Shown: positions 1 to 64,000 of the stretch, piece by piece | Position numbering within the stretch: the stretch's first letter is position 1 | Layout of the letters: each line of letters opens with the position of its first letter | From: Candidatus Aminicenantes bacterium | Lineage (GTDB): Bacteria > Acidobacteriota > Aminicenantia > UBA2199 | Length of the DNA stretch: 64,000 nucleotides | Assembly: GCA_030639305.1 (NCBI GenBank) | Contig: DAOWCY010000002.1 | Location: forward strand, 14,974 to 78,973 | Reading direction: 5' to 3' | Program-made: the position numbers and the translations under genes | The notes under the pieces: generated by a model | The model's database searches: none | What the model saw: only the letters and a program-made list of their open reading frames with translations | What the model was told of the DNA's origin: nothing

Positions 1-878
1 CCCTGGCTACTCCTGTTGCCCGGGCCATGGCCGGGGATTTAAACATCGACATCGGCAAAGTGCGCGGCACGGGCCCGGCCGGTCGAGTTATGAAACAGGA
101 CATCCGGGACTACTATGAAAACCTACAAAAAGGCGAACTAAAAGTTACGCCCGCCGCGGCAGCGGCACAGCCCGGCGTACTGCCGGTGGAATATACGCCC
201 CTGACCCAGATTCGGAAAACCATTGCCCGGAACATGAGCCGTTCCAAACAGAATGCCGCCCACATGACGGTTTTTGAAGACGTGGAAGTATCGGAATTAG
301 TCAAACTAAGAGCGAAGTACAAAGAGCAATTTTCGCAAGCAGGCTTAAAATTTTCTTATATGCCTTTCATATTAAAAGCGGTGGCGGCAGCGCTGACGCA
401 CCACCCTGACCTTAATTCCGAATTGGACTTAGAAAACAACCGCCTGATCTATAAAAAATACTACCACATCGGCATTGCGGTAGATACGGACAATGGCCTG
501 GTAGTACCCGTAGTGCGCGATGTAGACAAACGCTCTATCCGGGACTTGACAGCCGGTATTGCCGCCTTAGCGGAAAAAGCCAGGGAGAGAAAGTTGAGCC
601 TGGAAGATTTTAAAGACGGTACTTTTACCGTCACCAACTACGGTTCTATTGCCGGGACGTACGGCGTGCCGGTGATAAATTATCCCCAGGCCGCCATCCT
701 GGGCAGCGGCAGGATCATGAAAGTGCCGCTGGTTAAAGGAGATGAAATCGTCATCGGCCAGGTACTGCCTCTCTCCATGTCGGTAGACCACCGCATCGTG
801 GACGGCGGCGCGGCGGCGCGGTTTATACTGGAAGTCAAAGCATACCTGCAGGATCCGGTATCGTTGTTTTTGGAATAG
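1..878 (+). CDS. Dihydrolipoamide acyltransferase (E2 of a 2-oxoacid dehydrogenase complex), 5'-truncated at the window edge
   Basis: The reading frame is open to position 1. The N-terminus reads like a peripheral-subunit-binding domain (PVARAMAGDLNIDIGKVRGTGPAGRV). The C-terminal catalytic domain carries the DHRIVDGG motif of 2-oxoacid dehydrogenase acyltransferases. Confidence 0.85.
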   Translation, partial: LATPVARAMAGDLNIDIGKVRGTGPAGRVMKQDIRDYYENLQKGELKVTPAAAAAQPGVLPVEYTPLTQIRKTIARNMSRSKQNAAHMTVFEDVEVSELVKLRAKYKEQFSQAGLKFSYMPFILKAVAAALTHHPDLNSELDLENNRLIYKKYYHIGIAVDTDNGLVVPVVRDVDKRSIRDLTAGIAALAEKARERKLSLEDFKDGTFTVTNYGSIAGTYGVPVINYPQAAILGSGRIMKVPLVKGDEIVIGQVLPLSMSVDHRIVDGGAAARFILEVKAYLQDPVSLFLE

Positions 879-887
879 GAGGAAAAA

Positions 888-2231
888 ATGGATTATGATC
901 TAATTATTATCGGTTCCGGGCCCGGCGGTTATGTAGCTGCCATCAGGGCAGGGCAGGTAGGTTTAAAAACCGCCTTAGTGGAAAAAAATAAGATCGGCGG
1001 CATGTGTTTGCACTGGGGCTGCATCCCCAGCAAAGTGCTGCTGGAAAATGCGAAAAAGATGTTGGCGGTAAAAGAGGCCGCGGGATTCGGTGTGTCCGGC
1101 ATCGACCTGGATAAACTCACATTCGACTGGAAAACCGCCTTAAAAAGATCGCAAAGGATAGTCAGGAGACTCAGCAAAGGCGTCGAATACCTGTTAAAAA
1201 AGAACGGGGTGGAAATCATACCGGGCGAAGCGGAAATTACTTCCGAAAATTCCGTCAGCGCCGCCAACCGCCTGTTAGAAACGAAGAATATCATTATCGC
1301 TACCGGTTCGAGACCGGCAAAGCCTGCCTACGAAGTGCCCCGGGGCGCCATCATCGAAATAGAAGAATTTCTGCGCTTAGAAACGCTGCCGCAGCGGGCC
1401 TGTGTGTTAGGCAGCGGCCCTCATACCGTGGAATTAGCTCAATTTTTCAACCTGATCGGCAGGGAAGTAAAATTATTAGTTCCGGGAGAACAACTGCTGC
1501 CGGGAGTAGACCCCTATTTAGAAGACTATATAAAAAAGACTTTCAAAAAATCGAAAATCGAAATTATCTTTTTCTCTGAATTGAAGGAGAAAGGTGACGG
1601 CAAAATCGAAGCGGACGGAATAGAATTGGACTGCGACCTTATTATTAATGCCGCCCTGCGCAGAGCGGTTTTACCTCCGGCAAAGATCGAACTTGCTTTA
1701 GATAACGGTTTTATAAAAGTAAACGATTATATGCAGACCGATTTTGCCAATATCTATGCTGTAGGCGATGTCAACGGCAGGAGTTACCTGGCCCATGCGG
1801 CTTCCGCCCAGGGGCTTCAAGCTGTAGATATGATAAAAGGTATCAAAGCAGAATATAAAGACTCAGCCATCCCCATGAACATGTACACCTACCCGGAGAT
1901 GGCCCAGGTGGGCTTATCGGAACCGGAAATCCAGGCCCGGGGCAGCGCTTACAAAGTCAGTGAATTCCCGCTTTCAGCCAACGGCAAAGCCCTTGCCGAA
2001 GGGCACAGCGAAGGAATCGTGCGCGTATTGGCGGACAAAAAATACGGCGAAGTGCTGGGTGTACAGGTTATTGCCCAACATGCCACCGACATGATCGCGG
2101 AAGCGGCTGCAGTATTGAAGTTGGAAGGCACCATTTTTGATGTAGCAAAGACGGTACATGCTCATCCCACGGTTTCGGAAGTCTTTATGGAAGCCGGTTT
2201 TGCTGCTTTCGACCAGCCCATCCACAAATAG
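888..2231 (+). CDS. lpdA: Dihydrolipoyl dehydrogenase (E3)
   Basis: N-terminal FAD fold IIIGSGPGGY. Redox-active disulfide motif GGMCLHWGCIPSK. C-terminal dimerisation motif HAHPTVSE. A GGAGG-like RBS lies just after the E2 stop. Confidence 0.9.
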   Translation: MDYDLIIIGSGPGGYVAAIRAGQVGLKTALVEKNKIGGMCLHWGCIPSKVLLENAKKMLAVKEAAGFGVSGIDLDKLTFDWKTALKRSQRIVRRLSKGVEYLLKKNGVEIIPGEAEITSENSVSAANRLLETKNIIIATGSRPAKPAYEVPRGAIIEIEEFLRLETLPQRACVLGSGPHTVELAQFFNLIGREVKLLVPGEQLLPGVDPYLEDYIKKTFKKSKIEIIFFSELKEKGDGKIEADGIELDCDLIINAALRRAVLPPAKIELALDNGFIKVNDYMQTDFANIYAVGDVNGRSYLAHAASAQGLQAVDMIKGIKAEYKDSAIPMNMYTYPEMAQVGLSEPEIQARGSAYKVSEFPLSANGKALAEGHSEGIVRVLADKKYGEVLGVQVIAQHATDMIAEAAAVLKLEGTIFDVAKTVHAHPTVSEVFMEAGFAAFDQPIHK

Positions 2232-2249
2232 CCCCGGCCCGGCAGGACC

Positions 2250-2882
2250 GTGATAGAAATAAGAAAATACGATCTACCCGACGCCCGGCTGCTGGAAAGC
2301 AATTGCGATGATGCCGAACTTTTGGTATGGACCCCGCCATTTTTTTGTATCGTAATGGGACAGTCCGGCAAAGCGGCCGAAGCGCTGCATGTAGAAACAG
2401 TAAAAAAAGATAAAATCCCGGTATATAAAAGACCTTCCGGAGGAGAGACAGTTGTTTTGTCCGGCCATACCTTAGTGATCTCCTACCTAAAAAAAAACGA
2501 ACCGCTGCGTTCACCCAAACTTTACTTCAACCGTTACAATGAAAAAATTATAGCAGCCCTGCGCGGGCTGGGAGTCGAGCATCTCTCCCGGGCAGGAATT
2601 TCGGATATATGTATCGAATCTAAGAAAATATTAGGCTCATCCATTTACCGGGATAAAGATACGCTGCTGTATCATGCTGTTTTAAACATTTCCGAAACGG
2701 CGGAGAACATCGGGAAATACCTCAAACATCCGGCCCGGGAACCCGGTTACCGGCAGGGACGACCACACCGGGATTTTGTAACCTCCCTAACCGACCGGGG
2801 CTATGATCTTAATCCTAAACTTATCAGGTCGATAATCTTAAAAAAGTGGGCAGAGGATGAGAAATTCGACCAAAAGCTTTGA
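2250..2882 (+). CDS. Lipoyl/octanoyl transferase, BPL_LplA_LipB family (LipB- or LplA-like)
   Basis: 210 aa. Motifs RPSGGETVV and KKILGSSIY..LLYHAVLN resemble the LipB/LplA catalytic core with the conserved lysine. It sits immediately downstream of the E2 and E3 genes. Confidence 0.55.
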   Translation: MIEIRKYDLPDARLLESNCDDAELLVWTPPFFCIVMGQSGKAAEALHVETVKKDKIPVYKRPSGGETVVLSGHTLVISYLKKNEPLRSPKLYFNRYNEKIIAALRGLGVEHLSRAGISDICIESKKILGSSIYRDKDTLLYHAVLNISETAENIGKYLKHPAREPGYRQGRPHRDFVTSLTDRGYDLNPKLIRSIILKKWAEDEKFDQKL

Positions 2883-2913
2883 AAATTATTAAATTTTATT
2901 GTAAAATAGGAAT

Positions 2914-4410
2914 ATGAATTTAAAAGAAAAGCTAAGAACTATTTCCCGGGACAAGTTTACCGGCTTCATTTATATCACTATGGCGTTCTCTGTTTTATTG
3001 ATCCTGCTGAGCATTATCAACCGCTTTTTCGACCTTGACGAATTGCGGCACCTGCACAGCACCTGGTACACAGCCAACGGTTATGCTCCTTACAGCGACT
3101 TTTTCCAGACCAGCCACCCCCTATTGTGGGTACTGCTGGCCCCATTATTCTTTATTTTCGGCAACTCCATAATCGTACTTTTTATTGCCCGGTTCATTAT
3201 GGTTCTCTTTACCTTTGCCGGCATCTACCTAATTTTTCTCATCGCCAAAATGGTCACCAGGTCAAAAGAAGTGGCCCTGCTGTCCGTCGTATTTCTTCTT
3301 TCATCAGTCACTTTTGTCCAGATCGGTATAGAGGTGCGCCCCGAAGTACCGCAGCTCTTTTTTGGGCTGCTTTCTTTCTATTTCCTGATGATTTTTTTTC
3401 GCCGCAGAAGAATTAAACACATTGTATTATCCGGGATATTCGCTGCCTGCGCTTTCTTGTTTATGCAAAAAACCATTTTCCTCCTGCTGGTCTATATCCT
3501 GGTTTTTGCCCATAAATTCTACAAAGGCGAACTCTTTTTAGAAAATAAAAAAAACATTCCTACAGGTAAAGAGAAGATAGAGGAAAATGGCAGATGGCCG
3601 CAGTTGAAAACCATAGGTCTTTTTATCCTCTCTTTTTTTACCCCGCTAATGGGCCTGTTTGCGTATCTAATCGTTAGCGGTTCTTTTTCGGAATATTTCT
3701 TAAGCAACTGGCTCGTACCCGCCGGTCTACTGGATTCATACTCCCCCTATCACACGATCTTAGGCCTGATAATCGAGAATCTCCTCTTCTGGTATTTCTT
3801 ATTTTCCGCAGCCGCTGTTTTTTTTATATGGAAAAGGAAGAAAGGCAACCGGGAAATACGCCTGCTGACATTTATTTCCATACTGCTTCTTATAGTTCCT
3901 ACCCTATTAACCAAGATGCCTGATCAGCAGAACTATTTGTTTTTCATTGCCTTTGGAGCTATTCCCGCCGCCTATATTTTCAAAGCCATTTGCATTAATT
4001 ACAATTTTAAGTTGAGAGGCAAGATCACCCTACTGGCAGCAGCGGTAATTTTGCCCATTTTTATTTTAACGGCGATGCTCACCGCATCAAACAAATTCCA
4101 GGTAGATAAAATAAGTTTTGTATTGGAAAATTCCTCAGATACAGACACGGTGTATGATGGAAGAGCCGAGTTTAACCTATTCAGGAAAGATTTGCACTAC
4201 TTCTGGTACGGTCTTTCCAACAAGAAGGAATTTGCCACCTACAACAAAATAACCGGCAATAAAAATTTCGGTAATTACGATATTTATGAATTGATTCATG
4301 ACAAAAAACCGAAATTTATTTCCAACACCAAGTTGAAACCGGAAAGAAGAGGATTGAGTAGGCTTTATATTAAAACAAATTTTAAGGATCTATATATAAG
4401 GAGAGAGTAA
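2914..4410 (+). CDS. Polytopic integral membrane protein, possibly a GT39/GT83-like glycosyltransferase
   Basis: 498 aa with at least 10 hydrophobic spans and basic loops. No diagnostic catalytic motif was recognised, so the function call is weak. Confidence 0.55.
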   Translation: MNLKEKLRTISRDKFTGFIYITMAFSVLLILLSIINRFFDLDELRHLHSTWYTANGYAPYSDFFQTSHPLLWVLLAPLFFIFGNSIIVLFIARFIMVLFTFAGIYLIFLIAKMVTRSKEVALLSVVFLLSSVTFVQIGIEVRPEVPQLFFGLLSFYFLMIFFRRRRIKHIVLSGIFAACAFLFMQKTIFLLLVYILVFAHKFYKGELFLENKKNIPTGKEKIEENGRWPQLKTIGLFILSFFTPLMGLFAYLIVSGSFSEYFLSNWLVPAGLLDSYSPYHTILGLIIENLLFWYFLFSAAAVFFIWKRKKGNREIRLLTFISILLLIVPTLLTKMPDQQNYLFFIAFGAIPAAYIFKAICINYNFKLRGKITLLAAAVILPIFILTAMLTASNKFQVDKISFVLENSSDTDTVYDGRAEFNLFRKDLHYFWYGLSNKKEFATYNKITGNKNFGNYDIYELIHDKKPKFISNTKLKPERRGLSRLYIKTNFKDLYIRRE

Positions 4411-4533
4411 TACCTCCCGAAAATGCCATAAAACCTTGATAATAGATAGTCTACAGGCACCAGTCCCTCTCCATGGGCGAAATAAAGGAATGGTGGAAAA
4501 TTGGAATAGCAGCGAAGCGGAGCCGCATTCACA

Positions 4534-4785
4534 TTAGCTCTCTTGAGCTCTCTTAATCGCTTCTAACAGGGAAGATAGCTTCGGTTTCGGGGGCGCCAGG
4601 ACCGAGTCGATTTCCTCTTTTGAGAAATGCTTCTCCATGAATGCCTGCACAGGAAAAACCTCGAACCAGCAGTCCGGCAGCTTACGGCAGGGAAGCCCAT
4701 TTGCCGCGGAACGGCAGTATTTGAAACCTAAGTGATGTCCTAAAATACGGCAGTATATTTCTTTACTATCATGTTCTTCTATCAA
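4534..4785 (-). CDS. Hypothetical small Cys-rich protein
   Basis: 83-aa ORF with several Cys and His residues (CRILGHH..CRSAANGLPCRKLPDC). No recognisable domain. Confidence 0.3.
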   Translation of the reverse strand: MIEEHDSKEIYCRILGHHLGFKYCRSAANGLPCRKLPDCWFEVFPVQAFMEKHFSKEEIDSVLAPPKPKLSSLLEAIKRAQES

Positions 4786-5042
4786 TGTTTTACACCTCGA
4801 ATATAAATTTGTGCCACTACATGGCGGTAATGAACAACATGTTGTACATGTTTCGAATCCCCACCGTCAGGTGGCTTTTTCCCAAGCTTTGTCTTGAAAA
4901 ACGCTGCGCCACGACAAAGCCGCTCAGGGGAAAACCGGCACGCCTGCTGTCCCGGGCTGCAGCCGCATCCCCCGGCGGGGCGCCCTCTAAGTGCACCCAC
5001 GCCGGGGCTGAATGCGGGAATGGGGTTAGATACCGGCTGTTA

Positions 5043-6494
5043 TCACCACTTGCCTGTTTTGGCTGTAGACGGTTTCGGTAAGTCCTTAAGCGGCTCTAAG
5101 GATTTTTTTATCTCCTCTTCGGGCAGCGGGTAATCTTCCAACGCACCCTGGAAGAACCTTTCATAGCCTCCTAAGTCCATAAGACCGTGGCCGCTCATGT
5201 TAAAGAGAATGGTTTTCTCTTTGCCCTCTTCCTTTGCTTTTTTGGCTTCCTGGATAGTGGCGGCCAATGCATGGCTGGTTTCCGGGGCAGCGATGATACC
5301 TTCCGTCCGGGCAAATAAAACCGCAGCATCATAGCACTCCATTTGGTGAATAGCACGGGGTTTGAGCAGTCCCTCTACGATCGCCTGCGATACTAAGGGC
5401 GACATGCCGTGGTACCTGAGACCTCCGGCGTGAATGGGCGGAGGCACAAAATCATGGCCTAAAGAATACATAGGCAGAAGCGGCGTCATTTTGGCAATGT
5501 CACCATGATCATAAGCAAAAGGCGCCCGGGTCATAGTCGGGCATGAAGTAGGTTCTACCGGGATGATCTCGATCTCCGCGCCGTTGATTTTGTCGTTGAC
5601 GAAGGGGAAAGCCAGACCGGCGAAATTACTGCCGCCGCCGGCGCAGCCGATCACCACATCGACTTTTTTTACTCCCAATTTATCGAGCTGCTTTTTCGCT
5701 TCCAGGCCGATAATGGTCTGATGCAGCATAACGTGATTCAATACGCTGCCTAAGGAATAACGTGTTTTGCCGCTCTTATCGGTAACCGCTGCTTCTACTG
5801 CTTCGCTGATAGCAATACCGAGGCTGCCGGGCGTATCGGGCATTTTTTTTAGGATTTCACGGCCGGCATTAGTTTCTTCGCTGGGACTGGCAATGCAGTC
5901 TGCCCCCCAGGTCTGCATCATGATCTTGCGGAAAGGCTTCTGGTCGAAACTAATACGCACCATAAAAACTTTGCACTCTAAGCCCAATATGGAACAGGCA
6001 AAAGCAAGAGCGCTGCCCCACTGACCGGCCCCGGTCTCAGTGGTAAGCTTTTCGATACCGAACTGCTTATTGTACCAGGCCTGGGCAACCGCGGTATTGG
6101 GTTTGTGGCTGCCTGGAGGAGACACGCCTTCATTCTTGTAATAAATTTTGGCCGGCGTATCCAGGGCCTTTTCTAAATGAATTGCCCGGTGCAGCGGTGA
6201 AGGCCGCCAGCGGTAGAGAATACCCAGTATCTCTTCCGGGATATCGATCCAGCGTTCCGTGCTTACTTCTTGCTCGATCAGGTTCATGGGAAATACCGGT
6301 GCCAACATGTCCGGGGTAATAGGATTACCGTCCGGTCCTAAGGGCGGCTGCAAGGGAGTCGGTAGGTCCGCGGCCAGGTTATACCATTGGCGCGGAATCT
6401 CATCTTCGTTTAAAAACACTTTTGTTGTCATTTTTATACCTCCTTTTACCATATTTATATGGTGGTAATTAACAACATATTTTGTTTCATTCAA
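5043..6494 (-). CDS. trpB: Tryptophan synthase beta chain, long form (TrpB2-like PLP enzyme)
   Basis: The PLP-lysine region [13 protein letters not shown] and the glycine loop [14 protein letters not shown] are typical of TrpB. The length of about 480 aa fits the TrpB2 subgroup. Start is ATG with an upstream GGAGG. Confidence 0.8.
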
Positions 6495-6821
6495 GTTCCC
6501 AACCGTTCCGCTGGGTTCGTGCTGCCGGAGGAACTTTTAAAAAGTTTTGTTCCTTTTTTATTCTTGTTAATTTTGGGCTGCGGGCGCCCCCGCTGTGAAT
6601 GATCGAGGAAATCGTTTTTTGGTCACCGTCCCATTATAAAACAAAAATTGTAACATTTCAATAAAAAAATAAATTATTATCCGGTTTTGAATAAATCGGC
6701 CCTAAAACAGTTCATAACCGTTTCTTCCAGTAATTGAACCCCGGGTAGATTCAGTTTCCTAAAACTGAATAGTTAAGCTAAAAAAACTTGTAATTATTTC
6801 CTTTTTGGGGTATATTATGTT

Positions 6822-7565
6822 ATGGAAGAAAAATATAAGAGAATCGCAAAACTGTTGTTGAACTCGAAAAAATGTATCGCGTTGACAGGGGCAGGTATCT
6901 CGGCGGAGAGCGGTATACCTACCTTCAGGTCGAAAGAAGGTATGTGGGAGAAATACGACCCGGCTGTTTACGCTTCTATAGACGCATTCCACAAGGACCC
7001 CTCTAAGTACTGGACCATCAGGGGCGACTTTATCAGGAATTACGATGACTATAAACCCAACCCTGCCCACCTAACCCTGGCAGAGCTTGAAAAAATGGGT
7101 GTCCTAACATCCGTTATCACCCAGAATATCGACGGCCTGCACAGCAAAGCCGGCAGCAAGCAAGTGATAGAACTGCACGGCACGCTCAGGCGGATTTTAT
7201 GCATGCAGTGCAGTAAAGAGTACACTGCACCCAACGTACCGGATGGAACGCCGCCTTTATGCGACGAATGCGGCGGTGTGCTAAAACCGAACACCGTGCT
7301 CTTCGGCGAACCACTACCGGCGAAAGCGCTCTCCGAAGCCCAACGGGAATGCAGTACCTGCGATATAATGCTCCTGATCGGCACCTCGACTGTAGTTTAC
7401 CCGGTAGCCGCTTTGCCCAAACTGGTCAAAGAGAACGGCGGCCAGGTCATCGAACTCAACCTGGAAAACGCTTTCCCCTTTACCGATTATTTCATCGGTG
7501 AGAAAGCAGGCACAGCCATGCCGCAAATAATGGCGGAACTAAAAAAAATCAAGAACAATAATTGA
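6822..7565 (+). CDS. cobB: NAD-dependent protein deacylase, Sir2 family
   Basis: Classic sirtuin motif GAGISAESGIPTFR. Zn-ribbon cysteines CMQCS...CDECGG. QNIDGLH catalytic region. Confidence 0.85.
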   Translation: MEEKYKRIAKLLLNSKKCIALTGAGISAESGIPTFRSKEGMWEKYDPAVYASIDAFHKDPSKYWTIRGDFIRNYDDYKPNPAHLTLAELEKMGVLTSVITQNIDGLHSKAGSKQVIELHGTLRRILCMQCSKEYTAPNVPDGTPPLCDECGGVLKPNTVLFGEPLPAKALSEAQRECSTCDIMLLIGTSTVVYPVAALPKLVKENGGQVIELNLENAFPFTDYFIGEKAGTAMPQIMAELKKIKNNN

Positions 7566-7700
7566 AATCAGGCTAATAAATAACGCAGCTTAGACATTTA
7601 TGGGAGCTGCGGAGCAGCCCGGCTGAAAGCCGAAAGCCGAATGCTGTAACGTCTTAACTCTGTCACCGTTTTATGGTAAAATGGATATTAGAGGAAAAAC

Positions 7701-9032
7701 ATGTTAGATAATCTGAGCGGAAAATTCAACAAAGTGATGAAGTACCTCAAAGGTGAGGCTAAGATCACCGAAGATAACATCAAAGTAGCCATGCGGGAGA
7801 TCAAGCTATCTCTTTTAGAAGCAGATGTGAACTTCAAAGTGGTCAAGCAATTTATTGCCAATGTGAAAGAAAAATCTTTAGGCGAGGAAGTACAGCAAAG
7901 CTTAACCCCCTACCAACAGGTAATAAAAATCGTTAAAAATGAATTAGAAACGATCCTGGGCACAGAACATAAAGAGCTGAACACCTCATCCCAAAAACCG
8001 GCGGTAATTATGCTGGTTGGACTCCAGGGTACGGGAAAAACCACCACTGCCGGTAAACTGGCTTATTATTTAAAAGAAGCAGGTAAATCTTCCCTGCTCT
8101 GTTCTCTCGATTTAAAAAGACTGGCGGCTGGAGAACAATTGGAAATAATCGCCGCAGATGTGGGCGTCAATTATTTTAAACCCTCCTCCGGTAAACTGAA
8201 ACAAATAGGTAAAGAACTCATTAAAAACGCACAAGAGTACGGTTACGATTACGTGATTGCCGATACCGCAGGCAGACTGCACATCGACGAAGAATTGATG
8301 AATGAACTCAAAGCGGTAAAAAATCTTCTCAACCCCGCCGAAGTTATCTTCGTAGGCGATTCGCTGACCGGCCAGGACGCAGTCAACTCAGCCCTTAGTT
8401 TCTCGGAGAAAATCGGCATCGACTCGATCGTGCTCACCAAAATAGACGCCGACGCCAGGGGCGGCGCAGCCCTTTCGATTGTAAGTGTCACGGGCAAACC
8501 GATCAAATTTATCGGCGTCGGAGAGAAACACAGCGATTTTCAGAAATTTTATCCCGACAGGCTGGCATCCCAGATACTCGGCATGGGCGACGTGCTCACA
8601 TTGATCGAAAAAGCAGAGCAGCAGTTCGACGAGAAAGAGGCCGAACAAATGGCCAAAAGGATGATGAGCAGTGAATTCACCTTAGAAGACTTCTCTTTTC
8701 AATTACAACAATTCTCTAAACTCGGCTCTATGGGCGATATTTTCAATATGCTGCCTAATATGGGCGTTAGCCCGGAGATGGCCGCCGCCAGCCTCGATGA
8801 CAATAAAATCAAACACATGATCGCCATCATCAGTTCCATGACCCCCAGGGAGAAAGAGAAACCGAAGATTATCAAAGGCAAAAGAAAAAACCGCATTGCC
8901 CGGGGTTCGGGCCGCCCGGTACAGGAAGTGAATCAACTGCTCAAGAAATATTTCGAAGCCGGCAAAGTGATGAAAAAACCTTTTTTCAGAAAGATGATGA
9001 AAAAATTTGACTTTATGTCAAAAATGGGGTAA
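7701..9032 (+). CDS. ffh: Signal recognition particle protein Ffh
   Basis: N-domain start MLDNLSGKF. GTPase P-loop GLQGTGKTTTAGKLA and DTAGR motifs. Met-rich M-domain at the C-terminus. Confidence 0.95.
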   Translation: MLDNLSGKFNKVMKYLKGEAKITEDNIKVAMREIKLSLLEADVNFKVVKQFIANVKEKSLGEEVQQSLTPYQQVIKIVKNELETILGTEHKELNTSSQKPAVIMLVGLQGTGKTTTAGKLAYYLKEAGKSSLLCSLDLKRLAAGEQLEIIAADVGVNYFKPSSGKLKQIGKELIKNAQEYGYDYVIADTAGRLHIDEELMNELKAVKNLLNPAEVIFVGDSLTGQDAVNSALSFSEKIGIDSIVLTKIDADARGGAALSIVSVTGKPIKFIGVGEKHSDFQKFYPDRLASQILGMGDVLTLIEKAEQQFDEKEAEQMAKRMMSSEFTLEDFSFQLQQFSKLGSMGDIFNMLPNMGVSPEMAAASLDDNKIKHMIAIISSMTPREKEKPKIIKGKRKNRIARGSGRPVQEVNQLLKKYFEAGKVMKKPFFRKMMKKFDFMSKMG

Positions 9033-9068
9033 AGTTAGCCTTAAAACCTAAAATTCGGAGTATAAACA

Positions 9069-9311
9069 ATGGTTGTGATAAGACTAACGCGACTTGGCAC
9101 GAGACACAAGCCTTTCTACAGGATAGTGGCGACGGACAGAAGAAGACCACGGGAATCACGTTATATCGATTTAATCGGGTACTATAATCCCATGCGGGAA
9201 GAACCTGATATAAAAATTAATTTTGATAAATATAATGAATGGATTCACAAAGGAGCAAAACCATCTGCAACAGTTAAATCGTTAATTAAGAAGGTTAAAC
9301 CAGATAATTAA
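9069..9311 (+). CDS. rpsP: 30S ribosomal protein S16
   Basis: [23 protein letters not shown] is the canonical S16 N-terminus. It follows ffh, as in the conserved operon. Confidence 0.95.
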
Positions 9312-9321
9312 GGAGGTCAAC

Positions 9322-9582
9322 GTGAAAGAACTTGTTGAAACAGTATGTAAATCATTGGTAGACAATCCTGAAGAAGTCAAAGTAACTCAAATTGACGGGG
9401 AACAAACTACGATCCTGGAGTTAAGAGTTCACCAATCCGATTTAGGAAAGGTGATCGGCAAACAGGGCAGAACTGCAAGAGCTGTTAGAACGATCCTTGC
9501 CGCTGCGGGAATGAAGCAGAGAAGACGGTTCAACCTGGAAATCATCGAAGACAGCAAACGTTTCGAAGACAAACCCGAATAG
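9322..9582 (+). CDS. KH-domain RNA-binding protein (YlqC/UPF0109 family)
   Basis: 86 aa with the KH GXXG loop ([13 protein letters not shown]). It lies between rpsP and rimM as in many bacteria. Confidence 0.8.
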
Positions 9583-9589
9583 TTTTTAC

Positions 9590-10084
9590 TTGATTTCCCA
9601 CGGGAAAATTGTAAAAGTTCGAGGTAACAAGGGTGAGGTGGTACTGGTCACCTCCCCTGGACGGGATATATATATCCCTGGAAAAGGGGAAACTTTAACT
9701 TTAGAATCCGCAAAATATCGCAAGAGCTTTGAAATCGAATATGCCGGGAAAATAAGCGGGGCTTTAGTATTGAAATTTGTAAATGTAAATACGATAAATG
9801 AGGCATTAAAGTTAGTCGGGTATCATGTACCGGCATCCCCTGCTCCCGGGCAGAGTACCCCTGCAGGAGAGATAACCGGGTTTACCGTCCTGGATGTAAA
9901 TGGACAGAGGTGGGGGAAAATCGTAAATATCGACAGCAGTACCCTGAATAAAATCATCGAAGTCCAGGACGAAGAAAAAATCTTTTACGTACCTTTCACC
10001 GGCTCTATCGTGAAAGAGATTAATGAGGAGCAGGGAATCGTTATCATCGATCCCCCGGCCGGCTTGAAGGAATTGAACCGATGA
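9590..10084 (+). CDS. rimM: 16S rRNA processing protein RimM
   Basis: TTG start straight after the KH-protein stop. GKIVKVRGNKGEV matches the RimM N-terminal beta-barrel, and a PRC-barrel-like C-terminus follows. The operon position agrees. Confidence 0.8.
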   Translation: MISHGKIVKVRGNKGEVVLVTSPGRDIYIPGKGETLTLESAKYRKSFEIEYAGKISGALVLKFVNVNTINEALKLVGYHVPASPAPGQSTPAGEITGFTVLDVNGQRWGKIVNIDSSTLNKIIEVQDEEKIFYVPFTGSIVKEINEEQGIVIIDPPAGLKELNR

Positions 10085-11013
10085 AATTCTCGGTAGTAAC
10101 TATTTTTCCCGGGATGATAGAGAATTTCCTCCAATACGGCTTGATCTCCAAAGCCATCGAGAACAAAATAATAACCGTGAATGTATATGATCTAAGAGAA
10201 TTTTCCGGTAACAAGCACCGCAAAGTGGATGATAGACCCTTTGGCGGCGGAGCCGGTATGGTCATGACGCCCGCTCCCCTATTCACCGCAGTCGATCATA
10301 TCGAGGGGTCTGCGACCCCACCCTATGAGGGGCCTATAGATCATGTTCCCGGCCCGGTTGAGCAGAAAGAGGGATCGGGGGTTCCAGCTCCAGCCTCTGA
10401 ATATCCTGGAAAAACGGCGTCCGCGCCCTATGAGGGGCCTATAGATCATATTCCCGACCCGGTTGAGCAGACTGCGCCCCCAGCCTCTGAGAGTCCTGCG
10501 AAAGTAATTCTTTTTTCGGCCTATGCCGAATTGTTGACCCAGGAAAAAGTCAAAAGCCTATCTAAAGAAGACCATCTTATCCTGGTCTGCGGCCGTTACG
10601 AAGGCGTTGACCAGAGGTTCATAGACGAAAAAATAGACGAAGAAATATCTATCGGCGAATATGTCACCATGGGCGGAGAAGCCGCGGCGGAAGTCCTATT
10701 AGAGAGCGTCGCCCGCATGCTGCCCGGAGTGATCGGAAACCCCGAATCGGTGGAAACCGATTCCTTTTATAAAGAGGGCCAATACGGTTTCCCCCAGTAT
10801 ACCCAACCGCGGGATTATAAAGGTTTAAAAGTTCCCGAAGTACTGTTATCGGGGCATCATAAAGAAATATTAGATTGGCGAAAAAGCCCGCGGCGCGGGC
10901 GCCCTATAAGCCACTTCACGGGGGGACGGCGTCCCCACCCTCTAAGCCGCTTCGCGGCAAAAAGCGAAGAAGCCGGGGAATCCAAAACCCGCAGAGTAAT
11001 AAAGAAAACATAG
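10081..11013 (+). CDS. trmD: tRNA (guanine37-N1)-methyltransferase TrmD with an internal tandem-repeat insertion and a repeat-derived C-terminal tail
   Basis: MKFSVVTIFPGMIE, DDRPFGGGAGMVM and LVCGRYEGVDQRFID are TrmD SPOUT motifs. It is 310 aa against a typical length of about 245. The start overlaps the rimM stop. Confidence 0.85.
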   Translation: MKFSVVTIFPGMIENFLQYGLISKAIENKIITVNVYDLREFSGNKHRKVDDRPFGGGAGMVMTPAPLFTAVDHIEGSATPPYEGPIDHVPGPVEQKEGSGVPAPASEYPGKTASAPYEGPIDHIPDPVEQTAPPASESPAKVILFSAYAELLTQEKVKSLSKEDHLILVCGRYEGVDQRFIDEKIDEEISIGEYVTMGGEAAAEVLLESVARMLPGVIGNPESVETDSFYKEGQYGFPQYTQPRDYKGLKVPEVLLSGHHKEILDWRKSPRRGRPISHFTGGRRPHPLSRFAAKSEEAGESKTRRVIKKT

Positions 11014-11026
11014 AAGGAGTTAAATA

Positions 11027-12682
11027 ATGAAAAAGATAGTCGAATGTGTACCCAATTTCTCTGAAGGCAGAGATTTAGCGGTAATCGAAAAGATCACCGA
11101 CGAAATAAAAAGCACCCCTGAAGTTATTTTATTAGACGTGGACCCCGGCAAAGATACCAACCGCACGGTGGTGACTTTGGCCGGTTCCCCGGAAGGCGTT
11201 TTAGAAGCGGCTTTTAAAGCCATTAAGAAAGCCGCCGAATTGATCGACATGTCGAAGCACAGCGGCGCTCATGCCCGCATGGGAGCCACCGATGTATGTC
11301 CTTTTGTCCCGGTTTCCGGCGTCACTATGGAGGATTGCGTGGAGATCGCCAAAAAGCTCGGCCAACGAGTGGCGGAAGAGTTAAACATCCCCATCTATCT
11401 TTATGAAGAAGCCGCCGCTAACGAGAAAAGGCGCAGCCTGGCTTATATCCGCCAGGGTGAATATGAGGCGCTGGCGGAGAAGCTCAAAGCAGAGGAGTTC
11501 AAACCCGATTTCGGCGCCCCTGTTTTCAATAAAAAATCCGGAGCTACCGTAACCGGCGCCAGGGAATTTTTGATCGCTTATAATTTGAATTTAAATACCA
11601 GGCGGGTATTCCCGGCCCGGAAGATTGCCAACCTCATGCGTGAGAAAGGCCGCACCGTGAAGAACAAAGAGACCGGGAAAGATGAACAGATTCCCGGTAC
11701 GCTTAAGGCTACCAGGGCGGTGGGCTGGTATATAGACGAATATAATATGGCGCAGATTTCGGTGAACCTGTTGAACTACAAAATCACGCCGCTTTACGAA
11801 GTCTTTGAAGAAGCGAACAGGCTTGCCGGGCAGATCGGCATCAGGATAACCGGCAGTGAACTGGTGGGATTGATTCCTTTAGAAGCCATGCTGCAAGTGG
11901 GGCGTTATTATTTAGAGAAGCAGAGCACTACTACCGGCGTTTCCGAACAGGAACTTATCAGGGTAGCGGCACAGAGTTTAGGATTAAATGAAGTTTCCGA
12001 GTTTAATCCTGAGCACAAGATCATCGAGTACCGTTTCAGGCAGAAAGGGCGGTTAGCATCCATGGACATTTACGAATTTGCCGACGAGCTGGCATCTAAT
12101 TCCCCGGCCCCCGGCGGAGGCAGCGTGGCAGCTTTGTGCGGCACATTATCCGCCGGGCTGAGCGCCATGGTCGGTAATCTTACTTATGTCAAGAAGCAGT
12201 TCAAAAAAGTCCGCGGCGAGATGATTTCCACATCTGAGAAAGGTCAAGCATTAAAAGATTTCTTTACTGAATCCATAGATAAAGACACCGACGCCTTTAA
12301 TAAGATCATGGAATGTTTTTCCATGCCCAAAGGCACGGACGAAGAAACCGCGGCCAGGGACAAAGCCCTCCAGGAAGCCACTATAGAAGCTACTTTAGTT
12401 CCTTATTCCGTATTGGAGAAAGCCAAAGAAGCGGTGGAATTGGCTTTAACGGTTGCCGAGAGAGGCAATCCTAATTCGTTATCCGATTCCGGCGTAGCCG
12501 GATTAGCCGCGGCAGCGGCGGCTGAAGGGGCCTTGTATAATGTCATGATCAACTTAGACGGCATAGATGATCAGGATTTCAAAGCGAAGTTGGGCAAAGA
12601 TGCGGTGGCGTTGAACCGTGAAGTACAGGAGACGGCTGCCAGGATCAAGGAGATTTTGCACACCGGTTTGAAAATATCATAG
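11027..12682 (+). CDS. Bifunctional glutamate formimidoyltransferase / formiminotetrahydrofolate cyclodeaminase (FTCD-like)
   Basis: N-terminus MKKIVECVPNFSEGRD is the signature of formiminotransferases. The helical C-terminal domain of about 200 aa matches the cyclodeaminase (FTCD_C) portion. Confidence 0.8.
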   Translation: MKKIVECVPNFSEGRDLAVIEKITDEIKSTPEVILLDVDPGKDTNRTVVTLAGSPEGVLEAAFKAIKKAAELIDMSKHSGAHARMGATDVCPFVPVSGVTMEDCVEIAKKLGQRVAEELNIPIYLYEEAAANEKRRSLAYIRQGEYEALAEKLKAEEFKPDFGAPVFNKKSGATVTGAREFLIAYNLNLNTRRVFPARKIANLMREKGRTVKNKETGKDEQIPGTLKATRAVGWYIDEYNMAQISVNLLNYKITPLYEVFEEANRLAGQIGIRITGSELVGLIPLEAMLQVGRYYLEKQSTTTGVSEQELIRVAAQSLGLNEVSEFNPEHKIIEYRFRQKGRLASMDIYEFADELASNSPAPGGGSVAALCGTLSAGLSAMVGNLTYVKKQFKKVRGEMISTSEKGQALKDFFTESIDKDTDAFNKIMECFSMPKGTDEETAARDKALQEATIEATLVPYSVLEKAKEAVELALTVAERGNPNSLSDSGVAGLAAAAAAEGALYNVMINLDGIDDQDFKAKLGKDAVALNREVQETAARIKEILHTGLKIS

Positions 12683-12692
12683 TATTACTGCG

Positions 12693-12949
12693 AGCTATTT
12701 TTACCACGAAGGACACGAAGGGCACGAAGTCCCGTGGCACGGGAAGCCTATAAGGGGCTGCTTGTCGAACAAGGCGGCGGCCCCCGGTAGGAACCTGCAG
12801 CGCAGCTTACCAAAAGTTTTGATCAAACTTTTTTGAAGGTGCGGTGTGCCGCGGCCCCCAACTTCAATTTAATGGGGGCGTCACCCGGCAGGGACCTGCC
12901 GCGCAGCGGCTTAACGCCCCCCCACGCGAGTGGGGCCGCCGGAAGCAAG
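12693..12949. repeat. Composite intergenic repeat: module C (CCACGAAGGACACGAAGGGCACGAAG), a CCTATAAGG module and the long family-A hairpin element in reverse orientation
   Basis: Shares stretches of 20 to 100 nt with elements at 16935, 23906, 48340, 61487 and 63838. Hairpin-forming palindromes CCCCACGCGAGTGGGG and CAAAAGTTTTGATCAAACTTTT are present. Confidence 0.85.
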
Positions 12950-13127
12950 TCTTTAGCTGGGGCTGCTCTGTTCTTCTCTCGCTATAATTTGTTCTTTTCC
13001 TGTCGCAAACGGTTCGCGCTTCACAAAAAAAGGATTTTCGATGATTAACAGGAACAGTTCCGGAAATCTTATGGTGTGTCCTCTCGATCGTACAGATTGA
13101 TAAAAAACAAAAAAAATTGGGCTGTTG

Positions 13128-13156
13128 TTGACAAAACAATTAATAAATAATATATT
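13128..13156 (+). promoter_or_regulatory. Sigma70-like promoter for the vapBC-like operon
   Basis: TTGACA (13128-13133), a 17-nt spacer, then TATATT (13151-13156). GAGGT RBS and ATG at 13173 follow. Confidence 0.45.
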
Positions 13157-13172
13157 TATACTGAGGTAAAAA

Positions 13173-13382
13173 ATGAATTTTATGGTAAAAAAAGAGATTC
13201 ATGCAGCAGGCAAACTATTGGAAATCGAGATACCGCCGCACCTTTTAGGAAAGAATGTGGAAGTTATCATCAGGGAGAAAGAAACAAAAAAAGAAAAAAA
13301 CGAATTAGATGAATTTTTCTCCCGGTTTAATTACGATCTATCAGGTTTAGTTTTCGATAGAGCGGAGCTTCATGAGAGATAA
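13173..13382 (+). CDS. AbrB/MazE-fold antitoxin (VapB-like)
   Basis: 69 aa with the swapped-hairpin-like segment LLEIEIPPHLLGKNVEVIIRE. Its stop overlaps the start of the downstream PIN gene. Confidence 0.5.
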   Translation: MNFMVKKEIHAAGKLLEIEIPPHLLGKNVEVIIREKETKKEKNELDEFFSRFNYDLSGLVFDRAELHER

Positions 13383-13779
13383 AATATTTTTAGATTCGAA
13401 TGTCGTCATTTACTCCTTAGGAAGAGATGAAGTTAAAAAAAAGATTTCTGTAGATTTATTGAAAAATTATCCTACTATCAGCGCTCAGGTCGTTAATGAG
13501 GTAGTGAATGTTTCCCTTAAAAAGTTAAAGATGTCCAAGAATGAAGCTTTTGAAATCGGAAAGACCTTGATCCGGAGCTGCGAAGTTGTACCGGTAAATG
13601 ATAGGATTGTATTGAATGGATTTGAGATTTCGGAGAGATACCATCTTTCTTTTTGGGATAGTTTGATTATTTCCGCTGCTCTTGAAAATGATTGTTCAAT
13701 CATATATACCGAGGATTTACAGCATAATCAATTAATCGAAGATAGGTTATTAATCCGGGACCCTTATAAAGAAAAATAG
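13372..13779 (+). CDS. vapC: PIN-domain ribonuclease toxin (VapC-like)
   Basis: N-terminal IFLDSNVVIY with the conserved Asp, and a later WDSLI..YTEDLQH acidic cluster, fit the PIN fold. 135 aa. Overlaps the upstream antitoxin by 11 nt. Confidence 0.75.
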   Translation: MRDKIFLDSNVVIYSLGRDEVKKKISVDLLKNYPTISAQVVNEVVNVSLKKLKMSKNEAFEIGKTLIRSCEVVPVNDRIVLNGFEISERYHLSFWDSLIISAALENDCSIIYTEDLQHNQLIEDRLLIRDPYKEK

Positions 13780-13792
13780 TAGCCCCAACTAT

Positions 13793-13848
13793 CCCCTCTG
13801 GAGACTTGCCGGGAGGTGGCGCTGAGGGGCTTTTTTTGTTTTTTGCCC
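13793..13848 (+). terminator. Rho-independent terminator after vapC
   Basis: GC-rich stem CCCCTC...GAGGGGC followed by a T7 run at 13841-13848. Confidence 0.45.
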
Positions 13849-13974
13849 CGAAGCGACGGGGTGTGTTTGGCTGCGGATGCAGCACCCTTCTGTAAAATCT
13901 GTGGTCCTGTAATTTTGGTTTGTAATTTCTCCCCCGGTATGTTATATTAGGTTTTTATAGGCGGCGGAAATGGC

Positions 13975-14060
13975 GCGCCGGGACGCAGCTTAACAAAAGT
14001 TTTGCGGGGGTCCAGGGGGCAGTTTTTCAAAAGCGCCCCCTGGTCGCCGAAGGCAAGTTT
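13975..14060. repeat. Intergenic repeat copy (CAAAAGTTTTG.. / GGTCGCCGAAGGCAAG modules)
   Basis: Matches 41400-41480 and 19838-19880 (AAAAGTTTTTGGAAG..., GGTCGCCGAAGGCAA). It overlaps the annotated upstream part of the TIR ORF. Confidence 0.7.
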
Positions 14061-14064
14061 TTTA

Positions 14065-16926
14065 ATGAAAAAATGCATTATATTTATCAGTTACAGTCAC
14101 GAAGACATAGGCTGGAAAGAGAAGCTTTTAGAGCACTTGAAAGTTTTGGAAAAACAAAACATCTCCGCCCTGTGGCACGACCGGGATATTAAAGATGGCG
14201 AAAAATGGCGAGAGAAGATCGAAAAAGCCATCGACAGCGCACAAGCTGTTGTGCTGCTAATTTCGCCCGCTTTTTTGAGTTCCGATTTTATCAGCAAAGT
14301 CGAAGTGCCGCGCATATTAGAACGCCAACAAGAAGAAGGACTACTCGTATTCCCGGTTATAGTCAGGCCCTGCGCCTGGAAAGAGGTCGAATGGTTGAAG
14401 GCCATGCAGTTGACTGTTAAAGAGCCCCTGGCCGGGAAGAGCGATGCCCAAATCGACGAAGAGCTGGCCGCTTTGACCGAAAGAATCGCCCGGCGTTTCA
14501 AACAGGTCAAAGGGGCGGGCGAAAAACCCGAAGACACCGCCTATCCTCCCCCACCCCCGAAGAAGGTGGATATTAGCAAACTGCCTATCACCGGGCCGGA
14601 TTTGTTCGGCAGGGAAGAGCAATTAAAAATCCTGGATAATGTTTGGGTAGACACCGGCACCCGCGTGGTAACAGTCATCGCCTGGGGCGGGATGGGCAAA
14701 ACCGCTTTAGTAAGGGGCTGGCTGAACCGCCTGTCAAAAGAGAATTATCGCGGCGCGGCAAAAGTCTACTGCTGGTCTTTCTACAGCCAGGGGGCGGCGG
14801 AGGGCAAGCAGGCGTCGGCGGAACTTTTTATACAAGAGGCGCTGGTTTGGTTCGGCGACCCGGAGCCTGATGCAGGCACGGCGGAAGAGAAAGGGCGCCG
14901 GTTGGCGGAACTGGTTCGCCGTCAAAAGACCCTGTTGATTTTAGACGGATTAGAGCCTTTGCAGTTCCCGGCCCACGAAAACATCGCCTACCCGGGCCGT
15001 TTAAAAGACCGGGGGTTTTCCGTGCTGCTGCGGCAGTTAGCCGCCGCCCAGCCGGGATTGTGTGTGATCACAAGCCGCGAGCAGGTGACCGACCTGACTC
15101 CCCAAAAGGGTTCGTCGGTGCTGGAGATGGACTTAGACCAGCTTTCGCCCGAATCCGGGGCTGAGCTGCTGATCAGCCTGGGCGTCAAAGGAGCGGCAGC
15201 CGAAACTGCCTCTTCCCCCTCTGTGCCCTCTGTGTCCTCTGTGGCTAATCTTTTTAAAAAAGAGATGTTTCGCGCCGTGGAAGAGTACGAGGGTCATGCG
15301 CTGGCCTTAACCCTGTTGGGCAATTATCTATCGGTATGCTGCGATGGCGACATACGTAAGCGGGACACCGTGCCCAGCCTCACCGGGGAGCGCAGGCAGG
15401 GGGGGCATGCCATGCGGGTGATGGCTGCTTACCGGGAGCATCTAAAAGACAGCGCCGAATTGGATATCCTTTTTATGATGGGCCTTTTCGACCGCCCGGC
15501 CCCTGCCGGGGCTATCGAGGCGTTGCGCGCGGACCCGGTTTTACCCGGCGTCACCGGCAGGCTGCAAAACCTGTCAAAAGAAGACTGGCTTTACGTTTTA
15601 GACAACCTGCGCCGCGCCCATTTGCTGGCTAAAGAGAATCCTATCAGCCCCGGCAGTTTAGACTGCCATCCCCTGGTGCGGGAGTATTTCGGCGAACAGT
15701 TGGCGCAAGAGCAGCCGGAGGGTTTCAAAGCCGCCCACCAAAGGCTCTATAATTACTACAAAGACCTGCCGGAAAAAGATTTGCCCGACACCATCCAGGA
15801 AATGGAGCCGCTATTCGCGGCTATCAGCCACGGTTGCGCCGCCGGCCTGCACCGGGAAGCATTAGATGATGTGTACTGGAAGCGGGTGTGCCGGGAAAAC
15901 GAATATTTTATTTTCAACCAACTCGGCGCTTTCGGTTCTTTCCTGTCGGCCTTATCCCATTTTTTCGATACACCCTGGACCACCCCGGCAGCCGGGCTGA
16001 AAAAAGAAGACCAAGCTCTTTTGTTAAGCTGGGCCGCCTTCGGCCTGCGCGCCGTGGGCCGATTGGCAGAAGCGGCGGAGCCTATGAAAGCAAGCCTGGA
16101 AATGGCTGGTAATGATGAAGATTGGGGAAATGCCGCCATCGCTGCCTCCAACCTGAGCGAGCTACTGCTCACTTCAGGCCGGGTGGCTGAGGCGGTGGAT
16201 TATGGCCGCCAATGCGTAAAGTACGCCGACCGCGACGAGGATAAATTTCAAAAAGAAGTTAACCGCACCACCCTGGCCGATGCGCTGCATAACGCCGGGG
16301 AAATGGAGGAGGCGGAGGCCCTATTCCGGGAAGCGGAAGAGATGCAAAAAGAGCGCCAGCCGGAGTATATCTTTCTCTACTCCCTGAAGGGCTACCGGTT
16401 TTGCGACCTGCTGTTGTCCAAAGGGGAGCGCCGGGAGGTCTTGCAGCGGGTGGAGCAAACCCTGAAATGGGTAAGCAAAACAAATTGGCTTTTAACTATC
16501 GCCTTAGATAAACTCTCTTTAGGCCGGGCTTACACGATACAGGCCGGGGAACTAAGCCGGGCCGGGAAAACCGAAGCTGCGAAAGAGAGCCGCACCCGGG
16601 CCGGGGAGTTTTTCCAACTGGCCGTGGACGGGCTGCGGGAATCCGGGAACCAGGACGACGTACCCCGCGGCCTGCTGGCGCGGGCCGGGTATTACCGGGA
16701 AAGCGGGGAGTATGAGCAAGCCTGGACCGATATGGCCGAGGCCCTGGAGATCATCGAAGCCGGGGACATGAAGCTCTTTTTGGTGGATTACCATATCGAA
16801 ACGGCCCGCCTCAGCGCCGCCCAAAACCGCCCGCAAGGAGCGGCAGAGCACCGCCAAACCGCCAAAAAACTGATCGCCGAAACCGGCTATAAACGCCGCG
16901 AAAAAGAATTAAAAGAGCTCTCGTGA
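14065..16926 (+). CDS. TIR-NB-ARC-TPR STAND NTPase (bacterial NLR-like, candidate antiphage effector)
   Basis: The start was moved to ATG 14065 (MKKCIIFISYSHED) because the tracked start lies inside a repeat. TIR domain covers aa 1-150. Walker A is VIAWGGMGKTAL, Walker B is LLILDGLEP, and GHALALTLLGNYL is a GLPL-like motif. The C-terminal 400 aa or so are TPR-like helical repeats. Confidence 0.8.
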   Translation: MKKCIIFISYSHEDIGWKEKLLEHLKVLEKQNISALWHDRDIKDGEKWREKIEKAIDSAQAVVLLISPAFLSSDFISKVEVPRILERQQEEGLLVFPVIVRPCAWKEVEWLKAMQLTVKEPLAGKSDAQIDEELAALTERIARRFKQVKGAGEKPEDTAYPPPPPKKVDISKLPITGPDLFGREEQLKILDNVWVDTGTRVVTVIAWGGMGKTALVRGWLNRLSKENYRGAAKVYCWSFYSQGAAEGKQASAELFIQEALVWFGDPEPDAGTAEEKGRRLAELVRRQKTLLILDGLEPLQFPAHENIAYPGRLKDRGFSVLLRQLAAAQPGLCVITSREQVTDLTPQKGSSVLEMDLDQLSPESGAELLISLGVKGAAAETASSPSVPSVSSVANLFKKEMFRAVEEYEGHALALTLLGNYLSVCCDGDIRKRDTVPSLTGERRQGGHAMRVMAAYREHLKDSAELDILFMMGLFDRPAPAGAIEALRADPVLPGVTGRLQNLSKEDWLYVLDNLRRAHLLAKENPISPGSLDCHPLVREYFGEQLAQEQPEGFKAAHQRLYNYYKDLPEKDLPDTIQEMEPLFAAISHGCAAGLHREALDDVYWKRVCRENEYFIFNQLGAFGSFLSALSHFFDTPWTTPAAGLKKEDQALLLSWAAFGLRAVGRLAEAAEPMKASLEMAGNDEDWGNAAIAASNLSELLLTSGRVAEAVDYGRQCVKYADRDEDKFQKEVNRTTLADALHNAGEMEEAEALFREAEEMQKERQPEYIFLYSLKGYRFCDLLLSKGERREVLQRVEQTLKWVSKTNWLLTIALDKLSLGRAYTIQAGELSRAGKTEAAKESRTRAGEFFQLAVDGLRESGNQDDVPRGLLARAGYYRESGEYEQAWTDMAEALEIIEAGDMKLFLVDYHIETARLSAAQNRPQGAAEHRQTAKKLIAETGYKRREKELKELS

Positions 16927-16934
16927 TCTCTTTA

Positions 16935-17085
16935 GGGCTATTTTTTACCACGAAGGACACGAAGGGTACGAAGGGGGACTGGCGCGCCCTACCTATAAGC
17001 CGCTTCCTTAACCTCAGCCCTTCTTGAGCTCATCCTGAGACCTCTTGAGCTCCTCCTGAGCCCTTTCTTGAGCTCCTCCTGTATC
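16935..17085. repeat. Intergenic repeat: module C plus a CCTATAAGCCGCTTCC module plus three tandem 23-bp units of CTTGAGCTCMTCCTGA
   Basis: TTTTACCACGAAGGACACGAAGGGTACGAAGG is near-identical to 12700-12730. It fills the convergent gap between the TIR-STAND gene and cutA. Confidence 0.8.
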
Positions 17086-17451
17086 CTACGAGCACTGCTC
17101 CCGAAGCCACTGCAAATACTTTACCTCACCCTGGACAATGGGCAAAGCGATAATTTCCGGGACATCGTAACTGTGATTTTCGCGGATCAACTGTTCCACC
17201 TTTTGGTAGTTAGCTTTTACGGTTTTAATGAACAGCATTATCTCCGCTTCTACTTCCACGTTACCCTGCCAGCGATACACGGACTTTACCGGCGAGGAAA
17301 TAGAGACACAAGCGGCCTTTCGTTCCTTGACCAGCATACCGGCCAACTTTTCAGCCTCGTCCGGCTTACCGACAGTAGTGACGATTAAAATAAATTCTTC
17401 TCTGCCCTTACTTTTGCCGTCCTGCTGTAACTCCAGGCCGCTGTCGCTCAT
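17086..17451 (-). CDS. cutA: Divalent-cation tolerance protein CutA
   Basis: 121 aa. VTTVGKPDEAEKLAGMLVKERKAACV...VYRWQG matches the CutA1 trimer fold family. Confidence 0.8.
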   Translation of the reverse strand: MSDSGLELQQDGKSKGREEFILIVTTVGKPDEAEKLAGMLVKERKAACVSISSPVKSVYRWQGNVEVEAEIMLFIKTVKANYQKVEQLIRENHSYDVPEIIALPIVQGEVKYLQWLREQCS

Positions 17452-17461
17452 TGATTATTGA

Positions 17462-18274
17462 TTATTGATCTTTTTTTTCTTCCGCTGGTTTCTCTTCCGC
17501 GGGTTTTTCTTCAGCCGGTTTTTCTTCGGTAACCTCTTCCGTAGGTTGTTGTTCCGCTGCTTCCGCTTCTTTTTTCTCCACTGATTTCTTATAATCGTCG
17601 GCAGAGTCGATCTGGATGATAATCAAACGACCGCCGATGGTTTTTTTACCCTCTCCTAACATCAATTCACTTTTTCTTAAGCAAAACACATAATCCTTTA
17701 CCTCATCATTAGCTAAGGTTACTTTCACATCGACTTTTTGATAATAGGTTTTGCCGGTAAACATATCTAAATCTTGCTTCCTGCCTGTGGACATGCCGAT
17801 GAGGGATTTTTCGCGCTCTACTGCTTTCTGCGAGGCAACTATTTTTTGGACAAGGTCGCGATATTTCTGTTTTTCCTCTTCAAAGGCTGCATCCGCTGCT
17901 TCGATTTGTTTTCTCAATTGAGCCTTTTTGCTGGCCCGCCTGGTTTCTTCCAGCTCATCATCTAGATCATCTAAATTGTCCTGCGCATCCTGGGCATTAT
18001 TGCCCTGCTCCGTTCTCTCTTTGATCAATGCCTTTAGTTTCTCTTCGAGGCCGGCAAGTTCCAGTTCTTTCTCTTCCGGCTCAGACAGGGTAACGATCTC
18101 GTATTCCTTATACTCCAGGTCTTTAGGCTCTATGGCCATCGAACCCATGGTATCTTTGTCGTCCATCTTCATGGCTACGAAGTACTTCTTAACCGTAGCT
18201 TCGCCGGGCTGCGAGCACGATGTGGTAACAATAATTAAACAAAATAACGCCAGTAAAAAAATAGATTTTTTCAT
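17462..18274 (-). CDS. Coiled-coil lipoprotein with a C-terminal (EEKPA)n repeat
   Basis: Signal peptide MKKSIFLLALFCLIIVTTSC with a lipobox-like Cys. A long charged coiled-coil region follows. The C-terminus is EEKPAEEKPAEEKPAEEKK. Confidence 0.6.
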   Translation of the reverse strand: MKKSIFLLALFCLIIVTTSCSQPGEATVKKYFVAMKMDDKDTMGSMAIEPKDLEYKEYEIVTLSEPEEKELELAGLEEKLKALIKERTEQGNNAQDAQDNLDDLDDELEETRRASKKAQLRKQIEAADAAFEEEKQKYRDLVQKIVASQKAVEREKSLIGMSTGRKQDLDMFTGKTYYQKVDVKVTLANDEVKDYVFCLRKSELMLGEGKKTIGGRLIIIQIDSADDYKKSVEKKEAEAAEQQPTEEVTEEKPAEEKPAEEKPAEEKKDQ

Positions 18275-18467
18275 TATTTACCTCCTTGAAAGGTTTGAAT
18301 TATTTTAAATTTAAATATTCTTTTGGCCCAACTCAAAAGCAGGGGACTTCCCTTAGGATTGAACATCATCCTCACGCTGCGTGAAAGTTTTACTGTCTCT
18401 AATTTCATGTCAACTGAATTATAAGCAATAATAAATTGAAAATCAAGTGTAAAAGCAGTTTTTTTCC

Positions 18468-18552
18468 AAAATATTGGGGTCAAGTCTTGTTTTGCAACAT
18501 TTGAATAATAAAATATTGGGGTCAAGTCTTGTTTTGCAACATTTGAATAACA
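18468..18552. repeat. Perfect tandem direct repeat, 2 x about 42 bp (AAATATTGGGGTCAAGTCTTGTTTTGCAACATTTGAATAA)
   Basis: Two adjacent identical copies in the intergenic region upstream of the transporter gene at 18670. The minus-strand ORF 18274-18585 only reflects this repeat (YSNVAKQDLTPIF twice). Confidence 0.85.
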
Positions 18553-18669
18553 AGAATGCAGCGATGCAAAACCGGATAGCTGCAAAAATCATAATTGCCA
18601 ACTACAATGCTTTCATGCTATAATAGGTTTTAGGGGATCGGGAATAAAAGCAGAGGGGGACGAGGAAAA

Positions 18670-19815
18670 ATGAAAAAAGTTAAAGCTAACCCCATGTTCC
18701 GCTACCTGATGGTGCTGACAATCTGTTCCGCCGTGGGCCTGCAAACCTGGCGCACCCTGTTTAACAACTTCGCCGTGGAAACCGTAGGTTTGGCTGGAAA
18801 CCATATCGGCATTATCCAGTCAGCTAGAGAAATACCGGGCTTCCTGGCCCTTTTAGTGGTCTTTATATTATTGTTTATCAAAGAATACCGCATCTCCGCC
18901 TTATCTATCCTGACAATGGGGGCCGGTGTGGCGGCAGCAGGTTTACTGCCTTCTTACGGGGGGGTTATCCTGACCACTATGGTGATGAGTTTCGGTTTTC
19001 ACTATTATGAAACCACCAACCAATCTCTGACCCTGCAGTATTTCAGCAGGGAAACGTCCCCCTGGGTGCTGGGCAAACTGAGGAGTTTTTCCGCGGCTGC
19101 AAATATCGCGGTAGGGGTTTTTATATTCCTAACCGCGCCTTTTTTGAGTTATGCCCAACTCTTCCCGGTTATCGGCCTGCTGCTTATGACCGGGGCGACC
19201 TGGGCCCTGTTCCAGGACCCCACCCAAAAAGATATCCCACCGCAGCGAAAAAAAATGATCTTTAAAAAAAAATACAGGCTCTACTATTTTCTTACTTTTA
19301 TGGCCGGTGCGCGGCGGCAGATTTTTGTCGCTTTTGCCGTTTTTCTTTTAGTAAAAAAGTTCAACTTCTCTGTCCGGGAGATTACGGTTCTTTTTGTGGT
19401 CAACAACATTATCAACTATTTTGCCAGCCCCTTAATAGGCAGGGCTATTATCAAATACGGTGAAAGAAAAGTGCTGTCCTTAGAGTATTTCAGCTTGATT
19501 TTTATTTTTCTTGCCTATGCCGTGGTGCAGCAGAAATTAGTCATGGCGCTGTTATATATTTTCGATCATCTTTTCTTTAATTTTTCCATAGCGATTCGCA
19601 CCTATTTCCAGAAAACAGGCGACCCGCGGGACATTGCTCCGAGTATGGCTGTGGGTTTTACTATCAATCATATTGCGGCGGTGGCGCTGCCGGTTGTGGG
19701 TGGTTTTCTATGGATGATCGATTACCGCATTCCTTTTATCGGTGGGGCTTTTTTCAGCCTGATCTCTCTCCTGGCAGTACAAAAAATCCCCCAATATATA
19801 AAGCCCAAAACCTAA
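18670..19815 (+). CDS. Polytopic membrane transporter (MFS-like)
   Basis: 381 aa with about 10-12 hydrophobic helices and a central cytoplasmic basic loop (PQRKKMIFKKKYR), typical of the MFS 6+6 topology. No definitive signature was seen. Confidence 0.5.
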   Translation: MKKVKANPMFRYLMVLTICSAVGLQTWRTLFNNFAVETVGLAGNHIGIIQSAREIPGFLALLVVFILLFIKEYRISALSILTMGAGVAAAGLLPSYGGVILTTMVMSFGFHYYETTNQSLTLQYFSRETSPWVLGKLRSFSAAANIAVGVFIFLTAPFLSYAQLFPVIGLLLMTGATWALFQDPTQKDIPPQRKKMIFKKKYRLYYFLTFMAGARRQIFVAFAVFLLVKKFNFSVREITVLFVVNNIINYFASPLIGRAIIKYGERKVLSLEYFSLIFIFLAYAVVQQKLVMALLYIFDHLFFNFSIAIRTYFQKTGDPRDIAPSMAVGFTINHIAAVALPVVGGFLWMIDYRIPFIGGAFFSLISLLAVQKIPQYIKPKT

Positions 19816-19971
19816 GCCACATGCCACCAAGCCTATTAACAAAAGTTTTTGGAAGCCCCACTTCCCGGGGAAGCATTAAGGGAGCTAAAAAAAAATTATT
19901 TTTTTAATTGAATTAAATAAAAAATGATTTTATAATAGTAGTATGGATTACACAAAAGAAAGGAGTCGAGA

Positions 19972-20268
19972 ATGACCAAAGATGAAGTGTTGAATTTTCT
20001 GAAAGAAAAAAAAGACGAGTTAAAAGATAAATTTGACATAGAAGAAATCGGTCTCTTCGGCAGTTATTCAAGAGGAGACTATAACAAAAAAAGCGACATC
20101 GATATCGTATATGTGCTGAAAGAAGTCAATAAATTCGGCTTTTCAGAATACTTGCGATTGGAGGAATTATTATCGATGCAGTTCAAGAAAAAAATTGAAC
20201 TGATCAATTATAAATACATGAATCCCATTATAAAACATAACGCAAAAAAGGAAATCATCTATGTTTGA
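19972..20268 (+). CDS. Nucleotidyltransferase antitoxin (MNT, HepT/MNT system)
   Basis: GSYSRGDYNKKSDIDIVYV is the GSx(n)DxD minimal nucleotidyltransferase motif. 98 aa. Overlaps the downstream HepT-like gene. Confidence 0.8.
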   Translation: MTKDEVLNFLKEKKDELKDKFDIEEIGLFGSYSRGDYNKKSDIDIVYVLKEVNKFGFSEYLRLEELLSMQFKKKIELINYKYMNPIIKHNAKKEIIYV

Positions 20269-20683
20269 TAAAAAAAACCTTGTCTACGTATTGACTATCC
20301 TGGAAAGCATTGAAAAAATCATGATTTACTCCCATGGGTTTGAAAACGCTGATGATTTTTTGTGGGCCAACCAACAACTAAACTTTAACGGAACGGTAAA
20401 TCTCTTAATTGCCATTGGCGAAGAATCAAAGAAAATCGATGTTAAACTTAAAGAGGAATTTCCCGGCATCGAGTGGAAAGCAATTGCTGGGATAAGAGAC
20501 AAACTATCTCACGATTATAGAGGAATCGATCCCAATATCCTATGGAATGTTATACAAAACAAATTAAATGATCTAAAATTGACTTTGATCAAAATGCTCG
20601 ATAGAATTAATTATGACAATGAAGCATTAACCGAAGCATTAAAAACAAAGTATTACTCTCATTTAAGTTATTTAGAATCCTAA
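20261..20683 (+). CDS. HepT-like (DUF86) toxin with RX4HXY motif
   Basis: RDKLSHDY fits R-x4-H-x-Y. 140 aa. Its start overlaps the MNT stop by 8 nt, the usual genetic coupling. Confidence 0.8.
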   Translation: MFDKKNLVYVLTILESIEKIMIYSHGFENADDFLWANQQLNFNGTVNLLIAIGEESKKIDVKLKEEFPGIEWKAIAGIRDKLSHDYRGIDPNILWNVIQNKLNDLKLTLIKMLDRINYDNEALTEALKTKYYSHLSYLES

Positions 20684-20740
20684 AAAAATGATTGATAAGG
20701 ACGGGTTACTTCGACGAAACAACACAAATACCAGGACACT

Positions 20741-22105
20741 TCACCGGAAATAAAAGCCGATAAAAAAAGACTGCCTATGCAAACGGTACACAGCGCCGGG
20801 TTCAGCGCTGTACTCGAAATCATTAAAAGGATAATAATACCTGAACCCCAACGCAATAACAGGAAATTCCGGTCTCCTGGTTTTCCTCAAAAAAGCGAGC
20901 CGCAGCCTGACCATCATATAAACCCCGTAACTTAAATCACTGCCGCCGCCTGCCACCCGGTCGTCTCTCTGCCCGGAAACAAAAACGTAATCCCGGTCGA
21001 ATATCCCGGCTGCGTAAGGACCGCCGGATATATCCACCAAAAACCGGCGGCCGGGGCCGGACAGGGTAAAGACCTTTCCTAAACTTATCCCGGCGTAAGA
21101 TTTTTTCGTTGACCATAGGCCCCCTGCGATAGAAACATCCTCCGCCCTGAATCTGCGATAAAATAATCCTATTTCGTAACTCTTTTTTAAAAGCATGGAG
21201 AAAAAGAATTCACTTTCCGAAAAATGAGTACCCGCGGTTTCGACTTTTTCCCGCAGCCCCTGCCTGTATACATAATAGCGGAACCGGGGGAAAGCAGATA
21301 ACAAAAGTCCGAATCGCGTTTTGGGTTTATAAGCCTTCGATTCATTAGATTTTGCATTTTTTTTGATATTTTTTTTTTGACTCCGGGGCTGCGGTGCAGC
21401 CGGGACAGTCGCCTCAACTGCAGCGCCGGGATATTCGAAAATAAACTTTTCCTCATTAATATATCTATTATATACTACCAGCTTAATAAAATCCTCCTGC
21501 TCCTTCCCTGATCTCTTCCCTACCTGTACGATTCTTTTGTTAATCCCCTTTTCCAGCACACCGCTGAGCAGCAGCGCGGAACCGGGGCCAAAAATTTCAT
21601 ACCCACAGGCAGCGGAAGATTCTATGTGCAGCGTGAGCTTAAAAAAAACGCCCAAATCCTGTACCTGCGCCTCTATACCGACTAAAGGAAATTCCCGCTC
21701 ACAGGCTGCTTTGAATTTCAAAATATCGTCCCTGACTGCCTGCCGGTCCGGCAGCAAAAAACCTAAGTCCCGGTCTTGAGCCGCGAATTCTTCAAAAAAA
21801 CGCTCGAGCCAATAAGAAACCTGCTTACTTTCCGCGCCGGCTGACTTAGAGTACACATCCCCCAGGGCAGGAACAACAGCACGCTCCGCCTGCATTTGTT
21901 GAAAAGAATAAGCCAGGATCAACGCGGCGGCGCCCTTCTCAGCCGCCGGGACTGCCTCGAACCGTCCGGCCAATTCCGCGCTTAATTTATCGAAAACCAT
22001 AAAATCCCCTAAGTGGCGTTTCACTATTTCCTGCCAATCGGCGCACAATAAAGAACTCAACATGACACAAGAAAACAAAAAAATCAAAATTCTTCTTTTT
22101 ATCAC
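20741..22105 (-). CDS. Secreted hypothetical protein, possibly outer membrane
   Basis: Signal peptide MIKRRILIFLFSCVMLSSLLCADW. 454 aa. C-terminal alternating hydrophobic pattern ending GFYFR. No known motif. Confidence 0.5.
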   Translation of the reverse strand: MIKRRILIFLFSCVMLSSLLCADWQEIVKRHLGDFMVFDKLSAELAGRFEAVPAAEKGAAALILAYSFQQMQAERAVVPALGDVYSKSAGAESKQVSYWLERFFEEFAAQDRDLGFLLPDRQAVRDDILKFKAACEREFPLVGIEAQVQDLGVFFKLTLHIESSAACGYEIFGPGSALLLSGVLEKGINKRIVQVGKRSGKEQEDFIKLVVYNRYINEEKFIFEYPGAAVEATVPAAPQPRSQKKNIKKNAKSNESKAYKPKTRFGLLLSAFPRFRYYVYRQGLREKVETAGTHFSESEFFFSMLLKKSYEIGLFYRRFRAEDVSIAGGLWSTKKSYAGISLGKVFTLSGPGRRFLVDISGGPYAAGIFDRDYVFVSGQRDDRVAGGGSDLSYGVYMMVRLRLAFLRKTRRPEFPVIALGFRYYYPFNDFEYSAEPGAVYRLHRQSFFIGFYFR

Positions 22106-23137
22106 TTAATCCTCCAGCGGGACTAACACAATCCTGACGAATATTTTTTTATCTTTTACTAAAACTTCCCAATCGGGAATTTTATTTATACTAACAAAAT
22201 CTCTAAACACATTATTGACCAGCACGGCTTCCCCGCTGCTGCTAATAAAAATTTGCCCCCTGGCTAAATAACCGGCCCGGTTCAATTCGAGCAATTTTTT
22301 ATCTTGCATCGAAAGAGCAGACAAAACGGCTGCTTTTAATTTCTTTCTTTTCGCCCTCTTACTGCGGCTGACGCGGTCGATAATATCATTCAAAATTAGG
22401 CGGCTATCGGACCCGGCTCTTTTAATCCTGTACAAATAAATCTTCGAGGATATGTATCTAAAAGAATATTTTTTCTTATCCACAACCTGCCGGAACTCGA
22501 GACTGCCTGCTCCCCCCACAACGCCGAAATCCAATTTTTTTTCTTGCCTCCGGCGGGTCAGAACCTTTTTGGAAAAAGGTTCCGACACCTCCAAAAACTT
22601 TTGTTTATTTCCGTCCGCCCCGGTTTTCTCTGCCTCGATGTTCCCCGGTTTTATGTCTTGCCCGGTGGAGCCTGTTTCATTACTTGCCGGGTCTCCAGGC
22701 CGAGCGCTTTCAGCAATGCCGCCGGAGTCTCTTGCCGGAGTCTCCTCCGGCTGCCGGTCACTGCCTGCTGCCGGGAGGTTTTGCTCTGCTTCGCCCGCTG
22801 CTTTTTTTTCGCCCTCTTCTCCGGTTAAACCGACGCTTTCACCCACTTTTTTTTCTATTTGTAAGCCGCTGTTTTTACCGGGCACTATAGTATTGCCGGA
22901 CTTGCCGTTATCCTCAACCAGGACGTTTATGGCGACTACCACAACAAAAACCACGATTATACCTATAATAGCAGATTTCAAAAACCGCTCCGGCACCGCG
23001 GTCTCTTCCGCCGCAGCCGCCGGCCCGGTATCATTTTTAGCGGGATAGTCGTATTCCTCACCGGCAATAACTATCCTGCCTCTATAAAGCCCTTCCTCTT
23101 CGAGAGCTTTCAGGAATGTCTCGATTCCGGCCAACAT
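22106..23137 (-). CDS. Membrane-anchored hypothetical protein with a low-complexity Gly/Glu/Pro linker
   Basis: One TM helix (IIGIIVVFVVVVAINVL), an acidic or Gly-rich linker and a basic C-terminal domain. Its stop abuts the start of the downstream gene. Confidence 0.5.
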   Translation of the reverse strand: MLAGIETFLKALEEEGLYRGRIVIAGEEYDYPAKNDTGPAAAAEETAVPERFLKSAIIGIIVVFVVVVAINVLVEDNGKSGNTIVPGKNSGLQIEKKVGESVGLTGEEGEKKAAGEAEQNLPAAGSDRQPEETPARDSGGIAESARPGDPASNETGSTGQDIKPGNIEAEKTGADGNKQKFLEVSEPFSKKVLTRRRQEKKLDFGVVGGAGSLEFRQVVDKKKYSFRYISSKIYLYRIKRAGSDSRLILNDIIDRVSRSKRAKRKKLKAAVLSALSMQDKKLLELNRAGYLARGQIFISSSGEAVLVNNVFRDFVSINKIPDWEVLVKDKKIFVRIVLVPLED

Positions 23138-23303
23138 GAACCTCGCTTAAAAAACTCTATCCTATCATATTCCATAACCTACAAATTACCACAAAAGTCC
23201 GCATTTTTCAATAGCGCTGCGTGCAATTATCAGGCATTTTTCTAAATTCGCCAAACTTGACAACGATGCACTCAAATAAATTTTATAAAAACATCATAAG
23301 ATA

Positions 23304-23332
23304 GTTGACAAAATCGAAAAATCATACTATAA
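23304..23332 (+). promoter_or_regulatory. Consensus sigma70 promoter upstream of hsp20
   Basis: TTGACA (23304-23309), a 17-nt spacer, then TATAAT (23327-23332). AAGGAG RBS precedes ATG 23374. Confidence 0.55.
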
Positions 23333-23373
23333 TAATACCTTAAGATAAAAAATTAGAACAAAGGAGACAAAAA

Positions 23374-23820
23374 ATGACTTTAGTAAAAATGAGACCTTAT
23401 GGTGATTGGTTAGGTATGCGCAGAAGATTTAACCAACTGTTAGAGAATAATTTGTTCCAGGATGATGCGGTGACTTCACTTTCCGATGCTTCCTGGAACC
23501 CGGCTACCGATATTTTCGAGACCAAAGACGAATATGTATTCAAGGTTGAGCTACCCGGCATGAGCAAAGAAGACATTAATATCGAGTTCGAAGACGGTGT
23601 TTTAACTGTAAATGGCGAAAGAAAAGAGGAACAAGAGGTAAAAGAAGACGATTACTTCCGCTGTGAGAGATGTCACGGTGTCTTTTCCAGGTCTTTCACT
23701 TTACCCAAAAATATCGACAGCAAGAAGATAAATGCCAAAATGAAAAACGGTATCCTGGAGCTGAAAGTTCCGAAAGCTGAAGAGGTCAAAGCAAAGGCCA
23801 TCCCGGTCACAGTAGACTAA
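23374..23820 (+). CDS. Small heat-shock protein, Hsp20/alpha-crystallin family
   Basis: 148 aa. The alpha-crystallin domain segment VELPGMSKEDINIEFEDGVLTVNGERK...FSRSFTLP is typical of IbpA/Hsp20. Confidence 0.9.
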   Translation: MTLVKMRPYGDWLGMRRRFNQLLENNLFQDDAVTSLSDASWNPATDIFETKDEYVFKVELPGMSKEDINIEFEDGVLTVNGERKEEQEVKEDDYFRCERCHGVFSRSFTLPKNIDSKKINAKMKNGILELKVPKAEEVKAKAIPVTVD

Positions 23821-23858
23821 CGACTAATAACCGTAGGTTAACGATAAAACAGTAAAAG

Positions 23859-23893
23859 AGGCAGCTTGCTAACCGCAGGCTGCTTTTTTTTTG
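23859..23893 (+). terminator. Rho-independent terminator after hsp20
   Basis: Hairpin GCAGCTTGCTAACCGCAGGCTGC followed by a T9 run. Confidence 0.5.
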
Positions 23894-23905
23894 CCCTGTC
23901 ACTTT

Positions 23906-24071
23906 GCCTCCGGCGGTGCGCCGCACCCAGCCTATAAGCCTCCGGCGGCGCTTCTCGCTTTTAAATTATCAAAAGTTTTGATCAAACTTTTTCAAAAGTT
24001 TGGCCCCCGGCAGGGTCCTGCCGCGCAGCGGCTTAACGCCACCCCACGCGCGTGGGGCCGCCGGAGGCAAA
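23906..24071. repeat. Intergenic repeat: GGTGCGCCGCACCCAGCCTATAAGCC module plus the long family-A element in reverse
   Basis: GCCTCCGGCGG and CCGCCGGAGGC at the two ends form terminal inverted repeats. The core is near-identical to the reverse complement of 63838-63945. Confidence 0.9.
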
Positions 24072-24087
24072 GAATAATTTGTGTGAA

Positions 24088-25119
24088 TTAGTGTAATCTG
24101 TGGGCCGCTTTTTGGGGGCCGCGATTCCTTCCTGCCCCCCGGTGTAGCAGAAAGACTAACCCGCCGCACAAGGCGTAAATATACTTCATGCCTAAGTCGA
24201 TCACCTCAACTGAAAGCGATACGGCCCCGGGAAATTTCATCAAGTGGGTAAACACATGTGTGCGCACCCCGATGCCGTTAACAGAAGGCACCGTCATCAA
24301 CAGGAAAACCAACACCGGCGCTTTTAGCAGGAAATCCACCGGCTCGGGCGCCTGCCCCAACGACCGGGCGATAAGATAATAGTAAACCACCATGCTAAAT
24401 TGAAACAGCAAGCTCACACTCAGGGCCAGGAACAAGGCCCGGGGGCGACGGTAATACATAGCCACTGCCCCGTAGGCTTTCTCTAAGAAAGAATGAATTT
24501 TCACGGGCAGGAATTTTCCTAAAAACTTCAGAATACGGGGCGCCACTTTGGGATGGGCCAGGTAGGCCAGCAGGACAAACCCGCCCAATATAGCCAGCAC
24601 AAAGCCCCAGGTGAGTTCTTCCTGGCCGCTCCGGCGGGAGAATTTTATAATCAAGGCAGCAGCGGCGATCAGGCCCAAAGCCATCATCCCGGTCAGGCGT
24701 TCGATAATCACCACCATCATGGAAGTGCCGGTATCGCCGGTTAATTTTTTACTTTCGATAACCCGCACCGCATCGCCGCCGATAGTGGAAGGCAGGATCG
24801 TATTAAAAAAAGCAGCCATAAAATAGTATTTGAAAAGCTGGCTGAATTTTGCATTTACTCCCTGGGGTTTCAGCAGGATTTTCCAGCGCAGGCTGATCAG
24901 GCTGAAACCTACCGTATGCAGCAGGAAAGCGGGGATCAGCCATATCAAAGAAGCGCCGGAAAAAGCGCGGCCGAATTTTTGCAGGGCCGCGCCTACGCTG
25001 CCTTCGTCTATAGAGAGAGTGTATAAGAAATAGCCGATCAGGCCTACGCTTACCGCGACGCGCAGCAGCAGTAACAGGATTTTCTTTTTTGATTTTTTGG
25101 AATTATTACCATTCATCAA
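24088..25119 (-). CDS. Lysylphosphatidylglycerol-synthase-TM-like / UPF0104 family flippase-like membrane protein
   Basis: 343 aa with 8 TM helices. The motif STIGGDAVRV is conserved in the LPG_synthase_TM (UPF0104) family. Confidence 0.65.
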   Translation of the reverse strand: MMNGNNSKKSKKKILLLLLRVAVSVGLIGYFLYTLSIDEGSVGAALQKFGRAFSGASLIWLIPAFLLHTVGFSLISLRWKILLKPQGVNAKFSQLFKYYFMAAFFNTILPSTIGGDAVRVIESKKLTGDTGTSMMVVIIERLTGMMALGLIAAAALIIKFSRRSGQEELTWGFVLAILGGFVLLAYLAHPKVAPRILKFLGKFLPVKIHSFLEKAYGAVAMYYRRPRALFLALSVSLLFQFSMVVYYYLIARSLGQAPEPVDFLLKAPVLVFLLMTVPSVNGIGVRTHVFTHLMKFPGAVSLSVEVIDLGMKYIYALCGGLVFLLHRGAGRNRGPQKAAHRLH

Positions 25120-25333
25120 CTATTTTATCTGCTTGAGTATTAGTCAGATAGTCTCCTTTTTCTATTTGTTTTTTGGCATTATCTAACTGCTCCAACTGCC
25201 GGTTCGATAATTCCAGCGGCGCTGGGGGTGTATTTTTTTCGTCTACTAATTTTTTTATTGAAAGCAAAAAATCTTTATCGTTTATGTTTTCGATACCTTC
25301 ATGCAGTCTTGATTTTATTTCAACTGTGGTCAT
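25106..25333 (-). CDS. Hypothetical small protein (antitoxin-like, unassigned)
   Basis: 75-aa helical, charged ORF. No motif recognised. Overlaps the start of the downstream membrane-protein gene by 14 nt. Confidence 0.3.
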   Translation of the reverse strand: MTTVEIKSRLHEGIENINDKDFLLSIKKLVDEKNTPPAPLELSNRQLEQLDNAKKQIEKGDYLTNTQADKIVDEW

Positions 25334-25418
25334 TTTTTACTCCGACTACAATATAATGCTTTTATTGCTTCCAGTCAACCCCAAAAAAAATTTTAAGCCT
25401 CCGGGGGCCAAACTTTTT

Positions 25419-25664
25419 TTAATTAGGTGTGCACAAGTTCTTGCCTGTTTTTTGCTCACGTTCTTTTAACAGGGCGGCAACAAGTTTACCGTTACCTGAT
25501 CCCCTGAGTCTTCGCATCGCTGCAACCGCCTGTTTCTTTTTCAATATTTCTAAGGCTGATTTGTTGTCCTCAAAAGTGACTGTTAAACGAGTTTCCGCAG
25601 GGAATTTAACGTGGCCTAACAAATCTTGAAACTCCGATAATGTTATCTTTTCAAGCGTCGGCAT
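25419..25664 (-). CDS. Hypothetical small protein
   Basis: 81-aa ORF with an ATG start. No domain recognised. Confidence 0.3.
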   Translation of the reverse strand: MPTLEKITLSEFQDLLGHVKFPAETRLTVTFEDNKSALEILKKKQAVAAMRRLRGSGNGKLVAALLKEREQKTGKNLCTPN

Positions 25665-25750
25665 AATAAATTTAGTACCTCCTTTTCCAGTATAAGATTA
25701 CTAAATAACACAAATAGTATAAAATTTCAAGATATTCGGCAAAAAAACAA

Positions 25751-25834
25751 ACTTTTGGTCAGAGCCTGGTTGGAGATACTGTTCCCAGGCCCCTCATAGG
25801 TTGGAGTGCGCCGACCCCCGCCGTCCGCTCGACG
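25751..25834 (+). repeat. Family-D repeat (..TTCCCAGGCCCCTCATAGGTTGGAGTGCGCCG..)
   Basis: Shares a core of about 60 nt with 35735-35826 and 37832-37927, all in the same orientation. It sits directly upstream of ispG. Confidence 0.75.
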
Positions 25835-25863
25835 AAACCTCAACATTCTGCTATAATCTATTT

Positions 25864-26919
25864 ATGAAACGAGAAATTTTTATCGGCGGCGTGGGTGTCG
25901 GCGGTACACACCCGGTTTCTATCCAGTCTATGACCTCTACCCCTACCGGCGACGCCAAAGCCACACTGAAACAGATCGAAGCCCTAAAACAAGCCGGCTG
26001 CGAAATAGTTAGAGTAGGAATACCGGATAAAAACTGCTTAACCGCTTTCGCGGACATAGTAAAAAAATCCCCGCTGCCGGTAGTAGCGGATATTCATTTC
26101 CACGCCTTCCTGGCCCTGCGCGCCATCGAAGCTGGAGCACAGGGCATCAGGATCAATCCCGGCAACATGGGCAGTCCCGGGAAACTAAAAGAAATTCTAA
26201 TCCTGGCTAACCAGGCAAAAATCCCCATTCGCATCGGGGTGAATTCCGGGTCCATCGAAAAAAAATACCGGCAGCAAAAAGGAACCAAAGCGGAAATCAT
26301 GGTCAGGTCGGTAATGGATAAGGTGAAGTTTTTCGAAGACAACGGTTTTTTTAATATGAAACTCTCTTTAAAATCATCTAATGTCAGGGAAACAGTCACC
26401 GCCTACCGCTTAATCGACAAAGAATGCGACTACCCTTTACATTTAGGAATCACAGAGGCCGGCACCTTTTTTTCCGGTACGGTTAAATCCGCGCTGGGCA
26501 TCGGCAGCCTGCTGCTGGACGGCATCGGCGATACTATCCGCGTCTCCTTAACCGATAACCCGGTGGAAGAAATCCGGGTGGCAGAGGAGATATTAAAAGT
26601 TACCGGTCTAAGAGATAAAGGAATAGAAATCATCTCCTGTCCCACCTGTTCGCGCACCACGGTAGACCTCATTGCTATCGTAAAAGAGGTAGAAAAGAAA
26701 ACAGCAGGTATCGAAACGGATAAAAAAATAACAGCCGCCATAATGGGCTGTGAAGTGAACGGCCCCGGCGAAGCCAGGGAAGCGGATATAGGCGTCGCTT
26801 TTTCCAAAAGCAGCGGTTATATTTTCAAGAAGGGCAAAAAGGTAGAAAAGATTGCCCCGCTCAAGGCCGCCGACAGGCTGATAGAACTCATCGAAGAAGC
26901 GGCTGCTCCCGGTTCTTAG
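25864..26919 (+). CDS. ispG: 4-hydroxy-3-methylbut-2-enyl diphosphate synthase (GcpE)
   Basis: MKREIFIGGVGVGGTHPVSIQSMT is the canonical IspG N-terminus. The C-terminal CPTCSRT...GCEVNGPGEA 4Fe-4S cysteines are present. Start was moved to ATG 25864. Confidence 0.9.
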   Translation: MKREIFIGGVGVGGTHPVSIQSMTSTPTGDAKATLKQIEALKQAGCEIVRVGIPDKNCLTAFADIVKKSPLPVVADIHFHAFLALRAIEAGAQGIRINPGNMGSPGKLKEILILANQAKIPIRIGVNSGSIEKKYRQQKGTKAEIMVRSVMDKVKFFEDNGFFNMKLSLKSSNVRETVTAYRLIDKECDYPLHLGITEAGTFFSGTVKSALGIGSLLLDGIGDTIRVSLTDNPVEEIRVAEEILKVTGLRDKGIEIISCPTCSRTTVDLIAIVKEVEKKTAGIETDKKITAAIMGCEVNGPGEAREADIGVAFSKSSGYIFKKGKKVEKIAPLKAADRLIELIEEAAAPGS

Positions 26920-27002
26920 GTAATGAAATGAACAGCGGACAAAAAACAATCGGTTCTATAAACCGGCAGAGCCGGGACAAATCTCTCCACGCTGTGGGAT
27001 TA

Positions 27003-27165
27003 GCAAAGTTTTTTTGGCGGTACAAGTTCTCCTCTCCCTTAACCCCTCCCCACGTGAAGGGGTCTGCAGTAGGGTTAACAAATTTTTTCTTGGAGGAGCA
27101 GGGTTGTTACTCGAAAGTCCCTTATAGGCTGCCCGTGCCGCGGGGCCGCGGGGCGGGGCTGCCCT
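27003..27165. repeat. Repeat-related GC-rich hairpin segment (CAGCCTATAAGG and CCCCACGTGAAGGGG modules) at the 3' end of the FG-GAP gene
   Basis: The CCTATAAGG module is shared with 12750, 23925 and 48465. It overlaps the last 15 codons or so of the minus-strand gene 27122-30157. Confidence 0.4.
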
Positions 27166-30157
27166 GCTCGATGTGATAGGTCCTGTCGGCACGAACATTT
27201 TTATAGGTCGAGGTTTCACCATTGGGCCAGGTGACACGAATATCTACCGCTTCTGCTTTGCCTAACCCCATATGCTGCGTCTTGGGGTCCATAGATAGGT
27301 AACCGTGACCTCCCCTGATCTCCCTCCAGGCCAGTTGCTTGCCGTCTTTAAAAGCGATAATCTTAGCGCCTATGGCATCGCGGTTGCTTTTCCCGGCAGG
27401 GTCGCCGGTAAGCTCGATCTTTATCCAATGATTCTGCAGCCGCTGGGAATTATTACGGTACACCCTGGCCGGGCCGTGGTAATTGTTCAAAACGATGTCT
27501 AAGTCGCCGTCATTGTCGAAATCTAAATAAACAGTGCTGCGCGAATTTCCCAAAAAATCAACGCCGCTCTCTTTGGAGAAATTCAGCAATTTGCCGCCCT
27601 GGTTGACAAAAAAAACATTGGACTCTTTCTCATAAACAGGCAGCCGGATTTCACGCTTCTCTTTAAAAACGCTGGTGTAATAGGGGGTGTCTGAATAAAC
27701 GCTGTATTCGTTCATGCCGTTGACACAGTACAGGTCGTCATCGCCGTCATTATCGAAATCGAAAAAATCCGCGTCCCAGGACCAGCCGGTGGATGAGAAT
27801 CCCCTGCCCACTAAGTCGGAGAGAACGTAAGATGGCAGTTTCCCGGCACCGGTACTTCCGCCGTCACTTTTGGATAGGAAAAGATCATTGGCTTCGATGA
27901 CCCTCATGCGGCCTAATTTGGCCGGATCGAATTTCATGGTAGTGTTTGCCCCGGGCAGCACGTATTTTTCATCCTTAACCATGGTGACGATGTTGGAGAT
28001 ATAGATGTCGGGATAACCGTCGCGGTTCAGGTCGGTAATGCCTACATTCATAGTAAAAGAAGGTTTGTCCGTGCCTAAAACCGGGGCCACATTCTCAAAA
28101 GTGCCGTCGCCGCGGTTACGGTAATACACATTGACACCGAAATCGTTGCCCACGATAATATCCTGCCAACCGTCTAAATCGAAGTCCGTATGAGAAAGCG
28201 CCTGTCCCCAACCGGTATTGCCTACTCCAGCTTTCCCGGTTACGTCTTCAAAACGCATGTTCCCTTTGTTCCTGAAGAGTTTGTTGGGCAGGGCATTAAG
28301 ATTACTGCGGCTCAAGTTCGGCAGCTTGCCGTGGAGATAATCGCCGAAATAAGCGATGTAAATATCCAACAGGCCGTCCCGGTCATAATCGAATACTGCG
28401 GCAGGTCCACCCACAAGACCTTTACCGCCAAGTCCGCCGGCAGCGGAGACATCGACAAATTTCCCTTTGCCGCGGTTTTTGTACAATTTGTGGTTGTCGT
28501 TTGCATAGGTGATCAAAATGTCCTGGAGACCGTCGTTATCGAAGTCGGCTATAATAGGCTGCCGCGGTTCTCCAAAAGAACCGTCCGGGCGGCGGAACAC
28601 AATGCCCGCCTCCGCGGTGACGTCGCGGAAACGTCCTGTGCCGTCTCCTATATAAAGCGCATTGCCGGAACCGCTTAATAAAAGCAGATCAGGTATGCCG
28701 TCCCGGTTGACATCCCCGGCGGCGGCCCCGGAACCGCCAAAAGCAGGAGGAACCGAAAGGGTGCCGACGGTGGCGCTTTTCTTGAGGTAGCTGCGCAGCA
28801 GGCGGCTGAGCCAGTCGGAAGAACGGTGTTCAAAGACAATACCCGCTGCTTCGGTGACATCGCTGAAATAGGTTTTACCGCCGGATAGGCGGGTGACATT
28901 TTGGCTGGACACTAAGCTGCCGGCAGGTTTATCACCGGGTTTTACTTTGCTGTGTGCTAAAATCCGCCGCTGCACCTCTTGCAGCGCCTTTTCTAAATGC
29001 GCGGTTTTGAGCATTCTCTCACCCTCTTTTTTGGCAGTATCCCCGGCAAGCCGTAAAACCAGGACGCCGAACTGGGCAATGCCTTCGGCCAGGAATTCGG
29101 CGGCAAAAGGATCAGGTTCGATAGATAATTCAGCACTGTGGTCCTGGATGGCAAATTGCAGATAACGCCAATGAATACCGCTGTCGCGGAAGGCATCACA
29201 ATCGTAGGATTCGATGGTCAGGCTGCCTGAACGCTGCAGCCGGGGAAAAAAGATAACATCTTCGTATTCATTAATATCAAAGGGGACAAATGATTGCCAC
29301 ATCTGCTCTACATCGTCCTCGCGGATAAAGGGGCGACCTTTAGCCGCGGCAATTTTTCCGGCATATTTTAAACTGTCGAAAGCAAAAGCCACCATAGCTT
29401 CGGTGAAAAGGTTCTTGAACTTTTGCCCTTCACCCGCGTCGGCGGGCCACCTGTGCCGGGCAAAATAAACTTGCAGGTTCCTCAAAAACACCTGCATCGA
29501 AATCTTATTGTAAGCTTCATAAGATTTGACCTTCTGTGCGATTATTTTTTGGATGGTGGCGAACTTGACAGCCGGTTCCAGGGAGGCTTGTTTTGCCGGT
29601 TGGAGCGGGGATTTCCAAAAATCCGCGTAGGCAAGCTGCTGCCGGGAGACCGAGTTCTGCACGTTATTCCAGGCTTCCCGGAAAACCTGGGGGGTAAGCG
29701 TATACAAGTCGGAAAGTCGCGCCTGCCGGTCAGCCAGTTGTAATACGGTTAAGGTAAAAATATCGACAAATTCTTTCAGAGCGGCGATACTGGGCTGATC
29801 TAAGGGTATCAGGTAAACATCCGTGCGTAACAGCATCTCCTGCTGCAGCGCCAGGATGGCCCGCAGCGCATAAGCGATACTGCCATAATGATCCATATCA
29901 CGTTTGGACAGGGTGATGGGTTCTTTATGGCGCTCCCCCAGGTAAATAAGTAGGGAGCCGCCGGGCTGCCGGGAATATTTTAATAACTTGCCCATCTCAT
30001 CACGAAAATAATCTACCGGGGCCTTTGCGGATTCCCCGGCGGTTTGTTCGGTATCGGAAACCTTTTTCCACAAATGCAGCAGCAGTTTCTTTTGCAGCTC
30101 TACCTTCAAAAACCGCGTTTCAGGAGCAAGTTTTGTGCCGTACATAAAATTTTCCAA
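27122..30157 (-). CDS. Large FG-GAP/VCBS-repeat protein with a C-terminal ASPIC/UnbV domain (CRTAC1 family) and an unknown 450-aa N-terminal domain
   Basis: Repeated Ca-binding-like DxDxDG loops (FDFDNDGDDDLYCVNG, DYDRDGLLDIYIAYFG, DFDNDGLQDIL). The C-terminus IRVTWPNGETSTYKNV is ASPIC/UnbV-like. 1011 aa. Confidence 0.75.
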   Translation of the reverse strand: MENFMYGTKLAPETRFLKVELQKKLLLHLWKKVSDTEQTAGESAKAPVDYFRDEMGKLLKYSRQPGGSLLIYLGERHKEPITLSKRDMDHYGSIAYALRAILALQQEMLLRTDVYLIPLDQPSIAALKEFVDIFTLTVLQLADRQARLSDLYTLTPQVFREAWNNVQNSVSRQQLAYADFWKSPLQPAKQASLEPAVKFATIQKIIAQKVKSYEAYNKISMQVFLRNLQVYFARHRWPADAGEGQKFKNLFTEAMVAFAFDSLKYAGKIAAAKGRPFIREDDVEQMWQSFVPFDINEYEDVIFFPRLQRSGSLTIESYDCDAFRDSGIHWRYLQFAIQDHSAELSIEPDPFAAEFLAEGIAQFGVLVLRLAGDTAKKEGERMLKTAHLEKALQEVQRRILAHSKVKPGDKPAGSLVSSQNVTRLSGGKTYFSDVTEAAGIVFEHRSSDWLSRLLRSYLKKSATVGTLSVPPAFGGSGAAAGDVNRDGIPDLLLLSGSGNALYIGDGTGRFRDVTAEAGIVFRRPDGSFGEPRQPIIADFDNDGLQDILITYANDNHKLYKNRGKGKFVDVSAAGGLGGKGLVGGPAAVFDYDRDGLLDIYIAYFGDYLHGKLPNLSRSNLNALPNKLFRNKGNMRFEDVTGKAGVGNTGWGQALSHTDFDLDGWQDIIVGNDFGVNVYYRNRGDGTFENVAPVLGTDKPSFTMNVGITDLNRDGYPDIYISNIVTMVKDEKYVLPGANTTMKFDPAKLGRMRVIEANDLFLSKSDGGSTGAGKLPSYVLSDLVGRGFSSTGWSWDADFFDFDNDGDDDLYCVNGMNEYSVYSDTPYYTSVFKEKREIRLPVYEKESNVFFVNQGGKLLNFSKESGVDFLGNSRSTVYLDFDNDGDLDIVLNNYHGPARVYRNNSQRLQNHWIKIELTGDPAGKSNRDAIGAKIIAFKDGKQLAWREIRGGHGYLSMDPKTQHMGLGKAEAVDIRVTWPNGETSTYKNVRADRTYHIEQGSPAPRPRGTGSL

Positions 30158-30237
30158 CCGGGTGGCAGTGGCATGGCACTTGGGATCCCGGTTACTTTCT
30201 AATTTTTCAATCTCACAGATGGTATCCGAAACAGCAG

Positions 30238-30480
30238 CTATTTTTTTTTTCTACTTTTTCCACGGCTGATAGATTCATTACCGCCGGGAAAAATATCACC
30301 GGGAAAAGTATAAGCATTCCCGTTATTCTTATTACTTTGATAGGATGCGGACGCAGGCCGCTTATATTTTTGTTCATAACTACCTCCTCGCGCCCCCGGC
30401 AGGGGTGGTGGCGCACCAAAAGCCGGGAAATCAGAAACTCGAAACTGCGTTGTTTCAAACAATTCCAAATTGCCGGGCAT
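30238..30480 (-). CDS. Hypothetical small basic protein, frame uncertain
   Basis: 80-aa ORF with an AAGGAG RBS 12 nt upstream of ATG 30480. The alternative overlapping frame 30213-30458 has no RBS. Low complexity. Confidence 0.25.
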   Translation of the reverse strand: MPGNLELFETTQFRVSDFPAFGAPPPLPGARGGSYEQKYKRPASASYQSNKNNGNAYTFPGDIFPGGNESISRGKSRKKK

Positions 30481-30528
30481 ACCCAGTAAAAACTCCTTAA
30501 GGTTTCTTTTTATTTTTATCCCCTAATT

Positions 30529-30545
30529 ATAACCTAAATGGTTAT
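30529..30545. promoter_or_regulatory. Palindromic operator-like motif ATAACCTAAATGGTTAT
   Basis: Inverted repeat ATAACC-N5-GGTTAT about 50 nt upstream of the 30480 start. A near-identical copy with flanking CCTAATTA lies at 37583-37599. Confidence 0.4.
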
Positions 30546-30744
30546 ATTTTTCAACAAAAAAATAAAATTTTTTTTAAGACGATATTTTAGCTCGCTACGC
30601 TCGCAATTGGAAAAATGGCTTGCGGATTACGGGAATGTTGGATTTGGAAGATTGGGGAAATGACCGAAAAGTCTCCCTGCCCGCGGGGGCATGGGGCAGC
30701 GAGCCCCCAGCCCCCGCAAAATCTCAAAATCTTTTAGCGAGTAC

Positions 30745-32688
30745 TTATTTTAAGATGTTTTCAATCTTTTCATCATCGGGAACAACCATTTTCTCACTGA
30801 TCTTCGCGGTAAAATAGAGGTTGCTCGAGAGATACAAAATAACAACTCCCTGCCGCAGCAGCTTGTTTATGTTCTCGATCAACCTGTTGGTAAAAGTCTG
30901 CGACATCCCTTTTTCAATCTCATTAATCAGGAAAATCTTACTCTTTTTCAACCGCGCCGGTGCAAACAATATATCACTTTTGCCGGCATCATCGAGTTCG
31001 GAAATTCCTTTTTTCCTATTGCTAATTAGGTTCTTTTTTCCGACAATTTTTTTCGCTTTCCCGGCAGGCACACGCAGTAATCTTACAAAGAAGGAGGTAA
31101 AATCCCCGACCTTTATGTCGGGGGGAATACTTTCCGGATGACATAAGTAAACGAAATCCTTCATGTTTTTCCCTCCTATTTCAAGTGCTGCGCCGTCGAT
31201 CTCTATTTTCCCGGCGAAGTCCTTACTTTTCCCGGATAAGAAATTATAGAGAAGCTCCCTGAGCTGCTGCGATGAAGTGATACAGGCGGTAACTTTTCCT
31301 GTCTTGAGTTCTATATGCAGTTTATCATACCTGCGAACCTTTTTTTCACCGATATTAAAGAGAGATTTTTTAAACCCTGAATAAGAGAACGCAAAGAGCA
31401 CTATAATATAGAAGATATTCAATGCCAGGCCCAGCCCGAAATAGCGGGGCAGTGTACTCCCGGCATAAAATAAATTTTCTTCGTCCTTCACGAAAGACTC
31501 CACTTTCTCGTGGTTGGAATAGAATTTTTTGTTCAGATAGAAGCGGATAAATTGCCGTTTCAGTTCCTGCACATAGGAGTAGAATTCGATAAAATTATTA
31601 AACCCGCGGCTGCTGATTTCATTACTTACCGACAGGTAAAATGATGTAGGGAACAGCGCAGAAAGTCTTTGAAAGCCTTCTATTCGATCTCTCATCTCAT
31701 TTATCATTTGGGTTTCCGTGGCCTGTATCTTCGCAAATTCATCTTTCCAATAGGTTTCGATCAGGGTGTGAACTTTTTCTGATTTCCTGTTTTCGGGTTT
31801 ATATCTACCTTCCTTTTCTATAGCTTTTTTCTCGAACTGAGAAAATATTTTCAATTTTTCCATTTCTAATTCGTAGGTAGAGGTGATGCTTTTCGCTTGT
31901 TGATGAACCAGGGTGTCGATAGCTGCGGTAACAAAGTAGATAGTGATAAACCAGATGACGATACAGGCAGCGGCGCTGCCGATCTTCGATTTGGAGGTTC
32001 CTAAAAAAGTTCCCACGGCAAAAAAGAACAGGACTAAAAGCAAGATGACCGACAGGTAAATAAGCAAACAGTAATAATCATTCCTGCCAAAAGAGATGCC
32101 GTTAATTTTAACCAGGCCTAATGAGAAGGCTGTTGTAAAGAGAAAAAAGAGATAAAGTAAAATGATCCTTGAAATCGAAATGCAGAGAAAAATTTTCCTA
32201 TGATGAATAAAGCTGGACAAGAATTTTAGATATTCTTTGTAACGGAAAGAGTCATATCCAAAATAAAGGGCGATAAGACTTCCCAGGATGAATATAATCC
32301 CGGAAAAGTCATTGAAGCCGTCGGCTTTTTCAACAAATAGATTTTCGCCTTTTAGAGATTTGTAAATTTTTAATCTTTCACCTGAATCCACATAGGATGT
32401 TAATTCCGATATAACGCCTGAATTATTGAACAGGACACTCAAGGGGGAAGAGATCAGTAATAACCTGAAGCCATAGGTGCCGTATTGGGTATAGTTAATA
32501 TATTGGCGAACTTTGAATTTTTCGATTTCATGGAATCTCTCTTTGTTTTTTTGTGAATCCTTATATTCACCGATTCCCGATTGGACAAAATAAGTAATTA
32601 AGAGCAGCATAATGAGCAAAAAAGCTATATTCTTTAGACGAAAGAATCTTTTTGATTCGATCGAAAAGAAAGCTTTAAATGGACTCAT
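30745..32688 (-). CDS. Polytopic membrane protein with a C-terminal cytoplasmic domain of weak ABC-ATPase-like character
   Basis: Start moved to ATG 32688 (MSPFKAFF), 1 nt after the upstream stop. There are at least 6 TM helices. The C-terminal 200 aa carry degenerate Walker-A/Q-loop-like and LINEIEKGMS Walker-B/D-loop-like segments. No canonical GxxGxGKS/T. Confidence 0.55.
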   Translation of the reverse strand: MSPFKAFFSIESKRFFRLKNIAFLLIMLLLITYFVQSGIGEYKDSQKNKERFHEIEKFKVRQYINYTQYGTYGFRLLLISSPLSVLFNNSGVISELTSYVDSGERLKIYKSLKGENLFVEKADGFNDFSGIIFILGSLIALYFGYDSFRYKEYLKFLSSFIHHRKIFLCISISRIILLYLFFLFTTAFSLGLVKINGISFGRNDYYCLLIYLSVILLLVLFFFAVGTFLGTSKSKIGSAAACIVIWFITIYFVTAAIDTLVHQQAKSITSTYELEMEKLKIFSQFEKKAIEKEGRYKPENRKSEKVHTLIETYWKDEFAKIQATETQMINEMRDRIEGFQRLSALFPTSFYLSVSNEISSRGFNNFIEFYSYVQELKRQFIRFYLNKKFYSNHEKVESFVKDEENLFYAGSTLPRYFGLGLALNIFYIIVLFAFSYSGFKKSLFNIGEKKVRRYDKLHIELKTGKVTACITSSQQLRELLYNFLSGKSKDFAGKIEIDGAALEIGGKNMKDFVYLCHPESIPPDIKVGDFTSFFVRLLRVPAGKAKKIVGKKNLISNRKKGISELDDAGKSDILFAPARLKKSKIFLINEIEKGMSQTFTNRLIENINKLLRQGVVILYLSSNLYFTAKISEKMVVPDDEKIENILK

Positions 32689-32689
32689 A

Positions 32690-33364
32690 CTACATTTCCT
32701 GTTTAATCGAGTTGAACACCTGGGCGGCGTATTGCCCATAAAGTAGGGTTTGAGCGTATTGGGAATTAATCTCCCAGAGAAGAGGTATAGAAGGAAATTT
32801 GTTTGCTTCGATTTCTTCTTTCAGCAAATTTAATTTCACTGAGATATTTTCCACATCGGATTTTAAGCGGTGAAAAATAGCCCTGATGTTTCCTTTACTT
32901 AAATCTGCTTCAACCTCATCGAAAATTTCGCTGTTCAAACCCTTTGCTACCCTGAAAGCCTTATAATCGAGGCTTTCCAATTTAGCGACGGCGATTTCGT
33001 TATAAAGTGTCGCATCCGCGGTTTCGACTAAACCGGAATAGGTTTGCCCTGCGTTTTTCATTTTTGTCAACGCGCCGTCGACCAGGATTTGCAATTCGTT
33101 AAAGCCGTAGGTTTTCGAATCCCATAATTCAACCCGGTTCAACAGGAGCACAAAGTCTGAATAAGAATCTAAGTAATAACCTGCACCCGAAACGACATAC
33201 TGCTCGAGGGTCATGGCAGAACCGGATTCTGCACTCTTTAAGGGTGAGTTAAACGCGACCGGCGCGTCGTTACCCATGATGTACGCAAAAACGCTTGTGC
33301 TGCCTGCTAAAACAAGAATAGCCAGCAGTGTTCCCAAAAGTAACTGAAATCTGTTTTTTTTCAT
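32690..33364 (-). CDS. Secreted hypothetical protein
   Basis: Signal peptide MKKNRFQLLLGTLLAILVLAGSTSVFA. 224 aa, helical. Translationally coupled to the downstream membrane protein. Confidence 0.5.
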   Translation of the reverse strand: MKKNRFQLLLGTLLAILVLAGSTSVFAYIMGNDAPVAFNSPLKSAESGSAMTLEQYVVSGAGYYLDSYSDFVLLLNRVELWDSKTYGFNELQILVDGALTKMKNAGQTYSGLVETADATLYNEIAVAKLESLDYKAFRVAKGLNSEIFDEVEADLSKGNIRAIFHRLKSDVENISVKLNLLKEEIEANKFPSIPLLWEINSQYAQTLLYGQYAAQVFNSIKQEM

Positions 33365-33799
33365 TATTTCCTCCTTTTTCAGATTTTTTTTGGTTTAGGA
33401 GTGGATTATATCAAATACGGAGGTATTTTTCAACCGTTTGGTTAAAAATAAAATAATTTATGTGACATTTGGATAAAAAACCGGGGCATGTCGTGCTCAC
33501 ATATTCAGTAAAGCACACTTGTCTTGCAGGCTATAACTGGATTATTCCGGTATGGAGTAAGAATAACGGTAAGCTTAAAAGATCCTTTCTATGCAACGAT
33601 TTGGAAAAATTTAGGCTTTCACTACTCTCCCCGGCAAAAAAAAAGCGGGAAGGATTTTCCCCGGCTTAATATCCGGGTCAAACCGCTTCCCGCTTTTGTC
33701 TTAAAGACCTTAGTGCCGTGCGTCGCACGTGCTGCGCTATTCGACGTTATCCCCCCTTGTTAGGCGGTTTCGTCTTACGCGCAAAGTCTAAAAGATCGT

Positions 33800-35440
33800 T
33801 TATTTATCTTTTTGAGATTTTTTTTCTAATTTTACGATTCTTTTGTTAAGAGAGTCGATGGTTTCCTGCTGCTTTTGCACCACTTTGGTTAACACAGCCA
33901 CTACGTCCATGGGACTCATCCCTTTTCTATCTTTACTGGCAACCAGGTCGGGAACATCTTCAGCGATGAAACCCACATGGCCGTCGCTGTCATCTTTCTT
34001 ATATTTAAACTTAACGGGAGTGAGACCTTCTAAAGTGTTCAGAGCTTCACCGGCATCGAGGTTTTCGATGTCTTTTTTATATTCCCGGCTGGAACCATTA
34101 ATCCAGTCGCCGCCGTCGCAATAAGCGCCGCCTTTTAAATGTAGTAAGTGCGAAACAGTCCCCATATCAATACCGATGCCAACCTGTCCATCAGCGGTGT
34201 CGGCGTTTAACCTCATTACCACCAAGCTATTATTTACCAGGAAATTGAGCGGTTCGGGTCCCCTGGAGCCGATCTGCACTGCGTTGCCGGCAGCAGCGAA
34301 TTTGCCCGAGATGCCGGAGGAGGTATTTTCGACCACCATGAGGCTATTGCCAGCTTCTACTACATGCAATTCGAATAGCGGGTCATCGGTGCCTATACCG
34401 ACGTTACCGTCAGAATCGATGTCGATAGAGCTGCTGGGAGCCCCGGGCCTGATCCTGAAAGGCAGCGTGGAGCCGTTGGTGGCGTCGCGGATAAAAAAGT
34501 TGGCTTCGTTACCGGCTACGTCCCAGGTCTGGGGAGTGAACCCGGATGAACCGTCCTGCTCTAAACGCAGGGTGGGTGTGTTGCCGTCTTTCACGTGGAG
34601 CTGCACCACGGGAGTGGAGGTGCCTAAACCGACCCGGCCGCCGTCGTCTACGTAGAGAGAGCTGGTGGGCGCTCCGGCTTCGACTAAAAAGGGCTTCCTA
34701 CCGCCGTCTATATCTTCTATAGCGAAATAGTTGCCCCCGCCGTTGGCGCTGTCGTTGACCGTAATTTGCCAATCGCGAGAGGGAAAAGAAGAGGTGCTGC
34801 TGGTATCCACGAACCTGATACGCAGGTTGTTCTCTTTTAACCTGATGGTATCGAAACCGAAAGACTCACCGTTTACGCAGTCCATACCGACGCAGATGCT
34901 GCCGTCTACGATAAGGTCGTCGAGGATGACCTGGTCATCCGGTAGTTCGGGGCCGTCGTCGCCCTGCACTATCGCCGGGTTTGTGTTCCGGTTCCCCTGT
35001 TTGCCGGGTTCCAGGAAACCACCGGTGACAATGGAGCCGCCGCGGACGGTAAAAGCGCCGGACTGCACTAAAGGTTCCGTGGTGCGCCTGCTATCTCTCA
35101 AACCGGGATTGCCGTCGATTTCGCCCGCTTTGCGTAACTTTACTTCATTGGGGACAAGGCGCAGTTCATAATTATAGGAGCCGTCAACGATACTGCCTTT
35201 GTTTTCCGATAAATCGAAATAGGCGCTGCCGCCGGATTCGAAGGTTTTGCTAAACACCGTGCCGTCGGGCCGGGAAACAGTCAGGAATATTTTGCCGCCG
35301 GACACTTTAGGCAGCCAATGGATGCCGTTGGAACCGACGCTCACTTCGGCCACCCGGTTGGATTCCGCCGCAGCCGAAACAGCAAAGATCAAGACTACTG
35401 CAGCACACATTACAAAAACTTTTCTTGTTTTTCTACTCAT
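33800..35440 (-). CDS. Secreted beta-helical fibre-like protein with C-terminal Peptidase_S74 intramolecular-chaperone domain (paralog 1)
   Basis: Start at ATG 35440 (MSRKTRKVFVMCAAVVLIFAVSAAA) with a GGAGG RBS. C-terminus SSREYKKDIENL...LTPVKFKYK...GHVGFIAEDVPDLV matches the autoproteolytic chaperone of endosialidase and tail-fibre proteins. Confidence 0.7.
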   Translation of the reverse strand: MSRKTRKVFVMCAAVVLIFAVSAAAESNRVAEVSVGSNGIHWLPKVSGGKIFLTVSRPDGTVFSKTFESGGSAYFDLSENKGSIVDGSYNYELRLVPNEVKLRKAGEIDGNPGLRDSRRTTEPLVQSGAFTVRGGSIVTGGFLEPGKQGNRNTNPAIVQGDDGPELPDDQVILDDLIVDGSICVGMDCVNGESFGFDTIRLKENNLRIRFVDTSSTSSFPSRDWQITVNDSANGGGNYFAIEDIDGGRKPFLVEAGAPTSSLYVDDGGRVGLGTSTPVVQLHVKDGNTPTLRLEQDGSSGFTPQTWDVAGNEANFFIRDATNGSTLPFRIRPGAPSSSIDIDSDGNVGIGTDDPLFELHVVEAGNSLMVVENTSSGISGKFAAAGNAVQIGSRGPEPLNFLVNNSLVVMRLNADTADGQVGIGIDMGTVSHLLHLKGGAYCDGGDWINGSSREYKKDIENLDAGEALNTLEGLTPVKFKYKKDDSDGHVGFIAEDVPDLVASKDRKGMSPMDVVAVLTKVVQKQQETIDSLNKRIVKLEKKSQKDK

Positions 35441-35734
35441 TTTTACCTCCTGCAGCCCATCGAACATAACCAATTTTGTTACATTGACGACTACTACTTT
35501 ATTTTTTAAAAATTTCTCAGTTTACAAAAAACACCGTCATGAACGCTAAAGACACCGTCTTTACAAATTTCTTTCATTTTTTAGGATGCAAACCGCACCC
35601 ATATAAATGCCCCACAATACCAGATTTGTTTCATTATAGATTATAAATATAACCAACAATGAAACAAATGTCAATAGGAAAAATGAAAAAAAATGTTTCC
35701 AGGTGTTTTTTTTTAGCTGCGTTTTACTAATACT

Positions 35735-35826
35735 TCGTGAAAGTTAAACAAACTTTTCGGTCAACGTGGTCGGGGATGTGTTTCCCAGGTCCCTCATAAG
35801 GTGCGGACGCCGTCTGCGTCTTGAAA
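35735..35826 (+). repeat. Family-D repeat copy
   Basis: GTGAAAGTTAAACAAACTTTTCGGTCAACGTGGTCGGGGATGTGTTTCCCAGGTCCCTCATAAGGTGCGGACGCCG is homologous to 37832-37927 and 25751-25834. It lies on the plus strand between two minus-strand genes. Confidence 0.75.
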
Positions 35827-35949
35827 TAAGGATTTAGTTATTCTTTCCCCTTAATATACAGCTTTTGATAGTATAAAAAAAAAGCGGGAAAAGCTTGCCC
35901 GGACAACATGTCCGGGCAGACCTTTACCCGCTTTTTCAACGGTTTGTTT

Positions 35950-37554
35950 TTATTTATCTGATTGGGACTTCTTCACAAGTTCGTTAACTTTTTTATTCAG
36001 ATCGGTGATTGTTTTCTGCTGTTCTTTAACAACCCTGGTTAAAACAGCTACGACATCCATCGGACTCATCCCTTTTCTATTTTTAGTGGCTACCAGGTCG
36101 GGAACATCTTCAGCGATGAAACCTACATGACCGTCGCTTTCATCTCTCTTATATTTGAATTTAACGGGAGTGAGCGCTTCTAAAGTGTCTATCGCTTCAG
36201 CGGCCTCGAGATTTTCGATATCTTTTTTATATTCCCGGCTGGAAGCATCTGTCCAGGTTGAACCGTCGGAAAAGGCGCCGCCGCTTAACTCGAGCAGGTG
36301 AGTGGGATTCGTTTGGCCGATGCCCACCTGGCTGTCGGTATCGATAGTCAGCACTTTGGTGGAGTTATTGACGACAAAATGTACTTTGTCGTTGGTCGCG
36401 GAACCGAATTGCGCCGCGTTTGAACCGGCGGAAATCTTAGCTGCGGCGCCGCCGGTGTTCTCGATACCGAAGGTGGCTGTAGTCGATCTCGATACATGCA
36501 AATCGTAAGTGGGGGCCCAGGTGCCTACACCTACTTTATTATCCGCCCTGAGAGTGAGAACGCTGCTGGGCGCCCCGGGCTGGATCCTGAAAGGCAGCGT
36601 GGAACCGTTGGTCACGTCGCGGATGAAGAAGTTGGTTTCATTTCCGGCTGCGTCCCAGCTCTGGGGGGCGAACCCGGACGAACCGTTCTGCTCTAAACGA
36701 AGAGTAGGAGTGTTGCCGCTGACGGCGTGGAGGTCCACCACGGGAGTGGAGGTGCCGAATCCCACCCGGCCGCCGTCATCGACATACAGGGAGTGGGTAG
36801 GGGCTCCAGCCTCGATGGAAAAAGTCCTCCTGCCGGCAGTCGAATCTTCTATGCCGAAATAAGATGCCCCGCCATTGGCGCTGTCGTTTATAACGATACG
36901 CCAATCGTTGCTGGGGAAGGACGCGGAGGAACTGGTGTCATCGAAGTGAACGCGCAGGTTATTTTCCTTTAACCTGAGGGTATCGAAACCGAAACTCTCG
37001 CCGTTCACACAGTCGAAACCGATACAGGCGCTGCCGTCTACGATGAGGTCGTCGAGAAAAACCTGGTCATCGGGTGATTCGGGGCTGCCGCCTAACGAAT
37101 TATAGGCCGGAGGATTTTTCGCTTCCATGGAGCCGCCGGTAACGATGGTCCCATGGTGAACTCTAAAAGCGCCGGACTGCACTAAGGCTTCCCGACTTTG
37201 GACGCTGCTGCCTTCCGCTCCGAAACTAACAGATGTATCGCCCTCTTTCCGCACCTGTTTACTAAAAGGGGTGACTACAAGTTCAAAGTTATAAGTACCG
37301 TCGCCGCTGTTTCCTTTGTTTTGCGAAAGATCGAAATAGGGAGTGCTCCCGGCTTCGAAGACTTTACGAAAAACCGTTCCGTCGGGCCTGGAAACAGTCA
37401 GGGTAATTTTTCCGTAAGATACTTGGGGCAGCCAACTAACTCCATAGGCGCCGACATTTACTTCGGCCACCCGGTTGGATTCCGCTGTACCTGGAAAAGC
37501 AAAGACCAACAAAAACGCTGCAAACATTAAAAAAGATTTTCTTATATTTTTCAT
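35950..37554 (-). CDS. Secreted fibre-like protein with C-terminal Peptidase_S74 intramolecular-chaperone domain (paralog 2)
   Basis: About 60% identical to paralog 1 across N-terminal, central (DDLIVDGSxCxGxDCVNGESFGFDTLRLKENNLR) and C-terminal (SSREYKKDIENLEA...GHVGFIAEDVPDLV) regions. Signal peptide present. Confidence 0.7.
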   Translation of the reverse strand: MKNIRKSFLMFAAFLLVFAFPGTAESNRVAEVNVGAYGVSWLPQVSYGKITLTVSRPDGTVFRKVFEAGSTPYFDLSQNKGNSGDGTYNFELVVTPFSKQVRKEGDTSVSFGAEGSSVQSREALVQSGAFRVHHGTIVTGGSMEAKNPPAYNSLGGSPESPDDQVFLDDLIVDGSACIGFDCVNGESFGFDTLRLKENNLRVHFDDTSSSASFPSNDWRIVINDSANGGASYFGIEDSTAGRRTFSIEAGAPTHSLYVDDGGRVGFGTSTPVVDLHAVSGNTPTLRLEQNGSSGFAPQSWDAAGNETNFFIRDVTNGSTLPFRIQPGAPSSVLTLRADNKVGVGTWAPTYDLHVSRSTTATFGIENTGGAAAKISAGSNAAQFGSATNDKVHFVVNNSTKVLTIDTDSQVGIGQTNPTHLLELSGGAFSDGSTWTDASSREYKKDIENLEAAEAIDTLEALTPVKFKYKRDESDGHVGFIAEDVPDLVATKNRKGMSPMDVVAVLTRVVKEQQKTITDLNKKVNELVKKSQSDK

Positions 37555-37582
37555 TAATTTTTCTCCTAATTACCGGCTAAAT

Positions 37583-37599
37583 ATAACCTAACTGGTTAT
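37583..37599. promoter_or_regulatory. Palindromic operator-like motif ATAACCTAACTGGTTAT (second copy)
   Basis: 30-45 nt upstream of the S74-paralog-2 start codon. Same ATAACC-N5-GGTTAT dyad and CCTAATTA flank as at 30529. Confidence 0.4.
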
Positions 37600-37831
37600 G
37601 TTTGCCGTAAGGCCCTATTATGTAATAAAAAACCCCTAATGTCAACCAAAAAAGTAAACTTTTTTTTAAAATTAATTTTTACCGTTAATTCCTGCTCGTG
37701 TGATTGACATTGTTCCTCTCTTTTTTATATAATAAAGAAAAAGATTTAGGAGGCATACGATTAAAAAACATAATAATTCTATAATACTATTAATAGTAGC
37801 TGCAGCGGCATTCGTTTTTTTACTACTACCC

Positions 37832-37927
37832 CGTGAAAGTTTGCTAAAAAAACAAGCTTTTGGGTCAACGTGGTCGAAGATGCTTTCCCCAGGCCCCTCA
37901 TGGGCTGCGGGCACCGCCCGCTTCTTG
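37832..37927 (+). repeat. Family-D repeat copy overlapping the annotated 5' end of the TPR/FG-GAP gene
   Basis: TTTGGGTCAACGTGGTCGAAGATGCTTTCCCCAGGCCCCTCATGGGCTGCGGGCACCGCCCG is homologous to 35735 and 25751. Confidence 0.75.
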
Positions 37928-40900
37928 TTTATAGGTTCCTCAGCGAAAGGTGAAAAAGAACTCGATGCGGCGGCAGTTGCCGCCAACAACCGTGGCGCTG
38001 CCCTGATGGGGCAATTCGATTACGAGGCAGCGAGGCAGGTATTCGAGAAACTGGCGCGAAAGTATCCCCGCAATTGGGACATACAGGTCAACCTGGCTAT
38101 CGCGACTCTTAACCGTCAGAAAGAGGGCGATGAGAAAACAGCCCTAAGCCTGTTGGAAAAGGTACTGAAAAACGACGGGGAGCACCTGCGCGCCCGCTAT
38201 TGCTGCGGTTTGTTGGAGCTGCATGGGGGGCGACCGGATAAAGCCCTCGGTTATCTCCAGGCCGTTTTAAAAACAGACCCGGGAGACGCGGAAGCGATCT
38301 ATTTCACCGGCAATACGCTTACGCAGCTTTCTCGCCATAAAGAGGCGCTCGGCTTTTTTAATCGTACTATTGCCGCCGATCCTTATATCCGCAGCGCTTA
38401 TTACGGCAAAGTCATGGCCCTGAGACAATTAGGGAGAACGGACGAAGCCTATGCCGTGATGGAGGAATTTCAGCGTCTGAAACATAATCCCCGCACCCGC
38501 CTTATAGAGTTCAAGTATACCAGGATGGGCCGCAAGGCAGAGGCGCTGGCCGTCGATTTTCCGCATCCGCCGGCAGCGAAAAAACCTGTCGGCCCGCTGT
38601 TTAACCCGGTAGAAAGGATTGCCGGTAATAAAGAAATAAAATGGCGGCGCACCGCGGCACAGGGCGCACCGGCGCGTCCCGGTATCACCATATGTGACAT
38701 TAACGGCGACGGCAGCCCTGATATATTTATTCCCGGGGCAATCGAAGTGCCTGCCGGGATCGGTAATGCCCTACTGCTTGGGAATCCCGCCGGGAAGTAT
38801 ACCATAGACACGGGGCATCCCCTGGCCGGCGTTACCGCGGTCAATGCCGCTCTCTGGGGCGATGTAAACAACGACGGTTTCGTTGACGTCTACCTCTGCC
38901 GTCATGGAGCAAACCGGCTTTTTTACCGGGATGCGACGGGCAGTTGGCAGGACGTCACCGCTGAAACCCAAACCGCCAATGGCAGTTTCGACACTGTGGA
39001 CGGCGCTTTAATCGACGCCGACCACGACGGCGACTTAGATATTTTCCCGGTAAACGCTAACGGCCCCAATGAGCTCCTCAACAACAACCGCGACGGCACT
39101 TTCCGGCCCCTGGCCGCCAAATACGGCCTGGGCGGTAACGGCGCTCCCTCTAAGTCGATCGTCGTTACCGACTTAGATGCCGACCGTGATGCGGATTTGA
39201 TTATTATTAACGAACGCCCGCCCCACGAAGTATACGAAAACCGGCTCCTCTGGGAATACCGGCCGGCAAAAGGATTCAAGGCATTCACCGCGGCGGATAT
39301 CGGCGCAGCCGCGGCCGGGGATGTGGACGCCGACGGCAGTATAGAGATATATACCCTGGATACGAAAGGGATTCTTTATCGCTGGCAGCCGAAGACAGGC
39401 AATACCTGGGCAGGAGAAGCCCTAAACAAAGAAACCGGACCTAAAAAAACCGGTACGGAACCCCCGTGGCAGCCCCGCTTAGCGCTGTTAGATGCGGATG
39501 GTGACGGTGTGCTGGACGTCTTCTTGTCCGGCCCTAACGGGCTGTGGGCGGCCTCCTTTACCGGCGCCGGTCTGGAACCGCTTTTTTTGACAGCGGGGCA
39601 AAAAGAGAAAAACAAAGCCGCTGCCTGGGCTGTTTTCCGCTCTTCTAAGGGGCCTGTTCTATTCGGCTGGTCGCCGGGCGAGCCTCCTTTTTTCAGGCCG
39701 CCCGGGCCCGGCAGGTATTCCTTTGCTGCTTTGGAACTATCAGGTAAAGAGAACCCGGATTCCCAGTGGCGTTCCAATGCATCGGGGATCGGCACACGAT
39801 TGTCGGTGCGTGTGGATTCGCGCTGGACGGTGTTGGATACGTTCCGCAGCCACTCAGGTCCGGGCCAGGGGCTGCAGCCCGTAGTAGTAGGGCTGCGCGG
39901 GGCAAAGCGTATCGACTTCGTGACCATCGACTGGCCTGACGGAGTGCTGCAAACCGAACTTAGCCTGAAAGCAGGAAAAACCCATCGTATTTTTGAGACC
40001 CAGCGCCAGTTATCCAGTTGTCCCGTGCTCTTTGCCTGGAACGGGAAAGAATTTGCTTTTGTCAGCGATATACTTGGCGTAGGCGGAATAGGCTATGCGT
40101 TGGCGCCCGGGGAATACTCCGAACCGCGGCCCTGGGAACGTTTTTTGCTGCCCCCCGGCCTAATGCAGCCGCGCAGTGGACGCTTGCTAATCAAGCTGAT
40201 GGAACCCATGGAAGAAGTGGCCTATATAGATGCAGTACGGTTGAAAGCATACGATTTGCCGCCCGGTTGGTCTATGGCTTTAGATGAGCGAATGGGAATC
40301 AGCCCGCCTCTGCCCACGGGACGCTCTATTTTCTATCGAAACATATCGCTACCCCTGGCGGTGACAAACGAGCGCGGCGCGGATGTGACCGCGGCTGTAA
40401 TAAAGCGGGATTTGCATGCAGCGCCTTTAGGAAAATTAGACCGGCGTTTCATCGGTAGGCTCGAGCAGGATCACGTGCTGACTATTACTTTTCCCCGGTC
40501 ATTAGATAGCTGGTCCGGTCAGGCTGTCCTGCTGGTTGACGGTTGGGTAGAGTACCCTTATTCGCAGACCAATTTTGCCGCCTGGCAGGCCGGGGCGGAT
40601 TACCGCGCTCCTACGATCGAAGTGCGCCGGCCTGACGGTTCATGGATACCGGTCCTGGAACAATTCGGTTACCCGGCGGGTATGCCGCGCCGGATGGCCG
40701 TGCCGCTGCCCCCTCTGCCGGGGGGCGTTCGCCAAATTCGCCTCAGCACCAACCAGGAAATCTACTGGGACCGGCTGGCAGTTGTTTTTGCCGAAACCTG
40801 TCCCCGGGTGGAAGATCGAGAATTGGTTTTAGCTTCGGCACGACTGGAACAGGTTGGATTTCCGCAGCGAACAGATGGGGAGCAGCGCCTTCCTTTTTAT

Positions 40901-41245
40901 GATTTTGGGAAACGCAGCCCCTTTTGGGACACGCGCCGTCCGGAAGGATTTTATACCCGGTTCGGCGGTATCGAAGCATTAGTAGAGAGCAAAGATAATG
41001 CTCTCGCTATTTTCGGCCCGGGGGAGGGCATGCACATAGAGTTCAGGGAGCCGGGAACGCCTGTCGAGAAGGGTTGGACCCGGGTTTATGTATTGGAAAC
41101 CGACGGTTGGTGCAAAGACATGGATATTTATACGCGAAGCGGCGACACGATAGAACCGGTGCCCCATACAGGGAAACGCACTGCCCACGCGGACAGCCTG
41201 CATCGTTTGTACAATATTAGGTATCACGGTGGAGGAGAACGTTAA
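37879..41245 (+). CDS. TPR-repeat plus FG-GAP/VCBS-repeat protein with a C-terminal ASPIC/UnbV-like region (CRTAC1 family). Start uncertain.
   Basis: N-terminal TPRs (aa 40-200), then DxDxDG repeats (CDINGDGSPDIFI, GDVNNDGFVDVYL, DADHDGDLDIF, DLDADRDADLIII). The first in-frame ATG (37879) lies inside a repeat, so the true start may be downstream (TTG near 37924 or ATG near 38002). Confidence 0.7.
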
Positions 41246-41303
41246 TGCCTCCGGCGGCCCTGCCGGGGGCCAAACTTTTGAAAAAGTTTGAACAAAACTT
41301 CTG
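41246..41303 (+). repeat. Short family-A element (GCCTCCGGCGGCCCTGCCGGGGGCCAAACTTTTGAAAAAGTTTGAACAAAACTT) straight after a stop codon
   Basis: Near-identical to 49990-50050, 60472-60530 and 54229-54290. Two stable hairpins. Confidence 0.9.
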
Positions 41304-41399
41304 ATTAGCAATACGCCTGTCTACCCTGATATACGCCCACAGTTGGCTTCCTGCGATGACAGCCAACGATAGGCGCTCGAGTAACAGGAAAGCGTATCG

Positions 41400-41480
41400 C
41401 TCATTAAAAGTTTTTGGAAGTCCAGAAACCTTTTTTCAAAAAGGTTTTTGGTCGCCGAAGGCAATATTTGAGGTTTTGAA
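41400..41480. repeat. Intergenic repeat copy (AAAAGTTTTTGGAAG / GGTCGCCGAAGGCAA modules)
   Basis: Matches 13985-14060 and 19838-19880. Confidence 0.65.
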
Positions 41481-41521
41481 AAAAGCTTGACAACGTCCTT
41501 ATAAGCTATTAAAATGTACAG

Positions 41522-43315
41522 ATGAACAAAGCAAATAACAAGACACACAAAAGAAACAAAAAATCGCTAATAATAAGTATATTTCCAGCGCTGATTTTGT
41601 GCGCCGCACTGCATGAAACAATTACGCTGCATGCGGCAGGGCCAGCGCCGAAGGAAGCGCCCCTGTTCACAGATATCGCTAAAAAATCGGGCCTGGATTT
41701 CGTTCACTTCAACGGTATGTGCGGGGAGTACTATTTTCCTGAAATGACAGGCCAGGGCGGTGGTTTTTTCGATTATGACAACGACGGCGACCTGGACGTA
41801 TATCTCATCCAGGGCAATAAATTAGGGTCGGATAAAACCTTTAAAGACGCTCTCTATCCACCTCGCGATCCCAATCCCCGGGACCGCCTGTTCCGCAACG
41901 ACCTCACTATAGACGCCAAAGGCAAAAGAACCATACGCTTCGTAGACGTGACCGATAAAAGCGGACTGCGGATGACCGGCTACGGGATGGGCGTTGCTGC
42001 CGGAGATTTTAATAACGACGGCTGGATAGACCTTTATATCACAAATTACGGCGCTAACCGCATGTTGTTCAATAAAGGTAACGGGACTTTCGTCGATGTA
42101 ACCGAAAAGAGCGGCACCGGCGACACTCTCTGGGGCGCCAGCGCCGCCGTGTTCGATTATGACCGCGACGGCTGGCTCGACCTGTATGTGGCCAACTATG
42201 TCTATTTCGATGTGAATGGGAATAAGAAGTGCTTTGCCAGGAGCAGCCGCCGTGATTACTGCGGCCCCGCTTCTTTCCCACCCCAAAAAGACCGCTTCTA
42301 TCACAACAAAGGAGACGGCACGTTTGAAGATGTCACCGACAAAATGCTGGTCAACTACCATCCCGGGGCAGGGTTGGGGCTCATTGTTTTAGATGTAAAC
42401 AGCGATGGCTGGTTAGACCTTTATGTTGCCAATGACGGCCACCCGAACCAACTCTGGATAAATGATAAAGGCAAACTCTTTAGAAACGATGCCCTGTTCG
42501 CCGGCGCGGCCTTGAACCAAAACGGATCGGCAGAAGCCAGCATGGGAGTGACCGCGGGAGATTTCGACAACGATGGTGATGAAGACCTATTCATGACTCA
42601 CCTGATGGGCGAAACCAACACACTGCAAGTCAATAACGGTAAGGGCCTTTTCGAAGACCGCACCATCGCCACGGGGCTTTCTGCCGTCAGTTTCCCTTTT
42701 ACCTCCTTTGGAACCGGCTGGGTCGATTACGATAATGACGGCTGGTTGGATATTCTTCTCGTCAGCGGGGCCGTGCGCATCATCGAGAGCCTGGCAGCGG
42801 CGGGAGATCCGTATCCTATCCACCAGCCCAATAAATTGTTCCACAGCGAAGGCGGTAAAAAGTTCACCGAAGCTACTGCCCGGGCCGGTAAGGAATTCGT
42901 CCTTTCGGAAGTGAGCCGCGGCGCAGCTTTCGGCGACGTGGACAATGACGGCGACACCGATGTGCTGGTATGCAATAACAACGGCCCCACCCGGCTGCTC
43001 CGCAACAACCGGGGACAGCAAAACAAATGGTTAGGGCTGCGCTTGATGGATGCAAAAAAAAAACGCGACCTGCCGGGCACTTTTGTGGGCTTAAAACGAA
43101 AAGGAAAACCTACACTGTGGCGGCGGGTGCGAACCGAGGGCAGCTACTGTTCCACTAACGATCCCCGCATCCTATTCGGCCTGGGCGAAAGCGCTGCTGT
43201 GGATGCCGTAGAAATTTTTTGGCCGGACGGTACAAAAGAAGTTTGGCAGAAACCTGCGCCCATGAAATACACCACCCTGTGGAAAGGAGCAGTAAACAAG
43301 AAGGAGACACCATGA
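41522..43315 (+). CDS. Secreted FG-GAP/VCBS-repeat protein with ASPIC/UnbV C-terminal domain (CRTAC1 family)
   Basis: Signal peptide. Seven DxDxDG-type repeats (DYDNDGDLDVY, GDFNNDGWIDLY, DYDRDGWLDLY, DVNSDGWLDLY, GDFDNDGDEDLF, DYDNDGWLDIL, GDVDNDGDTDVL). C-terminus LGLRLMD...VEIFWPDG is the ASPIC/UnbV signature. Confidence 0.8.
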   Translation: MNKANNKTHKRNKKSLIISIFPALILCAALHETITLHAAGPAPKEAPLFTDIAKKSGLDFVHFNGMCGEYYFPEMTGQGGGFFDYDNDGDLDVYLIQGNKLGSDKTFKDALYPPRDPNPRDRLFRNDLTIDAKGKRTIRFVDVTDKSGLRMTGYGMGVAAGDFNNDGWIDLYITNYGANRMLFNKGNGTFVDVTEKSGTGDTLWGASAAVFDYDRDGWLDLYVANYVYFDVNGNKKCFARSSRRDYCGPASFPPQKDRFYHNKGDGTFEDVTDKMLVNYHPGAGLGLIVLDVNSDGWLDLYVANDGHPNQLWINDKGKLFRNDALFAGAALNQNGSAEASMGVTAGDFDNDGDEDLFMTHLMGETNTLQVNNGKGLFEDRTIATGLSAVSFPFTSFGTGWVDYDNDGWLDILLVSGAVRIIESLAAAGDPYPIHQPNKLFHSEGGKKFTEATARAGKEFVLSEVSRGAAFGDVDNDGDTDVLVCNNNGPTRLLRNNRGQQNKWLGLRLMDAKKKRDLPGTFVGLKRKGKPTLWRRVRTEGSYCSTNDPRILFGLGESAAVDAVEIFWPDGTKEVWQKPAPMKYTTLWKGAVNKKETP

Positions 43316-44946
43316 AACGATTACCTGTTTCTATTCCAGTGCTGTTAATTTTTGCCCTATCTTTTTTTCCCCCGGCTGAGCCGGTGGGATTAAAGGGACA
43401 GGCAGCTCCCACCGGGCAAAACAAAAAGGGTTCTGCACCGGCAGAGGGTTTAATACCGGTGCCGACGCCTCAATTGCAGCATCTCGAAAAAGCGGTAAGC
43501 GATCAACTTCGCGAAGGGAGAAGAATGGTAGACGCTGTTGTCCGAACTGCTTCGGTAAGCCTGGAAGAACGGGCCCGGGCCTATTGCGATCTCGGACAAC
43601 TGTACCACGCCTACAAACTGACCGATGCCGCGGAGGCCTGTTATCGCAATGCCGTATTCCTGGCCCCCTCTACTTATGAGTGGAACTACTGCCTGGCCTC
43701 TCTGCTGCAATCGCTGGGCAAATATTCGGAAGCGCTGGAATTCTACCGGCAGGCCGACGCCATGGAAAAGAAACCTATCCTGGTCTATTTAGTAAAAATA
43801 CGAATTGGGGAATGTTATCTAAACCTCAACCGATCCGGCCTGGCAAAACAGGCTTTCGAAGCTGCTTCCCTGGTAAAGCCGCAGGGCGCGGCGGTGCAGG
43901 CAAGACTGGGCGAAACGGCGCTGCGGGAAAAACGGTTTGACGACGCCATTCGCTATTTCCAATCAGCCCTAAAAACTCAGCCGGATGCGAATAAACTATT
44001 CTACTCATTAGGCATGGCTTATAGAGGTAAAGGGGATATGGAACAGGCCCGTCTCCATCTCTCTAAGTACGGTAAGGTAGGTATCCAGCCCCCGGATCCC
44101 TTAAAAAAACGCCTGGAAAAGTTGATACAAGGTTACCGGGTCCATTTACTGGCAGGTAGGCTGGCCTATGCCGCCGGACGCTATGTGGAAGCTGCCGAGG
44201 AATTCCGCAAGGCAGTGGAGGCTAACCCCCAAAAAGCAGCGGGGAAAATAAACCTGGGCTCTACCCTGGGATATTTAGGGAAGTACCGCGAAGCGACTAC
44301 CTTTTTCCAGGCTGCGCTGCAAATAGCGCCGGACAATGTGACGGCTCATTTCAACTTAGGCGCCATCTACAGGTATCTCGGCAATTATGATACAGCGATA
44401 AAACATTTACAGGTGGTTGTTGAAAAAAGTCCAAAGGATGCGAAAGCCCATTTGACGCTGGCCGATGCCCTGCAGGAAAACCGCCGGTTGGAGAAAGCTT
44501 TTGAACACTACCGGGCTGCCCGCAAACTCGATCCCGGGATGACTTCGCCCTGGATCAACATAAGTCAGTTGTCCTCTTTAGCCGGCCGGTACGACGAGGC
44601 GCTGCAAGTATTGGAGGATGCCTATTCCCGTATGCCCCACAATGGGCCTATAGCGCATGCCCTGGCCCACCGATTGGCCGCCTCGCCCGATGGGAGCAAG
44701 CGGCAGGGAGAGCGAGCGTTAGAATTGGCATTAAAAGTTTACCGGGTCAGGCAAAACTACGAATATGCCAGGACTGTGGCCATGGCCTATGCTGAGTTGA
44801 ACCGCTGCGAAAAAGCGATAGAGTGGATGGAAGTGGCTATAGAGTTGGCGGCAGGTTCTCCGCAAGCGGGTTCCGTATTGAAAGTTTTGCAGCGTAATCT
44901 GGCCCATTTCAAGAGCAAACGCCCCTGCCGGGTGCCGGCAAAATAG
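43312..44946 (+). CDS. Secreted TPR-repeat protein
   Basis: Start ATG 43312 overlaps the upstream stop (ATGA). Signal peptide MKRLPVSIPVLLIFALSFF. At least 8 TPR-like units (AEACYRNAVFLAP.., ALEFYRQA.., AFEHYRAARKLDP..). Confidence 0.7.
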   Translation: MKRLPVSIPVLLIFALSFFPPAEPVGLKGQAAPTGQNKKGSAPAEGLIPVPTPQLQHLEKAVSDQLREGRRMVDAVVRTASVSLEERARAYCDLGQLYHAYKLTDAAEACYRNAVFLAPSTYEWNYCLASLLQSLGKYSEALEFYRQADAMEKKPILVYLVKIRIGECYLNLNRSGLAKQAFEAASLVKPQGAAVQARLGETALREKRFDDAIRYFQSALKTQPDANKLFYSLGMAYRGKGDMEQARLHLSKYGKVGIQPPDPLKKRLEKLIQGYRVHLLAGRLAYAAGRYVEAAEEFRKAVEANPQKAAGKINLGSTLGYLGKYREATTFFQAALQIAPDNVTAHFNLGAIYRYLGNYDTAIKHLQVVVEKSPKDAKAHLTLADALQENRRLEKAFEHYRAARKLDPGMTSPWINISQLSSLAGRYDEALQVLEDAYSRMPHNGPIAHALAHRLAASPDGSKRQGERALELALKVYRVRQNYEYARTVAMAYAELNRCEKAIEWMEVAIELAAGSPQAGSVLKVLQRNLAHFKSKRPCRVPAK

Positions 44947-44998
44947 CCCTGGGGATTCATTACCTTCTTTCTAAACCAGGGATTTCTCTTATCATTTT

Positions 44999-46786
44999 CT
45001 ATTTGTTTTTTATGTTTTGTACTCTTAGCCTGATATAAGGAGCATTCTTATGATCCGGGTAAAGTTTTAAATACTTTTCCCAGTAAACGGCGGCTTCGGT
45101 TAACTTTCCCTGCTGCGATAATAGAAGCCCCATGTTGTATAGAGCAACCATATCTTCAGGGGTCGATTCGAGAACCTTCCTGTACTCGAAACCTGCTTCC
45201 GCATACCTTTTTTGGAAATAAAAAATGTTGGCCATGTTGAGATGGGCTGAAACTCCTTCGGGATTCAATTCTATAGACTTGCGAAACCTTCTCAGCGCTT
45301 CATCGAAATTACCTAATTGCACCGATAGCATCCCGGCTTTCTGCCACATGCTGTGAGCTTTCGGGTAACGCTGCAAAAATTTGCGGTAGAATACATCGGC
45401 TTCCCGATACTTCCCGCGCATTTGCAGGGTGATGGCCTGGCGGTGCCATTTGCCTCCCTGCTTAACAAATTGACGCACACTATCCCTGCCGGGCGCCATA
45501 TTGCCGGTGACATAACCTAAGGATTGCAGGTCCCGGGCAATTTTTGGATCTATCTTCGATGAAGCGGCTGCCGGGGCGGAGAATTCTTTACGTAACTTTT
45601 TCAACTCCCTGACTTTTCCGGGCATTTTCAACCCCAGGTCGTTTTTTTCCAGGGGGTCTTTTTCTAAGTCCCAGAGATGATCTATAGGTGACGATTCCCA
45701 TAACCAATTCCGGCGGCGCAGGCCGGTCACTTCAGCAAGCCCGAAACCGCGCGCGCCCATCAAGGTTTCTAAGGGGATGGCCCGGTCTAAGGAACCGGGA
45801 TCGTTTAAAAGATCGCTGCCGTCATTGGCCGGTACTTCCGCACCTGTATATTTTAGAATTGTAGGATAGACGTCTACTGTGGCCGATAGTCTTTCGTATT
45901 TTTCTCCGCGGGGCACTCCGGGACCGGAAATAATTAAAGGAATGCGGGTGGTGACGCCATGCAGTAGATGCCCGTGAGAGTCTTCGCCATGGGCGCCGAG
46001 GGCTTCGCCGTGATCGGAGATGATGACCCATAAAGATTCTGCCATGGGCCGGCCGGTCTTTTCCAGTTCTTCGCTGAGGCGGCGCACCTGCATATCGGCA
46101 AAGGCGACTTCACCTAAGTAAAGGCCGCGGATTCCTTTTTCGTTGTTAAAAGGGCCGGTGGGGGCGTTGTAGGGAAAATGGGGGTCGAAGAGATGAACCC
46201 AGAGAAAAAGTTTCTCTTCTTTTTTTATCCCGGTTTGCAGCCATTTCGAAACAGCGTCGAGTGTGAGATCACCTTTCCTTTCGGGCATTTCAATGGATTC
46301 CAGGGCGGAGTCGAATTTTATTTTATCATCGAAATATTCAAAACCCTTTTTAAAACCGAGGCTGTGGTCTAAGACGCGGCAGGAGACAAAAGCGGCGCTG
46401 CGCCAGCCTTTAGGGCGCAGTAGTTGGGCCAGGGTGGGATTATGGTTGGGCACGGGTTTTTCGCCGTTCACCCGGACGCCGTCTTTCCAGGGCCAGGTGC
46501 CTGTTATCATGCTCCAGTGGCTGGGCCCGGTGGTGGGCACGGGGGTCATGGCGTCTACGACCACTAACCCTTTGGCGGCTATAGAATCGATAAACGGGGT
46601 GGGGCTGGGATTTAATTTGCCCAAAAAGCCGTTGGCGTCGCGTCTCCAGGTGTCGATAGAAACCAGCACCACGGTGCGCACATTTTCTTTACTGCCGAAG
46701 GAGTCCTTTTTTTTAGAGGTGCATCCTGCGAAGAACCCGGCTGCCAGGAGAACCGAGAGTAGTAGAGTTATATTTCGTAATTTCAT
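44999..46786 (-). CDS. Sulfatase-like (alkaline-phosphatase superfamily) hydrolase/transferase fused to C-terminal TPR repeats
   Basis: Lipoprotein-like signal (LLAAGFFAGCTS). Metal-site motifs VLVSIDTWRRD and TPVPTTGPSHWSMITG (Thr nucleophile, as in phosphoethanolamine/phosphoglycerol transferases, rather than Cys/Ser as in true sulfatases). About 150 aa of TPRs at the C-terminus. Confidence 0.7.
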   Translation of the reverse strand: MKLRNITLLLSVLLAAGFFAGCTSKKKDSFGSKENVRTVVLVSIDTWRRDANGFLGKLNPSPTPFIDSIAAKGLVVVDAMTPVPTTGPSHWSMITGTWPWKDGVRVNGEKPVPNHNPTLAQLLRPKGWRSAAFVSCRVLDHSLGFKKGFEYFDDKIKFDSALESIEMPERKGDLTLDAVSKWLQTGIKKEEKLFLWVHLFDPHFPYNAPTGPFNNEKGIRGLYLGEVAFADMQVRRLSEELEKTGRPMAESLWVIISDHGEALGAHGEDSHGHLLHGVTTRIPLIISGPGVPRGEKYERLSATVDVYPTILKYTGAEVPANDGSDLLNDPGSLDRAIPLETLMGARGFGLAEVTGLRRRNWLWESSPIDHLWDLEKDPLEKNDLGLKMPGKVRELKKLRKEFSAPAAASSKIDPKIARDLQSLGYVTGNMAPGRDSVRQFVKQGGKWHRQAITLQMRGKYREADVFYRKFLQRYPKAHSMWQKAGMLSVQLGNFDEALRRFRKSIELNPEGVSAHLNMANIFYFQKRYAEAGFEYRKVLESTPEDMVALYNMGLLLSQQGKLTEAAVYWEKYLKLYPDHKNAPYIRLRVQNIKNK

Positions 46787-46877
46787 CTGGATATTATAAC
46801 ATCTAAGTCAATAGATTCAAAATGCAATTAAATAACTATCCCGTTTTAGAAAAAATCGGTTTGGTAAGGCGAGATAT

Positions 46878-46960
46878 CGGTAGGGTCCTGCCTTCGGCGA
46901 CCCTGCCGCGAAGCGGCTAATTGGCCGGGGACGCCGTCCCCCTGCGAAGCGGCTAAAAGG
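46878..46960. repeat. Intergenic repeat (GGTCCTGCCTTCGGCGACCCTGCCGCGAAGCGGCTAA and GGGGACGCCGTCCCC hairpin modules)
   Basis: The modules recur at 54229-54368 and inside trmD (10900-10990). Confidence 0.75.
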
Positions 46961-46976
46961 TTACTCAAATTAACAT

Positions 46977-48242
46977 TTACCGGAATTCCTTTACTACCGG
47001 GCTGCCCGGGCTGCCGCCCCGGTTGTCCCATTTTATCGTACCGCTGACTCCTTCATGCCCGGCCAAACCTTCCAGTCCCAGGCGAATTCCCGGCCGGTTC
47101 AAACCTTTCGACCGTATCGAGAGAATAATTATCCAGGCGGCATCATATGCATAGGCGGCGCTGCAAGTGGGAAACACGCCGAATCGCTTCTCAAAATCCC
47201 GGCTGAAGCGGTGATAAATCCCCCCGGTTTTCTCCCGGTCAGGCGGTTGAAAGGGTTCAATCATGTAAATAGGTCCATGGTAAACTGCTTTTAGTTTTTT
47301 TATTTCTACTCCCGGCGTCCAGGGTATACATACCGGGCAAACAATGCCGCTACTTTGAAGAGCTTTTAATAGTTTGGGAATACCGGGCACTTGCAGACAG
47401 AGTGTCAACACATGAGGCTGAAAATCCCGGATTCGTTCCGCAAGCGCTTGAAAGTCAAAGGCGCTGCCTGCGGCGGAGCCGCTTATCGCCCCCCCACGCG
47501 AGTGGGGTTGAAAATCAAGCAAACCCGGAGCCACCTCAAAATGAAATAGCGCCGGTAGGTTCCGCCGTTCCAGTTCTTTTTCCATTTCCGCGGCCGCGGC
47601 CCGGTTGTTTGGGGCTGTACAGGATACCAGCCCCACCCGGCTAAAATGCTTATTCACAATGCCCTCTTTAACCAATAACCCTGCCTGCACCCGGTCATCC
47701 GGCGGCAGGCGGAATAGCCAGGGCACCCCGGCGTGAGTTAATGAAGGCGCGGAAGAGAGAGGCGCGATTACCGGGACGTAAGCTTTTGCGGCGATCTGTT
47801 GGGCAATATGAGCGGCCCCGTCTTTGAACGCAATTATCGCCCATACCCGGTCCTCGTATATCAAGCGGATCACTTCTTTTGGGCCGGCGGCCCAGGGAGA
47901 TCCGGCCCAACGTCGAATCAGGCTAAAATCAACCCCCCGGTATCCGCCCGCGGCGTTTGCCTGTTCGATGGCCAATTTGATTCCCCGGTATAGATCACGG
48001 GCAGCCGGGTCGTCTCGATCAAAAGGGGCAAAAAGTCCGATAGCAATAGAGTTTAACGATGAAGGTTCGATTACGGCGCCTGCCGGTCCGTTAAAAGCGC
48101 GCGGGTCATCGAGCATTCGTTTGTAGGGTGCCTGGGTTTGCGCCTCGACAACCGGGACTGCGATAATAAAGCAGAGTAAAAAAATGAATCCTGCGGTAAA
48201 TAAAAAAGGGGACAGGCCGGAAAAGTTTTTACGAGCTAACAC
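46977..48242 (-). CDS. Periplasmic substrate-binding protein, LivK/branched-chain amino-acid binding family (type I PBP). Start uncertain.
   Basis: KLAIEQANAAGGYRGVDFSLIRRW and the overall alternation parallel the neighbouring paralog. The tracked start 48560 runs through repeat copies. Proposed GTG 48242 (GAGGAA RBS) or ATG 48314 both give a signal peptide ending VEA/QTQ. Confidence 0.65.
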   Translation of the reverse strand: MLARKNFSGLSPFLFTAGFIFLLCFIIAVPVVEAQTQAPYKRMLDDPRAFNGPAGAVIEPSSLNSIAIGLFAPFDRDDPAARDLYRGIKLAIEQANAAGGYRGVDFSLIRRWAGSPWAAGPKEVIRLIYEDRVWAIIAFKDGAAHIAQQIAAKAYVPVIAPLSSAPSLTHAGVPWLFRLPPDDRVQAGLLVKEGIVNKHFSRVGLVSCTAPNNRAAAAEMEKELERRNLPALFHFEVAPGLLDFQPHSRGGAISGSAAGSAFDFQALAERIRDFQPHVLTLCLQVPGIPKLLKALQSSGIVCPVCIPWTPGVEIKKLKAVYHGPIYMIEPFQPPDREKTGGIYHRFSRDFEKRFGVFPTCSAAYAYDAAWIIILSIRSKGLNRPGIRLGLEGLAGHEGVSGTIKWDNRGGSPGSPVVKEFR

Positions 48243-48645
48243 ACCCCGGTTCCTCGTTCCTCGGAACCACCTCCCGGCAAGTCTCGAAGAGGGGGATTTT
48301 GGTTTCTCGATCATCAAAAGCCTGTCTCTTTTGTTGCTTTGCTTTTTTCTTCGTGCCCTTCGTGTACTTCGTGGTTTATGCTTTTGCTTTTTCTCTGTGT
48401 GCTCTGTGGCTATATTAATTTCAAAGTAGGCCGGAAATGTTAAAAAAGGGGACAGGCCGGAAAGGTGCGGCGCACCCAGCCTATAAGGGGGTGTTACCTT
48501 CGCTTTTCTTGAATCATGAGTAAAAAAGGGGACAGGCCGGAAATGTTTTTCGTTTTTCATTTTTTTTCTTTTTTCTTCTTGCCCTTCTTTCCCTTCGTGG
48601 TAAAAAATAAAAAAGGGAACAGGCCGGAAAAGGCCGGAAAGGACC
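48195..48645. repeat. Cluster of four copies of the family-B unit AAAAAAGGGGACAGGCCGGAAA interleaved with the module-C reverse complement (TTCGTGCCCTTCGTGTACTTCGTGG) and module E (GGTGCGGCGCACCCAGCCTATAAGG)
   Basis: Copies at about 48203, 48438, 48522 and 48612, irregularly spaced (235, 84 and 90 nt). The first copy lies inside the signal-peptide region of the SBP gene. Confidence 0.8.
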
Positions 48646-48648
48646 GGT

Positions 48649-49977
48649 TTACCGGTTCAGCGCCTCTTCTTTCGTGTAGAAAACCCAACGGCGATTCTCT
48701 AAAACCGCCAGCGCCGCCGGGCTGATATTATTGAAAACCGCATCGAATTCTTTTTTGCCGGTAACACCGTTATAATGTTTCATCTTTGCCAATTCATCGC
48801 GAATCCTGGCCCGGTTGAGACCTGCCTTTTCGATTGCTTTTATTAACATGCGCATACCGTCGTAGGCATGGGCGGCGTAGGTTTCCGGGTTTTCACCGAA
48901 ACGCTTATAAAAAAGGCGCTTGAACTCTAGGTACCGCGGATCGCTGCCGGCCGGGTTATAGGGATAACCGGCTGCCACCTTGCCGATATTCTCTCCCGCG
49001 TTTTTTATGAACTCCGGGGAGACCATCCTGTCGCTGCCGATAAACCACTGGTTCATGCCCATGGCCCGCATCTGTTTTAAAATGAGGGCGGATTCGGCGG
49101 CATTACCATAGGTGATGACAGCTTCGGGATTAAGGCTTTTGATGCGCCGCAGTTGGAGGGTAAAGTCCGTATCTCCCACCGGGTAATTAAGCTCCGTTAG
49201 GAAAGGATGCCCCGATCTTGTGGCCGCATCCCTGAACTCATCGATGCTGATACGCCCATAACGATTATTGGCTCGCAGGGCGGCTACCCTGGTTAGCTTA
49301 AGCTTTTTAAAAACAAAATCCGCTAATAAGTAACACATTTGCCGGTCATCGGTGATAACACGAAAAACCCAGGGTATGCCGGTTTCGGTAAAAGTGGGAT
49401 CGGTATCGCCGCTGTTCATCATTGGGATTTCCACTTTCAAGGCTACCCGGATGGCTATGTGGCTGTTGGCGCCGTCGATGGTGCCGAGAATAGCCCATAC
49501 GTTCTCTTTGTAGGCCAGGTGGATGATTTCATTGCCGCTGGCGCCCCACAGCCCGTTATCGTTGCGCACGACCAACCGGTAGGGAATTTTCCGGCGGCCA
49601 TAGCCTCCCGCGGCATTGGCTTGTTCAACGGCAAGCTTTGCCCCTTGCAGCATCTTACGCCCTAAGCTCTCCTCATGAGACACCCCCCCGGTGGCTACCG
49701 ATACCGTGGGTTCGATAGGCCCTAAGAATCCTATTTTTACGAAATCCACCTGTTCCGGTTCAGGGATTTGCCGTCCGTAGCCCCGGTACTCCAGGGGGTC
49801 AAGAAAAAATTGCTTGTAAGGTTTCGTAAACTTTCCAAAAGGAACATACCGGTCGGGGGTTTTACCATAACTGCCGGTTTCTTTCTTTTTTTCGTCTTTT
49901 TGGGCGTTCTCCTGCGCGGTCATAGTCAAACCAACTGCCAGGAAAACCAACAATAATAAATAAATATTTTTTTTCAT
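48649..49977 (-). CDS. Periplasmic substrate-binding protein, LivK/branched-chain amino-acid binding family
   Basis: Start moved to ATG 49977 (MKKNIYLLLLVFLAVGLTMTAQ). AKLAVEQANAAGGYGRRKIPYRLVVRNDN is typical of the Leu/Ile/Val-binding family. 442 aa. Confidence 0.8.
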   Translation of the reverse strand: MKKNIYLLLLVFLAVGLTMTAQENAQKDEKKKETGSYGKTPDRYVPFGKFTKPYKQFFLDPLEYRGYGRQIPEPEQVDFVKIGFLGPIEPTVSVATGGVSHEESLGRKMLQGAKLAVEQANAAGGYGRRKIPYRLVVRNDNGLWGASGNEIIHLAYKENVWAILGTIDGANSHIAIRVALKVEIPMMNSGDTDPTFTETGIPWVFRVITDDRQMCYLLADFVFKKLKLTRVAALRANNRYGRISIDEFRDAATRSGHPFLTELNYPVGDTDFTLQLRRIKSLNPEAVITYGNAAESALILKQMRAMGMNQWFIGSDRMVSPEFIKNAGENIGKVAAGYPYNPAGSDPRYLEFKRLFYKRFGENPETYAAHAYDGMRMLIKAIEKAGLNRARIRDELAKMKHYNGVTGKKEFDAVFNNISPAALAVLENRRWVFYTKEEALNR

Positions 49978-49989
49978 TCTTGCCTCTTT

Positions 49990-50050
49990 TTGCCTCCGGC
50001 GGCCCTGCCGGGGGCCAAACTTTTGTAAAAGTTTGATCAAAACTTCTGTT
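49990..50050 (+). repeat. Short family-A element
   Basis: GCCTCCGGCGGCCCTGCCGGGGGCCAAACTTTTGTAAAAGTTTGATCAAAACTTC. It overlaps the tracked upstream part of ORF 48649-50040. Confidence 0.9.
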
Positions 50051-50061
50051 GAGCGATTCGA

Positions 50062-51258
50062 TTATCTACATGATAAACGGCTATCGTTGGCTCCTGCCGC
50101 CCTCCGCTTTTTATTAGTCTTTAGACCGGGGTAGTAGCCTTTGCCGATGCCTCTCGCCAGCCCGTGACCGGTGCCGATCCAGAGGTCCTGGCCCTGGAAA
50201 TCTAAACAAATAACAAAATGATTGGGCAGAGTTAGTTTTGTGGGGACAGAAAATTGTTCTTTATTTCCTACACCTATATGGGCAGTCCATGTTTTATCCT
50301 CCGGCTTGTCTTTTTTGTAAGTCACCCAGGTGTCGGATTTGAAGTCTACCAGTACAGCCAGGCCAAGGTCCGTGGCATTGTAACAGGAAACCCCACTGCG
50401 CCCCAGGGCTAAATTGATAAAATTACTTGCCAGGCCGCTGTCATGGTCCATATAACCGCGCCAGTTCCGGCCATCGTAACGGCTGAGCCCGAAATAGGTG
50501 GAAGCCCAAAGCACGCCGTCGATATAGGATGCCGAGGTGGTAATAATGTGAATTAAACCGTCATCGCGATACAGATCGATTTCCATTTCCTTGTCCGGGT
50601 CCCGGTGTGCGTTCCAGCGCCGTGTTTTTTGGTCCCATTCGAGGATGCCACCGCCCCATACGGCAATATAGACTTTGCCGTCAGCAGCAGCAGCATTGTA
50701 GCACCAGATTTCTTCCATCGGGGCGTTCTTTTCGGTGTATATTTCCCATTCCCCGGTTACGGTGTTATACGAGCTGATCCCGGCGGTTGTGGCCGCCCAG
50801 ACCATGTCACCTAACAAGGCAACGCCATAAACTACATCATTGACCAAACCGCTGTTGAATTGATTAAAACAATCGAAACGCCCGCCGCTGAACCGCGCCA
50901 GACCACCGCCGAACAAAGCCAGCCAGACATCGCCGGTCTTAGCGCTGACAGCGATATCGCTTACCACTTTCCAGGGCAGCCCGTCTTTCTCGCGCCAGCT
51001 TTTCCAGCGCCCCTTTTCGTAAAGGGCCAGCCCTCCTTCGGTGCCTACCCACAGGCGACTGCCGTCGGCTTCGATAGAAAAAATATGATCGTTGGGCAGT
51101 CCGTCTTTTACGTAGAAGGTTTCCCATTCGGTATAGACATAGGGTGAACCGGTTAGCTTGCTTCGGGTTTCAGCCCCTTCTCCAAAAACAAAAGAAATAA
51201 ATAATAAAATTAAAATAAATAATTTTTTTTTCATTTTCTCACTCATACTAAATATCAA
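50062..51258 (-). CDS. Secreted beta-propeller protein with two-component-regulator-propeller (Reg_prop)-like repeats
   Basis: Signal peptide (start may be ATG 51246 or 51234). Six or more repeats of the W/Y-x-G/A-T-x-G-G-L/I-x-x-Y/F type (LWVGTEGGLALYE, VWLALFGGGLARFS, VWAATTAGISSYN, VYIAVWGGGILEWD, LWASTYFGLSRYD, LWIGTGHGLARG). Confidence 0.6.
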   Translation of the reverse strand: MIFSMSEKMKKKLFILILLFISFVFGEGAETRSKLTGSPYVYTEWETFYVKDGLPNDHIFSIEADGSRLWVGTEGGLALYEKGRWKSWREKDGLPWKVVSDIAVSAKTGDVWLALFGGGLARFSGGRFDCFNQFNSGLVNDVVYGVALLGDMVWAATTAGISSYNTVTGEWEIYTEKNAPMEEIWCYNAAAADGKVYIAVWGGGILEWDQKTRRWNAHRDPDKEMEIDLYRDDGLIHIITTSASYIDGVLWASTYFGLSRYDGRNWRGYMDHDSGLASNFINLALGRSGVSCYNATDLGLAVLVDFKSDTWVTYKKDKPEDKTWTAHIGVGNKEQFSVPTKLTLPNHFVICLDFQGQDLWIGTGHGLARGIGKGYYPGLKTNKKRRAAGANDSRLSCR

Positions 51259-51287
51259 AACACATATCAGATGATAGCGCTTCTAAA

Positions 51288-51348
51288 TAAACAAAAGTTT
51301 TGTTCAAACTTTTTCAAAAGTTTGGCCCCCGGCAGGGCCGCCGGAGGT
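51288..51348 (-). repeat. Short family-A element, reverse orientation
   Basis: CAAAAGTTTTGTTCAAACTTTTTCAAAAGTTTGGCCCCCGGCAGGGCCGCCGGAGG. Confidence 0.9.
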
Positions 51349-51350
51349 AT

Positions 51351-54209
51351 TTAAAGCGTTTTCAAATATTCGATAAGATCATTCAACTGGTCTTTAGTCA
51401 TATCATTGGTTACCCCATGCTTATCTTCGGGATTGAACCGGGTCCAGATTTCTTCTAATGTATCCGAACTACCGTCATGAAGATAGGGAGGAGTTTCGTA
51501 AATGTTGTTCAGGTGAGGAACATCGAACTTACCGTGGGTGTCGATAGGGGAACGGGTGCCTACATCGACAATTTCCCGGTTCGTAAAATATGGCCCGGAA
51601 TGACAGAAATTACACCTGTTTTCTTTCGGGATTTCACTCCCGCTGTTGGTGTGGGTGCGTTCGAATAGTTGTTTGCCCCGGCGTTGTGCCGCGGTCAGCC
51701 GGTCTCCTTTTCGATAGCGGTTGGGGTTTCGCGGGATCGTACAGATGTAGCGATCGAGGGCGATTACTTGTTCCGGGGTAAAAGGGTCGATGCGGGTAAA
51801 AAATACAGCTAAGCGGGGTCCACATTGGCGACTCAATGAAGGATTCTTTCCAGTCCACTTAAAAGGTGCGGTGTCCAGGATTCCCCGCAGCGTCCGGTTA
51901 TCCACCGGGTTGACTCCTAAGCCGTCCGGCTCGATGTCATAGGTAATCCCGTCTATGCCGCCGTCAGGATGACAGGTATGGCAGGAAAACTGCCGCCCGA
52001 AGGTTATTTCCGCACTGTGAAATATACGTTCTCCGGCACGCTGCAGGGTAATTTCCTTTGGCCCTCCCAGGTCGATAACAGCGACACGCTCTTGTTTGCC
52101 CACATCTATGACAGAGATGGTATCGTCCAACCCGTCCGCGGCATATACAAACCGTCCGTCTTTAGAAACAGCCAGTCCGCGGGGACTGCGGCCCACGGCA
52201 ATTCGTTTGACAACGTATTCGGTAGATATACCCAGGTGGTTGGGCAGCACCTTTCGACGCCGGTTCTCACCGGCATCTCGCAATATTCTTTTCATTTTTT
52301 TTAGGTCGATGACTGCCACTGCGTCGATGCCCCCGCCGGAAACATACGCATACTTGCCGTCAGGGGTGATAACCAAATCCGTGGGGTCGGCAAAGTAATG
52401 GCCCGGCTCATCCAATAAAAGCTGGTCTACCCGGCCATCTTTCCAGAGAACCCCGATGCCGTTGGTAATCATCCAGCCTTGCATGACGCGGGTAATGGGG
52501 ATCAGGCTTTTTGTCCGCAGTAAAGTAACCAGGGCAAATTCTCCATCCGGGGAAAAATCGATGCCTTGAACCAAATTGGCTCCCGGGATCATGATGCGGT
52601 TCTCCACTACAGACCGCTTCGTGTCGATTACAGTCACTTCCGACCGTGATGGAGTGCGAAACTTAACAAAATGAGAAAGATTATTGGTAATAAAAACAGA
52701 GTTACCGTCCGGGGAGCGGTTAACCGCCCAGGCGCCGCGCCCGGCGGACAGGCGTTTTACTTCGCCGCCAGCTCCGGGGGCAGGGCCGTCCCTGTTAATA
52801 TCCACGACTGATATGTCATAGGAACCGGCGTTTGCCACATAAAGCATATTATCATCAACCCCTGTTATCAGGCCATGGGGTTCGTCTCCTACGGGGATAT
52901 GTTTCAAAACCTTATAACTACCGGCATCGATGACGGAAACGGTATCCGAACCGCGATTGCCGACAAAAATTCTCCTGCCGTCGGTAGAGAGGCATACGCC
53001 GTGGGGTTGGTTTTGTACTTTTATTTCCGCTATTACGGTTTGTGTCCCGGTGTCTACCACGATCAGGCTGTCGGAGGCTTCACAAGCGGCAAACAGCCTT
53101 TTGCCGTCCGGGGAGAGAGCCAGGCTAAAGGGAGTTTTGTAGGTAACGGCAGCGGTTTTGGCCGCGGAAGTTCCCGGCTTACAATGCGAAAGCTTTTTTT
53201 TCATCTGCCCATAGTCGAAATTTTTGCCGGTATGACAGCGGATACAGGTTTTACGTGCCGGTTTCACCAGTCCTGTTTTTGCGGCGGCGGCACCGCGCCT
53301 TTCAACGTCCTGTACGTGCTTGTTCCCGGGACCATGGCAGCTTTCGCACTGCACGCCCCGTACCGCTTCGGCCCCCTGTCCCGGTGCATGGCAATTGAGG
53401 CACAAGGCAGTTTTTTGCGGATTACCTTTGACACGATGTTTACCTGCATTTGCACAGGGCTTTTTCGTACTCAGGACTGCATAAGCGTCGGCATGGGCCG
53501 AAAGACGCCACTTACTGAAGACATACCCTTTGCCTGCTCCTTTATGGCAACGGGCGCATACCATCGCACCCACGTATCGAGAATCCTGCGCCTGCGCCTC
53601 GAGGTCATTGTCGGGGACAGGGCCGCCTCCGTCGGGGCTATCACCGCCTCTCCCGGGGTGCGACACCCGGTTTAGAAATGTTTTGTAATCGTAGGGTTCG
53701 GTTTTTAGCACCGACGTATGAGAGCCTTTGGCCTTATGACAGATTATGCAAAAATCTTCTCCGGGCATTTTTAACCCGGCCTTTACCGCCGCTTCCCGGT
53801 CGGCCATTACCGCCGCATCGATATATTCACTGCCGGGACCGTGACAGTATTCGCATTGAACGCCGTCCTCTAAAAAAAACGCCTCATCCCGCTGCCACGC
53901 TTCAGTATCGGAAGCGGTGGCGTGGCACTGCAAACAAATAGGACTGTCGAAAGGATCGACGTCGATGCCCGAAAGCATGGCGATTTCCACAGCCTCAGGC
54001 ATGGCCAACGCAGCATAACTCCGGGCATGTCCGGATAAATACCAGCGGCTGAATTGGTCCCGTCCTTCCTGGTGATGACATTGGCGGCAAACAGCTTCTC
54101 CTACGTAAAACCGTTCTGTTTCAGCCGATGCCAATGAGAAAACCATAATTATTAAGGCTGGGCACAAAATAAATAATGTAGTTAGTTTAATTTTTAAATA
54201 TTTACTCAT
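51351..54209 (-). CDS. Multiheme cytochrome c (10 CxxCH) fused to a YVTN-type beta-propeller and a C-terminal di-heme cytochrome-c-peroxidase-like domain
   Basis: Start moved to ATG 54209 (signal peptide MSKYLKIKLTTLFILCPALIIMVFSLASA), since the tracked TTG start lies in a repeat. Heme motifs: CRQCH, CLQCH, CEYCH, CIICH, CARCH, CLNCH, CESCH, CIRCH, CHTCH, CNFCH. Central repeats YVANAGSYDISVVD and VYAADGLDDTISVID. Confidence 0.8.
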   Translation of the reverse strand: MSKYLKIKLTTLFILCPALIIMVFSLASAETERFYVGEAVCRQCHHQEGRDQFSRWYLSGHARSYAALAMPEAVEIAMLSGIDVDPFDSPICLQCHATASDTEAWQRDEAFFLEDGVQCEYCHGPGSEYIDAAVMADREAAVKAGLKMPGEDFCIICHKAKGSHTSVLKTEPYDYKTFLNRVSHPGRGGDSPDGGGPVPDNDLEAQAQDSRYVGAMVCARCHKGAGKGYVFSKWRLSAHADAYAVLSTKKPCANAGKHRVKGNPQKTALCLNCHAPGQGAEAVRGVQCESCHGPGNKHVQDVERRGAAAAKTGLVKPARKTCIRCHTGKNFDYGQMKKKLSHCKPGTSAAKTAAVTYKTPFSLALSPDGKRLFAACEASDSLIVVDTGTQTVIAEIKVQNQPHGVCLSTDGRRIFVGNRGSDTVSVIDAGSYKVLKHIPVGDEPHGLITGVDDNMLYVANAGSYDISVVDINRDGPAPGAGGEVKRLSAGRGAWAVNRSPDGNSVFITNNLSHFVKFRTPSRSEVTVIDTKRSVVENRIMIPGANLVQGIDFSPDGEFALVTLLRTKSLIPITRVMQGWMITNGIGVLWKDGRVDQLLLDEPGHYFADPTDLVITPDGKYAYVSGGGIDAVAVIDLKKMKRILRDAGENRRRKVLPNHLGISTEYVVKRIAVGRSPRGLAVSKDGRFVYAADGLDDTISVIDVGKQERVAVIDLGGPKEITLQRAGERIFHSAEITFGRQFSCHTCHPDGGIDGITYDIEPDGLGVNPVDNRTLRGILDTAPFKWTGKNPSLSRQCGPRLAVFFTRIDPFTPEQVIALDRYICTIPRNPNRYRKGDRLTAAQRRGKQLFERTHTNSGSEIPKENRCNFCHSGPYFTNREIVDVGTRSPIDTHGKFDVPHLNNIYETPPYLHDGSSDTLEEIWTRFNPEDKHGVTNDMTKDQLNDLIEYLKTL

Positions 54210-54228
54210 TTTACTTGCCTTCTTTGAC

Positions 54229-54368
54229 TTACCTTCGGCGACCCTGCCGGGGGCCAAACTTTTGTAAAAGTTTGATCAAAACTTTTTATAATTTGAAAGC
54301 GAGAAGCGCTCACGCACTGCCCTGCCGCGAAGCGGCTCATAGCCCCCCCACGCGAGTGGGGTAATTTC
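54229..54368. repeat. Composite family-A repeat (short core plus a GCGAAGCGGCTCATAGCCCCCCCACGCGAGTGGGG tail)
   Basis: Between the start of the cytochrome gene and the end of the RM methyltransferase gene. It generates the spurious ORF 54206-54406. Confidence 0.85.
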
Positions 54369-54406
54369 ATTCGTTTCCGGGTGAGGCTGTCCCCCAAAAA
54401 TCCCAT

Positions 54407-56026
54407 TCACTTTACTGTCTTTTTACCCCGGTTTAGTCTTCTCGAAGAAAGCTTCTTCCAAATATCACCGGAAATTTTAATTTCAGCTTCAGAAAAACCA
54501 TAACCTTTCTTTAAAATTACATTATTGGTGTAAGCCAATATTTCATGGATGCTGTATTTTTTTCTCATCATTTTATCTATTTCATCGGCCAATAAAGCAT
54601 TTTGCTCCTTGTAAGGCAATCGTATTTTTTCAACTTCCCCGGGCATTATTTCTAATACGCCGCCACCGTAGCTCCTGCCCGAAATCTCGGCATAGGCGAA
54701 AGAGAGCGAATTGTAAAAACTAGCTGCCAATGCATCGTGTTTCACACTGCTTTTTAACCTTAACCGGTGCATGGTATCAGTGGAATATGCACCCGCTTCA
54801 TTGATAATTAATTTAGGATAATGGTTGTTTCTCCTTAAAAAAAATGCATCCGGCACCCATAAAGACGGCACTATTTGCCATTCGTCCCTGATTCGACATT
54901 TATAACCCTTATGAATGTCGTCCCGTTCCCCAAGCTGCAAGTATTCCAGGGCTTTTTTGTTCTTTTTTAATTCGGCCATTCCCGGGAAAACGAGTAAATA
55001 TGCCCTGGCTCCTGAAATCACATTCCGCTGCCAATCTTCTTTTTTAAATCTCAGGCTGTTGACCTGGACGCTCCTGCCAACTAACGTTCCGGTATAAGCT
55101 TCTAATTCAAACTCTTCAACCGTGTCTGCCGGGACGGTAAAAAATGCGTTCGCTCCGGTTGTAATCCCGACTTCGACATTTGCATAATCCCCGATTAAGG
55201 GAATAGAATTCTCTTTTGATATTTCTTCTAAGAAATCGATTTCCTTTTGCTCCAGGAAATAAAACGTCCACTTGTTCGACCTAAAATCGATTTTTTTAGA
55301 CGGGCTTTTAAGGCGGTTAACTTCGAGTTGTTTCAAACTTTTTATGTCGTCTAATTCTATATGCTCTATCAAATGAGTATTTGAGAGGTTCTTTTCACAT
55401 AAGAGCAAGACAACTTCTTGTTGAATTTCGGGAAAAACCAGTTGTTTAAAAGAAATGATATTTATTTTATTAAAAAAACTTGCTATGAATTCCCGAAGCG
55501 GCCTGGCATAAGAGACTTGCAAAATTTCCGCCGGTAAAACAAAACCGATCTTACCGCTTTCTTTTAACAGGATAGCTGAACCGACAACAAAAGAAACCCA
55601 GGCATTAGTTAACTTTGAATACTTTAGTTTTACCCTTCTAAATATTTTCCCTGCTTCCTCCTGCTGATCGCGGTCGAAATATTGATAACGAATATAAGGT
55701 GGGTTGCCTACAATCAAATCGAATTTTTTGGGGGAAGAATTACAAAAGGTATGAAAATCCATATTTAAAACGGCGGTGTTTTTTAGAGGTATCTGTTTTA
55801 TTTTTTCCGCTTCGACTTCGTCGATTTCTACGGCGGTTATAGAACTATACATATGATTGTTTTCTTTTATTCGTTCTAAGAATACGCCGTCCCCGGCGCT
55901 GGGTTCCAGTATCTCACAACCGCCGCCGCCATTTATTGCCCATTGCAAGATAAAATCAGCGATCTCTCGCGGGGTGTAAAAACCACCTCGCAGTTTCCGG
56001 TAAGATTGGGTCTCAATTAGTTTCAT
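54407..56026 (-). CDS. N6-adenine DNA methyltransferase, Eco57I-M-like, partner of the Type IIG enzyme
   Basis: Motif I ILEPSAGDGVFL, motif IV LIVGNPPYIRY, C-terminal target-recognition region. 539 aa. Overlaps the upstream gene by 14 nt. Confidence 0.8.
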   Translation of the reverse strand: MKLIETQSYRKLRGGFYTPREIADFILQWAINGGGGCEILEPSAGDGVFLERIKENNHMYSSITAVEIDEVEAEKIKQIPLKNTAVLNMDFHTFCNSSPKKFDLIVGNPPYIRYQYFDRDQQEEAGKIFRRVKLKYSKLTNAWVSFVVGSAILLKESGKIGFVLPAEILQVSYARPLREFIASFFNKINIISFKQLVFPEIQQEVVLLLCEKNLSNTHLIEHIELDDIKSLKQLEVNRLKSPSKKIDFRSNKWTFYFLEQKEIDFLEEISKENSIPLIGDYANVEVGITTGANAFFTVPADTVEEFELEAYTGTLVGRSVQVNSLRFKKEDWQRNVISGARAYLLVFPGMAELKKNKKALEYLQLGERDDIHKGYKCRIRDEWQIVPSLWVPDAFFLRRNNHYPKLIINEAGAYSTDTMHRLRLKSSVKHDALAASFYNSLSFAYAEISGRSYGGGVLEIMPGEVEKIRLPYKEQNALLADEIDKMMRKKYSIHEILAYTNNVILKKGYGFSEAEIKISGDIWKKLSSRRLNRGKKTVK

Positions 56027-59000
56027 AAATCTCTTCTATTAATGGGATCAGTTTATCATCGTCTCCCAAATCGAATAATTCTTCTAATTTTTGATCGAGA
56101 GTGCGCTTTAGTTCCGCAAATTGCCGCTCAAGTTTTATTAAAACTCTCTTGTTCTCTCTGCTGCCGTCGATTTCAGATTGCTTTTTTATCATTTTTTCCT
56201 GGAGCCCCGTTATTTTATCATGCAGTTTCTTCTCCTGCGGATTGGAAAAATTTATTTTTCTTATGGGCAGCCTGTTTAGAACTTTCGTTCCCCTGGCAAT
56301 ATACCCGCTTCGAAAAACTTCCCCGATAAGAGAAGAATACCACTCCAGGTATTTTGAGTTTAACAGGGCCTGGATATAAAATAAGGAATATTTAATGCCG
56401 GGAGGCAGCGTGATCCCGCAGTAACCGGCAGTGCCGCCGGATGAGATAAAAGTACGCTGAAAATCCACCGCATATTTATTCCCCAACGAATTCACTCCGA
56501 TAACGATCTTTTCCGTCCAATCCCAGCGGTCGAGGTTCTGGCTTCTCCCGAATTTATACCAATCACCTGTTTTTATCGGGGGGCTGACGTCTCTTTTCAA
56601 AAGCCGGGTTTTAAAATGAGTAAAATATTTGTATGTTTCTTTATATCTATGCTTAAGTTCGCTTTCGGGTATTACTTCCACGCTTGCCCCCGTTTTTTTG
56701 TATGGAAATATAACCAGGGAGTTCGGTTCCAGCAGCCGGTATGTGTTTAAGCGGTTTTCGTTCTTCCCGGACGGTGTTCTATAATAGGGGCGGGTTATCT
56801 CTTTTTCTACTTTCCAGGACAACCCTCCGTTTTCAAAATAGATATAGTCCCCGTCCATCCTTTGTGGAGTAATGATATATATCGAATTCATACTGGTTTG
56901 GATCCCATTGAATACATTGCTTTTCCCCAGGAGTTCAATTAGGGGAATGCTAAGGTTATCGATTCTATCATATGCCTTTTTTAAATAAGGCGGAACGAAT
57001 AGCCAGGCTTCATCATCGAGCTTTGAAATCGGGTATGTTTCAAAACTGTTACTTTTAAAGCCGCCGACCTTCCATTCAGATAGTTTTCTTACCTCGTAAA
57101 AATCACAGGCATTATTTTGAGTTTTAGTTAATATTAATAAACATGTATATGTGGTTCTACTCTTAAACAGTTGCCTGGCTCCAAATGAAATTATCCTTTT
57201 CAGACTGCCGGTACTCGACAGCAAATGTCTCAATTTTTTCCCGGCGCCGACTTTATAAAATTTATTAGGGACGATAAAGCCCAGATAGCCATTTTGGGTA
57301 AGTAGAGAAAGCCCTTTTTCTATAAACAGGAAATATTTATCGAATTGTTTGTGTGCGGATTTATACAATTTTTTATATAGATGAGGGTGTTCTAAGGGAG
57401 TAATCCTTTTCATGTCGTCAGATTTCATATATGGTGGGTTGCCGACAATTACATCATACTTGTTATTTTTAAAATCGAAAGGATTAATGTCCTTTTTGTC
57501 TTTTTCATCAAGTTCAGCTATATCGGCAGGGCAAATCAATGAATTTCCATATTCGATGTTATTCGATAAATTCGACAAAACCGGGAGTTGTTTTCCTATG
57601 GTGACATTATCTTCATTCTCGAGAAGTTTGAGGAGCAGTCCGAACCGGGATGCTTCTACTGCGTTGTAATCTTTATCTACACCATAAATGCAATTCGATA
57701 GGATTTCCCTTTTTAGATTGAAAGGAAGTTTAAAGGTATCGATGTTTGTTCGGATTAACGTTGAACTGTCCGTATTTAAATAGTAATCGATTAATAAGTC
57801 ATTTAACAATTGAAAACTTTCCAATAAAAACGCCCCTGAACCGCAGGCAATATCACAAACTTTTATTTTTAATATCTCCCTACCTGTTTTTCCTGCGCAG
57901 AATGAAGTAATCGACTGTCTTAAAATTTCGTGGATAATATATGTAGGCGTTGTTATGATAGCTTTGTCGATATTTTCCGGTTTTTTCTCGAGAAAAACAA
58001 AATCACCTTTGACAACCAATTTTTCAGAAAGATAAATTTCATAGATATTTCCCAGGATATCGGAAGAAAAAACTGAGAAAGAATAATAACTCTCCGGGTA
58101 ATAGAGTTCTCCTATGATTTCCCAAAATGCCGATCCTAAATTGCCGACCACCTTATTCGATAAAGGAAGGTTAAATAAGCCGGCATTATATTTTTTGTCC
58201 GCTTCTTTGAATTTTTCAATTAACGATTCAAAACCTCTATCCTTTGCAAACTTCAATAATGTTTCCTTTTCTTCTAAATTTCTGTCCTCGCAAACTCTTA
58301 AGAAAATAATACTGTTTAAATAATCCTGGACATAGTCATTTAAAAGTGCTTCCGATATAACAGGCAAATGTTTTAAAATTTCCCTGCCTAACAATAATCG
58401 CCATTCATTGAAATCATTCAAGAATAAGTCGTCTATACTGAAAAGTTTTATTTTATCCTCTATGCCTTGCCATACCCGGTCAAAATTACCGCTGTAAACC
58501 GACTCTCTGCCCATATATTGCTGCAATTCTGCAAATCTTTCTTCATATTCCGTATAGTGAAACACATTTATCCGTGCTTTACGGTAATTATCATCATCTT
58601 CTAAAGGTATCGAACAATCATAGATAATTAAATATTCAAAATTTGAGAGGAGCGAAACCTTTAATTTCCCGGTAAATCCATATCTTCTTATTTGTTTGGC
58701 GGCATCATCGCTCTTCTCGATTAAAATGGCCGGTTTTTTCGCTTCCAGGAAAAACTTTCTTTCGGAAAACAAACGAAACGTGTAGTCGGGTTTTTTTGTG
58801 TGCTCCGAAATGTTGACTTTTAGAGGTTCCTCAAGGATTACTTCCCTCTCATAAGTCGGCATCCTATTCCTATTTTTGATGTCCCACCCTAAAAGCTCAA
58901 ATAGAGGATCAAGGAAATCGTTCCTGAGCTGCATCTCGTTATAATTTGTAGAACGGTAGTGCCCCCGTTCTTTTTCATATTTATCCACGAGATATTTAAT

Positions 59001-59027
59001 GTTCATAACAGCCACTTGAAAACTCAA
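56013..59027 (-). CDS. Type IIG/IIL restriction-modification fusion enzyme (N-terminal PD-ExK nuclease, gamma-class N6A methyltransferase, TRD), Eco57I/MmeI-like
   Basis: N-terminal nuclease motif KPDYTF...FLEAKKP (PD-(D/E)xK). MTase motif I VCDIACGSGAFLLESF and motif IV VIVGNPPYMKSDD. A C-terminal specificity domain of about 400 aa. 1004 aa. Confidence 0.8.
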   Translation of the reverse strand: MSFQVAVMNIKYLVDKYEKERGHYRSTNYNEMQLRNDFLDPLFELLGWDIKNRNRMPTYEREVILEEPLKVNISEHTKKPDYTFRLFSERKFFLEAKKPAILIEKSDDAAKQIRRYGFTGKLKVSLLSNFEYLIIYDCSIPLEDDDNYRKARINVFHYTEYEERFAELQQYMGRESVYSGNFDRVWQGIEDKIKLFSIDDLFLNDFNEWRLLLGREILKHLPVISEALLNDYVQDYLNSIIFLRVCEDRNLEEKETLLKFAKDRGFESLIEKFKEADKKYNAGLFNLPLSNKVVGNLGSAFWEIIGELYYPESYYSFSVFSSDILGNIYEIYLSEKLVVKGDFVFLEKKPENIDKAIITTPTYIIHEILRQSITSFCAGKTGREILKIKVCDIACGSGAFLLESFQLLNDLLIDYYLNTDSSTLIRTNIDTFKLPFNLKREILSNCIYGVDKDYNAVEASRFGLLLKLLENEDNVTIGKQLPVLSNLSNNIEYGNSLICPADIAELDEKDKKDINPFDFKNNKYDVIVGNPPYMKSDDMKRITPLEHPHLYKKLYKSAHKQFDKYFLFIEKGLSLLTQNGYLGFIVPNKFYKVGAGKKLRHLLSSTGSLKRIISFGARQLFKSRTTYTCLLILTKTQNNACDFYEVRKLSEWKVGGFKSNSFETYPISKLDDEAWLFVPPYLKKAYDRIDNLSIPLIELLGKSNVFNGIQTSMNSIYIITPQRMDGDYIYFENGGLSWKVEKEITRPYYRTPSGKNENRLNTYRLLEPNSLVIFPYKKTGASVEVIPESELKHRYKETYKYFTHFKTRLLKRDVSPPIKTGDWYKFGRSQNLDRWDWTEKIVIGVNSLGNKYAVDFQRTFISSGGTAGYCGITLPPGIKYSLFYIQALLNSKYLEWYSSLIGEVFRSGYIARGTKVLNRLPIRKINFSNPQEKKLHDKITGLQEKMIKKQSEIDGSRENKRVLIKLERQFAELKRTLDQKLEELFDLGDDDKLIPLIEEIYETN

Positions 59028-59164
59028 ATTTTGTCATACTATTATATACCATTCTTACCGTTTTTAGTCAAAAACAAATTCAACCGTTAACCCCGGTTAA
59101 ATTATAATACTCCCGGTAAGACAAATAACGGCATACCCCGGTAACTTTTTATTTTTTTGGATTT

Positions 59165-59340
59165 TTAGGGGACAGGCTGGAATGCCACTACCATGGAATT
59201 ACTTTTTGCCTCCGGCGGGGGTGCGGCGCACCCACCCTCTTAGCCTCCGGCGGCCCTGCCGGGTGACGCCCCCATTGAGTTTTTCGTCGGGGGCCAGCGG
59301 CATACCGCCCCTCCGAAAAAGTTTGAACAAACCTTTTTTT
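59165..59340. repeat. Composite repeat: family-B2 unit (GGGGACAGGCTGGAATGCCACT) plus module E plus a family-A variant
   Basis: GGTGCGGCGCACCCACCCTCTTAGCCTCCGGCGGCCCTGCCGGGTGACGCCCCCATTGA is near-identical to part of 61487-61628. Confidence 0.85.
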
Positions 59341-59423
59341 ATTGTCGAAACGAAAATCTTCAAATTGGAGTTGAATTTTACCGGAAAGTATGCTATTTCA
59401 ATAGTGGTGAAAGAGGTTAAATA

Positions 59424-59621
59424 ATGAGTGAAATAATCGATCCAATTATCGTGGAAGTGCGAAAAGCGCGGGAAGCCTATGCGAAAAAATTTAAATATGA
59501 CGTTAAAGCGATGTGTCTCGATCTGAAAAAAAGGCAAGCCCAAAATCCGGGAAGAATCACTTCGCTTCCCCCAAAAAGAATAAAAACTACGGGACCTGCC
59601 ACTCCTACTTTAGCAAAATAA
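59424..59621 (+). CDS. Hypothetical small protein
   Basis: 65-aa ORF with a strong RBS (AAGAGGTTAAATA-ATG). Charged and helical. No motif recognised. Confidence 0.35.
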   Translation: MSEIIDPIIVEVRKAREAYAKKFKYDVKAMCLDLKKRQAQNPGRITSLPPKRIKTTGPATPTLAK

Positions 59622-59629
59622 CAAACCTT

Positions 59630-59792
59630 TGGGACTTTTAGGGGGACTTTTAGGGGACAGGCTGGAGAACCTTCCCCAAAAGAGGCTTGCGTTTATTGAC
59701 TCTCCGGCCCGGGTCTCTCATAGGTTGGGGCGCCGCCCCCTTTTTGGTTCCGGCTTGACCGGGTTGTGGACAGGCTGGAATGCCACTATCCT
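59630..59792. repeat. Repeat cluster: two family-B2 units plus a family-D fragment (GGGTCTCTCATAGGTTGGGGCGCCGCCCCC)
   Basis: TAGGGGACAGGCTGGA at about 59662 and GGACAGGCTGGAATGCCACT at about 59770. The D fragment matches 25790-25830. Confidence 0.75.
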
Positions 59793-59842
59793 TTTTGTTT
59801 GAAAAATTTTATCTTTCTATAGCCCGGAAGCCGGCAAAGGGG

Positions 59843-59871
59843 TTGACAAAGCCTTTTTTTTATATTATTAA
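59843..59871 (+). promoter_or_regulatory. Sigma70-like promoter for the MNT gene (near-leaderless)
   Basis: TTGACA (59843-59848), 17 nt, then TATTAA (59866-59871). ATG at 59881. Confidence 0.35.
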
Positions 59872-59880
59872 TTAAGTACG

Positions 59881-60198
59881 ATGAACGATAAAGAAATGTT
59901 GAAAGAGCTGCGCAAGCTGCTGACAGACACTTTCCCGGGGCAAATCGAAAAAATAATCCTATTCGGCTCCAGGGCTTATGGAAAGGCGGCAAACGACTCC
60001 GATTATGATGTGCTGATCGTTCTAAAATCAGGTTATAATTGGCGTTTAAAACAATCCATCCAGGAAACCTGCTGGGAAATCGATTATAAATACGATATAT
60101 TGACAGACGTTAAAATAATCTCCGCGGCTGAATTACAAACCATCCGGGGCAAACAGCCCTATATCACGACGGCACTGCAAGATGGGATTGCCCTATGA
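59881..60198 (+). CDS. Nucleotidyltransferase (MNT-type antitoxin-like), second copy
   Basis: ILFGSRAYGKAANDSDYDVLIVL is the GSx(n)DxD nucleotidyltransferase motif. 105 aa. Confidence 0.75.
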   Translation: MNDKEMLKELRKLLTDTFPGQIEKIILFGSRAYGKAANDSDYDVLIVLKSGYNWRLKQSIQETCWEIDYKYDILTDVKIISAAELQTIRGKQPYITTALQDGIAL

Positions 60199-60257
60199 CG
60201 TTAAACCCGGCAGAACGCAAGCAACTGATACGTTATAATATCGAGAAATTAATATAA
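60195..60257 (+). pseudogene. Possible remnant of the cognate HepT-like gene (20 codons, truncated)
   Basis: A short ORF MTLNPAERKQLIRYNIEKLI overlaps the MNT stop by 4 nt (ATGA), as expected for a coupled HepT. It terminates after 20 codons just before a repeat cluster. Confidence 0.2.
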
Positions 60258-60327
60258 TAAGCTTTGATCAACGACAAATAAAACGTAAGTGAATCACCAG
60301 GAATTTCCAAATCTTTCTACCGGTGGG

Positions 60328-60643
60328 CTTTTAGGGGACAGGCTGGAATGCCACTAGGCCGCGAAACGGGCAAAATCCAAATTACAAATCACAAACGCCA
60401 AATCTCAAACAATGGCCTGCTGAGGCTAAAATTATACACCAAAAAAAGAAGAAAGGCAAAAACGATCTTGCCTCCGGCGGCCCTGCCGGGGGCCAAACTT
60501 TTGAAAAAGTTTGATCAAAACTTTTGTTTATTTAAAATCAAAGGCGCTCACCCGCTGTCTCTTGCGGCGAAGCCGCTTATCGCCTCCCCGTGCGCACGGG
60601 GTTTAGAATCAAAAGCGCTCACCCGCTGCCCGTGCGCACGGGG
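60328..60643. repeat. Composite repeat: family-B2 unit, short family-A element and two CGCTCACCCGCTG..CGTGCGCACGGGG hairpin modules
   Basis: GCCTCCGGCGGCCCTGCCGGGGGCCAAACTTTTGAAAAAGTTTGATCAAAACTTTTG at 60472-60528. The tracked ORF 60348-60725 is an artefact of this region. Confidence 0.85.
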
Positions 60644-61447
60644 CTACCTTACCAAAATAACAAAACTAACCACCGTGAGAAACAACAATGGCGGCAGCAC
60701 CAAAAACGCAAAACGACGAGCATGAATAGCCGGGGACTTTATATCGAATTTTTTGAATACCGTGAAAAAAGCGGCTCCCAAAATCGCCAAAATAGTCAAC
60801 GTACCCACCACGAAAGCAGAACCGGTCACGCTGCCGTCAACCCCGGCCGCGGCCCCGTCACCCGGGAAAAGCACACCCCGGACCGCCAGGGAAAAGAAAA
60901 TCGTGGATAAAAAAGTAACCAAACTAACGACAGCAATCCAATTCTTCTGTTCAAAAAGCCCGATAAAAAAACTGGCCAAAAAGAAAAATAACGCCCAAAT
61001 AGGAAAATACAAAGGATCAAAAAGAAAATACGACGCCCCTTGCAGCAACCGTAATGGACCAAAAAAAATGATCGCCAGGATTTCATATAAAACAACCAAA
61101 AACAACAGCACGGCAAACCGGGAAAAAAACTTATAACCCAGGATCCGGTATTTCGAAAAAGGAAACGCAAACAAATATTCGAACGCCTTGTCCTTGTATT
61201 CATACTTAAATACTCCGAATCCCAACATGTTGGCCGCCCATAAAACCAGTATGCCCAACAAAAAAACAAAACTCAATAGGTAAATGTTCCCGTAAACCCC
61301 TGTAAAAACATGGTAGATTACAACCGCTATCATGTTGAAAGTACGGCCTAAAGGAACGTTAAAAAGCGCCAAAATCGGCACGATGATTGAAACCGACAGT
61401 ATCGCCGCCACCGGCTTTATAATTTCTCTAAATTCTTTTTTCCACAT
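60644..61447 (-). CDS. ABC-2-type/YtrC-like membrane permease (paralog A)
   Basis: 267 aa with 6 TM helices. N-terminus MWKKEFREIIKPVAAIL parallels paralog B (MLKKELKEIILPALLRL), and the two are about 35-40% identical over their length. Confidence 0.55.
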   Translation of the reverse strand: MWKKEFREIIKPVAAILSVSIIVPILALFNVPLGRTFNMIAVVIYHVFTGVYGNIYLLSFVFLLGILVLWAANMLGFGVFKYEYKDKAFEYLFAFPFSKYRILGYKFFSRFAVLLFLVVLYEILAIIFFGPLRLLQGASYFLFDPLYFPIWALFFFLASFFIGLFEQKNWIAVVSLVTFLSTIFFSLAVRGVLFPGDGAAAGVDGSVTGSAFVVGTLTILAILGAAFFTVFKKFDIKSPAIHARRFAFLVLPPLLFLTVVSFVILVR

Positions 61448-61486
61448 ATTTTTTCTCCTGTTTTTAGGCCAAAAGCATAGTTATCC

Positions 61487-61628
61487 TTGCCTCCGGCGGC
61501 CCCACGCGCGTGGGGTGGCGTTAAGCCGCTGCGCGGCAGGTCCCTGCCGGGTGACGCCCCCATTGAACCGTCGTTGGGGGCCGCGGCACACCGCACCTTC
61601 AAAAAAGTTTGAACAAAACTTTTGTTTA
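61487..61628 (+). repeat. Long family-A element variant, inserted between the two permease paralogs
   Basis: GCCTCCGGCGGCCCCACGCGCGTGGGGTGGCGTTAAGCCGCTGCGCGGCAGGTCCCTGCCGGGTGACGCCCCCATTGAACCG...AAAAAAGTTTGAACAAAACTTTTG. It generates the spurious ORFs 61332-61673 and 61417-61602. Confidence 0.9.
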
Positions 61629-61654
61629 TCCAGCATTTTTCGGTTGAAACTGCA

Positions 61655-62407
61655 CTACGCCAAAACCATATAAGTTACACTGACTGCGGTAAGCAGCAGT
61701 AACGGCGGCAGCGCCCGGGAAAGAAACTTCTTACGGTGATAGGTCATCCCTCGTAAATCGAATTTTTTGTACACCAAAGCAAAAGCCGCCCCCAAAATTC
61801 CCGCGGCGATAATAGCTCCGAAAAGAAAACTGACCCCATGCAAATAATGATAGGTTTCAAATTTTATGGAAAAGGATTCAAGCAGGGTTTTAATCCCCAG
61901 GGAAACCAGGATCGTCAACAGCAGGGGCAGCAAACCGATGATTATCCGTAAACTTTTCCAGTCGAACAGGCTGATGGCAAAACTCACCGCCAGGAAATAG
62001 AACACCCAGGCAGGAAAAAAAACCGGGTCGAAAATAGCAAAACCGCCGATTTGGAAAGATTCGGTGTTAAAGACAGGCATGAGATAAATAGAGGCCAACA
62101 CTTCGTAGACTATGGTTAAAACAATCAAAACCATCGCCCTGGGCGCAAATTTATAAAGGAATATGCGCCCTTTGGACAGCGGGAAAGAGAGTAGGTACTC
62201 GAAAGAGTTATCTTTGTATTCGCACTTAAAAGCATTCAGGCCGAAATTATTGGCAATCCAGAATATAATGTAAGGCAGGAAAATCACGAAGTAACCGCCT
62301 TTTAGGGGAGCGCCGGTGCCTGCCCAGAGAATCAGCAGCAGCATCAGCAGGGTGCTTAACCGCAGCAGGGCGGGCAAAATAATTTCCTTTAGTTCTTTTT
62401 TTAGCAT
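61655..62407 (-). CDS. ABC-2-type/YtrC-like membrane permease (paralog B)
   Basis: Start moved to ATG 62407 (MLKKELKEI), preceded by GGAG, 10 nt after the ATPase stop. 6 TM helices. Confidence 0.6.
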   Translation of the reverse strand: MLKKELKEIILPALLRLSTLLMLLLILWAGTGAPLKGGYFVIFLPYIIFWIANNFGLNAFKCEYKDNSFEYLLSFPLSKGRIFLYKFAPRAMVLIVLTIVYEVLASIYLMPVFNTESFQIGGFAIFDPVFFPAWVFYFLAVSFAISLFDWKSLRIIIGLLPLLLTILVSLGIKTLLESFSIKFETYHYLHGVSFLFGAIIAAGILGAAFALVYKKFDLRGMTYHRKKFLSRALPPLLLLTAVSVTYMVLA

Positions 62408-62417
62408 TTTCTTCTCC

Positions 62418-63242
62418 TCAGGAGTATTCACCTTCGATAAAAGCGGTCACGATTTCGGTCAGGTTTAAATCCACCACCTGGCCGTTCACCAGTTCCTTGT
62501 ACTCTTCTAAAAAAGGATAGATAAAAAATTCCGGGGAATCGATAGGGCCGCTGCGGGTAATTACCGGCAGTCCTTCCGGCAAATTCGAGGTGATCACTTT
62601 TTTTACTTTTCCTTTTAGTGAGTCGATCTCTTCGTCCACGGCGATTGTGCCGTCTTTCAGCAGGATGACCCGGTCTATCATATGTTCGATGTCGTGGAAA
62701 TTCAGGTTCATCATAATTATTGTCAGGCTGCGTTCCGAGAGCAGTTTTATCAACTGTTCTAAGAACACTTTGCGCAGGTAAGCGTCGATGGAGTGGATGA
62801 TCTCGTCGATCAACAAGATTTCCGGTTTAGCCGAGAGGATCAAACTCAAGTGCAGGATCGTGCGCTGCCCGAGAGAAAGTTCTTTGATTTTTTGGGTATA
62901 TTTGATTTTGGTATGTTTGATTAGCGAATCGTCGAATTCCTTCACTTCGTAAACCGATTTGTGCAGGTCGATGCCCTGGGCCACGGTCAAGCTTTCGTAC
63001 ATGCTCAGTTTATCGGAAATGAAACCGATTTTCCGTTTCGGGTTCGGCCCGAGTTTTTCATCGAAAAGAATGCTGCCGCCGTCGGGTGCCAGCACCCCGG
63101 CGATTAAGCGCAGCAGCGTGCTTTTCCCTACCCCGTTGATGCCCGTCATCAGGCAGGATTGTCCTTCAGGCACAAACAGGTTGAAATCCTCATACACCTT
63201 AAATTTGTCGTAACTGAAAGATAAATTCTTAATGTTTATCAT
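62418..63242 (-). CDS. ABC transporter ATP-binding protein
   Basis: Walker A GINGVGKSTLLRLIAG. Signature-like ELSLGQRT. Walker B ILLIDEIIHSID. 274 aa. Confidence 0.85.
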   Translation of the reverse strand: MINIKNLSFSYDKFKVYEDFNLFVPEGQSCLMTGINGVGKSTLLRLIAGVLAPDGGSILFDEKLGPNPKRKIGFISDKLSMYESLTVAQGIDLHKSVYEVKEFDDSLIKHTKIKYTQKIKELSLGQRTILHLSLILSAKPEILLIDEIIHSIDAYLRKVFLEQLIKLLSERSLTIIMMNLNFHDIEHMIDRVILLKDGTIAVDEEIDSLKGKVKKVITSNLPEGLPVITRSGPIDSPEFFIYPFLEEYKELVNGQVVDLNLTEIVTAFIEGEYS

Positions 63243-63260
63243 TTTTTTCTCCTATTGCCG

Positions 63261-63683
63261 TTATTTTTCTCTTTTTTTTGTTTTTCCGGCCATATTTTCG
63301 CTGTCCATGCTTTGAAGCTCGGCTATCATATCTGCCAGGGAGTAGCCTAAATCCATGGCTTTGGACACATAGTCCCGGGTTACTTTTTTAAACAGTTCTT
63401 GTTTCTCTTTCTGGATTTTGCGATGATCCACTTTGACGAAGTAGCCGGTGCCCGGTTTGGAAAAGATGAAACCTTCCACCTCCAACTGGTAGTATACTTT
63501 AGCGATAGTATTGGGATGGATTTTCAACCGGGCAGCCAGTTCGCGGATAGACATCACCTGGTCGCCTTGTTCTAAGTAGCCGGAAATAACAGCCAGTTTC
63601 ACGCCTTGTTTGACCTGTTCGTAGACAGGCACCGCGGATTTGGCCTCAACCGTAAAATGTAAAATTTTTATTTCTTTTTTCAT
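63261..63683 (-). CDS. GntR-family transcriptional regulator (short YtrA-like)
   Basis: wHTH segment MSIRELAARLKIHPNTIAKVYYQLEVEGFIFSKPGTGYFV. 140 aa. First gene of the regulator-ATPase-permease operon. Confidence 0.85.
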   Translation of the reverse strand: MKKEIKILHFTVEAKSAVPVYEQVKQGVKLAVISGYLEQGDQVMSIRELAARLKIHPNTIAKVYYQLEVEGFIFSKPGTGYFVKVDHRKIQKEKQELFKKVTRDYVSKAMDLGYSLADMIAELQSMDSENMAGKTKKREK

Positions 63684-63699
63684 TACTCTTTGTTTTTTA

Positions 63700-63760
63700 T
63701 ACCCTGCCCACGCCGTGGGCCCGCGCAGCGGCTCATAGGGTGCACGCGCCGCGTGCTTTC
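63700..63760. repeat. Repeat fragment (CCCACGCCGTGGG hairpin plus GCGCAGCGGCTCATAGGGTGCACGCGCCGCGTGC)
   Basis: Shares the GCGGCTCATAG module with 54335-54350. Confidence 0.55.
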
Positions 63761-63837
63761 TTTTTCATTTTACCGTAACACTATTATGTTACAGTGTTAC
63801 GGTTTTGTCAACTAAAAAAAATTTTTTTTTTGTTTTC

Positions 63838-63945
63838 TTGCCTCCGGCGGCCCCACGCGCGTGGGGTGGCGTTAAGCCGCTGCGCGGCAGGTCCCTGCCG
63901 GGGGCCAAACTTTTGAAAAAGTTTGAACAAAACTTTTGATTAAGC
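63838..63945 (+). repeat. Long family-A element (reference copy, about 105 bp)
   Basis: TTGCCTCCGGCGGCCCCACGCGCGTGGGGTGGCGTTAAGCCGCTGCGCGGCAGGTCCCTGCCGGGGGCCAAACTTTTGAAAAAGTTTGAACAAAACTTTTG. It has four consecutive perfect or near-perfect hairpins and is the reverse complement of 23966-24071. Confidence 0.9.
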
Positions 63946-64000
63946 AGTTTTTTTTGCCTGCCCCCTTTCCTTCCCCTCAACAAAAGTTTTTTGGGGGGTT

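Follow-up and report, generated by a model that had tools for sequence, protein, structure and literature searches.

Two tandem fibre genes in an Aminicenantes chromosome

The window analysed here, a 64-kb stretch of DNA, carries two fibre genes in tandem on the minus strand, A (33800..35440) and B (35950..37554), which are chromosomal genes of Candidatus Aminicenantes bacterium, an uncultivated organism from sediment. The first-pass annotation had described two tandem paralogous proteins that were about 60% identical, and BLASTP bore this out: A and B are identical at 336 of 545 residues (62%, E = 0) over their full length. Gene B encodes 534 aa comprising a signal peptide, an N-terminal domain (N-domain), three modules and an S74 domain, and its ATG is preceded by AGGAG. 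The open reading frame of gene A (33800..35473, minus strand) extends to a TTG at 35473, giving 557 aa; the likely start, judged from the GGAGG 5 nt upstream, is the ATG at 35440, giving 546 aa. The exact sequence of protein B was found in a Ca. Aminicenantes MAG contig, and a near-identical partial copy in the same 90%-identity cluster carries the NCBI label “tail fiber domain-containing protein”.

Separate promoters and terminators seem to serve A and B. Promoter-like sites on the minus strand, which are consensus matches only, lie at 37617..37645 for B (TTGACA-17-CATAAT; 11/12 matches) and at 35646..35674 for A (TTGACA-17-TATATT; 11/12 matches). A putative hairpin and T-run terminator was read at 35880..35935 (minus strand) after B, and a similar one at ~33640-33700 after A (33646-33663 in the scan). 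A 110-nt upstream element common to A and B was found at none of 85 other loci. That the two genes had recently undergone gene conversion was ruled out: identical stretches do not exceed 32 nt, and the identity of the coding sequence varies from 37 to 92% across windows of 60 nt.

Domain architecture

Both proteins start with a predicted signal peptide of the Sec (SPase I) type, as read from their N-termini: MKNIRKS-FLMFAAFLLVFAF-PGTA-ES in B (residues 1-24; 37483..37554, minus strand), with cleavage predicted between PGTA and ES, and MSRKTRKV-FVMCAAVVLIFAV-SAAA-ES in A (the equivalent segment; 35366-35440, minus strand), with cleavage predicted between SAAA and ES. In B this segment has a basic n-region, a 13-residue hydrophobic core and small residues at -3 and -1. 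The hydrophobic N-terminal segment is kept across the fibre family alignment, in agreement with the Sec signals first proposed for both proteins.

The N-domain follows directly (B residues 25-140, with a variable insert at 101-120; 37135..37482, and 35021-35365 in A; minus strand). At ~115 aa it is predicted to be a beta-sandwich, and it is the sole well-modelled part of the AlphaFold monomer model of B (pLDDT ~80 against 61 for the whole, poor model). Neither Pfam nor NCBIfam profile searches returned a model covering it, and Foldseek gave weak FN3-like matches from this low-confidence model. The conserved core (B residues 161-354; 36493..37074, and 34361-34942 in A; minus strand) consists of a Cys neck with invariant C177 and C182 (motif GSxCxGxDC) and modules 1 and 2, each of which ends in a VGxGTxxPxxxL motif resembling a capping loop. 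Capping-loop motifs occur in B at residues 264-275, 341-352 and 410-421, the last within module 3 (residues 355-425; 36280..36492, and 34130-34360 in A; minus strand), which adjoins the predicted cleavage site. By hhalign the three modules are homologous (modules 1 and 2, probability 98.8%, E 1e-16; modules 2 and 3, probability 96%, E 2e-9), which bears out the repetitive nature of the central region noted from the sequence at first reading. Matches to PHROGs tail-fibre families fall in the modules as well as at the C-terminus. Identity between A and B differs by region, from 39% in module 3, the most divergent, to 74% in the core and 82% in the S74 domain.

The S74 domain and its Ser-Lys dyad

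The C-terminal 97 residues of B (438-534; 35953..36243, minus strand) and residues 450-546 of A in ATG numbering (33803..34093, minus strand) form an S74 intramolecular chaperone and autoprotease domain. Both proteins pass the curated Pfam threshold for PF13884 Peptidase_S74 (MEROPS S74; gathering cut-off 22 bits), A at 461-509 (E 4.6e-10, 40.1 bits) and B at 438-486 (E 5.5e-9, 36.6 bits), and the peptides on which the assignment had originally been based, including LTPVKFKYK, are present verbatim. The catalytic serine and the lysine five residues on are conserved in both: Ser438 (36241-36243) and Lys443 (36226-36228) in B, Ser450 (34091-34093) and Lys455 (34076-34078) in A. Across 43 family members Lys443 does not vary, and conservation of Ser438 is 90% or more. 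In A and B the motif reads SSREYK, the second residue being Ser and not the Asp of the canonical SDxxxK; among 54 scorable fibres from many phyla, 43 have SSxxxK and 10 have SDxxxK.

The dyad region of B aligns to those of an L-shaped tail fibre (8hqz_d) and of MYRF (7dc3). In the alignment with Bd3182 (8ojn), the end of the cleaved chain (...SAWTVA) matches ...STWTDA of B directly before Ser438, and Ser438 falls on the proven cleavage serine of Bd3182, in which an S782A mutation stops cleavage (PMC10769870). Cleavage of B is predicted to occur between Ala437 and Ser438. The AlphaFold monomer model places a long helix at residues 498-533, downstream of the modules and the dyad.

Relationship to MAT fibres, phage fibres and MYRF

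Judged by profile comparison, the closest characterised relatives of A and B are the “mosaic adhesive trimer” (MAT) fibres of Bdellovibrio bacteriovorus, in particular the S74 subgroup exemplified by Bd3182 (Caulton et al. 2024, PMC10769870; PDB 8OJN, 8ONB, 8ONC, 8OND). A search of the PDB with the family profile gave six matches, of which four were MAT fibres matched through the modules: 8ond (Bd2133, 1.2e-9), 8ojn (Bd3182, 2.1e-6), 8oml and 8ol4, with Bd1334 (0.003) among the proteins matched. The remaining matches, to the T5-like L-shaped tail fibre and to MYRF, run through the S74 part. Foldseek searches, which are supportive only given the low-confidence model, returned Bd2133 as the best PDB match and S74 tail-fibre proteins as the best BFVD matches.

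The likeness to MAT fibres extends to the order of parts: the signal peptide leads straight into a beta-rich N-domain, repeated beta-helix modules bearing V-G-x-G/N-x-x-x-P-x-x-x-L capping loops come next, and the chain ends in an S74 domain with an S-x4-K dyad. In both systems the genes are chromosomal and non-phage, with several paralogs per genome, and S74 and non-S74 termini occur alike (in the present family, at locus L116). The MAT N-domain is conserved, beta-rich and ~130 aa long, lies right after the signal peptide, is homologous among MATs and is stated to have no PDB homolog (PMC10769870); the A/B N-domain corresponds to it in position, and its weak FN3-like matches contrast with that statement. 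In contrast to MAT fibres, A and B are half as long (534-546 aa against ~1,000 aa), carry SSxxxK where MATs have SDxxxK, belong to a type whose genes form tandem arrays, and come from a host that is not a known predator; in addition, FG-GAP/ASPIC genes are recurrent neighbours of A/B-type fibres, and in several A/B-type arrays the N-domain is more variable than the tip.

Phage fibres and tailspikes (K1F endosialidase, T5 pb1, the DT57C-type L-shaped fibre and the GA-1 neck appendage) have an S74 domain with a Ser-Lys dyad at the end of a trimeric beta-helical fibre, as A and B probably do, and there is a direct sequence match to 8hqz_d. A and B differ from them in having a Sec signal peptide, in lacking a virion context, and in an N-domain and core that are absent from phage collections. 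MYRF (myelin regulatory factor), a eukaryotic protein, provides a parallel for a non-viral host protein that uses an S74/ICA domain for trimerisation-dependent self-cleavage, and in 7dc3 the profile match spans the dyad region; however, MYRF is a membrane-tethered transcription factor and shares with the fibres only one capping-loop-like element and S74. The tandem pair with S74 domains is real, and A and B probably belong to the already known MAT and phage-tail-fibre type.

Family size and tandem arrays

The core (~190 aa) was found in 1,520 representative clusters from many phyla at E ≤ 1e-30, and no Pfam or NCBIfam model covers it. Its identity across phyla is 60-79%, and its conservation within the family is 0.7-0.86. 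Such conservation is unusual for a passive shaft and hints at a function beyond a simple adhesin model. Carriers of the fibre family include Shewanella, Marinicella, Rhizobiaceae, Methylococcaceae and many Acidobacteriota. As far as sequence can tell, phage-type self-cleaving trimeric fibres would thus be a common chromosomal surface component well beyond predators.

Tandem fibre arrays reach six genes, and large arrays occur in uncultivated Aminicenantes. In arrays L003, L004, L006 and L007, from four other genomes, paralogs resemble one another most in module 3 (0.74-0.86) and least in the N-domain (0.50-0.55). The logic of a constant anchor and a variable tip does not generalise beyond A and B, and these four do not support the idea that arrays as a rule hold a repertoire of diversified tips. 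The similarity of module 3 within them is partly a result of gene conversion, as three of these arrays show raised synonymous-site identity.

Proposed function and alternative explanations

We consider it likely that A and B are Sec-exported, trimeric, adhesin-like fibres of the phage-tail-fibre and MAT type with self-cleaving S74 domains. The proposed arrangement, from the N-terminus onwards, is signal peptide, beta-sandwich N-domain, flexible linkers, Cys neck, three modules and C-terminal S74 domain. After export, and by analogy with endosialidase, T5 pb1 and Bd3182, the S74 domains would align three chains in register and template an intertwined trimeric fibre. They would then excise themselves by means of the Ser-Lys dyad (S438/K443 in B, S450/K455 in A); a cut immediately in front of the serine would free a fragment of 97 residues. 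What is left, ~410 residues per chain, would be the mature fibre, displayed at or outside the cell envelope. Its N-domain would lie nearest the cell, and module 3, newly uncovered by the cleavage, would form the distal end, where it may act as a ligand-binding (probably glycan-binding) adhesin. A and B would then have different specificities, since module 3 is where they have diverged most. Neither an anchor nor a path through the outer membrane was identified for either protein. The earlier suggestion of a host surface or secreted fibre or adhesin module accords with the MAT fibres as closest characterised family, and the adhesin role would follow by analogy with them.

A phage origin was weighed on the content of the window and on searches of two phage collections. 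That A and B are leftover tail-fibre genes of a degraded prophage, tailocin or contractile injection system is suggested by the S74 domain, the PHROGs tail-fibre matches and the NCBI name on the partial near-copy of B. However, no capsid, terminase, portal, tail, sheath, baseplate or integrase gene was detected when all open reading frames in the window were searched against Pfam and PHROGs, so that the absence of nearby phage genes reported from the sequence stands, and the surroundings are chromosomal housekeeping genes (E2/E3 dehydrogenase, LipB, Ffh, RimM, TrmD and IspG). The Sec signal peptides of A and B would not be expected on fibres that are built into virions in the cytoplasm. More than 80 homologous loci from many phyla lie in chromosomal surface and glycan contexts: their neighbourhoods contain glycan-biosynthesis and surface-protein genes, those recurrent neighbour clusters to which an identity was assigned are non-phage, and the called-gene tables of loci L001-L004 contain no tail, baseplate, capsid or packaging genes. 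Only 10 of 50,697 phage genomes gave a match, the best at 24.6% identity over 71% of the protein and the others in S74 only; among 2.9 million viral contigs there were 30 matches, almost all confined to the S74 part, where identity to the two collections is 25-39%. A prophage remnant was rejected on these scans, and a relic of any of these elements is extremely improbable. A recently domesticated phage gene is likewise not supported, because phages share only S74 and a generic module type with A and B, whose N-domain and core are those of an old bacterial family of large size. Annotations of the kind “tail fiber domain-containing protein” should not be taken as prophage markers. Searches with PADLOC gave no matches for the fibres or their partners that would place them in anti-phage defence.

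Two further explanations concern function. A secreted tailspike-like enzyme, in which the core is a glycan depolymerase or esterase and S74 serves only as a folding chaperone, as in endosialidases, might forage for polysaccharides together with sulfatases and FG-GAP/ASPIC proteins. It was on an enzyme, endosialidase, that S74 was originally described; the very strong conservation of the core across phyla includes many invariant Asp, Glu, Asn, Arg and Trp residues, and sulfatase genes lie near fibre genes in 10 loci, the present window among them. Set against this, Pfam, NCBIfam and the PDB gave no match to a glycosidase, lyase or esterase family, the core repeats are homologous to non-enzymatic MAT modules, and a module, at ~80 residues, is short for a beta-helix with catalytic activity, which leaves the enzyme unlikely. 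A fibre for predation or cell-cell attack, recognising the envelope of other bacteria in a predatory or parasitic lifestyle as in Bdellovibrio, would fit the only characterised homologs, which act in prey recognition, and MAT-like proteins of several phyla have been grouped under “predator-associated lifestyles” (PMC10769870). Yet the window contains no predation-linked genes. The spread of the family through the non-Bdellovibrio carriers listed above also argues against it: to our knowledge, no predatory habit has been reported for Shewanella, Marinicella, Rhizobiaceae, Methylococcaceae or many Acidobacteriota. We regard a predatory role as quite improbable.

Neighbouring FG-GAP/ASPIC and TPR genes

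The FG-GAP/ASPIC, TPR and ABC-2-type membrane-protein neighbours had been correctly described and were identified with Pfam. Downstream of the fibres on the same strand lies a long-class FG-GAP/ASPIC gene (27122..30375, minus strand), broken by a frameshift at an A10 run (~30243-30252). Divergent to the fibres is a gene for a TPR, FG-GAP and ASPIC protein of 1134 aa (37841..41245, plus strand; start codon uncertain), a member of recurrent neighbour cluster 1. It is followed on the plus strand by a short-class FG-GAP/ASPIC gene (41522-43315) and a TPR gene (43219-44946), a pair spanning 41522..44946 that recurs beside fibre genes in other genomes. A 224-aa secreted protein, which had no informative PDB match, and an ABC-2-like gene are encoded downstream of A and are not conserved neighbours at other loci. 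Cluster 7 of the neighbour clustering probably consists of antisense open reading frames inside fibre genes, an artefact of the analysis.

In 32 of 85 fibre loci, FG-GAP/ASPIC genes, in many cases accompanied by a TPR gene, are found no more than 10 kb from the fibres, and 20 of the 34 such genes are within 500 bp of a fibre gene. These neighbours recur across phyla and are not incidental. The linkage is facultative: an obligate operon of fibre and partner was ruled out, a fibre gene being near one of six loci sampled through the partner N-terminal domain, a sample biased towards fragmented gene calls. No co-variation was seen between fibre N-domain type and partner class.

We tentatively raise the possibility, more doubtful than the fibre assignment itself, of a two-part surface system in which co-encoded FG-GAP/ASPIC propellers, often with TPR proteins, would serve as an envelope dock or as an assembly or export factor for the fibre N-domain or core. 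The FG-GAP/ASPIC and TPR pairing is a concrete candidate for fibre anchoring or assembly, a question left open by the Bdellovibrio work. Such a system would make the propeller a surface partner of MAT-type fibres and would provide bacterial CRTAC1-like (UnbV/ASPIC) proteins, which are widespread, with their first function. The N-terminal 400 aa of the long-class protein are modelled as histone-fold-like doublets, so that this partner may also carry an exported domain of that kind.

Genes A and B and the domain organization of their products

Fibre genes A and B both lie on the minus strand of the window. The open reading frame of A spans 33800..35473, with a likely ATG at 35440 that is preceded by GGAGG and gives a protein of 546 aa; that of B spans 35950..37554 and encodes 534 aa. 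Over their full length A and B share 62% identity, and sequence reading places a typical SPase I signal peptide at the N-terminus of each. Each gene has its own sigma-70-like promoter match to consensus (-35 boxes at 35674 for A and 37645 for B) and its own downstream hairpin with a T-run, so that A and B look like separate transcription units. A near-identical partial copy of B, in the same 90%-identity cluster, is named “tail fiber domain-containing protein” by NCBI.

The first-pass annotation had placed a Peptidase_S74 domain (S74; PF13884) at the C-terminus of both proteins, and Pfam bore this out, with matches to A and B above the gathering cut-off. By using a 43-member family alignment and its conservation profile, we subdivided B (residue numbers are those of B unless stated otherwise) into a signal peptide (1-24), a moderately conserved N-domain with a variable insert (25-140), a variable linker (141-160), a very conserved core that starts with an invariant GSxCxGxDC (161-354), a variable module 3 (355-425) and the S74 domain (438-534). 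Within the latter, Lys443 is invariant and Ser438 is at least 90% conserved across the alignment. The repetitive central region that had also been described resolves into three homologous modules, made up of the core and module 3 (hhalign probability: 98.8% for modules 1 and 2; 96% for modules 2 and 3), and in B each is closed by the motif VGxGTxxPxxxL. The N-domain and core are covered by no Pfam or NCBIfam model. An AlphaFold monomer of B was poor overall (pLDDT 61), as is expected of an intertwined trimer, and contained a beta-sandwich N-domain (pLDDT ~80) and a long C-terminal helix.

Relation to mosaic adhesive trimer fibres and proposed maturation

The sole PDB sequence match of B was 8OJN, the entry for Bd3182, which represents the S74 type in the mosaic adhesive trimer (MAT) family of Bdellovibrio (Caulton 2024, PMC10769870). 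The family profile matched six PDB entries, of which four are MAT fibres (Bd2133, 1.2e-9; Bd3182, 2.1e-6; Bd1334; Bd2439); the other two, a T5-like L-shaped tail fibre and MYRF, were matched through the S74 part. The cleaved chain end of Bd3182 (...SAWTVA) aligns with ...STWTDA of B, immediately N-terminal to Ser438, which makes Ser438 the equivalent of S782, the experimentally proven nucleophile of Bd3182 (PMC10769870). Foldseek searches with the weak monomer model ranked Bd2133 top in PDB and S74 tail-fibre proteins top in BFVD (12-19% identity), rankings that we take as supportive only. A and B show the testable defining features of S74 and, as regards signal peptide and repeated modules with capping-loop motifs, also those of MAT fibres, though at half the length of the Bdellovibrio proteins. 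The fibre type itself is already known, as Table S3 of the MAT paper lists MAT-like proteins of 417-1915 aa from several phyla, framed as predator-associated (PMC10769870).

The family has both S74 and non-S74 forms, a split that mirrors that of the Bdellovibrio MATs: at L116, a locus in another genome, a fibre homologue (2086-3768, minus strand) is 42% identical to B across the N-domain, core and modules and ends in a non-S74 C-terminus. This gene divergently adjoins an FG-GAP/ASPIC gene of the long class.

Modelled on the established S74 biology of endosialidase, T5 pb1 and Bd3182 (cited via PMC10769870), maturation would begin with export of the fibre protein by Sec, after which the C-terminal S74 domains would align three chains in register and template a triple beta-helix. 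The Ser-Lys dyad would then cleave before Ser438 in B, or Ser450 in A, to free a 97-residue fragment and leave module 3 exposed on the mature fibre. We consider this full mechanism, surface adhesion included, quite probable. From the MAT and phage precedents, together with the glycan and surface gene neighbourhoods, we infer that the fibres act as surface adhesins and have glycans as ligands.

Genomic context and the question of phage origin

A prophage remnant was considered as an alternative source of A and B. The window encodes E2/E3 dehydrogenase components, LipB, Ffh, RimM, TrmD, FTCD, IspG, transporters and a multihaem cytochrome, and a scan of all 64 kb returned no phage structural or packaging gene, in agreement with the earlier remark that no other phage genes lie nearby; tRNA and Rfam matches were likewise absent from the window. 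Phage genomes do hold relatives, but these are few and mostly confined to S74: B matched 10 of 50,697 phage genomes, the best at 24.6% identity over 71% of the protein and the others through the S74 part only, and the family alignment, run against 2.9 million viral contigs, returned 30 relatives, nearly all restricted to residues ~425-530. A prophage remnant was rejected on these grounds, and we assign A and B with high confidence as exported, S74-terminated fibre proteins in a non-phage context.

Family distribution, tandem arrays and paralogue divergence

Relatives are encoded at 252 loci in species-representative bacterial genomes, in phyla that include Acidobacteriota, Thermodesulfobacteriota, Bacteroidota, Verrucomicrobiota, Planctomycetota, Campylobacterota and Proteobacteria; cultured carriers include Shewanella waksmanii ATCC BAA-643 (L015) and Marinicella sediminis F2 (L042). 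With the core alone as query, 4,859 representative clusters were retrieved at E ≤ 1e-3 and 1,520 at E ≤ 1e-30, often at 60-79% identity. What is new is the strong expansion of the family, with tandem arrays, in Aminicenantes and Acidobacteriota, a hyper-conserved core domain lacking an existing model, and the presence of the fibres in many taxa for which, to our knowledge, no predatory habit has been reported.

Giant proteins of 1,700-4,900 aa with two or three copies of the fibre core were also found, and giant DUF7933/DUF11 repeat surface proteins (1,200-3,300 aa) adjoin fibre genes in 9 loci (handles for both groups: P0185-P0188, P0268 and P0276 in the representative library; loci L013, L015, L016, L046 and L068).

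Tandem duplication, as first proposed for A and B, is common in the family: 17 fetched loci hold two fibre ORFs, 6 hold three and 5 hold four to six, for example five paralogues in L003 (an Aminicenantes MAG) and six in L004. The nearest relative of B is A, every other sequence being at most 58% identical, so the duplication is, judged from these identities, lineage-specific, though old. Recent gene conversion between A and B was considered and rejected, none being detected. Identity between the pair is 39% in module 3 versus 74% in the core and 82% in S74, a pattern that fits a “two specificities” idea. As a general rule this pattern fails in the arrays of L003, L004, L006 and L007, where module 3 (by the S74 cleavage site) is the part most similar between paralogues (0.74-0.86) and divergence is greatest in the N-domain and linkers, the reverse of A and B. 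In three of the four arrays, module 3 also shows raised identity at synonymous sites, an indication of partial gene conversion there.

Linkage to FG-GAP/ASPIC and TPR genes

ORFs of 86 loci (85 fetched plus the window) were clustered, and L002, a duplicate of L001, was left out of the synteny counts (n = 85 loci). The main recurrent neighbour of fibre genes was the FG-GAP/ASPIC (CRTAC1-like) family, with three members in the window (27122-30157, 37841-41245 and 41522-43315); the reported neighbourhood of such genes and TPR genes recurs elsewhere. In 32 of the 85 loci, a total of 34 FG-GAP/ASPIC genes occur within 10 kb of a fibre gene, and 20 of these 34 lie within 500 bp (15 of the 20 on the same strand), where ~5% would be expected under uniform placement within 10 kb (P about 7e-18). 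Four partner genes from other phyla all matched Pfam FG-GAP_3, and three of them UnbV_ASPIC. The recurrent orders are fibre followed by long FG-GAP, short FG-GAP then TPR then fibre, and fibre then short FG-GAP then TPR; all three partner architectures are present around A and B. Sulfatase genes (in 10 loci) and genes for glycan biosynthesis are further recurrent neighbours.

The linkage is facultative: with the N-terminal region of the partner as query, a fibre gene was nearby in one of six sampled loci, and that fibre has a non-S74 C-terminus. The synteny with FG-GAP/ASPIC and TPR genes, facultative but statistically strong, is likewise new. In the literature searched, no paper connects S74 fibres with proteins of the FG-GAP/ASPIC family. 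According to the MAT paper, the element of the cell surface to which the MAT N-domain binds has yet to be identified (PMC10769870).

A frameshift within an A10 tract (~30243-30252) divides the long-class FG-GAP/ASPIC gene of the window into parts at 30213-30458 and 27122-30157 (minus strand), with a signal-peptide segment MNKNISG...AVMNLSAVEKVEKK in one frame and the continuation ...DTICEIEKLESNRDPKCHATATRLENFMYGT..., which matches the conserved N-terminus of intact homologues, in another; possible explanations are an assembly error, slipped-strand phase variation and a pseudogene. The N-terminal ~400 aa of the protein (28838-30157, minus strand) were confidently modelled by AlphaFold as two similar helical halves (pLDDT 84.7; pTM 0.83). 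The top ~40 Foldseek matches in PDB were all histone-fold doublets (single-chain H2A-H2B, M. kandleri histone, SOS histone domain, Melbournevirus doublets and DUF1931, 1wwi), at marginal E-values of at least 1.4e-3. Since homologues carry signal peptides, the partner would be an exported protein in which a histone-fold-like domain is joined to a beta-propeller.

Other features of the window

Directly downstream of A lies a gene with its own TTGAAA-17-TATAAT site for a 224-aa protein that carries a signal peptide and belongs to no recognised family; this gene overlaps that of a 664-aa ABC2_membrane_2-type protein with a degenerate ABC-ATPase-like C-terminus (pair at 30745-33364, minus strand); the pair is not conserved beside fibre genes elsewhere. 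The window also holds restriction-modification genes, including two adjoining Eco57I-type methylase genes (54407-59027, minus strand), and a 974-aa TIR, NACHT/AAA_16 and TPR protein (14002-16926, plus strand). These are likely defence genes and appear unrelated to the fibre cluster.

An element of ~110 nt lies upstream of both A (35715-35829) and B (37823-37935), its copies 67-72% identical within intergenic DNA that has diverged to 15-42%. The window has two copies of its core, CGACCACGTTGACCNAAAAGNTTGTTT, against 0 expected, and the 85 other loci have none. At gene B the element overlaps the 5' end of the divergent TPR-FG-GAP ORF, and RNAalifold, run on just the two copies, gave three compensatory pairs.

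Follow-up and report, generated by a model that had tools for sequence, protein, structure and literature searches.

A predicted decahaem cytochrome of Candidatus Aminicenantes joining homologues of hydrazine synthase β and γ to two cytochrome c554-type modules

The window, that is, the whole 64,000-nucleotide stretch of Candidatus Aminicenantes DNA analysed here, carries a decahaem cytochrome gene on its reverse strand (51351..54209). The gene is a single unbroken ORF encoding 952 amino acids, with its ATG at 54209, AGAAGG ahead of the start codon and the stop codon at 51351-51353. Its N-terminus, MSKYLKIKLTTLFILCPALIIMVFSLASA followed by E, resembles a Sec-type signal peptide (aa 1-29; 54123..54209, minus strand) with cleavage after ASA, as read from the sequence itself. 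From the N- to the C-terminus, two cytochrome c554-type tetrahaem modules, a seven-bladed propeller and a di-haem domain are fused, and these features show the predicted product to be a Sec-exported c-type cytochrome built of four parts.

Directly downstream of the cytochrome gene and on the same strand lies the gene of a secreted Reg_prop-type single propeller (50062..51258), followed on the minus strand by those of LivJ-type periplasmic binding protein 1 (Peripla_BP_6; 48649..50040), with a signal peptide, and of a divergent Peripla_BP_6 binding protein 2 (46977..48560), the true start of which is probably internal to that ORF. All operon products within the window have signal peptides, and no transporter genes were found in the operon beside the two LivJ-type binding proteins. 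No ORF in the window other than the cytochrome holds more than one CxxCH, and neither quinol dehydrogenase or N-cycle genes nor hydrazine dehydrogenase or further anammox genes were found in these 64 kb.

The CxxCH motifs of the cytochrome start at aa 41, 92, 119, 154, 218, 270, 288, 322, 743 (CHTCH) and 866 (CNFCH), ten where chance alone, given how much Cys and His the protein contains, would yield about 0.025. Because each of the ten is either invariant or above 90% conservation among 50-55 full-length homologues, their number is not inflated by frameshifts; the single ORF, its colinearity with homologues and the conserved motifs ruled out frameshift and chance alike. The earlier note's count of eight N-terminal and two C-terminal motifs, which it had considered open to frameshift artefacts, thus holds, as does its adjacent secreted Reg_prop propeller.

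The eight N-terminal motifs fall into two modules, matched by two copies of Pfam Cytochrome_C554 (PF13435; 82 bits against a cut-off of 20.8), and the c554 equivalog model reached 48 bits against a cut-off of 400. Module 1 (approximately aa 35-190; 53640..54107, minus strand) comprises the CxxCH at 41, 92, 119 and 154 together with three invariant extra histidines, His61, His164 and His184. The c554 fold is expected to hold one five-coordinate haem and three bis-His haems, so that three invariant extra histidines beside four haems fit this fold. Module 2 (approximately aa 210-345; 53175..53582, minus strand), with the CxxCH at 218, 270, 288 and 322 and a match to cytochrome c554 (1bvb) at aa 209-362, has His239 and His342 as extra histidines; the "GIHG" histidine of most relatives is deleted in the window's lineage, and in the Aminicenantes-like subgroup a deletion of 4-5 residues removes one histidine after the eighth CxxCH.

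The central part (aa 356-714; 52068..53144, minus strand) was assigned by profiles, Foldseek and structural modelling as a seven-bladed YVTN β-propeller homologous to hydrazine synthase (HZS) β. In the AlphaFold2 model 28 strands form seven four-stranded blades (aa 360-713); Pfam YNCE/Lactonase propeller matches lie inside aa 363-474, and the NCBIfam hydrazine_BC match spans the whole propeller (aa 356-711), confirming the seven-blade YVTN propeller proposed before. The best PDB match was HZS β (5c2v_B), with E 6.5e-43 over the full length and, by Foldseek, a TM of 0.90 and an rmsd of 2.0 Å. A conserved long loop (aa 567-580) and a helical insertion (aa 636-665) stand out in the propeller, and the alignment indicated that the Mg-binding Glu of the HZS β loop is not retained, in line with PMC12758564.

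The di-haem domain (aa 715-952; 51354..52067, minus strand), assigned as an HZS γ homologue from profile and structure matches, carries a candidate catalytic haem on C743/C746/H747 and a candidate electron-transfer haem on C866/C869/H870, and its Trp785, Gln795 and His911 are invariant. Its sequence matched HZS γ (5c2v_C) with E 6.2e-16, and a profile of the C-terminal domain gave E 2.4e-28 for HZS γ against 2.9e-9 for the best peroxidase, the Nitrosomonas europaea cytochrome c peroxidase (CCP), matched over its full length; Pfam CCP_MauG (PF03150) scored 15 bits, under its 25.6 cut-off. The domain is clearly a di-haem domain of the CCP superfamily, with kinship to CCP and MauG at superfamily level only. 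The profile comparison supports its placement as a predicted closer relative of HZS γ than of CCP or MauG, and ruled out plain CCP or MauG as the closest family. Of the CCP/MauG-like domain that had been suggested, the superfamily therefore stood and the nearest kin changed.

In HZS γ, γ-Cys165 provides a third covalent haem link (PMC12758564). The alignment shows this haem-cross-linking cysteine to be kept, as a putative third covalent link, in Cys796 (codon 51822..51824, minus strand), which is invariant in the family, and the position of γ-His144 is taken by the invariant Trp785. γ-Asp168 is not conserved and aligns to Leu800 or Arg799 depending on gap placement: the phmmer alignment suggested an active-site swap of Asp168 to Arg, and was set aside when the profile alignment paired Arg799 with γ-Arg167 and Leu800 with Asp168 instead. 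Given this gap shift, the claim is limited to Asp168 not being conserved. Nor does the family keep CCP's catalytic Glu (Glu114 position); read without gaps, the alignment puts the invariant Thr805 there. In the catalytic pocket, a Trp and a Gln as in peroxidases would thus stand beside the Cys link typical of HZS. Residue geometry was not taken from the di-haem domain of the AlphaFold model, which was built without haem and is of low confidence at aa 749-806.

The top NCBIfam models for the entire cytochrome were those of the HZS β-γ fusion, β and γ (hydrazine_BC, E 1.3e-65; hydrazine_beta, 6.9e-57; hydrazine_gamma, 1.3e-18), and among solved structures the HZS β and γ chains came out on top. 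These matches demonstrate that the predicted propeller and di-haem domain are homologous to HZS β and γ. The curated equivalog cut-offs were nonetheless missed by far (222 vs 1250, 193 vs 560 and 67 vs 625 bits), and, judged from these scores, from the change of γ-His144 to Trp and from γ-Asp168 not being kept, the cytochrome is no hydrazine synthase. The earlier note's proposal of a hydrazine-synthase-like protein is supported as one of kinship, and its specialised periplasmic redox module, as opposed to a routine cytochrome, by the HZS models, the HZS structures and the low MtrA/DmsE scores; a firm placement with MtrA/OmcA decahaems, which it had set against its own reading, did not emerge (MtrA/DmsE-type models, some 32 bits where 192 are required). 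The cytochrome corresponds to the "clade I" homologues of HZS β-γ that Hagglund et al. 2025 (Genome Biol Evol, PMC12758564) described from outside anammox bacteria. Their description agrees with ours in architecture, in gene order and in the states of the Cys and Trp positions, and carriers of clade I include Syntrophobacter fumaroxidans, Thermogutta terrifontis, Aquisphaera giovannonii and Paludibaculum fermentans. It is a clean Aminicenantes-like member of this already known family.

Across 82 related loci from more than 10 phyla, the operon around the cytochrome gene is nearly invariant and has inter-ORF gaps of about zero: an HzsA-like haem protein, an FG-GAP/CRTAC1-like propeller, the cytochrome, Reg_prop and two LivJ-type binding proteins. 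The order α-like, FG-GAP, cytochrome was found in 65/65 loci, Reg_prop lay directly downstream of the cytochrome in 72/73 and was then followed by a binding protein in 67/67. Homology of the α-like partners to HzsA extends from end to end (E 6e-40); they keep the α-I CxxCH in canonical form in 64 of 65 loci, and carry the motif CIGCHEDRELAPPN with no Tyr at the α-Tyr591 position, as also reported in PMC12758564. Recurring flanking genes encode RidA/FkbO-like, DAHP-synthase-like, TPR, sulfatase-TPR, GFO/IDH/MocA, radical-SAM/BATS and C-N hydrolase proteins; no N-cycle or quinol-dehydrogenase genes recur near the related operons.

The window holds only the downstream part of this arrangement. 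Its FG-GAP/CRTAC1 gene upstream of the cytochrome is absent, and tblastn found no HzsA-like (α) gene in the window, ruling out one elsewhere within it. A contig 99.87% identical (L001) has the order α-like, FG-GAP/CRTAC1, β-γ-like, its α-like partner being devoid of the second haem domain. A composite intergenic repeat common to two scaffolds of one public assembly (54232..54349) marks a probable mis-join, and the window's loss of the HzsA-like and FG-GAP genes is probably the result of an assembly join across it.

As to function, the reading that we tentatively prefer, at somewhat less than an even chance, is that, within an HZS-like heteromer of the periplasm, the cytochrome is the subunit that takes in electrons and carries out catalysis, reducing NO or a related N-oxide. 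In HZS, haem γ-I binds NO and is supplied with electrons by γ-II. By analogy, electrons of the periplasmic cytochrome pool would pass through the eight c554-type haems to haem 10 (γ-II-like) and, via Trp785, to haem 9 (γ-I-like, Cys796-linked), where a small oxidising molecule would be reduced, NO or another N-oxide of this kind being the most plausible; a tunnel gated by the propeller may lead the product on to the haem of the HzsA-like protein, and the end product of the complex would be something other than hydrazine. We know of no member of the family with a known substrate, and the retained Trp and Gln, as peroxidase/MauG features, are equally compatible with peroxide or oxidative chemistry. 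More speculatively, and we consider this doubtful as a whole, the six-gene operon might encode a new class of periplasmic, tunnel-connected two-site haem enzyme with 11-12 haems, a cousin or precursor of HZS present in more than 10 phyla of sediment bacteria and performing N-oxide (or peroxide-linked) chemistry with no hydrazine synthesis, for which the binding proteins and extra propellers would deliver or sense a second substrate.

Peroxide chemistry would make the protein a cytochrome c peroxidase extended by further haems: its di-haem domain would reduce H2O2 as in bacterial CCPs, the eight c554 haems would act as built-in donor and the other operon products would be accessory. The inter-haem Trp785 and distal Gln795 of CCP/MauG are kept here and both lost in HZS γ, the N. 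europaea CCP gives a full-length profile match, and many carriers are anaerobes needing peroxide defence. We nevertheless regard this as unlikely: the Glu of the Glu114 position is not kept, the Pfam CCP_MauG model stays below threshold, the E-value for HZS γ is better by 19 orders of magnitude, and a peroxidase would have no use for two binding proteins, three more propellers and an HzsA-like haem protein as a strictly conserved partner.

In nitrifiers, c554 takes electrons from hydroxylamine oxidoreductase, and such an acceptor role towards an oxidative enzyme suggests outward electron flow, in which the cross-linked haem would oxidise an N compound brought by the LivJ-type proteins, or modify a partner protein like MauG/MbnH, and the c554 modules would carry the electrons off. 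This alternative, which we hold to be rather improbable, draws on the conservation of two amino-acid/amide-type binding proteins without a transporter, on the RidA/FkbO-like and C-N hydrolase genes recurring nearby, and on the MauG-like Trp with weak MbnH and MauG matches, but the MauG/MbnH similarity is much weaker than that to HZS γ, the RidA/FkbO-like protein is devoid of a signal peptide and present in 18/58 loci only, and no target-protein motif or quinone-cofactor subunit was found.

A genuine hydrazine synthase in an unrecognised anammox bacterium is very improbable. The scores against the three NCBIfam HZS models are 4-9 fold too low for the cut-offs, the α-like partners have canonical CxxCH and no Tyr at the α-Tyr591 position, γ-His144 and γ-Asp168 are changed, gene order and extra genes are unlike those of anammox operons, and neither a hydrazine dehydrogenase gene nor any other gene for a multihaem protein lies in the window; these points outweigh the equivalent of γ-Cys165, the transcription of such genes in sediments and the naming of their carriers as anammox bacteria in a 2025 cold-seep study, a reading rejected by Hagglund et al. 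2025 (PMC12758564). An ordinary MtrA/DmsE/OmcA-type decahaem conduit for extracellular electron transfer is scarcely credible, its ten haems, signal peptide and weak DmsE-family and GSU2203 model matches being offset by model scores that refute family membership (TIGR03508, 32 vs 192 bits; NF041028, 34 vs 325 bits), by haem modules of the c554 type, by 600 of 952 residues forming a propeller and an enzyme-like di-haem domain, and by the lack of a porin or outer-membrane partner in the operon.

To our knowledge, hydrazine synthase was long held to have no relatives. Two 2025 studies now disagree over its homologues outside anammox bacteria: the cold-seep study counts carriers of HzsA-like genes as anammox bacteria in ten phyla, and Hagglund et al. 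(PMC12758564) reject the anammox reading on residue grounds. The window's cytochrome provides no evidence of anammox and our analysis supports the sceptical view; metagenome surveys should therefore not count such genes as markers of anammox. What calls for explanation is an almost invariant operon that takes in a Reg_prop propeller as well as two binding proteins lacking a transporter, and a catalytic pocket that appears to mix a peroxidase Trp/Gln pair with the HZS Cys link. We found nothing on the cytochrome homologue in the Syntrophobacter fumaroxidans proteomics literature; the function can be tested because cultured carriers exist, S. fumaroxidans, Opitutus terrae and Thermogutta terrifontis among them.

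Among known systems, cytochrome c554 (CycA) of Nitrosomonas europaea (PF13435; 1BVB) has the same tetrahaem CxxCH spacing and distal-His count as the modules of the window's protein, which, unlike it, are tandem-duplicated and joined to an enzyme domain. With di-haem CCPs and MauG/MbnH (PF03150; N. europaea CCP, 1IQC) the di-haem domain shares its two-haem fold, the Trp between the haems, the Gln on the distal side and the region of the C-terminal "HDG" motif; it differs from CCP/MauG in the missing catalytic Glu, the predicted extra Cys-haem link, the fusion to a propeller and eight haems, and a Pfam score below threshold. Anammox HZS (Kuenenia stuttgartiensis 5C2V chains B and C; fused HzsBC in Scalindua), at about 28% identity, has in common the seven-bladed propeller with the same insertions (TM 0.90), the di-haem γ fold with an open catalytic site at the first CxxCH and an electron-transfer haem at the second, the extra haem-cross-linking Cys and, in relatives, a co-encoded HzsA-type subunit. 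Unlike anammox HZS, the window's protein has eight added haems, Trp for His144 and a peroxidase-like conserved Gln, lacks Asp168 and the loop Glu, and scores far below the NCBIfam cut-offs; the HzsA-like partner of its relatives is without the Tyr/Zn haem site, and unrelated propeller and binding-protein genes distinguish the operon. The closest correspondence is with clade I, which shares a single polypeptide with a β-like propeller followed by a γ-like di-haem domain, eight additional N-terminal CxxCH as two c554 domains, Cys at the γ-165 and Trp at the γ-144 position, and two substrate-binding protein genes downstream. The clade I gene order, HzsA-like, FG-GAP/CRTAC1, β-γ-like, is absent from the window, probably through the assembly join, and intact in L001, and the window's Aminicenantes-like subgroup is set apart by its 4-5 residue deletion past the eighth CxxCH.

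The cytochrome gene at window positions 51351-54209 (minus strand) is a single ORF of 952 codons, with AGAAGG preceding the ATG start codon at 54209 and an N-terminus (MSKYLKIKLTTLFILCPALIIMVFSLASA, followed by E) that looks like a typical Sec signal peptide. Its product contains ten CxxCH motifs, eight across residues 41-326 and two at residues 743 and 866, against a chance expectation of 0.025 calculated from its own Cys and His content, and every other ORF of the 64-kb window had one at most. The AlphaFold2 model (mean pLDDT 78.7, above 90 in the propeller) showed a propeller of seven four-stranded blades, and the architecture claimed in the earlier note, eight N-terminal and two C-terminal haem motifs with a central propeller, was borne out. 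In the homologue alignment, c554 module 1 combined four haems with three additional invariant His, the count expected of a c554 fold with one five-coordinate haem. In module 2, a 'GIHG' His kept by most relatives is lost from the Aminicenantes-like lineage, including the window gene, through a deletion of 4-5 residues after the eighth CxxCH (residues 326-332, window 53220-53235 region; alignment A1), so the distal ligand of one module 2 haem may be different or missing.

Pfam searches returned two Cytochrome_C554 domains (82 bits), propeller matches of YNCE/Lactonase type and, at the C-terminus, only a sub-threshold CCP_MauG signal. The three best NCBIfam enzyme models were all of hydrazine synthase (HZS), namely the beta-gamma fusion (E 1.3e-65, 222 bits against a curated cut-off of 1250), beta (E 6.9e-57, 193 against 560 bits) and gamma (E 1.3e-18, 67 against 625 bits). 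Among solved structures, the top sequence match was HZS beta (5c2v_B, E 6.5e-43), full length with residues 359-701 aligned to 14-347 of 352, and two stretches matching HZS gamma (5c2v_C) covered the C-terminal domain. A profile of the last 250 residues from 35 phylogenetically spread relatives matched HZS gamma with E 2.4e-28 and the nearest peroxidase, the CCP of Nitrosomonas europaea, with E 2.9e-9, and a propeller profile matched HZS beta over its full length (E 2.3e-57). Foldseek, proposed in the earlier note for such a model, ranked 5c2v_B first (TM 0.90, rmsd 2.0 Å, all 352 residues). NCBIfam and the solved structures pointed to HZS beta and gamma, supporting the earlier reading of a specialised, possibly HZS-like periplasmic redox module.

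The protein database held at least 1780 relatives, more than 100 of them full length at 55-82% identity, annotated only as 'YVTN', 'lactonase' or 'multihaem cytochrome'. Scanning a single genome for each species yielded 423 loci; the best 80 came from Aminicenantes and other Acidobacteriota, Omnitrophota, Gemmatimonadota, Fidelibacterota, Calditrichota, Planctomycetota, Verrucomicrobiota, Bacteroidota, Chloroflexota and Desulfobacterota. ORFs were called in 82 non-redundant loci and classified with phmmer. All 65 loci with enough flank had the pair HzsA-like, FG-GAP/ASPIC, in that order, directly upstream of the cytochrome. Its immediate downstream neighbour was a Reg_prop-type propeller gene in 72 of 73 loci; next came a LivJ-type binding-protein gene (67 of 67) and a second binding-protein gene (56 of 61), with intergenic gaps of about zero. 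The HzsA-like partners were homologous to HzsA over their whole length (E 6e-40), scored 117-164 bits against the NCBIfam hydrazine_alpha cut-off of 800, and kept the canonical C(I/V)GCH in 64 of 65 loci. The cytochrome is a fused periplasmic protein with ten haems, homologous to HZS beta-gamma and co-inherited with this HzsA-like haem protein.

Exactly 50 residues past the alpha-I motif, the partners carried a second CxxCH (Planctomycetota), an expanded CX4CH (CSGTDCH, CATAGCH or CSTAACH, in about 20 loci) or nothing (the group of Aminicenantes and Thermoanaerobaculia); examples of these genes are in loci L004 (6012-7979), L023 and L001 (1396-3000). One Fidelibacterota partner lacked the first CxxCH (GFIGFP). 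Outside the operon, the flanks of related loci gave no clue to a substrate, with neither N-cycle genes nor a quinol dehydrogenase recurring there. A cytoplasmic RidA/FkbO (chorismatase)-like gene lay upstream of the operon in 18 of 58 loci (e.g. L001 145-1362, L016 5162-6196) and a DAHP-synthase-like gene in 7, which may connect the operon to a small molecule derived from chorismate. About 16 other loci had, downstream of the operon, divergent FG-GAP/TPR pairs similar to those of the window.

Upstream of the cytochrome, the window contains a restriction-modification (RM) pair of Eco57I-like type with a GC content of about 0.40, followed by small toxin-like genes and a GntR-ABC operon, and no HzsA-like or FG-GAP partner. 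The public scaffold L001 matches window 41412-54349 with 99.87% identity and runs on upstream into the canonical FG-GAP, HzsA-like and RidA/FkbO genes; L086, from the same assembly, matches 54232-64000 with 99.99% identity and runs on into a Roc-COR gene. The two overlap only at 54232-54349, a 118-bp composite (L001 4856-4991; L086 9678-9795) of short repeats dispersed through the window; three more independent contigs end inside it or no more than about 10 bp away, and no independent contig supported the joining of RM pair and cytochrome. The data are explained most economically by a join across this repeat; the window's contig is probably chimeric at this point, and the operon of the organism is very likely the standard one. 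Genuine recombination between repeat copies is a possible alternative origin of the junction.

Two kinds of repeat look like REP- or MITE-type elements. The first (intergenic, 50-70 nt, core GGCGACCCTGCCGGGGGCCAAACTTTTGTAAAAGTTTGATCAAAACTTTT, internal palindrome) has at least eight copies, usually between or just after genes (12812-12832, 23948-24017, 41252-41300, 49997-50045, 51293-51349, 54236-54286, 60475-60525 and 63893-63937), and the second (about 40 nt, GCCCTGCCGCGAAGCGG...) occurs at 12895, 47467 and 54321. The Eco57I/MmeI-like RM pair (54407-59027, minus strand), a 1004-aa fused enzyme and a 539-aa methyltransferase, has a GC content of 0.38-0.41 against about 0.50-0.54 for neighbouring genes and is probably a horizontally acquired island. 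Defence- or toxin-like genes (13372-16926, 20261-20683, 59881-60198) encode a PIN toxin, a 974-aa TIR-AAA(STAND)-TPR protein, a HepT-like RNase and an MNT-like nucleotidyltransferase. Two paralogues of about 540 aa (33800-35473 and 35950-37554, minus strand), adjoined by an ABC-2 permease-like gene, have as their sole recognisable domain a C-terminal Peptidase_S74 intramolecular chaperone, a domain found in phage tail spikes and endosialidases. An FG-GAP/ASPIC-UnbV cluster (27122-30157 and 44999-46786, minus; 37841-41245, 41522-43315 and 43219-44946, plus) comprises CRTAC1-like proteins, some TPR-fused, a TPR protein and a sulfatase-TPR fusion.

The first C-terminal motif (C743/C746/H747, haem 9) aligned with that of the catalytic haem gamma-I of HZS, and Cys796, conserved without exception in 55 close and 35 phylogenetically spread relatives, with gamma-Cys165, through which that haem is covalently attached a third time. 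At the position of gamma-His144 the protein has Trp785, matching the Trp that lies between the haems in CCP and MauG, and Gln795 aligned with the distal Gln of CCPs, whose catalytic Glu is not kept in the family. Gamma-Asp168, which holds the axial water in HZS, is not conserved, its counterpart being Leu800 in one gap placement and Arg799 in another. The long, almost invariant propeller loop (residues 567-580) aligned with the HZS beta loop bearing the Mg-binding Glu and has Arg574 and Met576 at the aligned positions, in agreement with the published loss of this Glu (Hagglund et al. 2025, PMC12758564).

We tentatively propose, at somewhat short of an even chance for the whole, that the operon proteins would assemble into an HZS-like heteromer in which the eight c554 haems supply electrons to haem 10 (C866/C869/H870) and Trp785 relays them to the Cys-linked haem 9, where a small oxidant would be reduced. 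In HZS gamma, gamma-I binds NO and gamma-II supplies the electrons; by this analogy the oxidant would most plausibly be NO or an N-oxide related to it, and its product may then be channelled to the haem of the partner, passing the conserved propeller loop on the way. Peroxidase chemistry at the di-haem domain, unlikely in our estimate, and oxidative chemistry with electrons flowing outward, which we rate lower still, are serious rivals because the pocket retains the CCP/MauG Trp and Gln and the ligands of the binding proteins may be nitrogenous. A true hydrazine synthase and, last of all, an MtrA-type conduit are effectively excluded.

The cytochrome belongs to a recently described family relevant to the origin of anammox and to correct annotation of 'hzs' genes, and the window contributes one more example, not a new kind. 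In clade I of Hagglund et al. 2025 (PMC12758564), the non-anammox fused beta-gamma homologues have eight extra haems as two c554 domains, the gamma-165 Cys and a Trp at gamma-144, and lack the beta-loop Glu; the alpha Tyr591/Zn site is lost, and the gene order is alpha-like, FG-GAP/CRTAC1, beta-gamma-like and two substrate-binding proteins. To that description we add that the Reg_prop gene is universal in the operon, that the family has a Gln as in peroxidases, that Asp168 is not conserved and that the HzsA-like partner has CX4CH variants. Dalcin Martins et al. 2023 reported hzs-like genes in Phycisphaerae and KSB1, and a 2025 cold-seep study scored HzsA-like carriers in ten phyla, with transcripts up to 414 TPM, as anammox bacteria. 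Hagglund et al. concluded that the clade I homologues are not hydrazine synthases, leaving their function open, and our data agree with them rather than with the anammox reading of the cold-seep study.
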